Shown here in pieces: positions 1 to 64,000 of a DNA stretch of 64,000 nt (positions within the stretch are counted from its first letter, which is position 1; every line of letters begins with the position of its first letter). A program made the translations under genes and the position numbers. The notes under the pieces are model-generated. The model made no database searches and was not told the DNA's origin. It saw only the letters and a list, made by a program, of their open reading frames with translations. The DNA is from Sphaerodactylus townsendi (Eukaryota): contig NC_059426.1 in the NCBI RefSeq assembly GCF_021028975.2, forward strand, positions 66,154,001 to 66,218,000. Direction: 5' to 3'.

Positions 1-205
1 CCTGACCTCCAACAGATATATCAGTACCAGCCTGCAATTTCTGTTCCTACCCTGCATAGGAGACCTTTTGTAGTACACTAAAGGCTGTCCTGTGGTATGC
101 TATCAACACTACAGAACACAGCCCACTCATGGATTTTAAGAGATGGCAGCCACAATGCACGTCTATTCTGATATGGTTAGGTTGTCCAACCTTAGCACAA
201 TATAC

Positions 206-494
206 CTGTAGTGTTTCCAGGATTGCTCAGAGACATGCTGCTTGCTGCGGCTTCTACAAGTATCTCAACGTCGCCGGTTTCTGTTTCTACCACAGAAGCC
301 TCTGTTAAAAGTAATCTCTGTCCCATGGCTAGATTTTCACTGGAGATGCCATGGCTGTCTTCATTTCTTGAATCTGATGGTCCGGATAGGAGCAGCTCCT
401 GGCAAAGAGTATTCATCTTATCTCTTCCCACAGGCACTCTGGTCACTACTCTTGTGTTCATTGTCTTCCACTCCTCAGTGTGGTCTTCCATCAT
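206..494 (-). CDS. ZNF142: Zinc finger protein 142, first coding exon (gene continues left of the window)
   Basis: MNTLCQELLL...LLLTEASVVETETGDVEILVEAAAS...PGNTT resembles the human ZNF142 N-terminus (MDGLCPELLL...LLVEATATEE..NMEIIVETVAG..PGET). Acceptor tttcttctgtccag ends at 557; donor ag|gtata at 205. Head-to-head with BCS1L as in human. Start could be 494, 491 or the downstream MNTLC Met. Confidence 0.8.
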
Positions 495-1860
495 GACACA
501 AAGGGATGGAACAGCTCCTATTAAAGATACACCAAGAAAATGGTACTGATACTCCCCTGGACAGAAGAAAGCAAGGACTATGGCTAGCAGAAGCCAGAAA
601 GGATTGGATTGGCAATATTAAACATTAGCTGCTCATCATAATATTATATATTAAAAAGTTAGTATATATAACAGTGAAACAGCCTAAAATCCAATTCAAC
701 TCCAAAATTTCCTCTACTAGAATATCTTATGATTGAAGAACTATGACCTTTGACAGGTTAAAATAAAGCAACAATGGGCTGACAAAAACAGAATTTAGAA
801 GATGAGATTATGAAAGTGTCTCCGGAAAAACAGATAAGCTGAAAGCTTCCTTTTAAATTACCTTAAAATTAGGGACTGGATACAATGCCACATTAGCAAA
901 TATTCTGGCTGGAACTCAACCTAACAACACTGCCCATCTGAACTCAACGAGCAATCAAATATGTCTGCCCATACAGGTGGCTCCTTTCTCATATATATAC
1001 ATCACAGTGCTAAAGTAGTATATACGAGTGTTAGACAAAGATCTAAATCTGTATATATGTTATTCAAAAAAACTAAAGGAGAGCTAAAAATGAAGGATGC
1101 ATCCAGTAACTCTAAAATAGAGAGAATTGGTACATTAACAGTTGGATCAGCACAAGTTCTGAAATATGTATGAGATTATGGACATTCATCCCAATTGGGG
1201 AACAGAGGGGTTTATCCCCTTGCAGAAAATCCATTAAAGATAATAGCAAACTTGGTGATGTAAAGGAGATATTCTGGTTAAAACATGTAGACTGATAGAA
1301 ACATGGAGCTGAAGATGTCAGAATTATACATAGACCCAGGGAAAAAACTTATTGAACTTAGGTTATTGAATGATTAATACCGTTAGATCCTACCATAGTA
1401 GAATTGGGAAGCCTTGCCTGGCAGTCCTAAATTCTACTGCCTAGTTCTAGTCACAGTCATCTATCCGATCTCTGAACTCAGCCTAAGTGTCATCAGTAAT
1501 CGCCATTCCTGACTTCTCCTTGTGCAAGAGATTCTAATCTATTCTATTTGTCCTTACGGCGGTTTTGCATTATTCTCCTTTCTCATATATATACGTTATA
1601 ATGCTAATGAAGTCCTGAGTTTGGATCAGCCGGATAGCTTTCTCTCCAAAACTTATTTCAGTCTTCAAAACTTGGGGATGAAATATTTTGGAATTGGCCT
1701 AGCCAATATCATACACTACTCATTCCATACAAGTCAAGTTTACTGGGCCTGATTCAGAAACTCAGTTGCACTGTGGATGAGACACTAATTTCCAGAGTTG
1801 GAATCACGTCAGTCTGCATAGGAAAACAAATCTGAATTATCTATCCAAAAATTAAGATCT

Positions 1861-2046
1861 GCCCTGACCTGGATAGCGTCAGGCTACCCTGACCTCAGAA
1901 GCTAAGTAGGGTTGGTCCTGGCTAGTACCTCCAAGGAATATCAAGATCATGATGTGGAGGCAGGCAATGGCAAACCACCTCTGAATGTCTCAAGCTTTGA
2001 AAACTCCATTAAGTTACTATAAGTCAGCTGTAACTTGAGGGCAAAA
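1861..2046 (+). mobile_element. 5S rRNA-derived SINE with RTE-like tail
   Basis: gaagctaagtagggttggtcctggctagtac resembles the 5S rRNA internal promoter region, followed by ggcaatggcaaaccac...ataagtcagctgtaacttga. Related copies at 12655, 42895 and 60895. Confidence 0.6.
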
Positions 2047-3099
2047 CAAAACCAAACTTTGGAAAGTTTTAGATCCACGCAAATTTGTTGTGAATGGAAG
2101 GAATTTCCACCTTGAAACATGACTTCTTACCTCACCCCTCTCTCAGTAGCCCAAAATGTCCATCAAGATGTGGCTTTGGGGAAGGACAGGGGACCTTGCA
2201 GGAACAGCATGAGGAAGGAGTCAGAAACCTGCAGCTGGGAAGGGAGAGGGACATCAGCAAAATTCATTCCATCATTCACCTAGAGAAATCTGCCATAGAA
2301 TATGACACATAGAATGCCCACAGAACTGGCTCCAGGCACACAGTTATAATCATATTATTTGCATCTGCAAAATCTAATCATATCCATGGCTGCTAGAGAA
2401 ACGTTTTCATGCCAAATTAATATCATTTACTGAATACTAACATTAATAGTCATTATCCTTACTATATCTTGGAGAAATTAAGGATACTACTAAATACCCT
2501 CCATTTTCGGTAAAGACATTTCATTGAACATTCTTCTCTGTAAAATTCCATTTCACTTTCTGGACAAGGAGTCCGCCATACTCCTTCTCATATATACTCT
2601 TATAAAGAGCTGCTGGCAGATGGTCCCAGGCTCTAAATGGCCAGAGGTGAGCCATTAACCAATTATTTCAGAAGTGCAACATAATAGAAATGAGAACTAC
2701 CAGCCTAAAGAAAAGATACCTAAACCCTGCACCTTTTTGAGCTATGATCCCGACCCTTCACTCCAAACCCTCCTACACACAGCCTCACATGCATTTCCAT
2801 AAAGGATCCCTGATGGTCGAATTATTGGTTTTGTTGGTTTTAGTTTGTGGATCCACGTTGCTGTAAACAACCCCGGTCTGAGAACAGCCGACGTTTCAAG
2901 TCAGTCCAGCACAGGCTCCCACACAAAGTCACCGCCTCTATTGGAGACGCTCCCCCTCACCTCCTTCCCCCTTCTGCCCTTTCTCCTCTGACTGTCTACC
3001 TTCTTCTTCCAAGGTGGAGCCTCACTGCATCTCTTCCCCTCCCCAGCAAAGGGTGCTCTACACTCCCACATTAAAAGACACCCACCCCACCCCTACTTA

Positions 3100-3800
3100 C
3101 AGACTCTTACTCCTCGCTGTGCGCATCATCTCGATGATCCCCCTCCGCCAGCACCGATGGGAAGAAACTATTACTCTCCTCGCTCCCTCTTTGCACCGCT
3201 AAATATCTCTCTTTCTCTCTCTCAGGTCAGCTCTATATTTTCAGACAGGGTTTGGCACAGCCTCCGGTTGCACTCGCAAATGCGGGCCTTCTTGGAGATT
3301 CCACCAGTGTCTTCTAATGTAAAGAATACAGGAGTTTCACGATAGAGATGTACACGCCCAGAGCGGCCCGACATTGCGTCCGTGAAGACTCATTACCCAG
3401 TGCGGCGTTAGATTATTTTTTTACCGGAAGTTTGGCCTGTGTGTCACTCTGGTCTTTTTCGATTTCTGTGGGTTCCTCAGGAACATCGGAGTCCAGAAAC
3501 GAAGGCAACACCATAGAGAAGGACTAAACCAGAGTCTTTGTGTCGTCGCTAAGGGAAGCGATCGCCTCACCGCCCAAGAGCCAGAGAGCCACATTCAGGG
3601 GGAAATAGGACAATAGGAACTATAGAATACAGAGAAGCTTGTTCCGGCTAGGTCAGGAACCATAGAGAAAAGAAAGGAGCGAGGGGCGCTACCGGAAGGC
3701 AAGGCGGCAACTCCATTGTATGTATGGATGGAGAGAGTGGGGGTTTATCATTGGTAAGAGTGAGCGTGGTCGTTCGTTGTCCCATGAGAGCGGGAAGATA
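3100..3800. promoter_or_regulatory. CpG-enriched bidirectional promoter of ZNF142/BCS1L with candidate non-coding first exons
   Basis: Local CpG enrichment. ETS/GABP-type ACCGGAAG at ~3423 and ~3691. Candidate donors: minus-strand ct|gtaagt at 3100 (ZNF142) and plus-strand tg|gtaaga at 3754 (BCS1L). Confidence 0.65.
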
Positions 3801-3957
3801 AAGGAGAAATTCCTCATAATCAGTGGGTGAGGACACCGGTTCCATAGAGCAGGCTTTGGGCATGCCCTGAGTCCCGGGTTCAATTACAGAAAATATGGTG
3901 CTTCATGGACCAGTGGTCTGGTTCCGTGCAAGGTAGTTTCATCTATTCCTTTTGAGG

Positions 3958-4090
3958 GATGGCACGTGACTCGGTGGTAGCGCACATGTTTTACATGCAG
4001 AAGGTTTCAGGATCAATCCCTGGCCCTTCAGGTTGCAGGCGCTGGGAAGCACCTTACTCTGTGAGGTTTTACAGATGTTGTCAGTCGGAA
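3958..4090 (+). mobile_element. Degenerate tRNA-derived SINE head (tRNA-Ala-like)
   Basis: gtgactcggtggtagcgcacatgttttacatgcagaaggtttcaggatcaatccctggc has A-box and B-box remnants but broken stems. Confidence 0.55.
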
Positions 4091-4174
4091 TTATTTTTTT
4101 GTTTAATTATATTATACCCATCCTTTCTTATCAGTGGGGGCCCAAAGCAGTTTACATTGGGACCTCAGCATGGT

Positions 4175-4298
4175 GTACAGTACCATAGCGTTCACCTTCC
4201 AAAGCAGCCATTTTCTCCAGAGGCACTGATCTCTTGTACGGAGACCAGTGGTAATTCTGGGAGATCTCCAGCCACCACCTGGAGGTTGGCAACCCTAA
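4175..4298. repeat. Interspersed repeat fragment (probable DNA-transposon end); related copy at ~44380-44510
   Basis: aagcagccattttctcc...cacctggaggttggcaacccta is shared with 44380-44510. Confidence 0.5.
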
Positions 4299-4770
4299 TA
4301 AGAATAGACAATAGCTGGACCAGTCAGTTTTTAATGTTCATCAGTGCTATATAAGAAATCAGCAAAAGGATCACACAGGCCTGTTTTTGAGCTGAGAGGT
4401 TTCACTCCCCTGCTCTATAGTTTTGGAAGTCTACATGAGGGCTCTTGTCACTGACTGAAGGGGACAGATGGATATGTCTATGGAAGGAGTTGCACAGTTC
4501 TAGTACTATGACAAGGCCTCTCTGGTTGCCATCTGTCTGACATGAGAAGGTGGGGATACCCAAAGTAAGACCCCACAGTATGATCACAGCAGTTGGGTAG
4601 GTACACATTGGAAGGGGGGGGGGCGTCCTTAAAATATGCTGGTCTCAAACATTAAAGGTCAGCACCAGCATCTTGAATTGGGCCTGGAAACAAATTGGGA
4701 ACCAGTATAGATGGATGAAAACTGGAGTGAAATGGTACCTCCAAGCAGAGCCATTCAGTAACACAAGGAG

Positions 4771-4999
4771 AAAAAGAGGAAAAAGAGTTTGGATTTATAC
4801 CCTGCCTTTCTGTCCTGCAAGAAGTCTCAAAGTGCCTTACAAACTCCTTCCCTTCCTTTCCCCGCAACAGACACCTTGCGAGGTAGGTGGGGCTGAAAGA
4901 GTTCTGAAAGAACTGACTAGCCCAGCAGTCTTCATGTGTAGAAGTGGGGAAACAGCTCTTCAGATTAGAATTCACTGCTCTTAACCACTACACTGGCTC
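4771..4999 (-). mobile_element. MIR-like tRNA-derived SINE
   Basis: Reverse complement matches the copy at 30800-31068 (gtgtagtggttaagagca...ctctcagccccacctacct...ataaatccaaactctt). Confidence 0.65.
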
Positions 5000-5307
5000 A
5001 TCATAAATCACAGAAATTAAAATATTCTGCATCTATGTAACATAATTTTGCTACTATTTCACAATTATACTGTTTAAATAGTATGGTCAAAACCTAGAAG
5101 TGCCCTGATCTTCACTCAAATGGCAAGCTCTTGCTAGGCTAAAAGAACTATACTACAACATGTGTGCATGTCTAAAAGGGGTTTGAGATTTGCTTTTCAA
5201 ACCCCAACTTTTTAAAACTGAAGGGTCTGGTATAAAATGGTGGCTTCCCATCTGATATCAGCTGCTACGGGTATATTGCCCAAACTGGAACAATTACTAT
5301 GGCTGCC

Positions 5308-5990
5308 TATATTAGGATGGGTGACTCCTGGCTTGACAACACTACATGTGAAAGGGATCTGGGAGTCTTAGTAGACCATAAAGTAAACATGAGTCAGCAG
5401 TGTGATACAGTGGCCAAGAAAGCCAATGCGATTTTGGGCTGTATCAATAGGAGTATAGTGTCAAGATTGAGAGATGTAATTGTACCTCTCTATTCTGCAT
5501 TGGTTACACCTCACCTGGAATATTGTGTCCGGTTCTGGACACCACAATTCAAGAAGGATATTGTCAAGCTGGAACAGGTCCAGAGGAGAGCAGCCAAAAT
5601 GGTAAAAGGTCTGGAGTCCATGACCTACAAAGAAGGACTTAGGGAGCTGAGGATGTTTAGTCTGGAGTAGTGAAGGTTAAGGGGGGACATGATAACTATG
5701 TTTAAATATTTGAAGGGTTGCCATGTCAAAGAGGGAGCAAGCTTGTTTTCTGCTGCCCTAGAGACTAGGACACAGAGGATTCAAGGTGCAGGAAAAGAGA
5801 TTCCACCTAAACATCAGGGCTGTTCGATAAGGGAATTCACTGCCTCGGAGAGTTGTGGAGTCTCCTTCTTTTGAGGTTTTTAAACAGAGGTTGAATGAAC
5901 ATAGGTTGGGAGTGCTTTGATTGTGTATTCCTGCATTGCAGGGGATTGGACTTGATGACCCTTGGGGTCTCTTCCAACTCTATGATTCAT
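5308..5990 (+). mobile_element. CR1 LINE 3' fragment
   Basis: ORF ERDLGVLVDHKVNMSQQC...PLYSALVTPHLEYCVRFW...LEQVQRRA is the CR1 ORF2 C-terminus. It has stops and ends in ccaactctatgattc. Confidence 0.9.
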
Positions 5991-5994
5991 TATT

Positions 5995-6410
5995 TACAAA
6001 ATGTGCGTTGTGCTTTTTTGCCCCCACAGGGGCCACCAAGGCAGCTAACAAATTAAAACATGTAATAAAACCACATTTTAAAAGTACCCCTCCCCAAAAT
6101 ACATAATTAAAACAATTCAAATCAAAGCTAAAATACCAACAGCAGCATAAAACCAACACACTGTCAAGAAGGAGGGATCCCTGAGGGAATGTCAAACAAA
6201 ACAAAAAAGTCTTCACCTGCTGGCAGAAGATGGCAGCAAAAGCAGACACGCTAATCTCCCTGGGGAAAGAGTTTCAGAGGTTTGGTGCCACAACTGAGAA
6301 GGCCCTACCCCAAATTGTCACCTGCCTAATCTCAGAAGATGGGAGTACCCAAAGCAGGGGCCCTGAAGATGACCTTAGGGATCAAATGGGTTCATAAGGT
6401 AGTGGGGTAC
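5995..6410 (-). mobile_element. L2 LINE 3' fragment
   Basis: Minus strand reads RAFSVVAPNL*NSFPREISVSAFAAIFCQQVKTFLF, matching the L2 ORF2 end motif RAFSxxAPxLWNxLP...LKTxLF. Confidence 0.7.
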
Positions 6411-7929
6411 ATCAGACACATGTTTCCAGACTCAATACAAAATGCTGCTTGTATAGCTTGGGGCAGACATATCTAGAGGACCACCAGTTCTTTGCATGAG
6501 CTTGCATGCTGTATTAGGTCTGTCCTGTGTGTCCTTTTGACTGGTCTCTCCTGTTGTGTTGTTTGTGTGGCCTTCAGTAGATATCAGACCTTTACCATTT
6601 CTGCTCCAGTCTCGTCTGCCTGCTTATTTGTTGCCTTTCAGAAGGGTGTGCAAAACTGTTCTTTTTCAAATACTTTTGTTTAAAATTATTCCTGCAAATG
6701 TAGTGAAATTCTGAGAATGTACATTGGAGGGCTGTTAATGTTTTAATATGTTCACCCAAAATGTGTGTGTGTGTTTTTTTTCTGACACTGAATATAGTTG
6801 TAACTTGTATGTGAATTTAAGACAAACCCTCTTTTTCTTGATACCACACATGGCTTGGGGGGGGGGGGGGCAGGGAAGCTAGTCTTCCTTTCTAGTAATA
6901 TGGACTATTGTTAATTAATTTGTTTTATTGTTTCATGGGAGCTATATGGGAAAAGACAGGATATAATTTTTTAAGAATAAATGAGATCGTTCTTTGATCC
7001 CATCCATGAATAGAGAAGACAGGAAATCTGGAGGCGGGTCAAGGGCTGACTTTGGAATGATGTTTTCACATGTTTGCAACCATGCCAGTACAGTATTGGG
7101 ATCTATCATTACAGTTTTGCTTATGACATGTGATGGGACTTTGAGCCTTTGCCAAAGAATAATAATATCAGTTCACAGGTGTGGATATTTCTTAATATGA
7201 ACTAATAGTTAGGAGTTAATGCGATACCTGTTAAAATGACCCCTCAGCTAAGGGAAACTAGGCCACTGTGTGTGTGAAGAGGCAGTACATGAGAATTATG
7301 AGTTGGCTGAAAGTGAGTCACCTTGGGCTCTCTCTATAGTGATCTGCTGCCCTTTGTCTCTGCTTGGAATTTACTTTTTTACTTGCAAATAAATCAAATA
7401 TTACAAAAGTCACCTAAAGTCTCCAATGAACTGTCACCCCATGGGCGTTTTGCTTCTCTGAAATCTGTCACAGCTCAGAGAAGAGAGGGGGAGCAGGCAA
7501 CAATAAATGGCAGAGATGAGAAAAGATCTTCCCATGCTTGGAAAAAACCCAACTAATGGTATATGCTTGCTTACTTAGGAGATAGCCCTTGTGTATTTAA
7601 CGGGAGTTAATCCCAGTAGCAGCAGGAGTAAATGGCTTCAGTGCCACGGCTAACCTTTCGTTTCCATAGTTACTCGTACTCTCACTTTCCAGTGGGGGTT
7701 GGTGTTTCAGTGTCCTGTCTTGTTTAATGGAAGTGAGTGTGGGAGACAAAAAAAAGTTGGCTTATTTACCTCCTCTGTATTTCAGCAAGCATATAAGCCA
7801 GCCGTTAGTTACCCATGGACCTTCAAATCTGTTTGCTTTCTTATGCAGGCCTTGTTAAGATATTTAGAAGAAATGCCACGGAGAACCATGCTTTAACATT
7901 GGAGTTCCTCTTTCTCGCCATCCATCGCA

Positions 7930-8249
7930 ATGCCTCTTTCTGACTTTGTTTTGACACTCAAGGACAATCCATACTTTGGTGCAGGCTTTGGGCTGGTGGG
8001 TGTAGGTACAGCACTGGCGCTGGCCCGCAAGGGGGCCCAGTTTGGCATGGTGGCTTTCAGGCGGCATTGCATGATCACTCTGGAGGTACCAAGCAAGGAC
8101 AAAAGCTACTATTGGTTACTGAGCTGGATCTCTCATCATGCCAAGCACACCCAGCATCTGAGCGTGGAGACCTCTTACCTGCAACATGAAAGTGGCCGTG
8201 TCAGCACCAAGTTTGACTTTATCCCCAGTCCAGGGAACCATTTCATTTG
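7930..8249 (+). CDS. BCS1L: BCS1L coding exon 1
   Basis: Acceptor ttatgcag ends at 7848, ATG at 7930, donor gtaaga at 8250. Confidence 0.96.
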
Positions 8250-11200
8250 GTAAGAGAAGTCTTTTGGAAGAGCCTGACCATTTCACAGCTGAATGAACTG
8301 AGTAGACAGAACACTATTTAAAATGTTTATATTCCATCTTTGTTCCTTTCAATCTTACGCTCATTCCGCACATGCAGAATAATGCACTTTCAAACTGCTT
8401 TCAGTGCTCTTTGAAGCTGTGCGGAATAGCAAAATCCACTTGCAAACAGTTGTGAAAGTGGTTTGAAAACACATTATTTTGCATGTGTGGAAGGGGCCTC
8501 AGCCTCTCAAGGTTGTCTGCAAAGTAATTTAAAGCAATGAAAATTATTAGCAAATATAGTTAAACGTAAGCAATTAAAGTTAGCAGCAGCAAAATTACCT
8601 CTCATGTGATAAACCCCTGGTAAACAATACTGCTTTTCTGTGGCACGACATAACCATAGAGTTTGCATCAGATGAATGGAAGCCAAAAAAGGAATGTCTC
8701 TGATGGGGTGCACTTCCGAGAAAGTCCTGTCACTAGTTGCAACTTACTTTACCTTGGAAGGCAGGAACAGCCTGTGCTGAGTTTTTTGCGAACATGCTTG
8801 AGAGCCAGTCTGTTGTACTTTTGAAGTAAGACTGGGCAATCCATTGTGCAGAGGAAGTTTCGATGACATTTATGTCTCTCTCCTAATTTCTGCAGTTCTG
8901 TAATGTTAACTGATGTACATAAGAACATAAGAACAAGCCAGCTGGATCAGACCAGAGTCCATCTAGTCCAGTTCTCTGCTACTCGCAGTGGCCCACCAGG
9001 TGCCATTGGGAGCTCACATGCAGGATGTAAAAGCAATGGCCTTCTGTGGCTGTTGCTCCCGATCACCTGGTCTATTAAGGCATTTGCAATCTCAGATCAA
9101 AGAGGATCAAGATTGGTAGCCATAAATTGACTTCTCCATAAATCTGTCCAAGCCCCTTTTAAAGCTATCCAGGTTAGTGGCCATCACCACCTCCTGTGAC
9201 AGCATATTCCAAACACCAATCACACGTTGCGTGAAGAAGTGTTTCCTTTTATTAGTCCTAATTCTTCCCCCCGGCATTTTCAATGAATGTCCCCTGGTTC
9301 TAGTATTGTGAGAAAGAGAGAAAAATTTCTCTCTGTCAACATTTTCTACCCCATGCATAATTTTATAGACTTCAATCATATCCCCCCTCAGCTGTCTCCA
9401 AACTAAAGAGTCCCAAACGCTGCAGCCTCTCCTCATAGGGAAGGTGCTCCAGTCCCTCAATCATCCTTGTTGCCCTTCTCTGCACTTTTTCTATCTCCTC
9501 AATATCCTTTTTGAGATGCAGCGACCAGAACTGAACACAGTACTCCAAGTGCAGTCGCACCACTGCTTTATATAAGGGCATGACAATCTTTGCAGTTTTA
9601 TTATCAATTCCTTTCCTAATGATCCCCAGCATAGAGTTTGTCTTTTTCACAGCTGCCATGCATTGAGTTGACATTCCCATGGAACTATCAACTAAGAGTT
9701 TTTGGATTTTTTCCCCCAAGCCCATGAACTTGAAACTGCTGGGGATCTTTAGTTCTAACTAAGGGGGTGAAGAATTTGGAAAGTAACTCACACACAATCT
9801 TGATGTCTTTAAGTATTTTCTGTTTTACTGAGATACACAGAATAAGGGAGCTTCAGTGGACTTAAAAGGGTATGACTGTTTAGGATTATACTCTCATAAT
9901 ATAACTATGGTTAATAATGTGCTAATGCTTCATCCCACCATAATGCTAGGAATTTCCAACCAACAAAATGAGCTGGCCAGTTCTCACTTGCTTGGTGCAG
10001 CCAGTTTGGAAGTTTCCTAATGATACTCTTGGACCTTTTCAGCAGAAGAGGAAGAGAATCAAAGAATAGAATTGTCAGATAGAAATTTTAAAAAAAACAG
10101 TAGGTATGGTGTAGAGTGTGATCCAACTTTTATACCCTTTTGAGCTATGACTTCCCCAAAATTGTCATCGGTATTCAGTGTCCAATCGAGAGGGGAGGGC
10201 AACCTTCTTATTGGAGTTGATTGATGAAATCTTCCTGACTAGGTTTTGACCTAATTGGATATATGTTCCAATTATTGGCTCACCCCCCAGTATTCTGCTA
10301 ACACTTCACCACATTGCTAATTCACTCCTGCAGTGTCACCTAGATTTGTTTACTGTTCAAACTATCCAGTTGGCAACTTTCTACAAATAAAAAAGCACCT
10401 TTCACATCACCATGACCTGTGTGGAAAGGCATCACCTGAAGAGTCCCAGCAAAGGCAAAAGAGTCATGGGCTTTATGCGTAGCTGAAAAGTGTGCTATCA
10501 GAGGTATGCTACAGAATGCAAAAGTGATTCAGAATGAGTAATGCTGTTCCTTAATGGTTCTGTAGCTTCTCTTGTATGTTTGTCCAGACATTAGGTACTA
10601 GTGGTTTTGAAGGGGGAAGGAAAACAAATTGGAGCCTGGGGCATTGGTCTGGTCCAGTTTAGCTGCAACTGTTCTGCCAGACTGTATCTTTTTCATTGGA
10701 GTATTTCAAGTTCATAGTATTCATCCTTGAATTTGTACTATTGCCTGCCCTCCTTTGTGTCGATGTTGACAACGGTTACCTAAACAAGGGTAGTCCTTGC
10801 TTGGTTGTGGCCCCAGATTCTATGTACTGACGTGGAAGGGGTTTGTAAAAGAGGTGTAAGCTTTGTGGACTTGCACCTGAGACTGTCCCGTTGTCTCCCC
10901 TCTTCTTCCTGCTTAGCTTCTCTCTGTGTGTTTCCAGGTATCAAAAGAAGTGGATCCGCATAGAACGGAATCGGGAGAAACAAATGATTGACTTGCACAC
11001 AGGCACCCCATGGGAGTCTGTCACCTTTACAGCAGTAGGCCGCAACCGAAAGATTTTCTTCAGCATCCTGCAGGAAGGTACAACAGAACCTCATGGTTGT
11101 GTTGAAGCTCAAGGCAAGATCAGAAATGCAGCAGCCAGGGACACTTATCTAAATGGACAGATTCCCTTCACTGTCATTACCCCGGCCCCCTGCTGTTGTT

Positions 11201-14200
11201 GTTTGAGATATTAATTGTTCCCATTGACCTGAGCCTAAACCATGCAACTTCAGTAATTCTTGATAGAGACTGAATATGTGTAGACACTCTGCCTGGGTTA
11301 CAAAGATTTGTAGGTGCATTTGTACAGGTCTGTGAACACCAGCAGCTAAGAAGAATCAGCCCTGGGGTGAATTGCCCTGGCTAAGCATGGCCTTTGGACA
11401 GAACTGACAGCTGCCAAATGATGTGATTTGTCAGCCCAGTTTACCTAGCTACCGGTGAACTCAGGTTTCACAGCTCTTTCTTCCTGTGTGAGCCGCTTAC
11501 CCACAAACAATCAAGTAACTAATAAGGATTTTTCCTAAATAAATGGCCCAGCTTGCCCCTCCCCCCATATCGGAGTAACAAAATGATTAACATTAAATGA
11601 CTGGGAACAAAGGCAACAGAGGGAAGTTAAAAAGGCCAGGCCAACAATTTAACACCTAGTTATGCAAGTCACTCCTGCTATTAGCCCCTTGTTATGTCAC
11701 GGAAAACAGGAGACAGTTTCAACTTACTGGTACATTCATAGTTTTACAAAATCTCCCCAACTATCTCCAATATAAGGTTCAAAACATGCAATATACTCAT
11801 AATCAGGGCAGGATGGCTAAAAACAAAATACAAAGTCTCTTTAACAGCAGAGGCTTTGTGATGACCACCGATCTATAAACCCAGATCGACATTTTTACTT
11901 TCACTAGTTCTTCATTCATATTCCAACAACAGAGTTCCAACTGTAAGATATCCATTAAAAGATCAGTCATATCTTAAAGATTTCAAACTACCCATGCCTT
12001 GTGTCCTACAAGAATGATCACATATGTTTCCATAGCAACTCCCACTGATGCTTTTGAGCCAATTATAAAGGAGTGTTGCAATCTGAACGTTAATGAGCTG
12101 TCTGGTTCAGTGGGTATAATCTTTTACAGTGTCATAGTTGCATCAAAGTTTTCTTGATGGTTACTCTCACTGCTCCACTTCCAGTCAAAACATTCTTAAT
12201 CAGCCTTCTCAGATTTCCATCATCACTTTTTAATTAGTTCTATGTCACTAAGATCCAGGTCAGAAGGGAAGAACAGAGTGTAATTATCCAATGGGGCAGT
12301 TTTCTCTCACTCTTTGCTTCTGTGTATGCCCACTTTTCACTATTTTATTAACCCCTTGCTCTGCTTTTATAGCCAAAGAATTGGCCCTGAGGCAGCAAGA
12401 AGGAAAGACAGTCATGTTCACTGCCATGGGTGCTGAATGGAGGCAGTTTGGCTTCCCACGGCGCCGGCGCCCACTAACTTCTGTGGTGCTTGATGAAGGA
12501 GTTTCGGAGAGGATTGTGCAGGATGTAAAAGAGTTCATTGGCAACCCCAAGTGGTACACTGACCGAGGCAAGTGTATTTTTCAAAGGCTTGCTGCCATCT
12601 ACCTTCAAATTTTGGTCTTTTCCATTGTGGATTAAATTAGCATAAAGTGATGTCATTTTTATGGTGACTTGTGGTGACCCCATAGAGTTTTTAAGGCAGG
12701 AGATGTTCAGTAGTTGTTTGCCATGGCCTGCCTCCATACCATGCCCCTGGTATTCCTTAGAGGTCTCCCATCCAAATACTTGTCACCCAGCAAGTCTCCA
12801 TGGCAGAGTGGGGATTCGAACCTGGATCCCAGATCCTAGTTACATCTTAATCACGATACCATTCTGGCTGTTGATGTCATAAGGCAAGGATATCTTTTTC
12901 ATCAACCCAGGAGCCTTTTGTAGTTGTTTACAATTACTGTCATTCAGTCCCTGTGCTGTTCTCGTCAAGGGTATCCTTGCACCTCTAAGTGCTTCATAGA
13001 TCCCACCTGCCAGCTCCCAAACTTTGATGTGCTCTCTGTAGCTCTGTTTATGCTCTTCAGCCTTTACCAACCATTGGGTAGTCCTAATTTTGCCATGTGT
13101 TGTCATCTCCCACAGCTCCAATCCATGATTATTTTGCTGACTTGTCTTAGTCCTTATAATTCTGACTTCCATTAATGTCCAGTGGAGAGACTGTCTGTCA
13201 TTGCACTGTATAAGTTGCTGGTAGATGTTAACATTCATCCTAGTTTATTACAGTGTTATGTTGACAAGCTGATGAGCTGTTCCTGTTCATAGTGACCCAA
13301 TTAGAAGATAATGGTTTATTCACTCTGTAGCTCATGCAACACCTTAAATGTATCTCCTGAATTAATGCAATGGCTCTTTTGCTTGGATCTAATAAAAGGA
13401 TTGTGTTCTTCGCTTTGGGATATTACTTTTAGGCTGGCTGAAAAAATATTTGTATTCATTAGCAATTACTAGGTTCAGGGGACTATTGATCAGAGCCACT
13501 AATGGAATCCTTATGCCAACCAAGGTATAGCAGTAGTAGCTTAAGTTTGGTAGGAAGCTGAGATGTGCTGAGTTTAGTGTTTGCTGATGCCTTCTTACTA
13601 GCTTTCTTCTGTAGGTATTCCCTATCGGAGAGGCTACCTGCTCTATGGACCCCCAGGCTGTGGGAAGAGTAGCTTTATGTGAGTATCACTTTTCCTTCCA
13701 AAAACCTTCTTCATATCTGTTCACATTTTAGATGTACAAAAAAGCAGATTACTAGTGCATAACTGGATAGAGTTTTCCATTGCAGGAAATACCTTACCTT
13801 TTGGAATATTTAAAATAAGATGAAGGCTAGGTGATTCATTTCCTCCACACTGGCTGTATTTTAGACAATTGTACTTATTTTCTCTTGAGCCATTCTTTTA
13901 TTTTCATGTAGAGTCATGTAGAAACATAGAACTAGAAGTGGTCCTAAAGTCCATGTAGTCTGGGCCTTTGCCCCGAAGCAGAATTGGTTATGTCTAAGTA
14001 TCCTAAAGGATTAATCGGTATAATTAAGGTGATGTTGCACCAGAAGTATGCAGTAGAAATGAGCACATGCTAGTACACCAAAGAACATGTAGCACAAAGT
14101 TCATTCACACTGGAAAGGCCCAGCCAATTCAATTGTGATGCATATTAGAAGAAAAGGTGTGTGCATTTGGGAAAAGAAAGTTGCAAGTCTGCCTAAAAAC

Positions 14201-17200
14201 TTTGAGCCGCAATCAATGTGTTAGAATTTCATTTGTCACAGAACTCTTTATCGTTTGGGCTGCGGAGCTGCTTTCTCATGCCCTCTCATCTACTTGTTCA
14301 TCAGGGTAGTAGATAAGACATCAGCTGTTAACATCAGACCCGCCCATCCTTTTTCTATGCAACTGGTTTTGTGCAGTGTTTAAATGCACATCACTGCTGT
14401 AATTCCCTCTAGTTTGAAGCAGCCATTATGTTAGAACCCCGTGATCCATCAGCAGAAGAAGCTCACCATTGCTGATCTTCCCAGTTCTCCTCTCACACTT
14501 GGCAGCCATTTCTGATCCCAGAAAAATTTCTATCGGGATAGCAGAACACATAAGAAGTAATAGTTAAACAGGTTGGGAGGCTGCATTGGGAAGAAGGCAA
14601 AATCATTCCCTTGTCCTCTTTCACCATTAGAGCCCCACTTGTGTGAGAATGTGGAAGGAGTAATTTTGATTGCTTCCTCCTCCACACTGTAGCTATTACT
14701 CCTGTGACCCCAGGGACAAACTTTTTCCAGGGTGGGAAATGGCTCCTGGGTGGGAAATGGGGAGGGAAGAGCCCGAGAACTCAGAGATCCTTGCCTGGAC
14801 TTCACACACTCTTTGCACTGGATCCAAGCCATTGTTTCTACATGGAACACTTCTCTACATCCCTGCACTTATCAGTTTTCATACTTTTTATCTTTGCTTC
14901 CTTCCCTTGCCATTGGTTTGTACCTGGTTCTTCATCGTCTCCTTCTTTAAAGCTATGCTCACATGATTTTTTAAGGTTCGAACTAGCAAAGCAGTAGATT
15001 AATAGCAATATGATTCTCATGCCTGCCTTCCTGGGCAGTAGTGGTGGTTTCTACCACTTAGGATAGGAAGTATTCTCTTTCCTTCTTAGCTGGAATCTCC
15101 TTACACAAGATTTTGTGTTACACTGTAAATGTCATTCTCTGTTGCAGCACAGCCTTGGCAGGGGAACTGCAGTACAGCATCTGTCTCCTGAGCCTGAGTG
15201 ACCGCAGCCTTTCAGACGATCGCCTCAACCACCTTTTGAGTGTGGCACCTCAACAGAGCATAATTCTCTTGGAAGATGTGGATGCTGCCTTCATCAGCCG
15301 AGACCTTGCTGCTGAAAGTGAGCGATGGGATCCTTCCTGTGCTGCTGTGCCAGATGCTCTCTTTTTTTGATGCTGCAGTTTGATGAAGCCTGACTTAAGT
15401 GTTCATTGTACCCGGCATCTTATGGAGACCTCCATATGAAATGCTGCTGTGGTGCAACTTTCTCTTGGCTGGTCACTTCCTCTCAAAGTGAAAGGGAATC
15501 GTGAGAATGGGCTTGAAAAGAAGCTTCAAGGAGGTGGCAGATCTTGCCAGTGCCTCTGTTCTCTGCTACAGTATCATTGCATCCAGGTTCACACTGAGAT
15601 TGCACAGTGGTGGCCAAAATGCTGATACATCTGCAGTGTGAGGCACAGCACATCAGAATTTCCTATAATTCAGCAGATGCCTGGAGTCTGAGACAAACTC
15701 CTTGCTTCATCCAATGGAGGGAGACCCCCTGCAAGAATCCAGGCCTTACCATGTTCTGCCATGGTATATTGGGTGTAGGATCAGGGAGGTAGTTCTCTGT
15801 GCTTTCCTGCTTGTGCTTCCAAGGGGAATGATGTTGTATTATATGTTATGTTTGGCACTGAGCTACTTGCTTCTTCAAAAGTATTCCAGCTGGGCTGTTA
15901 CCTAGAGATCATTGTGTGCCAGGCACAGAGTTCAAAGTGACTACTGATGCTACAGCCTAAAGCAGATCGCAGCCTTTTCCCTTCTGGAAACGTGTGACCC
16001 TAGTCAGGACTTGAACAGGCTTAGTGTTTATTTATTTAACTTGTTTAATTATCTACAATGTTTATGCCCTGCCTTATCTCTGCAAACTCGAGGTGGCTGA
16101 CAAAATAGCAGAAGCTGCAGAAGATAGGTATTACAAGTGTCCCACAAGTTAAAACCAATATAAAAACCCATAGTTAAAGACCCGTACAAAGTGTTAATGC
16201 AGCTGAGACAGTTAACCCTCCACCAAGTTTTACACATTTTCCTGAATACAGCAAATGAAGCCACTTGCCACATTCTAGTAGACCATCTCAGAAGAATGAA
16301 CCTACCGTAGAGAATGCCATGACCAAACTGTTGCCAAGTGGACCATCCAAAGTAAGGATATCATGAGGAGAAAGCTGTCTAAAGATTGCAGCTGGTGTGT
16401 GAGAGTGTTGTCTGTACCTTTGCTGTTAATTCTCCACTTCCCTACCTCTGAGATTTCTTTTTCTCTTATGTTTCTGTTTAGATCCCAATGCATACCAAGG
16501 TATGGGACGCTTGACCTTTAGTGGCCTTCTCAATGCATTGGATGGTGTTGCTTCCTCTGAAGCCAGGGTAGTATTCATGACCACCAACCACGTGGACAGG
16601 TCAGAACTGTTGCCGGGGAAATGGGGTGGGGAGAGGTGGTTCACTTCAGATAACCATTTGCTTGAATAAGGCAATCTGTTCCACTAGTGGAAGACACTTG
16701 CATCAGCAGAACAAAATGTTCTTGCCTCTTTTGGCCCAGTGAGCTCCACAAAATACTGGTCTTAGGGAAAAGGGAATAATGCTCAATAACAACCTGAAAG
16801 GCAAAGTGAGGGTCTACAGTGGGAGGGGAGAATTAGTGTAAATCACCTTGATTTTTACTGGTGCAAAATTACCACAGGGTGTAACCCAAAATAAGCAGAG
16901 GGAAGTTGTCTGGGGCAAAGCTGTGCTTACTGGCAATTCTGTCCTGCTCTGGCAACAAAGCAAATTAAAATCATGCTAGAAGTGGTCTTGCTTGCCACGG
17001 AGAGACTGGAAAATGAAAGTGGAGCTTGAGGAAATACCTTAGTACAAGAAATCTTGCTGTGACAGACATTCACCCCCATTGTGCAGTGGATACCTTATGC
17101 ATAATCGGCCCTCTGCTTAGAAGGAAACTAAATTTGCCACTTGTGGTTTCCTGGAACTATCTCTTTAAGTCATCTTCTCATTCTTTGCAGGCTAGATCCA

Positions 17201-17443
17201 GCTTTGGTTCGCCCTGGCCGGGTAGATCTCAAGCAGTATGTGGGATACTGTTCACAGTGGCAGCTTGTACGTATGTTCCAGAGGTTCTATCCAGAACAGC
17301 AACCAGCTATGGCCCAGCAGTTTGCTGAACAAGCCCCTGTGGTCTCTGATCAGATCAGTGCTGCACAAGTACAAGGCCATTTCATGCAATACAAGGCAGA
17401 TCCAGATGGAGCCATTAAAAACATGCAAGCTCTTGTGTCCTGA
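7930..17443 (+). CDS. BCS1L: Mitochondrial chaperone BCS1 (AAA ATPase), complete CDS join(7930..8249,10938..11077,12373..12567,13615..13678,15148..15317,16482..16599,17191..17443), 419 aa
   Basis: [26 protein letters not shown] start, Walker A GPPGCGKS, Walker [22 protein letters not shown]. Exon sizes 320/140/195/64/170/118/253 sum to 1260 nt with consistent phases. Confidence 0.97.
8358..8498. mobile_element. 141-bp PIF/Harbinger-type MITE
   Basis: TIR-like gctcattccgcac...gtgtggaaggggcc with tta/tca flanks; near-identical to 46710-46850. Confidence 0.75.
8917..9695 (-). mobile_element. CR1 LINE 3' fragment
   Basis: Minus ORFs [18 protein letters not shown]...[11 protein letters not shown] and [14 protein letters not shown]...RTRGHSLK; tail (cataagaa)n on the + strand. 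Confidence 0.92.
10938..11077 (+). CDS. BCS1L: BCS1L coding exon 2
   Basis: tttccag|G TAT CAA...[31 protein letters not shown]; donor gtacaa. Confidence 0.95.
12373..12567 (+). CDS. BCS1L: BCS1L coding exon 3 (GC donor)
   Basis: ttttatag|CC AAA GAA...[13 protein letters not shown]; ends AG|gcaagt. Confidence 0.93.
12655..12782 (-). mobile_element. 5S-derived SINE fragment
   Basis: ggtattccttagaggtctcccatccaaatact is the reverse complement of the 5S-like agtatttggatgggagacc. Confidence 0.55.
13615..13678 (+). CDS. BCS1L: BCS1L coding exon 4 (Walker A)
   Basis: ttctgtag|GT ATT CCC TAT...[20 protein letters not shown]; donor gtgagt. Confidence 0.96.
15148..15317 (+). CDS. BCS1L: BCS1L coding exon 5 (Walker B)
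   Basis: [30 protein letters not shown]...LLEDVDAAF; donor gtgagc. Confidence 0.96.
16482..16599 (+). CDS. BCS1L: BCS1L coding exon 6
   Basis: [39 protein letters not shown]; donor gtcaga. Confidence 0.95.
17191..17443 (+). CDS. BCS1L: BCS1L last coding exon
   Basis: ttctttgcag|G CTA GAT CCA...[12 protein letters not shown]...QALVS TGA. Confidence 0.95.
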
Positions 17444-18385
17444 TCATGGGCAAACACTGAGAAGACTCTATGCAACATTCCTGAGGTGAAGAGTTTTTGC
17501 AGAAGTGACGAGGGTGATGCTGTTTGTCTACAGACCTCAATGAGGTCTTCTTTTTCTAAGGAAAATAAAAGAGTAAACCACCTTCTCCACCACTGTTCCC
17601 AGAACAGGAATAGGGAACAGCCTGAAGGCTAGCAGGCTTCTATCCAATTGGATACTATAACATGGACCCATCCGGAAAAGTGCATATTCACACAAGACGG
17701 TTTGAGCACATCACCTGTGACTTCATGCAGCCACAGAAACTGAAGCTTGTGGGGGAAATGGATGGAATATAACTGTGAGCTCTTTCTGTCTTTATGGACT
17801 TTCAGTTACTGTGTGGTGTGAGTGGTGACAGATTCCACACTAAAACCCAATAACGGTTCAGGCTGTTTGGGTGGAGGAGCAGTTTCAAATTATTTCCCCT
17901 TCCCACTGGAAATCCTGCAAAATAAACCCACAGTTCTGTGGCTTTCTGTATAAAGAGTCCTTGACTCTCATGGATTTGAGACTCATTGGACTGCAGCAGC
18001 AGAGGAAGGCAAAAAGTACCTGCTCCATTCAAAGATCTTGTAGGATCCAGACACTGACAGATAGGAGAAGGTAGATCAGCAAAAGTCCATGCAAGTGAGA
18101 ACCAGGCTGTGGACTACAGTCTGGTACTGCAGATTATATTGTGCTGATTGAATCTGTCAGCCTGAGGGGTGAGATCGAATATATATAGAGAGAGAGGGCA
18201 TGGTAGAAGGTTACAGGGCAAGTGGAATAGATAAGGTTTTATTTGTCCCCCTCCCCTGCACAACATTTACTAATTACTGAGATCTATATAAACCTATAAG
18301 CGGACAAGCCTAGATATCTGACCTTGCCAGATATCTAAGACAACCAGGGAAGAAGAGTTCACAATTTTCATCCTCCAGACACCAG

Positions 18386-18391
18386 AATAAA
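18386..18391 (+). terminator. Candidate BCS1L polyadenylation signal (alternatives at 17564 and 18468)
   Basis: AATAAA followed by a GT/T-rich downstream tract. Confidence 0.45.
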
Positions 18392-19014
18392 GTTGCCTTG
18401 GTAATGAGTGAGTTGGTACTGATTTCTTTTACGAAGGTGCTGTGAGTATGTGAGTGATTAATCCCGAAATAAAACAGCAGCGTAAGATTCTTGGGAAGGC
18501 AGCCATGATGATGAAATTGGTCTAGGTTTGTAATGCATATCTTCCTGAGTAGTACTGAAGCCTAGGGAACAGACTTAGGGAAGGGGAAAGGGGGGATGGA
18601 AGATGTATTGTCGAAGGCTTTCACGGCCGGATTCAACCAGTTGTGGCTGTGGTCTGGTGGACCTTGTTCCTAACATTTGGCCTGCATCTGTGGCTGGCAT
18701 CTTCTGAGATGTATCTCAGAGAAAAGTCTGTTACACACTGTGTCCAGTGAGAAGGGAATGTTTTAGTGGGGTGTAAATTGTCATGTCCCCGGGTAGGGAA
18801 CCAATCAGTAAGTGTTTGGGTGGAACTTGCTATGCAAAAGTGTGATTGATAGTATAGTATTGCAGGTGGGGTTTTTCAGTCCAGAGAGTGAATGCAAATG
18901 TGAATCACTCCCTGACTGAAAACCCCCACCTGCAATACTATCAACTATACTATCAACCACACCTTTGCATAGCAAGTTCCCCACCCGGGGACATGGCAAT
19001 TTATACCTCACGAA

Positions 19015-19539
19015 GGCCGTTTCCGCACGGCCCAAAAACGACGGCCTGGGGGCGGTAAAAACGCCGCCCCCAGGCCACCGTTTGCACAGGTCGTTGCAGC
19101 AGCGCCGACCTGACTGCGCTCCCCCCCCCCCCAGGGCGGCGTCAGGCTGCCCTAAACAACAACCCTTTAAAGGGTTGTTGTTGGGGGGGAAGCGTCTTCC
19201 CGGCAGCGCGGTGCGAACCGCGCCGCCGGGAAGACACTGTCTCCCTTCTCCGCCCCACTCACGATGTCTCCGTTAGGTAAGCCTGCTGGCCGTGGAAGCC
19301 CTGCCCACACTGTCCTCCGACCTCCAGGGGTCGGAGGGGCAGCGATGGCGGACCTCCACGACCAGCAGGCAACCCACGGCGACATCGCGAGTGGGCGGAG
19401 GGAAGAAGCGTCCGATCGCGGAGCCGCCTCTCCTGCGGGGGCCTCTGCTTGGCCTGCTCGCACGCTTGCGTGCGAACGGGCTTGCGCCCCCACGCCGGCA
19501 GAACTCTTGGGGGCGCATGGCGGCCGTGCGGAAACGGCC
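19015..19539. mobile_element. GC-rich PIF/Harbinger-type MITE
   Basis: TIRs ggccgtttccgcacggcc / ggccgtgcggaaacggcc. Inserted at a TAA site, reconstructed from the opposite fold-back arm. Confidence 0.75.
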
Positions 19540-19593
19540 TAAAAAATTCCCTTCTCACTGGACACTGTGTAACAGACTTCTCTTTGTGATACA

Positions 19594-19634
19594 CCTCTGA
19601 AGATGCCAGCCACAGATGCAGGCGAAACGTTAGG
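19594..19634 (+). ncRNA. Minimal type I hammerhead ribozyme motif
   Basis: cct-CTGAAGA-t-gccagc(cacagat)gcaggc-GAAA-c-GTT|agg: conserved core boxes, stem II, palindromic AACGTT stem III and cct/agg stem I. Confidence 0.6.
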
Positions 19635-19929
19635 AACAAGATCCACCAGACCACGGCCACACAGCCCGGAAAACCCACCACAACCAGAAGGATGGAAGCT
19701 TTCCCTTTTCTTTTTCATTCCCATGCTGGTAAAAGCCACAGCTGGGATCTGATCCAGCGAGGCCTGTCTTATGCTCCCAGTTAAAGAACCAAGAGCCTTG
19801 AGAGGATAACTATAATCCAGCAAGGAAGGTGTTAATTTTCTCAACCAGCCATTAGGAGGAGCTCCAAGGTTAGTCATTTGGCAGTCCTTGGAGGGCTGGG
19901 AGAGAAGAATTGTTTGCCTCGTCTTTGTG

Positions 19930-20151
19930 ATGAGTTTTGTGAGCCTCGGGATCCTTCGATTGACCAGATGGAGATCGCTACAACCCAAATGTGCTGGGAT
20001 CTGTTTCCAGCAGAGGAAAGCCACTGCTGGCTCTACAGCGGCTGGCGCGCCAAGTCTCAAGGATTTCCAAGAACTCCCTGGTTTCGGGTTTGGGGGCTTC
20101 GTTTACTGGTCCCTGCTCCGGGGTTATATCCTTCATTCCCACGAGTTACAG
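19930..20151 (+). CDS. CYP27A1: CYP27A exon 1
   Basis: [16 protein letters not shown]...KDFQELPG...[11 protein letters not shown]|gtattc. Confidence 0.85.
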
Positions 20152-23100
20152 GTATTCTGGATTTGAGAAAAGGGGGGAGTGGGGACGAGAAGCCTGCTTG
20201 AGAAATAGCTCATGAGCTCCTGGAGGTCAGATCCCCGCAAGCAGTGCTGGCAGAACCCCAAATGGAGAACCACCTAATTCTTTTTACAGGAGGAAAGGCT
20301 TTCCGCTCTAAGATTAACCCTGACGCAACGCCCCCCCCCCCATCCTGTTGTAAAGTGAATCAGCCCGTTAAGCTTAACGCTTGCTTGTGACATTGGGCAG
20401 GCAGAGAAAAAGTTGTAGAGGTGTTCAGCCTGCATTCCTCACTGATCTTAAAGGTTACCCCAGGGTATGTTTATGGGAAAGCGTGGGATTTGTGTTTCTG
20501 TACCTTCCGTAACTATTTGCTGTGAAGTTAAGGTTGGCTGTGAGTTTCATTTTGAATTGGGAGCAGCACACAAGTTTCGAAGTGTCTACAGATTCAAACA
20601 CCTACAGTCATCCTGAAAGGAGGTGCCTGTGAGTTATGGCTGTAGAGCCGAATGTGGATCAGTACAGATTCAGAGACAAACATGGTTCTGTTTAGAAAAG
20701 GGTAGGTGGGATGTTATAATAAACGGGATTGTTAACCTAAGCGTCAGCAGGGTTAAATGGCATGTTTTTAGGTATGCAAAGAGGAGTTCTTACTGTCGCT
20801 CTGAATTTTGATGTAGTTTGGCTCTTTAATCATAAAAGTTTGCTGCAGCTGTAAATGGATTTACTTTACACGTGGGTTCCAAAATGTTACAGCAAAATTA
20901 GAAGTAGATCTCGTTTTAGAAATTGCTACCTGAAGCTGTACATCCACCTTGAGGCTCTCCTCAGCCATCTGTGGCTGAAGAATTGCAACATGCTCAGGTG
21001 TTAGTATTTCAGCAGCAGCAGTGTCACTTATTCTAGAAACCTTGTTCTCTCTATCCTGGCTAAGTCACACAACTTTCAAGTTTCACTCAAAAGTAGCAAT
21101 CTGATGCACTGGGAGGACAGCCTGGTTCAAGGTCCATTAAGACAGGATTTCTTTAAACTTGGGGAGACCTCCCTCCTGGTTTGCAAAAATATATATATTT
21201 AAAGTTTTTATGATTTAAACTCCTCCCCCCCCCCCCAACAATAATGTTATTGATACTTGTGCGGATTACTTTCCTGTGCAGCCCAGGCGGCAGCTCACGG
21301 GAGTTCTGCCTCTGACGTGGCTCAGGGGGATCCTGCTGGCTTAAAAGGGCCCTGTCAAGTGCCACAAAAAATAAAAAAGTCCAGAAATTCCCAGACTGCA
21401 GAAAAGCCACGTGAAAAGCAATCGATAACAAAGTCAATTATGCTGAAGAAGACATCCACCCTGAATAAATCTTCAGCATTCTTCTGAGTTGGGTACCCAG
21501 TCCCCCTGTGAGTAGCAAAACTATCTGGCACACCAATTTGATTGGCACATGCTGTGCTTCTTCAAGTATCTCAATCCATTTCTCTCTCAGTTTCAGGATA
21601 TCTTCCTGAAGTTGATCAGTGTTGCCTCTTTCTATTTCTAATGTGGCATCACAAGATTCTATTACTTAACTGACCTCATGGATCATTGTGAGAACTTAAA
21701 TCCAAATGACTGACATTAGTACACATTCATAAGGATCCAAGTATTTTTGATGCCCCATAGATCAGACTTATTCTCTGCTGACAAAGTAGTAACGTCACTT
21801 GGCTCTGCCACACCATTTCTATCACTATCCAAATGATGAACCATTGGTCTTACACAATACATGCTCACTGCCCACCCATGTTATGCAATGAGACAGGAAG
21901 GTGTTCTTTCAGTATCTCCCGCTGCTTGGGGTTTCAACTTGAAGACACTGAACATTTCCTGTATGATTCCATAGAATGTTATAGCTTCACTGCAGGCTTC
22001 AGTACAACTGGTGATATAAGCAGCACATGTGGGTAATGTGAAATATCTAAACAACCACTATTGCACTATTCAAACTGGCCAAAATCCAAAACAATTAAGT
22101 AAACAATATGGGTTATTTTAATGTAGAAAAGTGCAGTGTCAACATAGGAGAACACCACACAGAACAAAACAAAGCAAGCACTTAAGAGAGAATCCTCTAT
22201 TCCTATCAACAATACCTAGCATTACTTTATTCCTATATAGTTGTATATTGACTATGAAGTTCCAAACATCAAGGTAGAGGATAAATAATGCAGGCTCACA
22301 GTCCAAATTTATAGCTTTCTCACAACAGTCTCTTTTCTTGGCAGTCAATGCCTATGTGATGACTTCCAACTGAGCATGCTTTGCTCAGTAATCTGAAGAG
22401 GTGAGCCAGAGTGGAGGTTACACAGGTTAACTCCTTGATATTTACTTTCCTAAATTGAACTTGGCCCCCAAATATATTGTTGGCTGATGAAGATTCTGTG
22501 AAACATCTATATAAGATGCGGAACACGTCCTGTTGATTCAGTTGCCAATTGGATGGGAATCTTGAACTGGAGAGATTCCAAGTCATTAATCTTATCGCAG
22601 GACAGTTGGAAGCCATCACATTCTGATTATTTCTCTTTCCAGCGTTTATCATGAGTAATTTCAAAGATTTTAGATGAATAGGAGGGGGTCAAATATTACA
22701 TCACCAGTTTATTGAAATTTCTCCTCCATGTTCACTCAGTTTAAATTTACAGTGTCATTTTTTTACTTTCCCTGTTTGCAAATATAAGCTGGATCTTGAG
22801 CTGCGCTCATTTGTAAAAGGATATGCTCTAAAAATGAAACTGAGTGAAATGGTTGCTCCAGCATAATCTTTTCAAACTGAAGCTGCATTCAAATGGTGAA
22901 CTTAACTGTGGTAAAGTTGAAATGCATACACATGTGTCTTTTTCATTGAAGTTTAGAATCTTGGTTACAAGGTAGAGGAGTGAACTCATTCAGGTTTACA
23001 CAGGCATTCATAAGAACTGAAGTTCATAGGCACATGACAAAAGCCCTGTGCTCAAGGCAAAAGCCGGTTACCAATAACCATCCAAAAGCTTCTTCAGTGT

Positions 23101-26100
23101 TCAGAGATTTATTGTTTTCTTTCAATTCTGCGCAGAAGAGGGAACTCTCCTTTGTCAAGCAGGACAGAGAGGAGGTTTGAAGCACTGCTGTTTGCGTAAC
23201 TTACTTTATACCCTCCTACAAACATCCCTCCTTGACTGCCCATTGGCTGGGTCAAACTGCCCATCACATTACCAATTCTGCTCCCTTCCCTGTACTTACT
23301 TGTCTCTTTACCCATTGGCTGGGCTGCTCCTAAAATCTGCCCCCTTCCCAAAGCCCACCTTGCTTTCCACAATTGGGCATATATTCTTTATGTCATCTTG
23401 CCCCTTTCAGAGATTATGGTTGCTATATCAACCAAGTCTTTATTTCACCCTTATCAAATGTTTTCTGAGCTTCTGCTAACTTCTTATCTCTACTGAGGGG
23501 CCCTGTTTCCCCAGATCTTCTGTAAAGCTTAGTGTCAGGCTGCCCCATGAGTTTCGTTTCTGAAGTGCTTGGTGCCCCATGAATTACTCTCATGTATAAT
23601 TAAATACAATGGCTTAAAACCTTATAAGCTAGCATATCCGTATCAAAGTGAATGGGATTAGTTTCTAATCACATGCAAGGGAGTTTGTCCATCTGACTGC
23701 AGTTCTGCCTTGTTCTTTTCAGGTAATATATAAGAAGCTATATGGACCCATATGGAAATCTGCAATAGGCAGAGAGACTTCTGTGTGCATTGCTTCCCCT
23801 GAAATCATGGAGAAGATGATGCGACAAGAGGGGAAATACCCTATGAGGTATGACATGGCTGAATGGAAGGAGCACCGGACCTTGAGGGGCCTAGCTTGTG
23901 GGCCTCTGACAGAGTGAGTACTGGGGCAGTGGGATTGACTGGCTTTAAAATTAATTGTGTTTGGTTTTCTGTTCCCACTGATAATAGCAGTAGTTCTGTA
24001 CAGAGATTTGCAGTGGGGATTTCAGTCTTTGGGGTTAAAGTCTTTCAGATTTATACCTTCTGAACATTTCTAAGTTGATTGTCGAATTGGGAACCCCATG
24101 TGGTGAAGGGAAGAAAGGAGTGTTTTAAGCGATTCCATCGGATGCAAGAACTTTGATTGTTTTTATTGGTTGCAGTCTTGTGGTGTGTGGGATACTTCCT
24201 TACCCTCAAAACTAAAAAAGGTAGTAGTACGCTGTGGTGGGCTGTCTAAAAATGGTTGGGAATGCAGAGTATGGCTCCTAATTAGGTTGGAAGATTGGGA
24301 GCATATTCTTCTACTGCTACTTTCCTACTATATTTCAAACTTAATGCAAGGCTCTTTAAAAAGGTATAAAGTGCTAAATTTATTCGGCATCACTTCTCTC
24401 TTGTCCCATTAAGATCTCTAACCTATGACACTCCCTTCCATGATCGTTTTAAGACTTTGCAGTTTGGGTTGACTTGGTTTTGAATTGGTTTTGAATTATA
24501 TTTTATATACATTTTACATCATTTTACATCAAATAACAGAGTTGTATATTTGTTTAAACTGTTCACCTGCTCTGTCTCATTTAGACAGGATAGACTGTTC
24601 ATTGCATCGAATACACAAAACAGTGTCGAGTCAATAGGGGCATGTATCACGTCACCCAATAATGTATATCTGGTCATACACAAAAGAATGTGTTCACTAT
24701 TTAAGGTTCTTTCAGGGCAATTCTCAACATGTTTCAAAATCCATGGAATTCAGTGGATTTACAAGGATGATTAGAACTGCACTGTTCAGCAACTTTACAA
24801 AGGCTACTAGAAGCTGCCAATGTAATTCAAGACTGATGGCATAAGGGTTCATGTTCCATGCCTCCCTCTTCTAGGATGACTATTTTGGAAGTTATTAAAA
24901 CTGTATTTGAAACAGACGTTGAGGAGACATGCAGTTATTATTAGCCAAAAAAGGGCATATCACATGTGCCCATTCACTTATTTTTCAAAGGTTATGGCGT
25001 GAGCATGAGATCATGTGCAGTCCTTGCATTATGTAACATGAAGAAGCCTCCAGATGCAGCAGTGTTCGTAATCACTAGACATGTTAGCTGGATGATACTA
25101 TGCCCTTGTCTACCCCCAAAAAATGGATTAATAGCTCCATGGAAAGGTGGTCCACTCAAATGAATAAGGCTTCTTAATCAGGAGCGTTCAAATGTTAAAG
25201 ATGTTGATTCAGGGTCTGTGGTCCCCCCTCCTCCCCAATTTAGCACTTCTGTCTGAATTATGGCAGCTTTTATACACTGTTCAGGATAAAGATGACAGAA
25301 GATTTGTGAATTCACCCACCATTTTCTGGACCATCTTTGTTCTAGAATTCTCCACTTGGGACGTAGTGCCTCTCTATCTAGTTCTGTCCCCAAGGCACTA
25401 GGACCCAAGCGGAGCATTCTTGAACAAAGCCAGTACAGAAATGGTGGATGAATTCACAAATTTCCTGTCATCTTTATCCAGTTATAGTTAGGAATGTTTA
25501 TCTGAGAGGCTTTCTAGCTGTTTCAGGGATGTTGAATCACGGCAGTGCTATGAGCCTAACTGAAAAGGTGTTATTTTTTGGACCTGCAGAACCTTGAAAC
25601 AGTGATTTAAGTGTATGTGCCAAGGGTGTGTGGGTGGGGAATGAGGACATCACGACTTAGCTCAACCCACCTCTCCCAAATAGCCAGAGAGATGTTTTCT
25701 TCTTCAGTCTGGTTTTGCCTAGCATGGCACCCAAGTGAGATGACCTCTCTCCACAGGGAAGGGGAGCGCTGGTATCACTTACGTCAGGTGCTGAACAAGA
25801 GGATGCTGAAACCTGCAGAGGCTGTGCTGTATGCAGATGTCATCAATGAGGTGGTCTCCGACCTGATGGTGCATTTGAACAACGAGAGGGAGAAGAGTCC
25901 TTCTGGGGTAGTAGTCAAGGATGTTGCCAACCAGCTCTATCGATTTGCCCTGGAAGGTATTTTCAGATAGGAACCGAGATAGGTATGGTAAGTTGGGGGA
26001 AAGCAGTGATGTGGTGTTAGCACTGCTCCAAATGACCTGAATAGCTAAAGGCAGCTAGCTAAATGACCACCTGATTCTGCACATATTACAATCCTCACAA

Positions 26101-29100
26101 CAGGAAACCACAAGTCTCCTCCCCTGTCCCCCCTTTTCTATAAAAGATAGTGGCACATCTGTTCCCTTCTCTCATTTTCCCGCCCTGACAGGCATTTCGA
26201 GCATTCTGTTTGAGACCCGCCTCGGCTGCCTGCGAAAGCAGATACCTGCAAAAACCCAAGATTTTATAAATTCCATTGGCCGCATGTTTAAGAATTTCGT
26301 TTTTGTCAATGCCCTGCCCAAGTGGACCCGGGAGGTGCTGCCTTTCTGGAACCGCTATCTGGAGAGCTGGGATACCATCTTTGCTTTTGGTAAGAGAAGC
26401 CCAAAGCCCTCTGAGGGGTTTAGATTATGGGAAGGTCTAGCTCCACGTTCTGCCCCTTTTAAGTCTGCAAGGGTTTCTCCAGATGGCACCATTCTAGAGA
26501 ATGCAAAGTGTGCTGAATCCTCCTTACCAGCACCATGTGAAAACCTGGGTTTTCCAGAAAGATTTTTCTGTATACTGATGTGTTCTATTTTTTTAATGTG
26601 TGCCTTCTCCTTAATATGGAGTTTTTAAACTGAGACTTTTATTACTCTTTATTATGAGAGTGTGAAGATTTTGTTGTGAAGTGTATGGTTTCTGTTCTGA
26701 ATTGTATGCTTCAGTGGGTATCATGTGAACAATAGCAAAGCAGGCAGGTGTGTAGTGAAATAAATAAGCAAAGATGTTAATCCTTTTATTCTATATGATT
26801 ACAAAAGACATAGCATACCCTCCAACATCTAGTTTTTCTCTATAGTAGGGACCAAGAGCACTATATTTTCTTCTCTTCTCCCAGTACCTTCCTGCAGGTA
26901 TGATTCTGTGATAATTCCTGAAAGGGGAGGGGCCTCTTCCTTATGTATGGAAGCCCGTTGATAAGAAGGGCCTCTACACTGCATTTTCATTTAAGAGTTT
27001 CCTTGACTTTTATAACATATCATTCATTCGTCCTTCCAACCTCTCTTGCTCTATTTTCGAACTGCTGCATGGTCTCCCTTTTCTTCTGCTGTTCATTCCC
27101 CAAGGTTCTCCTGCCATTCTCCAGGATCAGTTCCTTGACTTCCCTGTGTACACGTGCTTTTTGACCTTTTAGCACTAGCACTTCTGCTGGAGGGAATGTA
27201 ATGAAAATAGGAAATACTAGCCTGTCAGAGTTAGAAAGATTATGGAAATTCTATCCATGTAAACTATACCCACTGGATTTGGCACCTGCATTTAAAGCAT
27301 CTAGTATGATCCTTTGGTTCCTAGGGCAAAAATTAATTGATAAACGGATGGAAGAAATCACAGCTCAGCTAAAAGATGGAGAAAATCCTAAAGGCGAATA
27401 TCTAACCTACCTACTGTCTAATGAGAAATTAAGCATTGAGGAAGTATCTGGCAGTGTGGCTGAGTTACTCATAGCTGGCGTGGACACAGTACGTTCCTTC
27501 TTTTTTGTTTTGATTTTCTTTTGTAGCACTATGACTAGAAATCGGATTCCAATTGCTTATTCCAGGGACATGCTTTAGCTGCCAATTGGCAGGAATCCAT
27601 TCACAGTAGCATTGCAAAGGTAAGGATTAGCTAGCTTGCTTGTCAGAAATCCTGACTACAAATGCAGTGTACTTGGCTTCACATCACAGACCTTCAGAGA
27701 TTCTAGAGCTGACTGCACTGTACAAAGGAACTGCAACTCGGAAGAGCCTCTATATTATTTTGCCATGCAGAAATCCATCGGAGGTTGTTTTTCTGACTCT
27801 TGCTTTCCAAAAACCACACATCTTTGTTGAATCTTGAAATTATTTTGAATAATCTTGTTGATTTCCTTGCCTGCACCTTTTCGCATCCTTCCAATAGATC
27901 TTCTACAAAGTCCATGTTATTGTAATGAACAGTTGCTGCTAAGTTATAGAGTATTATTTAAATAGTCATTCCTTTGCTGTCATGCCCTCTGTGTCCATCA
28001 GAAGCCAGCATTGTATACACATCCTGTAATATGTGGGCAGATTAGCATTCACATATGTTAACCTGTAACTCCTGCATTAAACATCCCCATAGCCCTTCTC
28101 CAATAGATAGGAGATTCATACCCTCTAATCTGCTGCATTTCATCAATCTGTTGATCCAGAATTGCCCAGCAGGGAATAATGCTTTATATCCAGTTTCCAT
28201 AGAATACAGTCTTCCTTCCCAATGACATTCCACTTTCTCCAACCTAATCTTAAAAAGATTATCTGATCATGCTAATTAAAGGAAGAATTTATTTCTGTTG
28301 CATCCTGGAGTTTATTAGTTCAGAAACTTCCCTAATTTATATCTGTTTGTTTGTTAAAATGTTTTTTTCAACAAATCAAAGCATCTTACAAAGCACCAGC
28401 AACTTACAAAAGGAAAGAAAAGTAAAGAAAAAAACCCAGTATTATCCAACATTATACATGAATGATTGGAATATGTTTCTAATATGTACCAGTCCTCTAT
28501 GGTTCTTGACCAAAGTGATCTACCTCTTCATCAGCCTCCAAAGAATGCTCTCTGAAATAGGGCACCTTCACATGCCCTGTGAAAAGTGGGAAGGTGCTGT
28601 GCATACCTTTTCAGGTGAACTGGTTTAAAGAACTGAAAATGTTCTTCCGAGGCCATTGAAGAGAAATCTGGTTTAAGAAAGGCAAAAAGGAAACTGAAGG
28701 AAGGTTTAAGAAAGGCAAAAAGTCACATTCTCTCAGTCTAAGCTATCTTACATGGTTGTTATGCGGATAAAATGGAAGAGAGGGAAACTATGTAAGCTGC
28801 TTTGGGTTCCCTCTGGGGAAAAAGGCAGGGTACAAATGAATTAATTAAATACATAAACATACCACCTTTGGGATCAAGGCCTCATCTGTGTGCTTTCCTA
28901 GAAAAGGTTACCAATTACTGTGCTTTTTACTCCTACTTGATATTTTTTGCTTCCCATAGACTTCCAACACATTAGCCTGGACTCTCTACCACCTTGCTAA
29001 GGACAATGAGATTCAGAATGCCTTATTCCAAGAAGTTATGGGTGTGGTTCCCAAAGGCCAGATCCCTACAACTGAAGATGTGGCCAGGATGCCCCTGCTG

Positions 29101-32100
29101 AAGGCTGTCATCAAAGAAACTCTGAGGTAGTTTCCTTTTGTCTACCATGAAAGATGTGCCTGAAATACCAAAGAAGTGGTGATGTTATGGAATCTCCATG
29201 TGATCAGTGTGTGGGCAGACTGGAAGTGGAGAACAGTGGATGTTAAGGACTTGTTTCAAAAGAATTGGAGAAAAAGGACAGTTGCAGGAGAGCAGAGAGA
29301 AGAAGCAGCTGAAGGAAAAGAGTTGAAGAAAGAGAGAAGCAGTCCTAACAGTAAAAAGTGTATCAGCTGATCAGCATCCCAAAAAAGGCAGCAAGAAGGG
29401 AATAAGAAGTGGAAAAGATACAACACTAGCTTGAGATAAACAAAGTTTCTGCGCAGCAGAAAAAGAGAGCCTGGATTAAGAGTGGCATGTCACTTAGGTT
29501 TAGAACTGAAGAGTCTCTGGGAGAAAGGATGGTTGAAATTAAATAAGCAGGCAGTGCAATCTTTTAGAATTATAAAAGCATTCTGCCACAAAACCTTGGT
29601 CAGATCCATGAATATCTGAATAGCTTCACTTCTGCTGCACACAGAGACCAGCTCACGCTTTCCATTAGCTTTTTGAGATCATGATATGGTCAGCTGTTAT
29701 GGAATAATCCTGTAAACCAGGAAGGCAAGAATCCCAGAAGTTCTATAAGCTTTCTGGAGTCTTCGATGTTAGCACTAGGAATGCAATTGCTCTTTTGCCT
29801 TGATTTAGCTGGCATGGGAGTGTAAGAAAATAGCAGCGCCTTGGTTATGTTTTTTCAGAACTGCTTTCTGGGATTCTGATTACCACCAGTAATGGGATGT
29901 CAAATAGAAATGCCTATTCAAATGTCATGGGCAGGGGAGCTACATTGGTGAATGGGGGAACTTGGATAGTGATATCCATAAAGATAAACAAGCTGCTAGT
30001 TTGTGTCGGGTAGAGTATTTCCATTGCTTGGAAATATTAAGAGACCTGAATGCTGTTCCATGTGAACATCGATAGGTAATCAAGCAAATTCCATTCCCAT
30101 CCCAATTCTGTGTGTAGGAATAGTTTGATGATACAACCTATTTTGAGTTGGGTAGTTAAACATATTAACTTCTTCAACATGCCCAGATTCTGTGTTGCAG
30201 CAAAGGTGCGAACTGTAAGGCGATAAGCTGCTTATTTTAAGAAAGGGGAAACTGATGGTTCAGTGGCTGATTATGCACAAGGTGTTTACTGCATGGTAAA
30301 GGCAAACGTCTGCTGTGGCAAGATTTCTTGTACAGACATATTTTCTCTAGCGCTGCTTTCACTTTCCACTCCCTCTATGGCAAGCAAATGATAAAAGGAA
30401 AATGTTTCAGCTCCTGAACAATTCCAATGTAGAAATTTCGGAAGCTGTTGCTATATTTTAAGGCATGTTTTACAATGTAACAATGAGTGATTTTTTAATG
30501 TATCTGGAAATGTTTGACATTTTCTTGATTATATGCCTAATAAAGGTTCTGGATTGGATTGTCAAGCAAATGCATTTACAGCATGGACAGCATTTAGAGC
30601 AGGACAGATTGCCAGTGGGCACAGCCTTGCCATGAACCTTTTTCCTCCACCGGCAGCCAGCCTACCTAGTCTTACCCCCACTCCCTTATGCTGCTTTGCA
30701 CACTTCCCCCTCACTCTCCTCCCTGTTGCTGACTACTTCCTGTTTCTTGTCCCACCATATCATTTATATTGCCCGTGGCCTCCCCACTCCTCTGGGGAGC
30801 AGAGTGGTGTAGTGGTTAAGAGCAGGTGCATTCTAATCTGGAGGAACCAGGTTTGATTCCCCGCTCTGCCACTTGAACTGTGGAGGCTTATCTGGGGAAT
30901 TCAGATTAGTTTGTGCACTCCAACACATGCCAGCTGGGTGACCTTGGACTACTCACAGTTCTTCTGAGCTCTCTCAGCCCCACCTACCTCCCAGGGTGTT
31001 TGTAAGCCCCTTTGAGTCTCCTACAGGAGAGAAGGGGGGGATATAAATCCAAACTCTTCTTCTTCTTCCTGCATATCTTTAGTTTTTTAAAAAAACATTA
31101 AATGACCATATCGATAGATCGATAAATCGATAGTAACGCTAAATTTTTTTTAAAAAAATAGACTAGTCGATCAATCAAAACATCTGATTTGCCACTGCAT
31201 TTAATCAACAAACGAGGATATCTCGAAGTTTTACACACAAACAATCAGTGATTCCAGATCACACTGGAAAAAGGCCATTGGTCTTGATGCTTGGGTTTAC
31301 AATGGGAGATGGATGATCATTAACCTGGGGAACTTACAAATGGCAGTTCACACTATCTTTTTGCGGCTTTTCAGTTCACATCCTGCCATTACTTCCCCTC
31401 ACTTCCCGCCATAAAAGACAATCAGTGTTTGGTCAAAGTGTATAGATGCGCAATTCAAGACTTTAATAGTTCACTTTTTAATGTTGATGTATCTATAGAT
31501 AAATATATTGATCTATTGATAAGATTAAAGATAAAAAATAAAGATTATATTAAAAATTAAAGCATGTGTGATGGAGAACCTGCAAAACCTTCCCCCTCCC
31601 CACCCCCATGCAAGCAAAAAGCCAAGTGATGGGTAATCCCTGCCCTGCTGCAAACAGGGTGGTAGCTAATAATGCCGAACGTGCCCTGAAACAAAGACTC
31701 CCCTGCCAATTCTCTTTGAAGTCACGGGAGCCGTGTGTAATTGATGGGTGTGTCTGATTTGTTTTTAGGCTGTATCCTGTGGTGCCTATCAATTCCCGAG
31801 TGGCAGTGAATGATGTCATCATAGAAGGTTACCATTTCCCCAAAGGGGTAAGCCAGCATAATAATTTAGATTAACTGCACCTAAACAATCTTGTCATGTT
31901 ACTAAGGTTTAGGAAATCTAAACAGCCAGTTGAACTCTTGGTGAAGCAAATGGAGAGTAATTTTTCTCTGCACCAAAAATTTTAATACATAGAAGAGTCA
32001 GGAGCTCGTGTGAGAGTCCATAACTGCTTGCCTAACACTTAAACATTTGCAAAGTTGAGCAATAAATCAAATGGTGTTTTAGTGCTATGTAAATAAGCCT

Positions 32101-35100
32101 TATAGTACAGCTGGTTTTCTTAGGGAATAACATTACTTTCTAAATGATGGATTCCTCTGAGCAGGATGGACCAAAACTTCGGCTGTATGTTCAAGGTATT
32201 CCTGACTTCTGACTACTAGAAACTGAACCAGGAACAATAGAACTATTCAATAGTTTTCTTGTTTCTCTCTGAAGTAGTGTTGGCCACTAATCTGTGCTAC
32301 TGTTCTGAGAGAGACCATTGGGCTATTTCTAACAATGCCTCTATTGATATGTTTACTGGTAACTTCAGGATTAGTTCTACAGGCTGTTGGAAATCCACCC
32401 TCAAGCATATTAAAAAATAGCAGAGCACCAGTAACTTCGCATTCCATTCCACGTGTGTGGAATATATTTTTCGGTGAGATGGATGAGGACCAAGCAATGG
32501 TCAAAAGTGGAATGTCCCTTGACAAAGCTGATTTGGGTGGGCTCAAGTAAAGGTGATGCCCAAACTACAAGTTTTTCGAGAAGATGCAGGTCATACACTT
32601 TGCCAACAATTGATAAGAAGCTGATAGGCCTGTAGTTAGATGGAATCTGAGCAGGGGAATATCTGCCATGGGGAGTCAAATGTCCCTAGGCGCCCCCATG
32701 TGGTTATGTGGTGGGGAGGGCGCAAAAAATTCAGGCTCGTTTGTGGGTTTTTTGTATTTTTTAGTATATTTCAGTTTTTGGCCTTCAGGGGCACAGTTTT
32801 TAGGCTAGCAGCACCAAAATTTCAGGGATTTTTCGGGAGACTCCCCTGATGCAAACTAATAGGAGATGGGGGCTACACCTTTGAGGGTCCATAACTTTTA
32901 ACTCCCTGAACCAAAATTCACCAAACCTGGGTGGTATTATCAGGAGAGTCTCCTAAAGATACCCTGAAATTTTGGTGCTGCTAGCTTAACAATTGCACCC
33001 CTGGGGACCCCAGATTCTCCCTTTAAGGTGGATTTAAAAGAAGAATAGAGGGAGAAAGCATGGTGTCGAAGAAGGTGCTGGGAAAGTGATTCCACCATGC
33101 ATCAGCAGTAATAACAGAGTTAATAGAGTTGAAGTTAGATTGGGGGACATCAAACACTGGATGCCAGAATAATTTGGGGTATCTAGCTTTTGTAGCTTGA
33201 ATTAATGTGTTCCAGTTTTTATGGTAGCTGTGGCGTTTTTTTGGCAGTTACCATCATCCGAAATTGCTTCCGGCCAAGGAAGTACCCTTTCACGGGTTTC
33301 CTGTGTTGGATTATAATTACATTGTTGATATAGATGGTGAAGATGCACTTTCAAGGAATACCAGTCCTGGTCAAACCAGGAATCATGAGAAAAATAGGGA
33401 GCGAGATGAGAGGGTCTAGTTTTGAGCTGAATGCAGCTAACTATGGCAGTAGTTAGCTCCTCATAATGGCAGATGGAAATTCTGGGAGTATTTGCCTCAG
33501 CAGCAGCCTGGAAGAGACTATCCAAGGCTCTTAGGGATAGATGTCATGGCTCCAGTTTCACAATAGAAAGCATCCCTTTTCCAAATGTTACTAGTAAGTC
33601 TGGTCTGTGTTATACATACTATTTTAGTTTTCCAGGTAATGTTGAAGTACTATTCTTAACTATTCGGGAGTGTACTTTATACCTCCTTTTCAAAGAAAAA
33701 ATGCAGAAACATTCAGTTTCCATTTCTTTCCAGTAAATTAGGATTCAGGGATTAGCAGTAAACATCCTGCAGTTGGAAGTTTAAAGGCTGCAGATTATGC
33801 AAATGTGCATACAATTAACCATTTCTCCAATCTAATTCCAATTGCAAAATGTATAATTTGTGGAAGAATTAGTGTGATAGAGAGAAGGGACAGAACTGTG
33901 TATTTGCTGTATTTTCTTGCATAAATCTTTCTTGCGTAAGATCTTTTCTACAGGATCAAGTTTCTGAAGGAACCTGCTTTCTGCTTTCAGAAGAAGCAAT
34001 ATTGCACAGTGCTGATTGGCTGTGTACGGCGTGGAACAACTTTCCTCTCCTTTGTTAGAGCATGTTTCAAAGAATAAACACAAGAGAGGGAAAGGCTTTT
34101 TTTATTTCTGGCTTTCTGGTTTCCGCATGGCCGTCGAGGCGCCTCCACGCCGGCAAGAATTCTGCTGGCGTGGAGACGGAGGCCGTTCGCATGCAAGCAT
34201 GCGGGCGGCCTCCGGAGAGGCCGAGTAGACGATTTTGCAGGCTGCCCGCGATGGAACCTCTTCTTCCTCCCACTCACGCCTTTGTCCCGCCGAATTACCG
34301 TTGCCTGCTGGCCGTCGAAGCCCCGCTTCACGCTGCCCCCTCTGACCTCCAGGGGTCGGAGGGACAGCGCGGGCGAACTTCACGGCCAGCAACGGCCGTA
34401 TGACAGCTGTGACAAGGTGAGTGGGACGAGAAAAAAAACAGCCGCATTCCCGCCCGCGTGCTGTCTCGCACCGCGCGGCCGGGAACACGCTGTCGGGGAA
34501 AAAACAACCCTTTAAAGGCAGTTACGCCAGGGCGGCCTGACGCCTGCCCTGGGGGAGGGGAGCTATGCCAGTGGTCGGTAAAGCTGCTGCTTAGCTAGCG
34601 AAGAAGCGCCGCATGTGCGAAGTAGCTTCCCCTGGGGACGGTGTTTATCCCGTCCCCAGGGCGCCATTAAAGGGCCGTGTGGAAACGGCCTAAGCTATCC
34701 TGTAATCAAATATCCACTTAAGTACTTTGAAATTGAGAGGGAAAATCATGTGGTTAGCCTACCTGAAGCATAAGGAGAGAGACAACAATTAGTTTTCACT
34801 TTGGGAGCAGGTATATGTATGAGTGCAGGAGCAAAGATGGTGGAAAACACAGTTTGTGTCACAGCAACATTCCTCATACATGCTGTTATGTTGAAGTACA
34901 GCAGTGTACAGCCAAAGCCATGCAAAATGTCTAACACTTGATCAGTGAAGACCATACACAGAAACTTTATTTATTTATTTATTTATTATCGTATTTATAT
35001 ACCGCCCCATCCCCTGAGGGCTCTAGGCGGTGAACAACAAAATGATGTTACATAAACTTGATTGTTTCTGAACACTGAGTAGACTCTGCTATCCTGTTTT

Positions 35101-36836
35101 TCCCAGTTTTTATTTCTGCACAGTCCTAAGGGCTAGAAACTTGTTCTTGCAGTTAAATAAAACAAAACACAGAAATTCACAGACTTGTAAAGATGTCATC
35201 AAATTTGCGCTGGTGTGTAAAACCCCAGCTGTGCAGATTTGTAGACTCAACCAATTTTGTTGGAGTAACCTCATTAATGATTTGCCTTGCTCTGTATTCT
35301 CATTGGTTCTGTTTCTAGACATTGTTCTCTTTCTGCTATTTTGCCCTTTCTCGTGATGAGACCAACTTCCTGGATCCCAACAAATTTGTGCCACGGCGCT
35401 GGCTGCGAGAACAGCGTACTTTGGCCCATCACCCCTTCAGTTCCCTCCCTTTTGGTTATGGAGTCAGGGGCTGTGTGGGACGTCGCATTGCTGAATTAGA
35501 GATGCATTTGGCTCTTGCCAGGGTGAGTAACTGGTTGGGAGATGGATGCTGCTGCCAAAAACTACCTATTCCAAGTTGCAAACCAAGCTCCTAGTCATTT
35601 GGGATTTTTTCCAGTACAAAGAGCCAGCAGTGCTCCTTGTGTTTTTACAGCAGTAGCAATGAAAGCTATACAGAAAATTGTTACCCTTGAGAAACAGCCT
35701 CAGTGTACTTCCGTGTGAATGTTTTGTTCCACCTTGGCTCAGAAAGTGGAGCAGTGGTATACTTTGGAGGGTTTTGGAATATTTTTGCAACATTGTCCTC
35801 CACTGTCCACTTTCCAGGGTTTTCCTTGCTTTGCTGTGATGTTTTCCAAAAATGCTTTGGTGCCATTCTTTTCTGAAAGATTCCTGTTCAAAAAGGTTTG
35901 CTTACTGTGGAAGGTGTGCAGTTTTGACCTGCCTGCCCACTTCAGTGCCACTTTGCAGCCGTCATCTCTTCATGGTCATTATTTTCCACTCTTGCATCAC
36001 CAGAGAGCATTTTGCTTTAAAAAAAAAAAAGTTGTTGCTCTAGTGATACAGCAACTATTTGATTTTTTTAAAGAGATTAAGAGGCCCTCTGGTGGTACAG
36101 AGGGAATGGTGGCATAATGGGATGACTGAAGGAAGTATGCGGAATCCTTACAATGGAGAATGTCACTGTGTGGGAGTTATTATTTCTTGTTTGAGGCATT
36201 ATTTCCTTCCTCTCCTTATCCCTGTTTCTCTGTGTAGTAAAAATATTTCAGTTCCTTAGCTGCCTTCTTGGGTTGCCAACAATGAGTCAACAATGATCTT
36301 TGTGCTTCGAAGGGAGCTGCAGAGCTTACTGAAACCAGGCAATTACCTCTGGGACCTGTTGAGTTATGAGGACAATTTATGTCCTCTGTATCCTACTTGT
36401 GTCAGGGTTCTGCTTCTCTTCCCTCCTTCAATTCTTCAAAATCTTGCTTAAAATATGTGTCCTCCCCTCCCCACCTGGATAAAGTATTGTTCTGTGTCCA
36501 TTCAGTGTAGTATGAAATGTGTTCCTTATCTTTTCTTGTTGCGCTAGAAATTTACTCAAGGCTCATGCTAGCCTTTCATGTTGCAACATTATGCTAAGAA
36601 TGTCATGGGAACTTTGACTCCCTAGAAACCAGTAGTGGCTCCTTCTGTCTTAGAGCTGACAATGACTCCAGTTCTCAACCTTCTCTCTGCAGATTGTCCA
36701 GAAATATGAAATAAGACCGGACCCACAAGGAGGTAAAGTTCAACCCTTAGCCCGTGTGACCTTGGTGGCAGACAGACCCATCAACCTTCAGTTCCTGGAC
36801 AGATGGATGGATGATTCTTCACATGCCTTTAGATAA
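19930..36836 (+). CDS. CYP27A1: Sterol 26/27-hydroxylase, mitochondrial (CYP27A1 or a CYP27A paralog), join(19930..20151,23723..23913,25757..25956,26192..26389,27325..27488,28960..29126,31769..31847,35319..35522,36693..36836), 522 aa
   Basis: Arg-rich targeting peptide; RQEGKYP; WKEHR; I-helix [13 protein letters not shown]; K-helix [11 protein letters not shown]; heme motif [15 protein letters not shown]. Nine exons in the CYP27A1 phase pattern; 1569 nt open. Orthology versus paralogy is unresolved. Confidence 0.92.
21400..22950 (-). mobile_element. Highly decayed L1/Tx1-like LINE relic (endonuclease region)
   Basis: Minus-strand IRLMTWNL and FRVDVFF fragments resemble APE motifs; many stops. 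Confidence 0.3.
22962..23620 (-). mobile_element. Solo-LTR-like element, antisense in CYP27A intron 1 (boundaries approximate)
   Basis: On the minus strand, two CCAAT boxes (23318-23314, 23246-23242), TATAAA (23210-23205) and AATAAA (23113-23108) occur in U3-R order. Confidence 0.45.
23723..23913 (+). CDS. CYP27A1: CYP27A exon 2
   Basis: [13 protein letters not shown]...[20 protein letters not shown]...GPLTE; AG/GT flanks. Confidence 0.93.
25284..25479. repeat. ~195-bp imperfect palindrome (old fold-back MITE)
   Basis: ggataaagatgacag...gtagtgcct pairs with aggcactag...ctgtcatctttatcc around a ~20-nt loop. Confidence 0.8.
25757..25956 (+). CDS. CYP27A1: CYP27A exon 3
   Basis: [19 protein letters not shown]...LYRFALEG; AG/GT flanks. 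Confidence 0.94.
26192..26389 (+). CDS. CYP27A1: CYP27A exon 4
   Basis: [13 protein letters not shown]...[25 protein letters not shown]; donor gtaaga. Confidence 0.94.
27325..27488 (+). CDS. CYP27A1: CYP27A exon 5
   Basis: [10 protein letters not shown]...EYLTYLL...ELLIAGVDT|gtacgt. Confidence 0.93.
28960..29126 (+). CDS. CYP27A1: CYP27A exon 6
   Basis: [12 protein letters not shown]...[13 protein letters not shown]. Confidence 0.94.
30800..31068 (+). mobile_element. MIR-like tRNA-derived SINE with (CTT)n tail
   Basis: A-box tggtgtagtgg, B-box ggtttgattcc, core gctgggtgaccttgg, tail cttcttcttc. Confidence 0.75.
31769..31847 (+). CDS. CYP27A1: CYP27A exon 7
   Basis: [26 protein letters not shown]|gtaagc. 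Confidence 0.94.
32290..33600 (-). mobile_element. Decayed non-LTR retrotransposon (RT region), split by an insertion at ~32680-33030
   Basis: [17 protein letters not shown]...[17 protein letters not shown], plus upstream WFDQDW motif. Confidence 0.7.
32680..33030. repeat. Internally palindromic interspersed repeat; related copy at 61180-61620
   Basis: Shares cataactt...gaaccaaa...caccaaacctgggtggta...ctcctaaagataccctgaaattttggtgctgctagc with 61380-61480. Confidence 0.7.
34118..34690. mobile_element. GC-rich Harbinger-type MITE, same family as 19015-19539, opposite orientation
   Basis: Ends gtttccgcatggcc / ggccgtgtggaaacggcc|taa; shared internal gacctccaggggtcggaggg. Confidence 0.7.
35319..35522 (+). 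CDS. CYP27A1: CYP27A exon 8 (heme-binding Cys)
   Basis: [14 protein letters not shown]...PRRWLR...[25 protein letters not shown]|gtgagt. Confidence 0.95.
36693..36836 (+). CDS. CYP27A1: CYP27A exon 9
   Basis: [11 protein letters not shown]...[31 protein letters not shown]; AATAAA at 36842. Confidence 0.92.
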   Translation: MVQKYEIRPDPQGGKVQPLARVTLVADRPINLQFLDRWMDDSSHAFR

Positions 36837-38230
36837 GCAGCAATAAAGGTCTTTTCTACAGCCATAAGCTTGAATTCCCATCGTGCATATTCTATTCCCA
36901 GTCTAGTGACTTTGTACCTTGAATTTATAACAGTGGAAGTAACTTTTCACAAATTGTGTTCTAGCTCTGCTGAGAGCTTTGGGGAAAAATAAAAGGACAG
37001 GATAAGGGTTTTAAAATAAATTGCATACCTACTGTAAGCTTCATTTTAAGAAACTGAACAAACTGCAATCTTTGGACTTTGCCATCATGGTCTGAAAAAA
37101 ATCATTTTTCTCCCATCTTTTTGTGCTTAACATTCAGCCTGATAAACAGTTCCAGGGAATCAAGAGCTGCACTCACTCTTGGTTGCTGCATACATGTATG
37201 TTCATCCCTTGATGGCTTCAGCATGGTTGCTGAACAAGCTTTTCTAGATCAGATATCACTCCCAAATAATCATTTTGATATATATTCTCATACTGAGATG
37301 AATTTGTGTGTTTATCAGTACTTTAAAGTCATATTATTCCAAATGTTTGGAACCTAACAGGAAAAATCCTCCAGCACACTGAAACACCCTTTTGAACATA
37401 TCAGCCAATGTTTCAGTTCAACAGCTAAAAGTGTATACATCCCACCAAAATTCATACCAGAATGATTCAAATATATACATAGCTGCATATAAATTAATTG
37501 GGAAATCCTGCTACATCATAGGTGAGTGGTGAGTGGTAAGCAGGATGTTTATCTGGCCTACTAAGCCAACACTTCATGAGGTCATGTGTCTAGGGATGAC
37601 TCTCTTTATACCAGTAGTGGCATGAGGACTGATGTGCTGATGATTCTACTCTCATCGTTGCACACCAGTGGCAGTGATGGATAGCTGTGCTATTGGGCTG
37701 GGGAACGAACAGCAGAGTCCACTTTGTTCCTATTGTACTAGGGGGTTCTTCTAGCTAGCCCATCAAAACCTAAGGGGGTGGTGAAAATATATGCTAGGGC
37801 AAGGGTCTCTAACCTTGATGAACCTTTGGGGCCCTTTTGACATGTTGAGAAAGATTAATGGATATTACAACAATATGGCTGCTGAAGAGGACAGTAACAA
37901 AAAGTCAGGAAGGTCTAAGCTAAGCAGCTTCCTATTATGGCCGCAGCCATTGCCAAATAGGTGTGCTCCAGGCAGACCTAAAAGTGGTGCCTCCTGAGGT
38001 CTTCTGAAGTGCCCCTTGCTGAAAAACCCACAGTTGGCTGTTTGCTTTAGGGAACAGTGGAAGAAGCAAGTGGGCACAAAGCAAAACACCAGTTCCAGTT
38101 TCTATCTTGGTGAAAGCAGCAGCTACATCTAAAACCAACCCTCATTTGTTGTTAGAAAAGATGGATTAAATATGCACCACTACGTTCACCCATTTAAGTA
38201 CTATGGATATTTGCCATATATGTTTCTGGT

Positions 38231-38236
38231 TTTATT
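38231..38236 (-). terminator. Polyadenylation signal of the olfactomedin-like gene
   Basis: AATAAA on the minus strand ~75 nt after the stop codon. Confidence 0.55.
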
Positions 38237-38309
38237 TATGCATTTTTATACTGCCAGTAAATGAGTTACAGGCAAGCCTGTCCTTACTTCTCTGTTATAT
38301 TACTGCAAG

Positions 38310-39211
38310 TTACCACCTGCCTCGTCTAGATACAGTAAGAGTCTTTTGCCTTTCATTGCTGGGCACACTGCGCTTGGCTTTCGGGGGAGTAAAGCTGAAC
38401 ATTATGTCGTAAGTCACCAGGTAGCCGCTGTTGTACATGTATAACTTTTGATCATTGGGATTGTAGTTCACACTTTGTGCTACATCTGCGAGTTTCTCCA
38501 TGGTAATTTCTAAATTGGTTTCTTTGCTTGTTTCGGTGTTGTACATATAAAATATTAATTCCTTATGTGCACTCACTCGCTTGAGGGCATACAGTATCCC
38601 ACAGATCATGAACGTGTTGGTTACTTCAGGCTTGTTCAAGGAAGTTTCCCAAGTCTTTGTTACCTCCATAGTCTTAGGATCTAATTTCCCAATGATTATC
38701 TTCCCCTTACTTTTCTCTGTGGAATACGTTATCCACAGGCCCTTCTCATCACCAGCAAAATCAAAGTCCTGCCAACCGATACCATTGTAGGAGAACCAGT
38801 TGTTGAAAACAGCAAGGCCCAGTTTCTGGCGTTTAATATGATTGTTTGACAGCTTCTGTTTGCACAGGTTCCTGGAATTGTAGCAGTTGTAATACAAGGT
38901 GCCGTTGTACAAGACCATCCCACTCCCCTGTCCACAGTTGATAAAGTTCCAGGTGAGCCCAATCTGTTGGGAAAGGGTTCTTTCCACTTGATTTTTGTAT
39001 AACAGTAGGTCATTATAAGTGTTGTAAACGCGATAGGTCTCCATTATACGTTCATCAGTGTTGAGTGGAGCAACCCAATATAAGCCTGGATTTTTGTTGT
39101 TCAAAGCAAAGTCCTTGCCCCAACCACCAGATTTGTAACTGAACCCTCGCCAGTTGAGTTTCACTATGAATGGCTTGCTAACATTGAGCAAGATTTTGTC
39201 ATTACAGGTTC
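38310..39211 (-). CDS. Olfactomedin-like exon 5 (OLF domain)
   Basis: tccttgtag|GA ACC TGT AAT GAC...; continuous with the 293-aa ORF. Confidence 0.95.
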
Positions 39212-42200
39212 CTACAAGGAAAAAAGGAAACAGAAAGAGAATGATATACCTGCTGCTTTGATGCTGCTTCTATTGAGCACATAACTCCATTTTCTGTGTC
39301 AAAGATTTGTCATTTTATCTTTCCTTTTAGAAAAGGTTTATATCCTACCAGTCTACATTTGGATCAGCCCATACTTATTTGTTCTCAGTATACCTTTTCT
39401 GCATAACACTACCAAACTTCTTCTCCTTGTATTACATTTCCTTTCTGGAGGTCTTAACTATAGAACTGTGCAGCCATGGAAGTGAAAATAGCACATTTAA
39501 TAGGAACTCCTTCCAGTACTGACAGTATGATAGGGAACTGGTTAGGAACTGGTATGATTGGGAACTGACCCAGTGAAGGAAAAGTAAGAAGAACAGGCCT
39601 AGGATGAAGACAAGGCTTTGATAACCAGAAATGTTTTGTGAGCCTGGTGTCCTTACATCTATACCAGGGGTAGGGAACCTGCGGCTCTCCAGATGTTCAG
39701 GAACTACAATTCCCATCAGCCTCTGTCAGCATGGCCAATTGGCCATGCTGGTAGGGGCTGATGGGAATTGTAGTTCCTGAACATCTGGAGAGCCGCAGGT
39801 TCCCAACCCCTGATCTATACAGTGAGGATATTGTATGTGTTGCTGATGAAGAATTCATGTTAGTGAGTGAAATGCTTTCAACATCAATGGCATGGAATGT
39901 GCATAGAAATCTATGACCATTTATGTATGCACTACTTTCCCTGTGGCTGTTTGTTTCACAGTGTGGTTTCCCACCATTTTTGATTGCACTGGGATTCTTC
40001 TCCTGCAAAATGTCCCTAGCTGAGTGGATCTGCCATTTTGCCCACCTGCCACTTCCCTGTTTTTTTCTGTGCAACCTTCATTCGGGGAGGTTGCCTTCCA
40101 CTTTTCCCCCCTGCCATCTTTGGTCTAACATTACTTAATTGAACCATGTCAATTTCACTGGGTCTATCCTGCAGCAATAGACCTTCATTAAAAAAAACCC
40201 TCTTCTGATTGTTCTGAAATGGTGGCCCAAAGATTGGGAGGAACTTCTGTGTGGGAAGGTGAGGAGTAGCAAGAAAACCTGAAGAAATCCTGACACATAT
40301 GGATTTCCTTTGCTTTTCCTGTGAAGGGAGAGAGATCTGAGAGGGTTGTGAATTCTGAAGGGGGTGGGGACATGTGCATAACTGAGAATCCAACCCTTAA
40401 TGAATGCACTCTCAATGTGAAAGTGACCACAAATGCGTAAATGGCTTATGAAAAATTTCAATTCCAACCCATACCAACAAATCCCTACCACCAATAGCAA
40501 TTGGTGCCAATACTTACCAATCGCAGGTCGTGTGAGACCAGCGGAAGGTAGTCCAAAATTGGGATTTCCAGCAGCTTCTTCACAATCAGCCAGTTGTTTA
40601 CGGATGGAGTCAATTTCCCTTCGTGTTGCCAGCACATTGTTTTCATCAAAAGTTTCCAGCTGCCACACCATGCTGGAGATATTGTTGATCTATAACATAT
40701 GGCACATATATTATAGAGCAACCGCAGCAGATCATAGAAACTTCAGTTTCTAGCTGCCAGAGGTTATTGGGAGTGGAGCTGAGATGCAGATTTAAGCTGT
40801 CACCTTCTGAGAACCAATGTCGCCTTCTTGATTTTCACTTGATTTATGCTCGAGGTAATTCTATGCTAAGTGACAATATACCCCCAGAGATCTTTCTAGT
40901 AGCATGGGAAATGCTATTAACGAGGGGCGGGTGTTTGGTGGGGTGGAGAAATAAAGACTGTTTCAACATGATTACACACTCAAAGGAAGTTGACTCAGAA
41001 TGGGAAAACAGTGGAGGAAAAATGTAGGAAAAACGTTTTTGGAACCCAATGAAGGGAAAACATGTCAAATTAAAAGAAAACATTGCATTTGGAGGCAAGA
41101 TACACTATATACAACTCATGCAGAAAAGGCCTTCCTTAGTTTGCTGATTTTCCTGACAGCTTTTTTCCTTTAACTTTTTGTTAAAAGGCATAAGGCACAT
41201 AGAACTTACGAGAATTGAAAAAGTGATAACCAAGGACAAAAAATCCCCACATGTAATACCTTTTATAAGAACAAATCAAAACATCACAGGGCAGCATGAT
41301 TTTTTTGAGTTTTAATTACTCTTCACCAGGTTGGATGTTACAGAAAGAAAAGTGTGTTTTGCGTCATTTTACAAGAGACTCCAACCACTCTCAAACACAC
41401 ATTTNNNNNNNNNNNNNNNNNNNNNNNNNNNNNNNNNNNNNNNNNNNNNNNNNNNNNNNNNNNNNNNNNNNNNNNNNNNNNNNNNNNNNNNNNNNNNNNN
41501 NNNNNNNNNNNNNNNNNNNNNNNNNNNNNNNNNNNNNNNNNNNNNNNNNNNNNNNNNNNNNNNNNNNNNNNNNNNNNNNNNNNNNNNNNCGCCCCATCCC
41601 CAAAGGAGAACCTGAAAATGAGCAAACTGTTTTGTGTAATTTTGCAAGAGACATTGCCCACAGACAGTTTACATATTTTCAAGTTCTCCAGAATTCTTCA
41701 TCAGCCATGAGAGTATGACTTAAGTCTGATAATTAGTTCCTCAGAACTCAACTCTATTAAACTGTCCAGTGTCTTTTTGGGAAAGAGAACTGTTGTCTTG
41801 GCCACCATTTGGACAGAACATAAAACAGCTTCAGGACTTTGTCTCAGCTTATTACCCGCTTTGAGAAAGCAAAAACACATAAGGTAAAGTTCAGTAAGCT
41901 CAAATCTATCCAAATTCATGTCCCAATACAAAAAGGTTACAATTCAGATTCAGTTCCAATTAATAACAAAATTACAAATCAATAAAATGTCTATTTTTTA
42001 CACTGTTCATTTCAAATGCAAGCTAAATTAAAGTAAAAGTTCATTCTAGACTTCTCATTTTTCTCTGTGTGGAGGGGTAGGGGGTGGGGGGCAGGACAGA
42101 CAGCAGTCACAGTTGTCTGAGGGAGATCAGCATCATTCCTTGGTAACCTGTGTCTATGTGTCATGTAATGCTTAGAGTGCAGAATTAGGCTCAGACTCAC

Positions 42201-45200
42201 TTGGACCAATCACTTTCTCAGCCTAACCTACCTTAGAGGTTTACTGTGATGATAAAATAGAGAGAGGGAGAAACGTGTATGCCTCTTGACGCTCTTAGGA
42301 GGAAGAGTGGAATAAAATGGTAGATAGAGTGATAGAATGCATACAAATCTAGAAGGTACCAGTTAAAACACTGGTAAATCGAGTGTAGGATCGAGAAGAA
42401 ATAGATGAAACTGAATGAATGCTTAAAAACCACCGTCTTTCCAGGAGTATCAGTACAGACAACATGAGTTTGAATGAATGGCAGTTAGCTGCAGATCTAC
42501 AGATCAATCATTCCTAGTGCACAAAGTTAAGAAAAACAGGCCATTTCTGATGGAAACTGTGTGTGTATATAAATGTAGCTTGTATTCTGTAAGTACAAAC
42601 ATATTTCCTGGATGTCAATGGATATTTTCACCTAGTCTGAAGACTTTTGATGTGTGGAGAATCTCCCTCCCTTTACTTCCTGTACTTATTTAGTTTGCCC
42701 TACTTTCCTCTTGGACTCAAGTTCATTACACATCTTTTCCTGGATGGTACCACTTCAAGCATGGAAGTTCCAGTATCCCACCATTACAAGAAAAGAAAAG
42801 AAAAAGCTTTCTTGCATGTAGAAAACTAACAGGCCAGAGAGAAGAACTCTAAGCTGGCCTTCACACTGTCATTTCTTTATTGAAAATTGTATTTTCTTTT
42901 GCCATCAAGTCACAATTGACTTATGGCGACCCCTTGTGGGATTTTACAGGCACCAGACATTCAGAGGTGGTTTGGCATTGCCTGCCTCCGCATCATGACT
43001 CTGGTATTCCTTGGAGGTCTCCCATCCAAATACTACCTAGGACTGACCCTACTTAGCTTCTGAGATCTGAGAAGATCAGGCTAGCTGGGGTATCCAGTAT
43101 TAATTTCATAATAACACTTCCATATAAGGAACAGGCACCCCCATGATGGCCCGTGTAAATGCCTGGTTTAATAAACCACCTTGAGCCGGTTGGGGTTCAA
43201 GTCTGCCCTCCCTAACCCATAAAATGACAAATGCCACCACAAAACAACTTTAAAATTGTCATTTTAACAGAACAGCAGACAAGGAAGGAAGGAAACAAAA
43301 ATGCAAATAATGGGGATGTGAGAATCTAATGCCCAGGAGCCACCTGTGCCTAAACAACTGGATCTGGTGATTGGTACCCAGGACATTAAAGAGGGTAGGA
43401 TTATCCCCAGATTATCCCCAGATTGGCACCCAGGACATTAAAGAGGGTAGGATTATCCCCAAGATTGACTGTGGTGGGTTTTCTGGTCTGTGTGTCTGTG
43501 GTCTGGTGGGTTTTTCTCCTCTAACACATTGGTTTCCAATCTGGGATATGTGTACCCTCAGGGATAAATGGCAGAGAGTTAGAGGGTACGAGGGAGAAAT
43601 TATTTAATGGTNNNNNNNNNNNNNNNNNNNNNNNNNNNNNNNNNNNNNNNNNNNNNNNNNNNNNNNNNNNNNNNNNNNNNNNNNNNNNNNNNNNNNNNNN
43701 NNNNNNNNNNNNNNNNNNNNNNNNNNNNNNNNNNNNNNNNNNNNNNNNNNNNNNNNNNNNNNNNNNNNNNNNNNNNNNNNNNNNNNNNNNNNNNNNNNNN
43801 NNNNNNNNNNNNNNNNNNNNNNNNNNNNNNNNNNNNNNNNNNAAGCCTGTGGTTGCTTTCAGGTTGGGACTTATTGCTGTTTGCGCTTCTCCTCCACCCT
43901 GCCAGTTGCAGGGCAACAATTGCTTGCTGTCTCCCTGGCTTGGCTCTTTCCTGATGCCCGCTGGTCCTGTGAACTGGGGGTGGGTGGGGACCATAATCCC
44001 TGGGGGTGGGTGAAATCTGAATCTGATTTCAGCCCCAAGGCTGCTGAGAAGTCTTGGGACCAGTGTTGAGGGGGACAGGAAGGCTGTCCACATTGCAAAC
44101 ACAAATGTTTCTTTCTTCAACTGTCCCTGCCCCAATCCTAGGATGCTGAGGTGGGCAGCCCGTTGGCCTGTGGAAGCATTTATTCTGGAAAGCCTGGTAG
44201 ACCCTGGAAATTTTGATGGTCTCTAAGGTGGTGCTGGGCTGAGAATTCTGTGCCAGGTGTGAGGGTTTGTTTGTTTGTTTGTTTATTCGTTTTATAGAGG
44301 GCTCTGATGACATGGGAAGTGCCTGGAGATTTGGGGTTGAAACCTGGGAGGGCTAATTTTGGGGAGGAAAAGGGCCTCCACAGGGTACAATGCCATTGGA
44401 GCCACCCTCCCAAGCAGCTATTTTCTCCAAGGGGGGTGATCTATGTCATGTGGAGAATCGTTGTAGTTCTGGGAGCTGTCCAGGCTCCACCTGGAGGCTG
44501 GAAACCATAACTCTCATAGTCAGAGAACTACATTTCCTGGAGCTTCTGGGGGAGAGGGAGATGGTGAAGCCAGCTCTTGCATGTTGTCAGAAGAAAGTGG
44601 CACAGAGGTTCTGAAATGGGCAGTGCCAGGCCTTTTGTGAGGGCATGACTGCCCTCTCCTGGGCCGGTTCAACCTCTTTGCTGAGACCCCAGTTCTGGCT
44701 TCTTGAGTGAGGTTTCTGCCTTCCTGTTTGAAGTAGTCAGAAAAACACAGCCAGATGCTGAAACTGGTGTTGCAATGCAAGGGAGAGAGGAGGGTGTGCA
44801 CCTCAAATCCTCTTCATGTGGCTGCAGGTTCCAGAGGCACATTTAGAAAGGAGATGCCATTGAAGGAGGGAGAGGAGAATTGGGGGTGGCAGGGAGAAAG
44901 AGGGACCAGATGCTGGTGAAGCAAGGAAGGTGGAGCAGACACAAAAAGGGGGAAAGAAGTGGGGATCTGAGAGTGATATTTGGGGGGTTGATGGGGCAGG
45001 TGCCAAAGAAAGAACTGAGAAAGATGAGTGAGTGTCTCCCTCTTGCTGGGAACAAATCTTCTAGACCAGTTGTTACCAACCTGGGATATGTGGAACCCCA
45101 GAGGTATGCGCCAGAGTGTTTGGGGGTGCATGAAAAATTACGTAATGGGTTTGCTAATATGGGAGTACAGTTTTAGGGAACTGGGTTGCCAAGGGGTATG

Positions 45201-48200
45201 AGAGTGAAAAAAAGGTTGGGAACCACTGTCCTAACGTTTTACCCACATCTGTGGCCGGCATCTTCAGTCATGGCAAGATGTGTTTCTCTCCATGGCACAA
45301 TGAATCACATCTGACTATAACATATCTCTGAAGTTGCCAGCCATAGATGCAGGTGAAATGTTAGGAGCAAAAACTACCAGACTATGGCCACAAAGCCTGA
45401 AAAATCCACACCAGCCAGTTGATTCTGGTCATGAAAGCCTTTGACTATCCCCAGTATTAATTCAAGGCCTCCAGTCCCTCATTGGTAGGGGTATGGATGG
45501 AGTAGTCAGGTGCCCATATGAATCATATAGCAACAAGCCAGGTTCATGTACATCATGCCTTAATCATGATTGAATGTAATATTTGAATTCAGGCTTATTT
45601 TCACCTACCTCACCGATCAGCCGATCAATTCCCCCATCGGTTGCATTCAGGATGATACTCAGGTCTTTGCCAATGTTTTCCAACTCTGCAATCGTACCTT
45701 GGACTCTCAGATAGTCTGCATTATCCTTAAAGCCTTTCCCTTCATACTGATTTATTATTTTAGTCAGGTTATCCAGTTTGTTCTGAAATTCTATGATTCT
45801 AAAATGAATTTTTGAAACCTAGAGAAAAATAAGAAACATTTGCAGTGTTCCCTTGTCACAAGACATGACAAAAATCCCTTTCATCAACCGTCCTTTCAGA
45901 ACCATGCACTGAGATTAAGAACCAGAGTGGTCTGTGCATACAAAATAGGGCTTGAATTTTAACACGCTAGGTGTGGATCCAAGTGACAGTTCAGCAGTTC
46001 AACTCCTTGCTAGTTTTCTCTATGTAGGAATCTTCTGTGGGAATTCTCAGGCAGCATCCCCACGGACATTTTTATGTGACTTGGCTTCCACTTTTCTGCC
46101 GTGTGTGTTTGTGGAGTGGGGGGGCGGGAACATCACACAATATTGCTATCTAAAAGTCATGCTTTCAGGTTTTCCTATGTTTTGCTGTGATCTTTTTGTA
46201 AAATGCTGTTGAAGCTATGAATGCTGGGAATTTCACAATGAACCTGCTCAGCTGCCAAACAGCTGCCAGACAAGCTGATCAAAAGAAGACCCACAGCTGA
46301 TTAGGTGACTAGCTGGGAGTCATGCTCTGATCTACCACATTGCCCTTAGAAAAAAGCTACACAGTGAAGATGGAAATCAGAAGGGAGATGAGAAATTGAT
46401 CATTTCTTCTACCTCTCCACACACACCCTACTTGGTGTTCTGAGACTGGAAAGACCATAGAGTGGAACCACAAACTCCTTGGACATTCCAATCACAAAGC
46501 AGTTTATCTGGTTCCTGTGGCTATCTTTCCTCTCTGAGTCCTGTCATTGTTGGAATTTCCAGCCTTGCTTTGCATGCAGCAGCAGCAGCAGCAAGAGCAG
46601 CATGAAATTCTGGGAAGCTGCATGAACATTCTAAAGGTGACAGTTAAATTCCATTGGTAGTGTTCTGTTCCCTCACACACACTCTGAAACTTCCTGACTG
46701 ACTAACTAAGGCTCATTCCGCACATGCAGAATAATGCACTTTCAAACTGCTTTCAGTGCTCTTTGAAGCTGTGCGGAATAGCAAAATCCACTTGCAAACA
46801 GTTGTGAAAGTGGTTTGAAAACGCATTATTTTGCGTGTGCGGAAGGGGCCTAAGAGAAAAGATGTGCTCTGTGCTTTGTATAGTGTTGTAAACCAAATGA
46901 TATAGAAATGTGCTCTGACTAGACTAAAAGATATTCGCAACCAAACCGTAACAAACCATTAGCCCTGCATGTAACTATTATTATGTGTTACTGTGTATAT
47001 AATGTATATATATCTCTCAGGTTGAGTAAAGTTCTGCTTATGTTTTCATGAACTTCTGAGGTAAAAAGGCTGGTCTTTTGACAGATAACTATTCTAATTT
47101 GACGTGCCACACAATCCACATTTCCGGCCGCAACTTTGCTTGACAGGATTATATATACCAAATATACCTGTTGCCCTTCTGTCATTCCCGTCCCAGAGTA
47201 CTGATACTATTCCTAGAGGCTGTCATTCCACTCTGGGGCCTGTGATTCAAATTGTGGAACACTTCTACTACTCCCAGTGACCATCATTCCACTCTGGAAG
47301 TTGTCATTTTGGTCCCAGAACACTTCTGCTACTCCAAGAAGTTCTCATTCTGTTCTGGGAGCTGTCATTCCAGTCCAAGAGCGCTTATGCTACTTGCAGG
47401 GGTTATCATTCCAGACAATCTATCTGGGCCCAGATATATGGGCTCAGAGCAATCTATCTGGGCCCAGAGATCCCCATTATAAATCCATTCTGCATATTCA
47501 TTATGTGCTGTAATGTATTTCAGTGGAAACCATGTAGTAGGAATTCCTGGCTCCCATTATATCCAATTGGCATTCCAGCATCTCCCCCCCTTTCCCCCCT
47601 CAATGGGCAGTCATTCATTTTAATACATCCCTCTTTGTTAAATTGGTTGGTGTGGATTCTCTAGTTTGGCATTTGAAGTTTTAGGCTTGCCACATAACCC
47701 CATGGTTCTGTTGGACTTTTGGGGGGTTCTGTTTACATTCAGTTTGCTTTTTGCCAGTGGTTGGTTCACTTGATCTTGTGTTTTTGGCTATTCTTTTTTT
47801 TTTTGCACTGGAGAAAGTATGCAATTCCCCTCCCCTCATAGGAAATAATGGAGGATGGCTGGGACACCTTATTCAAGGGCCAATAGAAAAACCTGACTTT
47901 CCCACAGTAGTGAACTTGGGGCACATAACCTGTACAGAAATGGTGTTTGCTTCCACCTTTGCTCTGCTTTTAGTTGTTCGTTAAGCAAATTTCATAATAT
48001 GTCTCTTTTGTTTTCTCTTCCACAGGGAACTCAGCCCAAGTAAGTACTGACCCTTTCTTACAGCTCAGAGAAGGTGAGCATGTCACAATGTTGCAAACTC
48101 ATGTAATACACTTTTGCGTGTGTGCGTGTGTGCGTGTGTGTGTGTGTGTTGTGCCATCAAGTCGCTTCTAACTCCTGGCAGCCCTATGAATTAATATCCT

Positions 48201-51200
48201 CCAGAACATCTTATTGTTAACAGCCTTGCTCATGTCTTGCAAACTGAATCCCATTGCTTTCCTTGTAGAGTTAATCCATCTCGTGTTGGGTCTTCCTCTT
48301 TTCCTCCTGCCTTCAATCTTTCCTAGCATTATTGTCTTTTGCTGTGACTCTTGTCTTCACATTATGTGGCCAAAGTACAACAGACCTAGTTTAGTTATCT
48401 TAACTTCTAGGTATATTTTAGGGTTGAGTTGATCTAGAATCCACTTATTCCTTTTGTGTGTGGAGGGGGGGCAGTCTACAGTACCTTTAACACTCTCTTC
48501 CAATGCTACATCCCTGCCCTTTTTAACTATTTTCCCTGGAATGTAAGGCATTATAGCATATCCAACATCGCCAGCATAAACAGGGAATAAGATGAGAAAA
48601 AATGCTGAAAACAGTGTTTGAAATTAGTCTTAACATGTTCTGAGAAACTCTTCTCTACCCGCAAACATACCTCTATGTGATATCATGTTAGAAAATAGGT
48701 GGAACCAGGTGGAATGGGAAGCACTGCATTTTGGTTTATTGATGCTACAGCATGATCTCTTACCTTTTCTTCCTCGATGCCACCAGTAGAGGTGAAATTT
48801 CCCAAGGCCCTTTCAAGGAAAGTAACCATACTTGTAGGAAAGGCAGTGTCAGGGAGCTCCATACTGCAGATACACTCTTCATTCAAGTCACTTGATGTTT
48901 CTGTATCATGGAAAATGATGTGATCTGCCGTAACCTGGAAACAGAAATGCAAATGAGCAGTTTTTGGCTTTGTTGTGTGAGCCTTTTGCTCTCCAAGGGT
49001 CAGAGCCTTGGAGGGAAGAAAAGGTAATCAAACAGGCAGTGCCTAAAAGCGGCACCCTCACCCCGGTGCCCTTCATATGACACCGGTGGGAAGATGCCAC
49101 TTTCCAAATAACTCATTGAGGGAGTTAGGAAAGGAACATTTTCTCACTGTTTTGGGGGGGAGAGCACGACGCTACTGTGCTGCAGCAGCGGCAGCTGTGC
49201 GAACAGCATCCCAGGGACAGTGTTTTTACCGTCCCTAGGGCTCTGTTTTTGGCCCATGCAGAAACGGCCTTGAATCTACAAAGAATCTACAGAGAAAACA
49301 GCAGGAACACCTGAGGGAAATAAGTGGTTTTGTGAAGGAGTGAAGCCACCATGGCTCACCATGAATTTGAAAGTCTACTTATGAAGGTGGAAAGATTTCT
49401 ATATCACCTTCAAGAGGAACTGTTGAGGAAGCTTTGGCTTGCTGAGGCAGATTGGATCGAGAAGACCCGGCTTAGGCGAGTCGAAGGAGAGTCGGATTTG
49501 CGTCAAAAACTGTGCCAGTGCAGACAACCCGAGTCGGACACAAGTCGAGCTCCGCTGGCAATGCGCTGTGCGGAAACACCCTGAGAGTCAGTTTGCCTTG
49601 ATCAAGCATGTATCTGAATGGACCAGATCTAAGAGGATGAGGGGCTTTCTATATTGCTGAAACTGAAAGACCAGAATGCAGAGTTCAGTGCTGAAACCAA
49701 GGAGACAGCACTTCAGAAGCGATATACTGAGAAAATAAAACTACTTGAATTTAGGGAAAAAATGAAAGAGACATTGAAATGTTGGTGGAGAGGAAGCTGC
49801 TACTGGCTGTGAAATCAACCCAGAGGAAATTTTTCAAGAAATGAGGGCAGACAGGTAATCCTCAGCAAAGAGAAAAGCTGAACTTTAGCAGCCTGTCCTA
49901 TCAGATTGAAAAGGGACTAAAAACGAGGCACTGATCATAGAAGCTGTCATCAAGGTAATTTCTCCTGAACTCAGTCTAAGGAGCTATTTGGAGGGGGAAA
50001 GGGATCTCAGCTTAACAAAATTAAGGTACATCTTGAGATCCTGTTATCAAGTAAAAGATATATGATATGATATCTTAGTCAGCTTCCTTCCTGTCTTTGG
50101 CCACTGAAACATGAGCACTCGGGGCTTGGGCTTAGGCCATGCTTTTTGTTTTGTTTTTGTTGGTATTTGCAAGTGTCTGTCACAATCCAGCTACTAAAGG
50201 GTAAACTGTCTTTTATGTAAACCAGTTGCTGAGATCACTGTTTTATGACCTACTCTATTGATTAGCTATTGGTTAATCAATCAGACCTTGGTTACAAGCT
50301 AATTGTCACATAGCCTGAGGTTATAAAGTTAACTCTATTTCTTTGTTTGAGAGTATAGCACACTTGTTCAAAAGCCACGAGGCAAGTTAGCAAATTACCT
50401 GCAAAGATGTAGTCTTCTACTGTAAATATATAACAGAGCAGAATACCTTGTTATTGTTTTATCTCCATATAACCCTTCCCTAAACTAGTACATTATATTT
50501 TTATATGAAAGCAATTCAGCATCCCTGCATATCTTTATTTGCCACCGCGCATCTCTGCTACTTAAGAATCTCTTTGAATATATTTTCAAACCCTTCAGTT
50601 TTGTTTTATTTTGAGCCTCCCCGTGCTGCCTAGAAGCCCTCCTGGAGGTTGCGTGGCAGAGCCAAAGTGGTGCTGTGGCTTGTTGCCACCAGGCTCTGGA
50701 TTGGGCTGTTATTTACTTTATCTCACTGTTCTCCCCAATGGAAACCCAAAGCTGCTTATTTTGTTTCTTCCCTCCTCCATTTTATCCTCACAAAAACCCT
50801 GTAAGGTAGGTTAGGCTGAGGTTGTGTGAGTGACCCAAGGTGATCCATCAAGTTTCCAGGGTGAAAGTGGGATTTCAACCTAGATTTTCCATATCCTAGT
50901 GATCTAGTCTGACACTTTAACCATTCAGTATGGTGGTTCTCCCTTGTAATAATTTTTTCTTATGTGGAAGCAAGGAACACTACCAGTCATGGTGCCATAC
51001 ATCAAGGTGGTTGCAAGAAAGAGTTCAGGTGGGAGATGACAGATGGTCACTCCAAAGGTCAACCAAACATCATGACCCCACAGTCAGAGACAACACATAC
51101 TGAAAGTATCTAATCAGAGTAGAGACGAGCCAACTAACATAGGGCTGAATGAAGTGATGACTACTTATATCTGTCATCACACTCCTGAGCAGTGGCGTAT

Positions 51201-54029
51201 TTGCCTAGGGACAAGGCCCTTGTCCCCGGGCACCACTGTTCTGGTCACATGGGGGGTGCAAAATCGGTCCCCCACATGACCAGGAAAACAGCAGTGGGGG
51301 GGATGGAGCCAGGCGCCCTTGACCCTGCCCATGTTGATGATACATGGGTGGGGTTGAGGGCACTCGAAGACGACGAGGCGGCAGAACTTTCTGCTGCCGT
51401 CATCTCCGAGCTCCCTTGACCCCACCCATGTCATCATCAACATGGACATGGGCAGGGTCAAGGGTGTCCAGCTCTGCCCCCCTCCACCCCAGCTCTGCCC
51501 CCCCTCCGTGCCCCCCTGCCAGCTGGGCTCCCAGCCGGCAGCCAGCAGTCCCTTCTGCCCTCCCCTCTGGGCAGGCCAAAAGAGACTGCAGCCCCCAACT
51601 TCGGAGAGCTGCTTTTATAAACACTGAGTGGAGTGGGGCTTGGGGAGGATGGCCATGCCCCAAGGGTGTGTGGCCCCAACCCTGAACCCCACCCCCCAGC
51701 CTCAGTGCTTATAAAAGCAGCTCTCCAAGGCCGGGGACCACAGTCTCTTCTGGCCTCCCTGGAGGGGAGGGCATAAGGGACTGCCAATTGCCAGCTGGGG
51801 GGGCAGGGCCCAACCCCCAGGCAAGGGTGGGGCAGGAGCAAGGGGGCAGAGTCCCGCCCCCAGGCAGCAGGGGTGGTGGTGCCTGGAGAAAATTTGTCTC
51901 CCGGTGCCATTTACCTCCGGTACACCTCTGCTCCTGAGCAAAATCCCAGAATGGTAACTTGATGGGAAAGAAATGTATTACCTAGTGCTTCTTAAATCAA
52001 GTCAAAATGTCAGCTTTGTGGGATACACATGCACAAGTATGCAGGGTGGAAAACAACCTCCCAGGAGTATCCTGAGAAAGTTAGAAAAACTGTTACAGAT
52101 ACATAAAAAACTGAAATAAAAAGCAGCAAATGAGCCATCAGTACCTCCTAAAGGGAGAATCAAGGACCAGTTTGTCACCAGATGATGAGGTTTTGATTGT
52201 CCCTATTCTTATTAGCTCATACAAAATGGAAAATGTGATAACTGGCTAAAGTGTAATTAAGAAAATAGCTGCTATTGTACTGGTTAAGATTGTGAAACAT
52301 CTGAATCCCACCTTATTAATAAAATGAAAGTCATATTACCATACCTTGACACAGAGAAAATGCAGACCTTTGTGAACATGATCAAAGTCAACAATCTTGG
52401 TCATGTATGTGAACTTAAGGTTGGAAAAGGGGACGCTCTGGTTCCAAGGGGAAAGACTATCAATGTGAGGTGTAGGGTCCACCCCTGGCTTCACATGGGA
52501 AGTTTGAGAATTATATTTGAATGATATCCACATGCTTTGTGGCCCAAAGACCTTCATATTGAAGAAATTCTGACCCAACTACCAAGGGGATCAACCCTGT
52601 CTAGTAAATATCCCAGTCAGCATGCCTCACAGCATGGTACTGTGTTAAGGGGCAAGACACTGTCAGGAAGTCGCCATCAGATTAGGTCAGAAACCCTTGG
52701 GGATATTCAAAAATTAAAACTATTTCAAATAGTTTCTGACTCAAAACCTAACAACTTGCTTGAAGAACCCTGGCATTAGAACAGAGCATTTCCTACTCGT
52801 ATGACATTCTAATTTACAGTGGCACCTTTGAAGAACACATGGAGAAGGTGAGGAAGGTGTTACAAAATCTACAGAAGTATGGTTGAAGCTTTCAAGTATA
52901 CTCTCTTTAAAGAGAAGTAAATTAATTAGGAATGGTGGTGTCTGCAGAGAGTTACAGAGTGGATCAGTTGACACTTTGGCAGTTTTCACTCTGGCAGAAC
53001 TAGCTCCAAAGACTTGGAAAACTTCATAAATCACTAGAGTTCCTTCCTTATTATTAAAAGTATATTCCAAACATAACAAAACCCTTGTATGACCTACTGG
53101 ACTCTTGCCCAGGATCTATCACAACTAAATCTTACAGATCAATCCAGAGGAGGAAACCAATGGCTAGGGGGAAAGGGGATTTCTGGATACCTAGCTTCTA
53201 CACAACCAATAACTTGGGCTAAAAACCACCAGAGCTCATTAAATGAACTACTTATTTATTATTTGTTTTATTTGTTTTATTTCTGCAATTTATACCCCAT
53301 CCAGTGGTGGGATTCAGCAGGTTTGCACCACTTCGGCAGAACTGGTTGTTAAAATGGTGCTTGTAAGCAACCAGTTGTTAAATTATTTGAATCCCACCGC
53401 CAGAACCAGTTGTTAAATTATTTGAATCCCACCACCTATACCATAGTCTCACAGTGGCTTGACCACTTAACATGGCCTCCAGTAATGGCATACCCAAATA
53501 CGTTATTATCTTTTATTTTATAGGTGGATGGCTCCAATGAAAAACTTGGTGCAGTTCTCTTATCAATGTCAGGAATGGCAACTCCAAGTTATTGGATATG
53601 GTTCAAGGAAACCATATCACAGCAGCAGAGAAAAAATGATCACCTGCATGCAACGAACCTAGAATTCTTGGCCTTGTGGGTACATCCCCACAGATTATTC
53701 CTGATTCTCAAATTTCATTTCTCTATTTTAACATTGACACTGTATGTCACTGCCTATCCACTTGCTGCACTTTTCTGGGTTCTCTGATCATGGCTTACCC
53801 TTCTGTTTGTTATATCAATGCAGAGGTCGATGCTTCCATCAGCAGCAGTGGCATTACCTAAAATCCCTTTTTGTTTTATCGCCAAAGGAAGAAGGGCCAT
53901 CAATCTTCTTATGCATTTGACTTCTAATCAGAACTTCTTTCACCTCGACCACCATACTTTCATTTCTTTGAGCAATATACTCACCAAGGAGGTTACAATG
54001 AAGTAGAGTCGCAGCAAAGGCATAGCCAT
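38310..54029 (-). CDS. Secreted olfactomedin-4-like (tiarin-like) protein, complement(join(38310..39211,40518..40689,45609..45818,48764..48934,53985..54029)), 499 aa
   Basis: Signal peptide MAMPLLRLYFIVTSLVTA; CxC motif CICSMELPDTAFP; coiled coil LETFDENNVLATRREI; OLF domain LNWRGFSY..GWGKD, GLYWVAPLNTD, WQDFDFAGDEKGLW, YNPNDQKLY. Five exons like OLFM4; phases 0,0,0,1; 1500 nt open. Confidence 0.9.
39665..39812. mobile_element. 148-bp palindromic hAT MITE
   Basis: Near-perfect hairpin caggggtagggaacct...aggttcccaacccctg flanked by an exact 8-bp TSD ATCTATAC. Confidence 0.9.
40518..40689 (-). CDS. Olfactomedin-like exon 4
   Basis: INNISSMVWQLETFDENNVLATRREIDSIRKQLADCE...PAIG|gtaagt. Confidence 0.92.
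41405..41589. other. Assembly gap (185 N)
   Basis: Run of N. Confidence 1.
42895..43098 (-). mobile_element. 5S-derived SINE, best-preserved copy
   Basis: Reverse complement contains cagatctcagaagctaagtagggtcag...agtatttggatgggagacc (5S-like) and an RTE-like tail. Confidence 0.7.
43462..45447. mobile_element. Second inverted Penelope-like pair, split by a nested hAT-like insertion (~43527-45228)
   Basis: Arms 43466-43526 plus 45229-45270 (minus) and 45320-45447 (plus) match the 18606-19687 family; tatcccca on both flanks. Confidence 0.55.
43612..43842. other. Assembly gap (231 N)
   Basis: Run of N. Confidence 1.
45609..45818 (-). CDS. Olfactomedin-like exon 3 (coiled coil)
   Basis: tttctctag|VSKIHFRIIEFQNKLDNLTKII...DGGIDRLIGE|gtaggt; aligns with OLFM4 exon 3; 210 nt, phase 0/0. 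Confidence 0.88.
46710..46850. mobile_element. 141-bp Harbinger-type MITE with TAA TSD
   Basis: taa|ggctcattccgcac...gtgcggaaggggcc|taa. Confidence 0.85.
48150..48510 (-). mobile_element. RTE/BovB-type LINE 3' fragment
   Basis: NKWILDQLNPKIYLEVKITKLGLLYFGHIM plus RTE-like 3' end; (CA)n tail at 48116-48150. Confidence 0.8.
48764..48934 (-). CDS. Olfactomedin-like exon 2
   Basis: tgtttccag|VTADH...EECICSMELPDTAFP...EEEK|gtaaga. Confidence 0.9.
51190..51930. mobile_element. GC-rich hAT non-autonomous element
   Basis: TIR cagtggcgta / tacacctctg, exact 8-bp TSD CTCCTGAG, internal inverted repeats. Confidence 0.8.
53302..53436. mobile_element. Short hAT-like MITE with a duplicated 30-bp terminal unit
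   Basis: cagtggtgggattca...tgaatcccaccac; aaccagttgttaaattatttgaatcccacc occurs twice. Confidence 0.65.
53985..54029 (-). CDS. Olfactomedin-like exon 1 (signal peptide)
   Basis: acaATGG Kozak; MAMPLLRLYFIVTSL|gtgagt, phase 0. Confidence 0.8.
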
Positions 54030-54078
54030 TGTTTCTGGAGTTTGCCACATCTACATGGGGGGCTTTTTTTGAACCCAC

Positions 54079-54084
54079 TTTATA
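54079..54084 (-). promoter_or_regulatory. TATA box of the olfactomedin-like gene
   Basis: TATAAA on the minus strand 50 nt upstream of the ATG. Confidence 0.7.
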
Positions 54085-57000
54085 ACTGGGAAGGCTCTGG
54101 GGGAAGGAGCAGAATGTTCCAGAGTGGAATTTCCCTAAAGATGGGAATTGGACTGGATGTTATGAACTTTCCAAAATTAGTTTCATTTGCACATTTATGA
54201 GCCTCTCAGAGGAGGTGTTCCTATCTAATCAGATAAAATTAAACCACAAGCAAGTCGGCTACAAGTAGTCATCTTGTGCTTTCTGCCTCCTCTGCTTCTC
54301 TTCAGATCACAATGAGAGTTAATTAAGAATCACAGAATGATTTTTTGGGTGTCACAGTCTACCATGATCCTGTCCTCCTCGCCAGGCTTTGGGTCACAAA
54401 ACACGAGCCTGAGAAGAAAAATATATTAATCACTAGCGGCCCAGTGCACAATATTTTTGGGCAGTTGTCCACAAACGTTACAGTATTGAAGAAACTCAGG
54501 CAAAGTTGTCCCACTAGATTCTTTTACTAGTTCATCTCTTTGTGGGGAATATATAACTTGCTTTATAATTTTGAATCCTATGAATGATCTATTGTGACCA
54601 AGTGTAAGAGCAACTTGTTCCTCCAATCTCTAGGAGAAGCTGGGGTGTTTGGAATGACCAGCCCCTCTGCCAGTTACAAAGAAACTTTGTCATGCTCCCA
54701 ACCCCTTTGTCTAGAGTAGCGTTTCAACTTTCAAGAATAGCCTAAGAGGGGAAAGCAAATCATTAAACAAATTGATAAATATGCCAGTTTTTTAATAGCC
54801 TGACTGGAACAAACACTGGGGGTGGTGTGGTGGAGGGGGACACAAAATCCCACCCTGAGCAGTCAGAGCTATTTAATGTTGAACTATTAAACAAAGTTAA
54901 CAAATACTGTTGTGTGTCGCATATTATTCTTTTGGGATTGATCAGGGGTTCTTTCCATTTCTTAAGCTCTTATGGTTCCAAATGATGTGGTAAATTCATT
55001 TCTTCTTGGGTTCTTTATATTCAAATGGAGATCTTCTTCCACTCATTGTTGCTTGTTATTTCAGCATTCCCTGCCTTGAACAGGTTATCGCATGCAAGAA
55101 AAGTACTCCCCACGCAGTGTGGGAGAATGAGGGCTCACTGCTTGTTCTGCTTCTTGGGCTCAGAGCTAATCATTGCAAGAAGCATTGCTTTCATAGAACC
55201 ATTGACAGAATACATGCTGCTCGCATTGGAACTATTCATTAACTTCAAAAAGAGAAGCTTGTCCTTATGGCCTGGAGAGCTGAAAGTGCTTCTTCCCACA
55301 GTATGTGACTCTTACAACACACAGGGAAAAAAAGGCATAACTATTGGGTTGGATCCAAAGGTTTCCATGAATAGAAAGAATGTCCAGAAATGATTTTTAT
55401 ACTGTTTCCCCTCAGCTGTGGCCTGCATTTTTCAAAAACACTGTACTGAAGGTCAGGAACCTTGCAGCGTTAAATGAAATGCAACATGAGGGGCTGCAGC
55501 AAAAGAAGGAATGGACAGTTATTGTTTTCAAAGGGTTTTTTAAAACTTCATGGTTAGTTCCATCCCTCTTGATACATATATCCAGCTGTATTGTTTTGCA
55601 TATTGTTTGGGAAGGTTCCTTTACCCTCAGCCTTTGGAGATACAGGGGGGCTGCTGGATGAAGACATCAAACAGTCTATGAGGAAATGCAGATCCAGCTC
55701 ATAATGTCTGACCTGCGTTCTTATTGATTCAAGGAAATTATGCAAAAGTACAAGGACATACACAGGATTTGTGCTAAACATCACCAGAACTGAGCTTTTT
55801 TTTTTTCTGGGTTGCTGTTCAGAATCCCAAACAAATTTTTACTGCTGAGGAGGAGGTTCATAAGAGCAAAGGATTAAGGAGGGAATTTCTGTTACTTCAG
55901 ATAGTATGGGAAGTGCTTTTAACGCTCACCAGCTATAGAGTTTGACCACAGCCTCTCCATTAGAGCTACCACATTGTTAGAATAGTGAGTTATCCTGGCC
56001 AATAGAGGGAGCTACAACAAAGACTAGTCAGTAAGGAATTGGAATTGCAGCTCCTGGCCAGAGTACTAAAGAAGGAGTTTGGCTTGCTACCAGTTAGTCC
56101 TAACAAAGCCTGAGTTACTGAAAGTAGATCTCTGTTATCTTTGAACGATCCAATAAAATACATATGGTGAGTTTCCACATAGCTTTAATTTTGCATATTG
56201 TTTTGGAGGGTTTTCTACCCTCAGCAGCAGATCTTTGGAAGTGCAGGGGGACTGCTGAGGGGAAAAAAATTCAAAGAGTCTATGAGGAAACTGCTCATAA
56301 TGTCTAACCTGAGTTCTTATCTATAAAAGGAAATTATATATAATTTATATAATTATAAGTAATTGAGATGATAAAATATTTGGTTCCTTAGTTATTTCCA
56401 GACAAAATGAGGAATCACTGGAGGAAAAAAAAACCCTCAACAACCTCACTATTAGTTGGAGCTAGTTGTAATGGATGAACTTCTTGGATTCTTTAGTTTG
56501 AGTTCAGTTTATTTCTATTAACCTGGATGTATATTACTGCACAACTGCTATTTTTAAACTGTCCAAACAATAAGACAAGAGTGAACCTGGACTAAGGATT
56601 ATAGCAGTTTGGGAGATTTAACAAAAAATACAGACCTTACAGACTTTACATGCTTACCAGAGCTGGAACAGTGGGAGGCCAAGTTAGTTGGGATGAATGA
56701 GAACTACAGGCTGTTCGTTTGGGCCAACAGACAGGCCTTAAACCCTGTAAGCTGGGGTGTAAGGCCACGGAATATCATCACAGGGAAGGAAGGGATTTGG
56801 GGTGCTGGTTGACGGGGGATCTGAGTCTCTGACCACATTGGGGAGCCACAAATTTCAATGAAGTCCCCAGTGACTGGGAAGGAGTCCCAGAAATTGATTG
56901 GGCTGGTATGCTTTGCAGCTATGCTGAAAAGTGTCCAAATAGACTCCAAGATCAATAGTTCCAACTTTGAGCCTTAGGTACTTCCAGCTTGTTGTACCAG

Positions 57001-57731
57001 CACTGTGCCATTGTTGTTGGGTAACCCTGTGAAAGTGGAAATGATGGGCACAAGGACTTCCGTGGCATATTGGGACCCTGCAGAGCCTTGGGAAGCTTCG
57101 GGGAGCATTGGAGACTGTCGGGGCTTTTCCAGAGTACCTCGGAGAGACTCAAAGTTTGTTAAAGGGCCACAAGACCTTGTGAAAAAGGACGAGGTTCCCT
57201 CTAGAACACCTTGGAGAGACTCAGAGTCTGCCAATGACCAACAAGTTCTCATGGAAAACACCAACGTTTTCTGTATCATCTATGAGAGGCCTATTGAGGA
57301 ATTAGGTTACAAACAATGGATATTCTTATTCAACATGGTATATAACATCTTCTACAAGTTGGACAGAGGATCTCTGAGACATGCTACGGGGTTGGAATAT
57401 TAGTAACAGGAGATCTGTAGAAGTTCACCCCAGTATGATACGAGGTCCAGGTTATCCAGACCCCATTCACACAAACAAGTCTAATATAATGTGCAAAAAT
57501 CATACATAACAGATGTAACAACGTGTTCTGACTGCTTAGCCTGGTAGACAGCACTGCCTTTCAGTGTAGCTACTGTTAAGAGAACAGACATATAACTTTG
57601 GACAATAAAACATGCCAAAGAAAATTATTTTATTATATTATCAGATCACTGTCCTGATCTATGGATATGACATGTAATGTACCTCAACAAAATGGTTAAA
57701 ATACGTAAGAGGGATTCAGGAAGGTCTAGTG

Positions 57732-58254
57732 CAGTGATGGCAAACCTTTTCGAGACCGAGTGCCCAAATTGCAACCCAAGACCCACTTATTTATCGCAAA
57801 ATGCCAACACAGCAATTTAACCTGAATACTGAGGTTTTAGTTTAGAAAAAACGGTTGGCTCCGAGGCATGCGTTACTCAAGAGTAAGCTTGGTGGTAGTC
57901 AGTGGCTTTGCTTTGAAGCAATCATGTAACTCTTCCAACGGGTGAATCACGACCCTAGCAGGGTTTACTCAGAAGCCAGCCCCATTGCCAGCAACTGAGC
58001 TTACTCCCAGGTAAAGGATCGCGCTGTAGCTCTTTGCATGAAAATCAGTGGGGTTTAACAGCGCTTAACAGGTTTACCCACACTGCTTCCCCAAAACAAG
58101 GTCTTAGGTTTAATGCTACTAATCGAGCCCAGCGGCCCAGGCCAGCCTAGATGTGTGTGTGGGGTGTGGGGTGGGGCGACTCTGTTTGGGCGTGCCAACA
58201 GAGAGGGCTCTGAGTGCCACCTCTGGCACCCATGCCATAGGTTCGCCACCACTG
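57732..58254. mobile_element. hAT non-autonomous element
   Basis: 16-bp TIR cagtgatggcaaacct / aggttcgccaccactg, exact TSD GTCTAGTG. Confidence 0.9.
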
Positions 58255-58442
58255 GTCTAGTGAGTAGAGAGTAAGAGTGATACTTCACAGAAAGTGAGTA
58301 TAAAGAATAACAGCTGGGGAAAAATGTGAATAGCTTGGTTGACACAATACTATATCCTATCTTGAAGTTCAGCCACATTGGCAATACAGTGATATTTACT
58401 ATCTCCAAAGGTCTCACAAGTTTTGCTGAGACTGAAGGAAGT

Positions 58443-58863
58443 TTATATGTTTATAGTGGCGGTCTTAGGAGCATGGTAAATAAAATGACACAATGGGGAT
58501 AATCTCTGAGAGCCCCAACGTTCATTTATGTTCTGCATGTGCACATTATCAAGGGCAACATTGCCATATACAGGATAGCCAGATGCATGGACATGCATGG
58601 AAAGTACTTTAGAGACTGCAGTCATGTAGCCATGACCACGATATTCTGGAAGGGTATAGCCATGTGCCAATGCACCAAAAGGATCAAAAAGGCCCCAGCT
58701 GATCAGGAGTCCATTGCCATCTAGGATGCATCTGTTGGGGAAGGAACGCACCAAAGTGGCCAGGTACCTACGACTCTGTTCACTACCCCCGTAGGGCCAT
58801 TTTTCATTCAGCAGGTCTACATGGGAGCTATCCAAAGTGGAAAGTCTCAGGCTGGGATCTAGC
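58443..58863 (-). CDS. GLYATL-like last exon
   Basis: ttcttccag|G CTA GAT CCC...TATINI TAA. Confidence 0.92.
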
Positions 58864-61800
58864 CTGGAAGAAAAGAGAGGTAAAAAACAACAACAAAAGA
58901 CCTGTTAATGCAAAGTGAATATAATAATGTCAATTTTGAGGATCAGATGAAAAGTTCATTTAGTCTAGCATAGGCTGTTACACTTCAGAACTTCACCAAC
59001 AGACATGATGGTGAAGGCCATCTTCTGTCAGTTTTCCCCACATGTGGTAATTAGAGGTATTCTGCATCTGTGAACATTCTTACACCCCATCCAAAGCCCA
59101 AGACAGCCAGGGACAGTGCTGCTGCTGCGCCACTGTGCCATCTCTAGAGGCTTTCCAGCAGTGCAGGGAGACAGTAAAAACAAAACAAAAACCCTCACAG
59201 TTGGAAAGCCCTCCACTGGACTAAATGAAGTTATGGCTGTTTGTGCATGGGCAGAAAACAGCACCCTGGGGATGGTAAAAACACTGTCCCGGGTAGTGTT
59301 CGCATAGCCGCCGCAGCACAGCAGCACCTTGCTCACCCCCCCCCCCAAAACGGCACAAAAACTGTGCTTTCAAAACACACTCCCTGAGTGTGTGTTTTTG
59401 GAAAGCAGCGTCTTCCACCCGGTGCGGAGCGAATGGCATTTTCCCTGCCCCACTTTTTTCTCTCTCTTACCTCCTCTCGGCTGCCATCACTATACAGAGG
59501 CCAGGGGACATGCCTCCTGGCCCCCGTCCCTGGAGGCGTTGCCATGGCCACGAGGGCGTGTCCCCTGGCTTCTGTACAGTAACAGCAGCCGAGAGGAGGT
59601 AAGGGGGAGGAAGCGGCGGGTCCTGTGTGAAGGCGGCCATGCAGGCTGCTGGGGCACTGGGGCTGTTTGCAGAACGGCGTGTGAACGGCCCCAGTGGGTG
59701 CACCGACTGCAAGTATGCTGGTACACCCCCACTCGCCCGCCCGTGCAGAAAGGGCCTGAGCCACCTTTTTGGGTGGCGTAACTCCAAGGCCCTGAACACC
59801 AAATTTTTGGCAACAAAACCCTGGGTGGAACCCCACTTTTGGCTCCACCCCCAGGAGCACTCCCAGAACTTCCCAAGCGACGCTGGCATCCTTTTTGGAT
59901 TCCAATACTAATCATGCCGGCATCCTTCTGGACACCAACACCAGTCTCCCTTCCGGGTTGGGCACTGCTGAGGTCTGTGGTGCCTTCCCGACTCCTAGTT
60001 TGCCCATTCTGCCAGTGCATTTGCTGGCGCTGGCTCCATCCACCCATCCCCCCCTTTGTTTTGGGGTATAAAAGTGTTAGCAATAATTGAGAGAGAAATC
60101 ACTGAAAAAAATCGCTATATCTAATAATAACCTGGTGGGCCCCAGTGCGGATGATGAAAGCAAAAACACGCACATGCTCACAAAAGACAGCAACAAAAGC
60201 TTGTTACCCACATGCAAAGTAAGGATTCTATAGACTCAAAAAATTCTAAATATGCAAAAAAATCTAAAATATTATCATATCGAACGAAACCAAAAGAAAA
60301 ACAAAAGGGTCTGTGTGTGAAAGAAACATGAACTGGTATCATAAGGTCTGAAAGTGCTCCCAGTGTAGGGAGAGTCTGCTAAAGAAGGGGAGTGGGTTAA
60401 TTTGATGAAGTCCTTGGCTGTCAAATGCAGACCAAGGGGAAATGTCAGTTTTAATCATGACTGTCTTGCCTACAACGTTTTGAGTTCCCAAAAGTTATGT
60501 AGTGCTGCAGTTGCATGACAACCAATGGGAGAGAGGACAAGATGGACACTTACTGACGTGTGCGCATTTTGTTTGGGTCCGGGTTCAAGTAAGTAAAGTA
60601 GGAAGATGGTGAGAACTCCACTTGCTTGGTGGCGGCAGCGTCTTGGGAAGCCTCAAGTATCCCGTCCTGGTGCCCTATAAAGAGCAGTAAAATAGCCAGG
60701 CACAGACCGAAGGGTGTGTATACCGGGCTCAACGTTAAATGTGCATATTCAAGATACTTTCATAAAGATTAATTGTCCTTTAACTGGCTGAGCAGCTTAA
60801 AAACAATAGCTCCCTCTACCTTCCATGGCTGCCCATCAGTAAGTTAGCATCACTTTGCCAAGCAGGGCTTACCCTCTTCTGAGCCCAATCATTTCAGTCT
60901 ATATGGCCCAGGCTAGACCAGTCTTATCAGATCTTGGAAGACAGCCATGGTTCACTTGTGTTAGTACTTGGATGGGAAGCCAACAAGCAATACCGAGTCA
61001 TTACACAAAGGCAGGCAATGGCAAACCGCCTCTTCTTATCTCTCACCTTGAAAAAGTGTGCAGTCACAATTAGTCATCTGTGACTTGATCGGGCTTTTCA
61101 CTATCAAGTCTATTGACATCAATAGAGTTAGACAGGTGTGTAATTCTGCTTAAGATGAACAAAATATTCTACTACAGACAAGCATAACTTTGGACCCCCT
61201 GAACCAAACTTTACCAAACCTGGATGGCATCAGAAGAAGACTATTCTGATGATACCTTCTTGGTTTAGTGAAGTTTGGTTGAGGGGGTCCAAAGTTATGG
61301 ACCCTCAAAAGGTGTAGCCCCCATCTCCTATTAGCTCCCATTGGAAACAATGGGGGATGGGCACCCCCTTTGGGAGTCCATAACTTTGGACCCCCTGAAC
61401 CAAACCTCACCAAACCTGGGTGGTATCATCAGGAAAGTCTCCTAAAGATACCCTGAAATTTTGGTGCTGCTAGCCTACAGACTGCACCCCCTGCAGGCCA
61501 AAAACAAAAAAACACTAAAAAATAAAAATTCCACAAATGGGGGGGGGGGGTGGAGCTTCAGGCATGTAATGGGGGGGTTGAACCTGAGAACACCCCCCTC
61601 CTTACCTACGTCCTTGCAGCTATTGTTAGTTTGGACATTGTCCTACCATACCTCTGGAACTTCACATTTCCTTGCCTAAGGACAATCTGAATCTTGTAAG
61701 ACAGTACCGGTACTTCTAAATAGTGGTCACAGGTGTCTTACAGCAGAGCTGGTGCTCTGTGCTTTATGTGGTTGTTGTGGCTCACATGAAGACCTTCATT

Positions 61801-63188
61801 TTCTCTCAAGAAAGCACTGCAGGAAATTGATGGTGCCTGAAAAAACATGCTGCAGAAGACCTGGCTCTTGGCAGGTGAGGTGTTAAAGAGACAACTTCTC
61901 AACTCAAGTTTCCTAACATGGATAATCCAGTAGGTTTGGACCTTTAGGAATGGCTTTCTCCTATTTGACTAAAGTATCTGCACATAGTGAGTAAGAAGGA
62001 TCATAAAGAGGGCACATCGCTGTCAAATTTGCAGTGAAGAATCATCAAAACTGCATGGAGCAATAAGGGACAACAGTGCTAAGCCATTCAAAGAACTTGG
62101 TGATCTCCTTTTGGCTGAACAAACAGAAAATGATTTGCTTTATGAAGTTTGGTCTGGTCACCGTTTGTGGAATAACTTAGGAATGTCTTCCCATCACCAG
62201 GTACTGAAATACCACAGTGTGGGGGAAAAAATGAAAGGAACTAGTGTATGCTGCTGAGAGGGAACTTTGGCAAGTGGTTTTTGATCAATGAAATTCCATT
62301 AATATGCAAAAAAGAGAGGTTATTTTGAATCAATTAAATAAATGGGTGCCATTTATCATTTCCATTTTCCTAAAATCACTAAAATGTATTTTTGTCTCTT
62401 TCAGCTTGAAAGTCTGGTTTATTCTCACATTCTTACCTAGCTTGACTCATTTATGTCCTATCATTCTCTCCAGTGGGGATGCAAAGAAGCTTTCATAATT
62501 CTTCCCTCCTCTATTTTATCCTCACAACAACCCTGTGAAATAGGTTAGGCTGAAAATTTATGATTGGCTCAAGATCACCCAGCAAGTTTCCATGGCAAAG
62601 TAACTGAGTATACCTGATCCTAGTGCAACTTTGGAACCATTATAACACACTGACTTTACATCTCACTGCCACCAATATCCATATTTCTTTTTCTTTGCAA
62701 GTTCTTGAAAAGACATCTCTTCTTTCCCTCCTTTATATTTCCCTCTCCTTTTCTCCCCACACCTTTTCTAATTGGGACAGGAGCCATGTTTAGACTTGGA
62801 TAGGGTTTGTTCTTTTTAACTTGGAAGTTACAACTCCTTACAGTGTAGTCAGCATTTTGTGATAATTTGGATCTCCCAAATAAAAGATTAGTGTTGGTTT
62901 TGGATTTTTTTCCCTTATGAACCAACACAGACAGCTAGAACATTGGTAATGGGGTATCCTAAAAAGCCAAGGGTTGGATATTAGGGAAGGCATGAGATAA
63001 GAATACTGCTGTTGGGTCTTCCTATCCCTGTACCCTTTATTTATAGGAAGTTTTCTGTTACCAAGGATATAGAATGTTTGGGCCCAGTTGATAGCATCTG
63101 AGTCCTGCAACAGTGTCCGATACGCATCAAGATCATGATAAAATGCAGCATACATGTTGATGAACAAATTGGAGTCATCTTTGGCAAC
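58443..63188 (-). CDS. Glycine N-acyltransferase-like protein (GLYATL3-like), 3' partial: complement(join(58443..58863,60554..60674,63062..63188))
   Basis: NMYAAFYHDLDAYRTLL..INW; LLNEKWPYGGSEQSRRYL; SWGLFDPFGALAHGYTLPEYRGHGY; GYPVYGNVALDN resemble GLYATL3. Phases are consistent; 5' exons lie beyond the window. Confidence 0.88.
59235..59756. mobile_element. Diverged Harbinger-type MITE (related partial copy at ~49150-49269)
   Basis: Ends ggctgtttgtgcatggg / cccgtgcagaaagggcc. Confidence 0.55.
60554..60674 (-). CDS. GLYATL-like penultimate exon
   Basis: ctttatag|GG HQDGILEASQDAAATKQV...KMRTR CA|gtaagt. Confidence 0.88.
60895..61095 (+). mobile_element. 5S-derived SINE
   Basis: gttagtacttggatggga plus ggcaggcaatggcaaacc tail. 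Confidence 0.55.
61180..61620. repeat. Internally palindromic interspersed repeat (family of 32680-33030)
   Basis: cataactttggaccccctgaaccaaac occurs twice, with an inverted copy between them. Confidence 0.7.
63062..63188 (-). CDS. GLYATL-like internal exon
   Basis: ttcttttag|VAKDDSNLFINMYAAFY...NWAQTFYIL G|gtaaca. Confidence 0.9.
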
Positions 63189-63445
63189 CTAAAAGAATGA
63201 CATGGCATTTGAAAGTGATGGAAACAATAATCTTTCTGTGCTTTCCCAGACTAACCAACTATTGCTATTGAGACCACAATGAATTCTCAATATTTTCATC
63301 ATCCGAACAGGATAGAACAGCTGTGGACTTAGTCTAAACATTATGATCCAGGTTGGTAATGTGTTGTATGGTACATGCAATTGGTCTCATATACCACAAA
63401 GCATTCAGAAATGACATGTCTCTCCCTTCCCTTTCTAGGAACTAT

Positions 63446-63715
63446 GGGCCTTTCCCCACTTACCTTAAGCCCCGCGCTACTCTCCTCAAGTAGCGCGGGG
63501 TCCCCAGGCACTCCCCACAACAGGGGCGGCAACAGCGCAGCCGCCCCGACACTGCCACTGTCGCGCCCCCTCAGCGCGCGGCATCCCTGGCTCTCTTGCA
63601 AATGGCGCCTTTTGATGATGCGGGGTCATGGGGACGCCCAGGTGCGCGCCAGGGATGCCACGCGCTGAGAGCAGCACGCAGCATAGGGGGAATTGAGGAG
63701 AGTGGGGAAATGCCC
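63446..63715. mobile_element. GC-rich Harbinger-type MITE
   Basis: TIR gggcctttccccact / agtggggaaatgccc with a TAT duplication. Confidence 0.75.
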
Positions 63716-63843
63716 TATGAAAGTTTTATATCCCAGTTCTTTAAAGAAATATTGCAAATTGTTAAGCAGCATTTATCAACAGCATCAATTATTACAACAC
63801 AAAGGGTTAGATTTCACAAGAAATCCCAGCCTGAGTGTGAATC

Positions 63844-63844
<1 letters not shown>

Positions 63845-63891
<47 letters not shown>
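63845..63891. repeat. (GT)n microsatellite
   Basis: Pure GT run. Confidence 0.98.
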
Positions 63892-63894
<3 letters not shown>

Positions 63895-64000
63895 CATTTG
63901 CAGCAGAATTATAAATTTAAAAAAATATTTCGGAGCATTGTGACTTCACGGAAGGGCTTGATGATGCATTAATAGACAGATTTATATTTAAAATGTACAA

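What the first reader, a model, noticed from the sequence alone, without database searches (positions are those of the whole stretch)
19594..19634. Core-intact hammerhead ribozyme between BCS1L and the CYP27A start, in sense orientation
Seen: cct CTGAAGA t gccagc-cacagat-gcaggc GAAA c GTT|agg keeps both catalytic boxes, an NUH triplet (GUU), stem II, stem I and a palindromic AACGTT stem III. The three other copies in the window have core mutations: 18669-18709 has CAGA/CAAA, ~45230-45268 has AAAA and ~45326-45365 has CTGAAGT. Established: Penelope-like retroelement termini carry minimal hammerheads that often cleave as dimers. Inference: the site is ~1.2 kb past the BCS1L polyA signal and ~300 nt before the CYP27A ATG. 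It could cut BCS1L read-through RNA or a long CYP27A 5' leader, acting as a co-opted RNA insulator. It may also simply be the least-decayed copy.
Basis: partly seen in the sequence, partly recalled or inferred. Interest (0 to 1): 0.7.

Follow-up and report, generated by a model that had tools for sequence, protein, structure and literature searches.

The report
Penelope transposon stub with hammerhead motif
The hammerhead ribozyme motif is real, but it is the tail end of a truncated Penelope-type jumping gene whose intact core stands in about 14,700 near-identical copies in this genome, and this copy is likely an inert relic rather than a switch between its two neighbouring genes.

Summary
The motif at 19594-19634 is as described: a minimal type I hammerhead with no stem III loop, so it would need a second copy to fold. 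It is the 3' end of a 5'-truncated Penelope/Poseidon-type insertion (18604-19687, 9-bp target duplication). The 'mutated copy' at 18669-18709 is that insertion's inverted arm, and a 525-bp MITE sits between the two. An intact core is common: 14,707 exact 35-mers genome-wide, about 39% of 37,630 copies with the same stem II. Core CpGs decay as fast as flank CpGs, and this copy's divergence is ordinary. In three partly read RNA-seq runs BCS1L reads stop near 18400 and depth is zero over 19725-19998. Read-through RNA is predicted to lock the motif into a hairpin with its antisense arm. The Anolis relative cleaves only with the element's protein (PMC11167929). Co-option as an RNA insulator is not supported. 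A long leader of the P450 gene stays untested, because that gene is nearly silent in these runs. The scan has noted the same family at other places in this genome.

The parts
19594..19634 (+). Minimal type I hammerhead motif (stem I 3 bp, CUGAAGA, extra U, stem II, GAAA, loop-less palindromic stem III, GUU triplet; predicted cut 19631/19632)
   Evidence: features compared with PMC4209133
19603..19687 (+). First 85 nt of the element's ORF (ATG overlaps A9 / extra U / G10.1), ending at the short, tail-less 3' end
   Evidence: cut site lies 26 nt after the start codon, as stated for PAc in PMC11167929
18897..19687 (+). Right (direct) arm of the Penelope-type insertion: last codons of the ORF, pseudo-LTR and ORF start, interrupted by the MITE
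   Evidence: the same sequence follows GIY-YIG- and RT-coding DNA in other genomic copies
18604..18896 (-). Left (inverted) arm of the same insertion, with the about 33-nt tail at 18604 and a core-mutated hammerhead at 18669-18709
   Evidence: (arms 18642-18741 / 19562-19661, 90% complementary)
18594..18602 (+). Left copy of a 9-bp target-site duplication (GGATGGAAG)
   Evidence: junction print
19690..19698 (+). Right copy of the 9-bp target-site duplication
   Evidence: junction print
19015..19539 (.). 525-bp CpG-rich MITE with 18-19-bp terminal inverted repeats and a 3-bp target duplication (GAA/TAA here), inserted later into the right arm; Harbinger-like by recall
   Evidence: 25 of 30 copies, this one included in the 30, have an exact 3-bp duplication
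17132..18400 (+). BCS1L last coding frame (stop 17441-43) and 3' UTR; distal AATAAA at 18386
   Evidence: RNA depth
19930..20151 (+).
   Evidence: open frame ending at a GT; downstream frames; no hit for this exon itself

Best explanation
The hammerhead motif is the 3' end of one 5'-truncated, head-to-head insertion of a very abundant Penelope/Poseidon-type retrotransposon, and this copy is likely an inert passenger that does not cut BCS1L or P450 transcripts. Shown: two arms inside one 9-bp target duplication, a later MITE in the right arm, and linkage of the same sequence to RT and GIY-YIG coding DNA elsewhere. Inferred: the element protein nicked the site and copied the RNA from its two internal start points (+85 for the right arm, about +118 with tail for the left). 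The ribozyme served the parent element, where it overlaps the start codon. Here the core survives because its two CpGs have not yet decayed, as in about a third of sister copies. Cleavage would need a sense-strand partner for stem III and probably the element protein. Any BCS1L read-through RNA is predicted to bury the motif in a duplex of about 100 bp with the left arm.
For: Copy number: 14,707 exact core-intact 35-mers against 37,630 with the same stem II and free core positions, about 39% (patterns not perfectly nested). In this GUU subfamily 3,090 of 12,329 (25%) keep the 3' core exactly. In 73 sister copies from 54 of 60 fetched loci, 38 keep all 13 core and stem III letters; changes at core CpG letters 52 of 288, at flank CpG letters 51 of 284. 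Both core CpGs are kept in 30 of 89 copies, both flank CpGs in 29 of 89, all four in 14 of 89; non-CpG substitutions here number 3, against 2-7 (median 4) in the 19 copies long enough to score. Linked coding DNA: GIY-YIG E 8e-4 (below cut-off), RVT_1 E 3.5e-7 (above cut-off) and 1.1e-4 (below). Architecture: hammerhead-region hits on both strands in 32 of 60 loci; inverted truncated copy and one-ended tail are typical of PLE insertions (PMC8557442). RNA: depth 0 over 19725-19998 in 3 of 3 runs and at most 0.68 over 18355-18491, against up to 7.7 per mate direction in the BCS1L 3' UTR. Fold of 18600-19700: motif paired to the left arm with mean probability 0.90, hammerhead stems 0.0. PAc's ribozyme shows no cleavage without protein, and the minimal template needs the first 172 nt of the ORF (PMC11167929); this copy has 85. 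A single Schistosoma min-HHR showed no cleavage (PMC4209133).
Against: This arm is among the best preserved. Over 19594-19685 it equals the family majority, which only 1 of 63 sister copies does. Over 19545-19685 it has 3 substitutions, tied for fewest (2 of 19; median 6), while the same-age left arm has 6 differences over 19594-19659. Non-CpG core letters vary less among copies than non-core letters (13 of 721 against 223 of 3660; 4 of 190 against 64 of 1695). I read that as constraint on the source elements, but did not separate it from base composition or subfamily structure. The RNA runs are few, partly read (about 6, 19 and 24 in 100), of unknown tissue, and would miss nascent read-through; the P450 gene is nearly silent in them. 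Folding is a prediction at equilibrium. No cleavage assay was run.
Confidence: 0.86

Rival explanations
1. Co-opted ribozyme: the motif cuts BCS1L read-through RNA or a long P450 5' leader and so insulates the two genes, dimerising with another transcript or helped in trans by the element protein.
For: Sense orientation between two plus-strand genes. No difference from the family majority over 19585-19687; 1 of 63 sister copies is as clean over 19594-19685. In RNAs that start at 19014 or 19540 and end at 19700, stem II is predicted to form (P 0.81-0.88). Family RNA is plentiful as a possible partner (pooled depth of several hundred per mate direction over the motif). Domesticated hammerheads exist in amniotes (RECK, DTNB, Clec2; PMC6155905 passages).
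Against: Preservation is not core-specific, and the non-CpG divergence is ordinary. Reads fade about 1.2 kb upstream of the motif and none lie in 19725-19998. Read-through RNA is predicted to pair with the antisense arm, stem I has P of about 0.02 or less in every context folded, and in a 19540-19930 leader stem II drops to about 0.08. The copy has 85 of the 172 ORF nt that PAc needs as template. No place where many reads begin or end lies at 19631/32 in pooled family reads (weak, because of library type).
Confidence: 0.04
2. The composite insertion matters locally but not as a ribozyme. The CpG-rich MITE and the Penelope pseudo-LTR would supply promoter or CpG-island sequence to the P450 gene, and low methylation next to the MITE would spare the right arm's CpGs as a side effect.
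For: CpG observed/expected is 0.85-0.96 over 19001-19700 against 0.25 for the window; the MITE ends 390 nt before the putative ATG. All four CpGs of the right arm are kept, while the three alignable ones in the left arm are changed. PLE pseudo-LTRs are reported to hold promoters (PMC6765202 passage).
Against: The 29 other MITE copies are as CpG-rich (median 0.91, range 0.77-1.01), so this is a family trait and not a local one. All four CpGs are kept in 14 of 89 sister copies anyway. No methylation or start-site data.
Confidence: 0.06
3. The fold-back, not the catalytic core, is the working part: read-through RNA would form a long duplex that slows polymerase, is edited or is degraded.
For: Arms 90% complementary over 100 nt plus further paired segments; predicted to dominate the fold.
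Against: Hits on both strands occur at 32 of 60 sampled loci, so such hairpins are ordinary by-products. The arms differ by about 10%, and no locus-specific RNA was seen there.
Confidence: 0.04

Closest known systems
PAc, Poseidon element of Anolis carolinensis, and its hammerhead (Frangieh et al. 2024, PMC11167929; main text read in full, supplement 1 seen as text, figures not seen)
   Same: ORF starts at stem II and the cut lies 26 nt after the start codon. Insertions end at two points, with or without a 30-40-nt tail; the tailed end here is about +118 against 111-118 in PAc. The sequence after the cut resembles the PAc RNA printed in supplement 1 (about two-thirds identical over 55 nt, compared by eye). 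Linked RT and C-terminal GIY-YIG.
   Different: A different species and subfamily, with GUU at the cut. The sister subfamily in this genome has GUC (72 of the first 100 listed, by my count) and flanks closer to PAc. This copy is truncated, has no intact ORF and is split by a MITE. Clade placement by tree was not done.
Minimal hammerheads (min-HHR) of metazoan Penelope-like elements (Cervera and De la Pena 2014, PMC4209133; parts 1-2 of 4 read)
   Same: Both catalytic boxes, an extra nucleotide between 9 and 10.1, G10.1-C11.1, palindromic 15.2-16.2 without loop 3; mostly single motifs from truncated copies, some as close pairs on opposite strands.
   Different: Helix I is 3 bp and helix II is 5 bp with a mismatch, shorter than the 4-5 and 7-8 bp given for the Schistosoma motifs; activity untested here.
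Domesticated amniote hammerheads: RECK, CTCL, DTNB introns; Clec2 3' UTR (PMC6155905, passages)
   Same: A hammerhead core near host genes, in the sense orientation.
   Different: Those are described as conserved across distant species and inside host transcripts. This one is one of tens of thousands of repeat copies, lies outside the RNA seen here, and has no monomer stem III.

Membership tests
Minimal type I hammerhead of PLEs | CUGANGA and GAAA boxes with an NUH triplet | tested here: met
   19597-19603, 19624-27, GUU 19629-31
Minimal type I hammerhead of PLEs | [quoted passage not shown] | tested here: met
   U19604; G19605-C19623 (features)
Minimal type I hammerhead of PLEs | Palindromic 15.2-16.2 and no stable monomer stem III (dimer type) | tested here: met
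   ACGU 19627-30; self-duplex only -1.7 kcal/mol, and absent from the predicted lowest-energy dimer
Minimal type I hammerhead of PLEs | Lies in the pseudo-LTR of a PLE | tested here: met
   follows GIY-YIG-coding DNA in sister copies
Minimal type I hammerhead of PLEs | Self-cleavage at the NUH site | not testable with these tools
   no assay; no pile-up of read ends at 19631/32 in pooled reads, which is weak evidence
Rfam hammerhead families | Match to a curated covariance model | tested here: not met
   no hammerhead hit at E<=1 on the window or E<=10 on 19560-19700
Endonuclease-bearing Penelope-like elements (Penelope/Poseidon) | RT followed by a C-terminal GIY-YIG domain in the family's ORF | tested here: met
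   in other copies, not this one: RVT_1 in L056 (above cut-off) and L049 (below), GIY-YIG in L039 (below); no full-length ORF was recovered
Endonuclease-bearing Penelope-like elements (Penelope/Poseidon) | 5' truncation, adjacent inverted copy, 30-40-nt tail at one end | tested here: met
   arms 18604-18896 (-) and 18897-19687 (+), tail only at 18604, one 9-bp duplication (description)
Endonuclease-bearing Penelope-like elements (Penelope/Poseidon) | ORF start at stem II, cut 26 nt after the start codon (as in PAc) | tested here: met
Endonuclease-bearing Penelope-like elements (Penelope/Poseidon) | Phylogenetic placement of the RT in the Poseidon clade rather than Neptune | not tested
   no tree built; assignment rests on the likeness to PAc
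Domesticated (co-opted) hammerheads | Core better conserved than the flanking element sequence at this locus | tested here: not met
   no difference from the majority in core or flank over 19585-19687; flank CpGs kept too
Domesticated (co-opted) hammerheads | Lies inside a host transcript | tested here: inconclusive
   depth 0 over 19725-19998 and at most 0.68 over 18355-18491 in 3 of 3 runs, but the P450 gene is nearly silent there and nascent RNA is not sampled
Domesticated (co-opted) hammerheads | Conserved at the orthologous site in distant species | tested here: inconclusive
   only organism B, about 1% different; its contigs reach 24 and 26 letters into the insertion and break before the core

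The most novel reading that the evidence does not exclude
This copy is a young domesticated ribozyme. A P450 transcript starting in or just after the CpG-rich MITE would leave the antisense arm behind, carry the hammerhead in its leader, and be decapped by cleavage only when Penelope RNA or Penelope protein is abundant. That would couple a sterol-hydroxylase-type gene to transposon activity.
Probability: 0.03. Interest if true: 0.7.

Novelty: new member of a known kind. Interest (0 to 1): 0.1.

Why it matters
As it stands it matters little: it is one more truncated copy of a known lizard-type Penelope family with a known ribozyme. The useful result is the baseline. With about 14,700 core-intact copies in 1.81 Gb (one per about 120 kb), an intact hammerhead near a gene is expected by chance in this genome, so a claim of co-option needs locus-specific evidence. 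If the leader model held, it would be a case of a host gene controlled in trans by a transposon's protein-assisted ribozyme.

Tried and rejected
Rfam scans gave no hammerhead hit; the miRNA-family hits there fall on hairpins and lie below gathering scores. Four pairs of motifs about 3 kb apart were fetched as candidate full-length elements; they proved to be independent short insertions with no element ORF between them. No full-length ORF was recovered from 20 loci picked on the endonuclease end. A DNA search with 19585-19687, meant to count perfect copies, returned nothing because common words are skipped; I sampled 60 loci from the start of the list instead, leaving out one tandem cluster of five matches and merging close neighbours. 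Those loci were picked on 26 exact flank letters, which favours young copies and inflates arm asymmetry. No RNA holder was listed for the stretch; three RNA runs with the same species label were laid instead. The core allele in organism B could not be read because its contigs break in the repeat. Local low methylation as the reason for CpG retention is not shown: all 30 MITE copies examined are CpG-rich. Lunse et al. (dimer cleavage of PLE hammerheads) was not held; I saw it only as cited in PMC6765202. A rank order of GUU against GUC cleavage was not found in the passages read, so I make no claim on it from a paper. The GenBank supplement of PMC11167929, which may hold the PAc sequence, could not be read, so no alignment to PAc was computed. 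I make no claim that this family is absent from print.

Full report
1. Observation. The motif is present as written. Pairing was checked base by base: stem I 19594-96/19632-34 (3 bp, not extendable), CUGAAGA 19597-19603, an extra U at 19604, stem II of five G-C pairs around an A.A mismatch, GAAA 19624-27, then C-G-U-U with the predicted cut at 19631/19632. The A15.1-U16.1 pair would close only two bases, so stem III cannot form in one molecule. The self-duplex of ACGU is worth -1.7 kcal/mol and does not appear in the predicted lowest-energy dimer. Rfam has no matching model at E<=1 on the window or E<=10 locally. The features match those listed for minimal hammerheads of Penelope-like elements in PMC4209133 (parts 1-2 of 4 read).

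2. What it sits in. Self-comparison shows that 18604-18896 is the reverse complement of 18897-19687 once a 525-bp insert is set aside (90% over the hammerhead region). The pair is flanked by GGATGGAAG at 18594-18602 and 19690-19698, so both arms are one insertion. The insert, 19015-19539, has 18-19-bp terminal inverted repeats and belongs to a dispersed family in which 25 of 30 copies show an exact 3-bp target duplication; 'Harbinger-like MITE' is my recalled label. In sister copies the arm sequence continues upstream into DNA coding for a GIY-YIG endonuclease and a reverse transcriptase: Pfam GIY-YIG E 8e-4 (below cut-off), RVT_1 E 3.5e-7 (above) and 1.1e-4 (below). The left arm ends with the about 33-nt tail; the right arm ends without it, 85 nt after the ATG at 19603. 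Truncation, an adjacent inverted copy and a one-ended tail are the stated hallmarks of PLE insertions (PMC8557442, passages). The ATG at stem II with the cut 26 nt later is what PMC11167929 reports for PAc of Anolis (main text).

3. Is an intact core special? No. The exact core-intact 35-mer occurs 7,317 + 7,390 times, control 0. With the core positions free and stem II fixed there are 37,630, so about 39% are intact (the patterns are not perfectly nested). For this GUU subfamily, 3,090 of 12,329 keep the 3' core. In 73 copies from 54 of 60 fetched loci, 38 keep all 13 core and stem III letters, and CpG letters change at the same rate in core (52 of 288) and flank (51 of 284); G12 is changed in 9 of 71. 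In a set picked on the endonuclease end instead, 5 of 22 are intact. Against my reading: this arm matches the majority over 19594-19685, which only 1 of 63 sisters does; its 3 substitutions over 19545-19685 tie for the fewest of 19 (median 6); and its same-age left arm has 6 differences over 19594-19659. Split by class the excess disappears: 3 non-CpG substitutions against 2-7 (median 4, n=19), and all four CpGs kept, as in 14 of 89 copies, two of them outside the ribozyme. The arm also lacks 2 nt upstream relative to the left arm. Non-CpG core letters do vary less across copies than non-core letters (13 of 721 against 223 of 3660; 4 of 190 against 64 of 1695). Two subfamilies share the hammerhead while their flanks are about 80% alike. 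I infer constraint on the source elements, where the motif also overlaps the start codon, and not on inserted copies; composition and subfamily effects were not fully removed.

4. Neighbours and transcription. BCS1L is confirmed on the plus strand with its stop at 17441-43. Three RNA-seq runs with the same species label, read in part (about 6, 19 and 24 in 100), give up to 7.7 depth per mate direction over the BCS1L 3' UTR. Depth is at most 0.68 over 18355-18491, 0 over 19725-19998 in all three, and at most 0.41 over 19999-20400. The several-hundred-fold depth on the motif is pooled from other copies: 83-91% of laid reads run on into unlike sequence. No pile-up of read ends lies at the cut site, which these libraries could easily miss. 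So mature BCS1L RNA ends about 1.2 kb before the motif in these samples; nascent read-through and a tissue-specific P450 leader are untested. Contigs of organism B, about 1% different, reach 24 and 26 letters into the two ends of the insertion. That suggests a shared insertion but falls short of the tool's 31-letter rule and does not reach the core.

5. How it most likely works. In the parent element the hammerhead lies at the pseudo-LTR/ORF junction. For PAc, cleavage was seen only with the element protein, was not needed for insertion in vitro, and left no read ends in RNA-seq; the minimal template was the first 172 nt of the ORF. A single Schistosoma min-HHR did not cleave, and dimers cleaved weakly. 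This copy has 85 nt of ORF, and no intact sense partner was found in the window. In RNA read through from BCS1L, folding predicts pairing of the motif to its own antisense arm (mean P 0.90; hammerhead stems 0.0). In RNAs starting after the left arm stem II can form (P 0.81-0.88 to 19700, about 0.08 to 19930), but stem I stays at about 0.02 or less. Shown: anatomy, copy numbers, decay pattern, RNA depth. Inferred: insertion route, inactivity, hairpin sequestration. I put the relic reading at 0.86 and co-option of the ribozyme at about 0.04.

6. Comparison and novelty. It works like, and by anatomy belongs with, the minimal hammerheads of Penelope/Poseidon elements; cleavage and tree placement were not tested. 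It fails or leaves open the marks of domesticated hammerheads such as RECK or Clec2 (PMC6155905, passages). Earlier notes of this scan on other windows of this genome reached the same family assignment (looked up after my reading was formed; unchecked AI notes, not support). None lies near this locus. Verdict: new member of a known kind, interest 0.1.

Noticed in passing
window 19015-19539 and L118-L146: The MITE family keeps CpG at observed/expected 0.77-1.01 (median 0.91) in all 29 other copies although they are only 84-90% identical to this one and their flanks are mostly CpG-poor; the copies could act as portable CpG islands (top hits only). A diverged relative lies at 34119-34691 inside the P450 gene, and fragments at 49154-49271 and 59235-59346.
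   Followed up: partly
G000-wide; L031-L034: Two Penelope subfamilies share the hammerhead but differ at position 17 (GUC or GUU) and have about 80% alike flanks. In the GUU form the palindrome extends to AACGUU (-3.5 against -1.7 kcal/mol), which could mispair core bases A14 and U17 in a dimer (inference).
   Followed up: partly
window 45229-45440: A second head-to-head Penelope stub with two core-mutated hammerheads; a further fragment at 43465-43525 on the minus strand.
   Followed up: partly
window 38310-39269 (-): A 319-codon open frame with a full olfactomedin domain (Pfam OLF, E 1e-70), downstream of and opposite to the P450 gene.
   Followed up: no
window 17443-19930: BCS1L and the P450 gene are only about 2.5 kb apart with no coding gene seen between; by recall other genes separate BCS1L from CYP27A1 in human, so this may be a paralogue or a rearranged order.
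   Followed up: no
G000:C1:4702504-4702974: A tandem run of five matches to the GUU-subfamily pattern spaced 91-109 bases apart on one strand; such an array could supply in-cis dimer partners, unlike the locus studied here.
   Followed up: no
window 42990-43113 (-) and 39692-39785: A 5S rRNA-like stretch below the Rfam gathering score (likely a 5S-derived repeat) and a near-perfect hairpin repeat.
   Followed up: no
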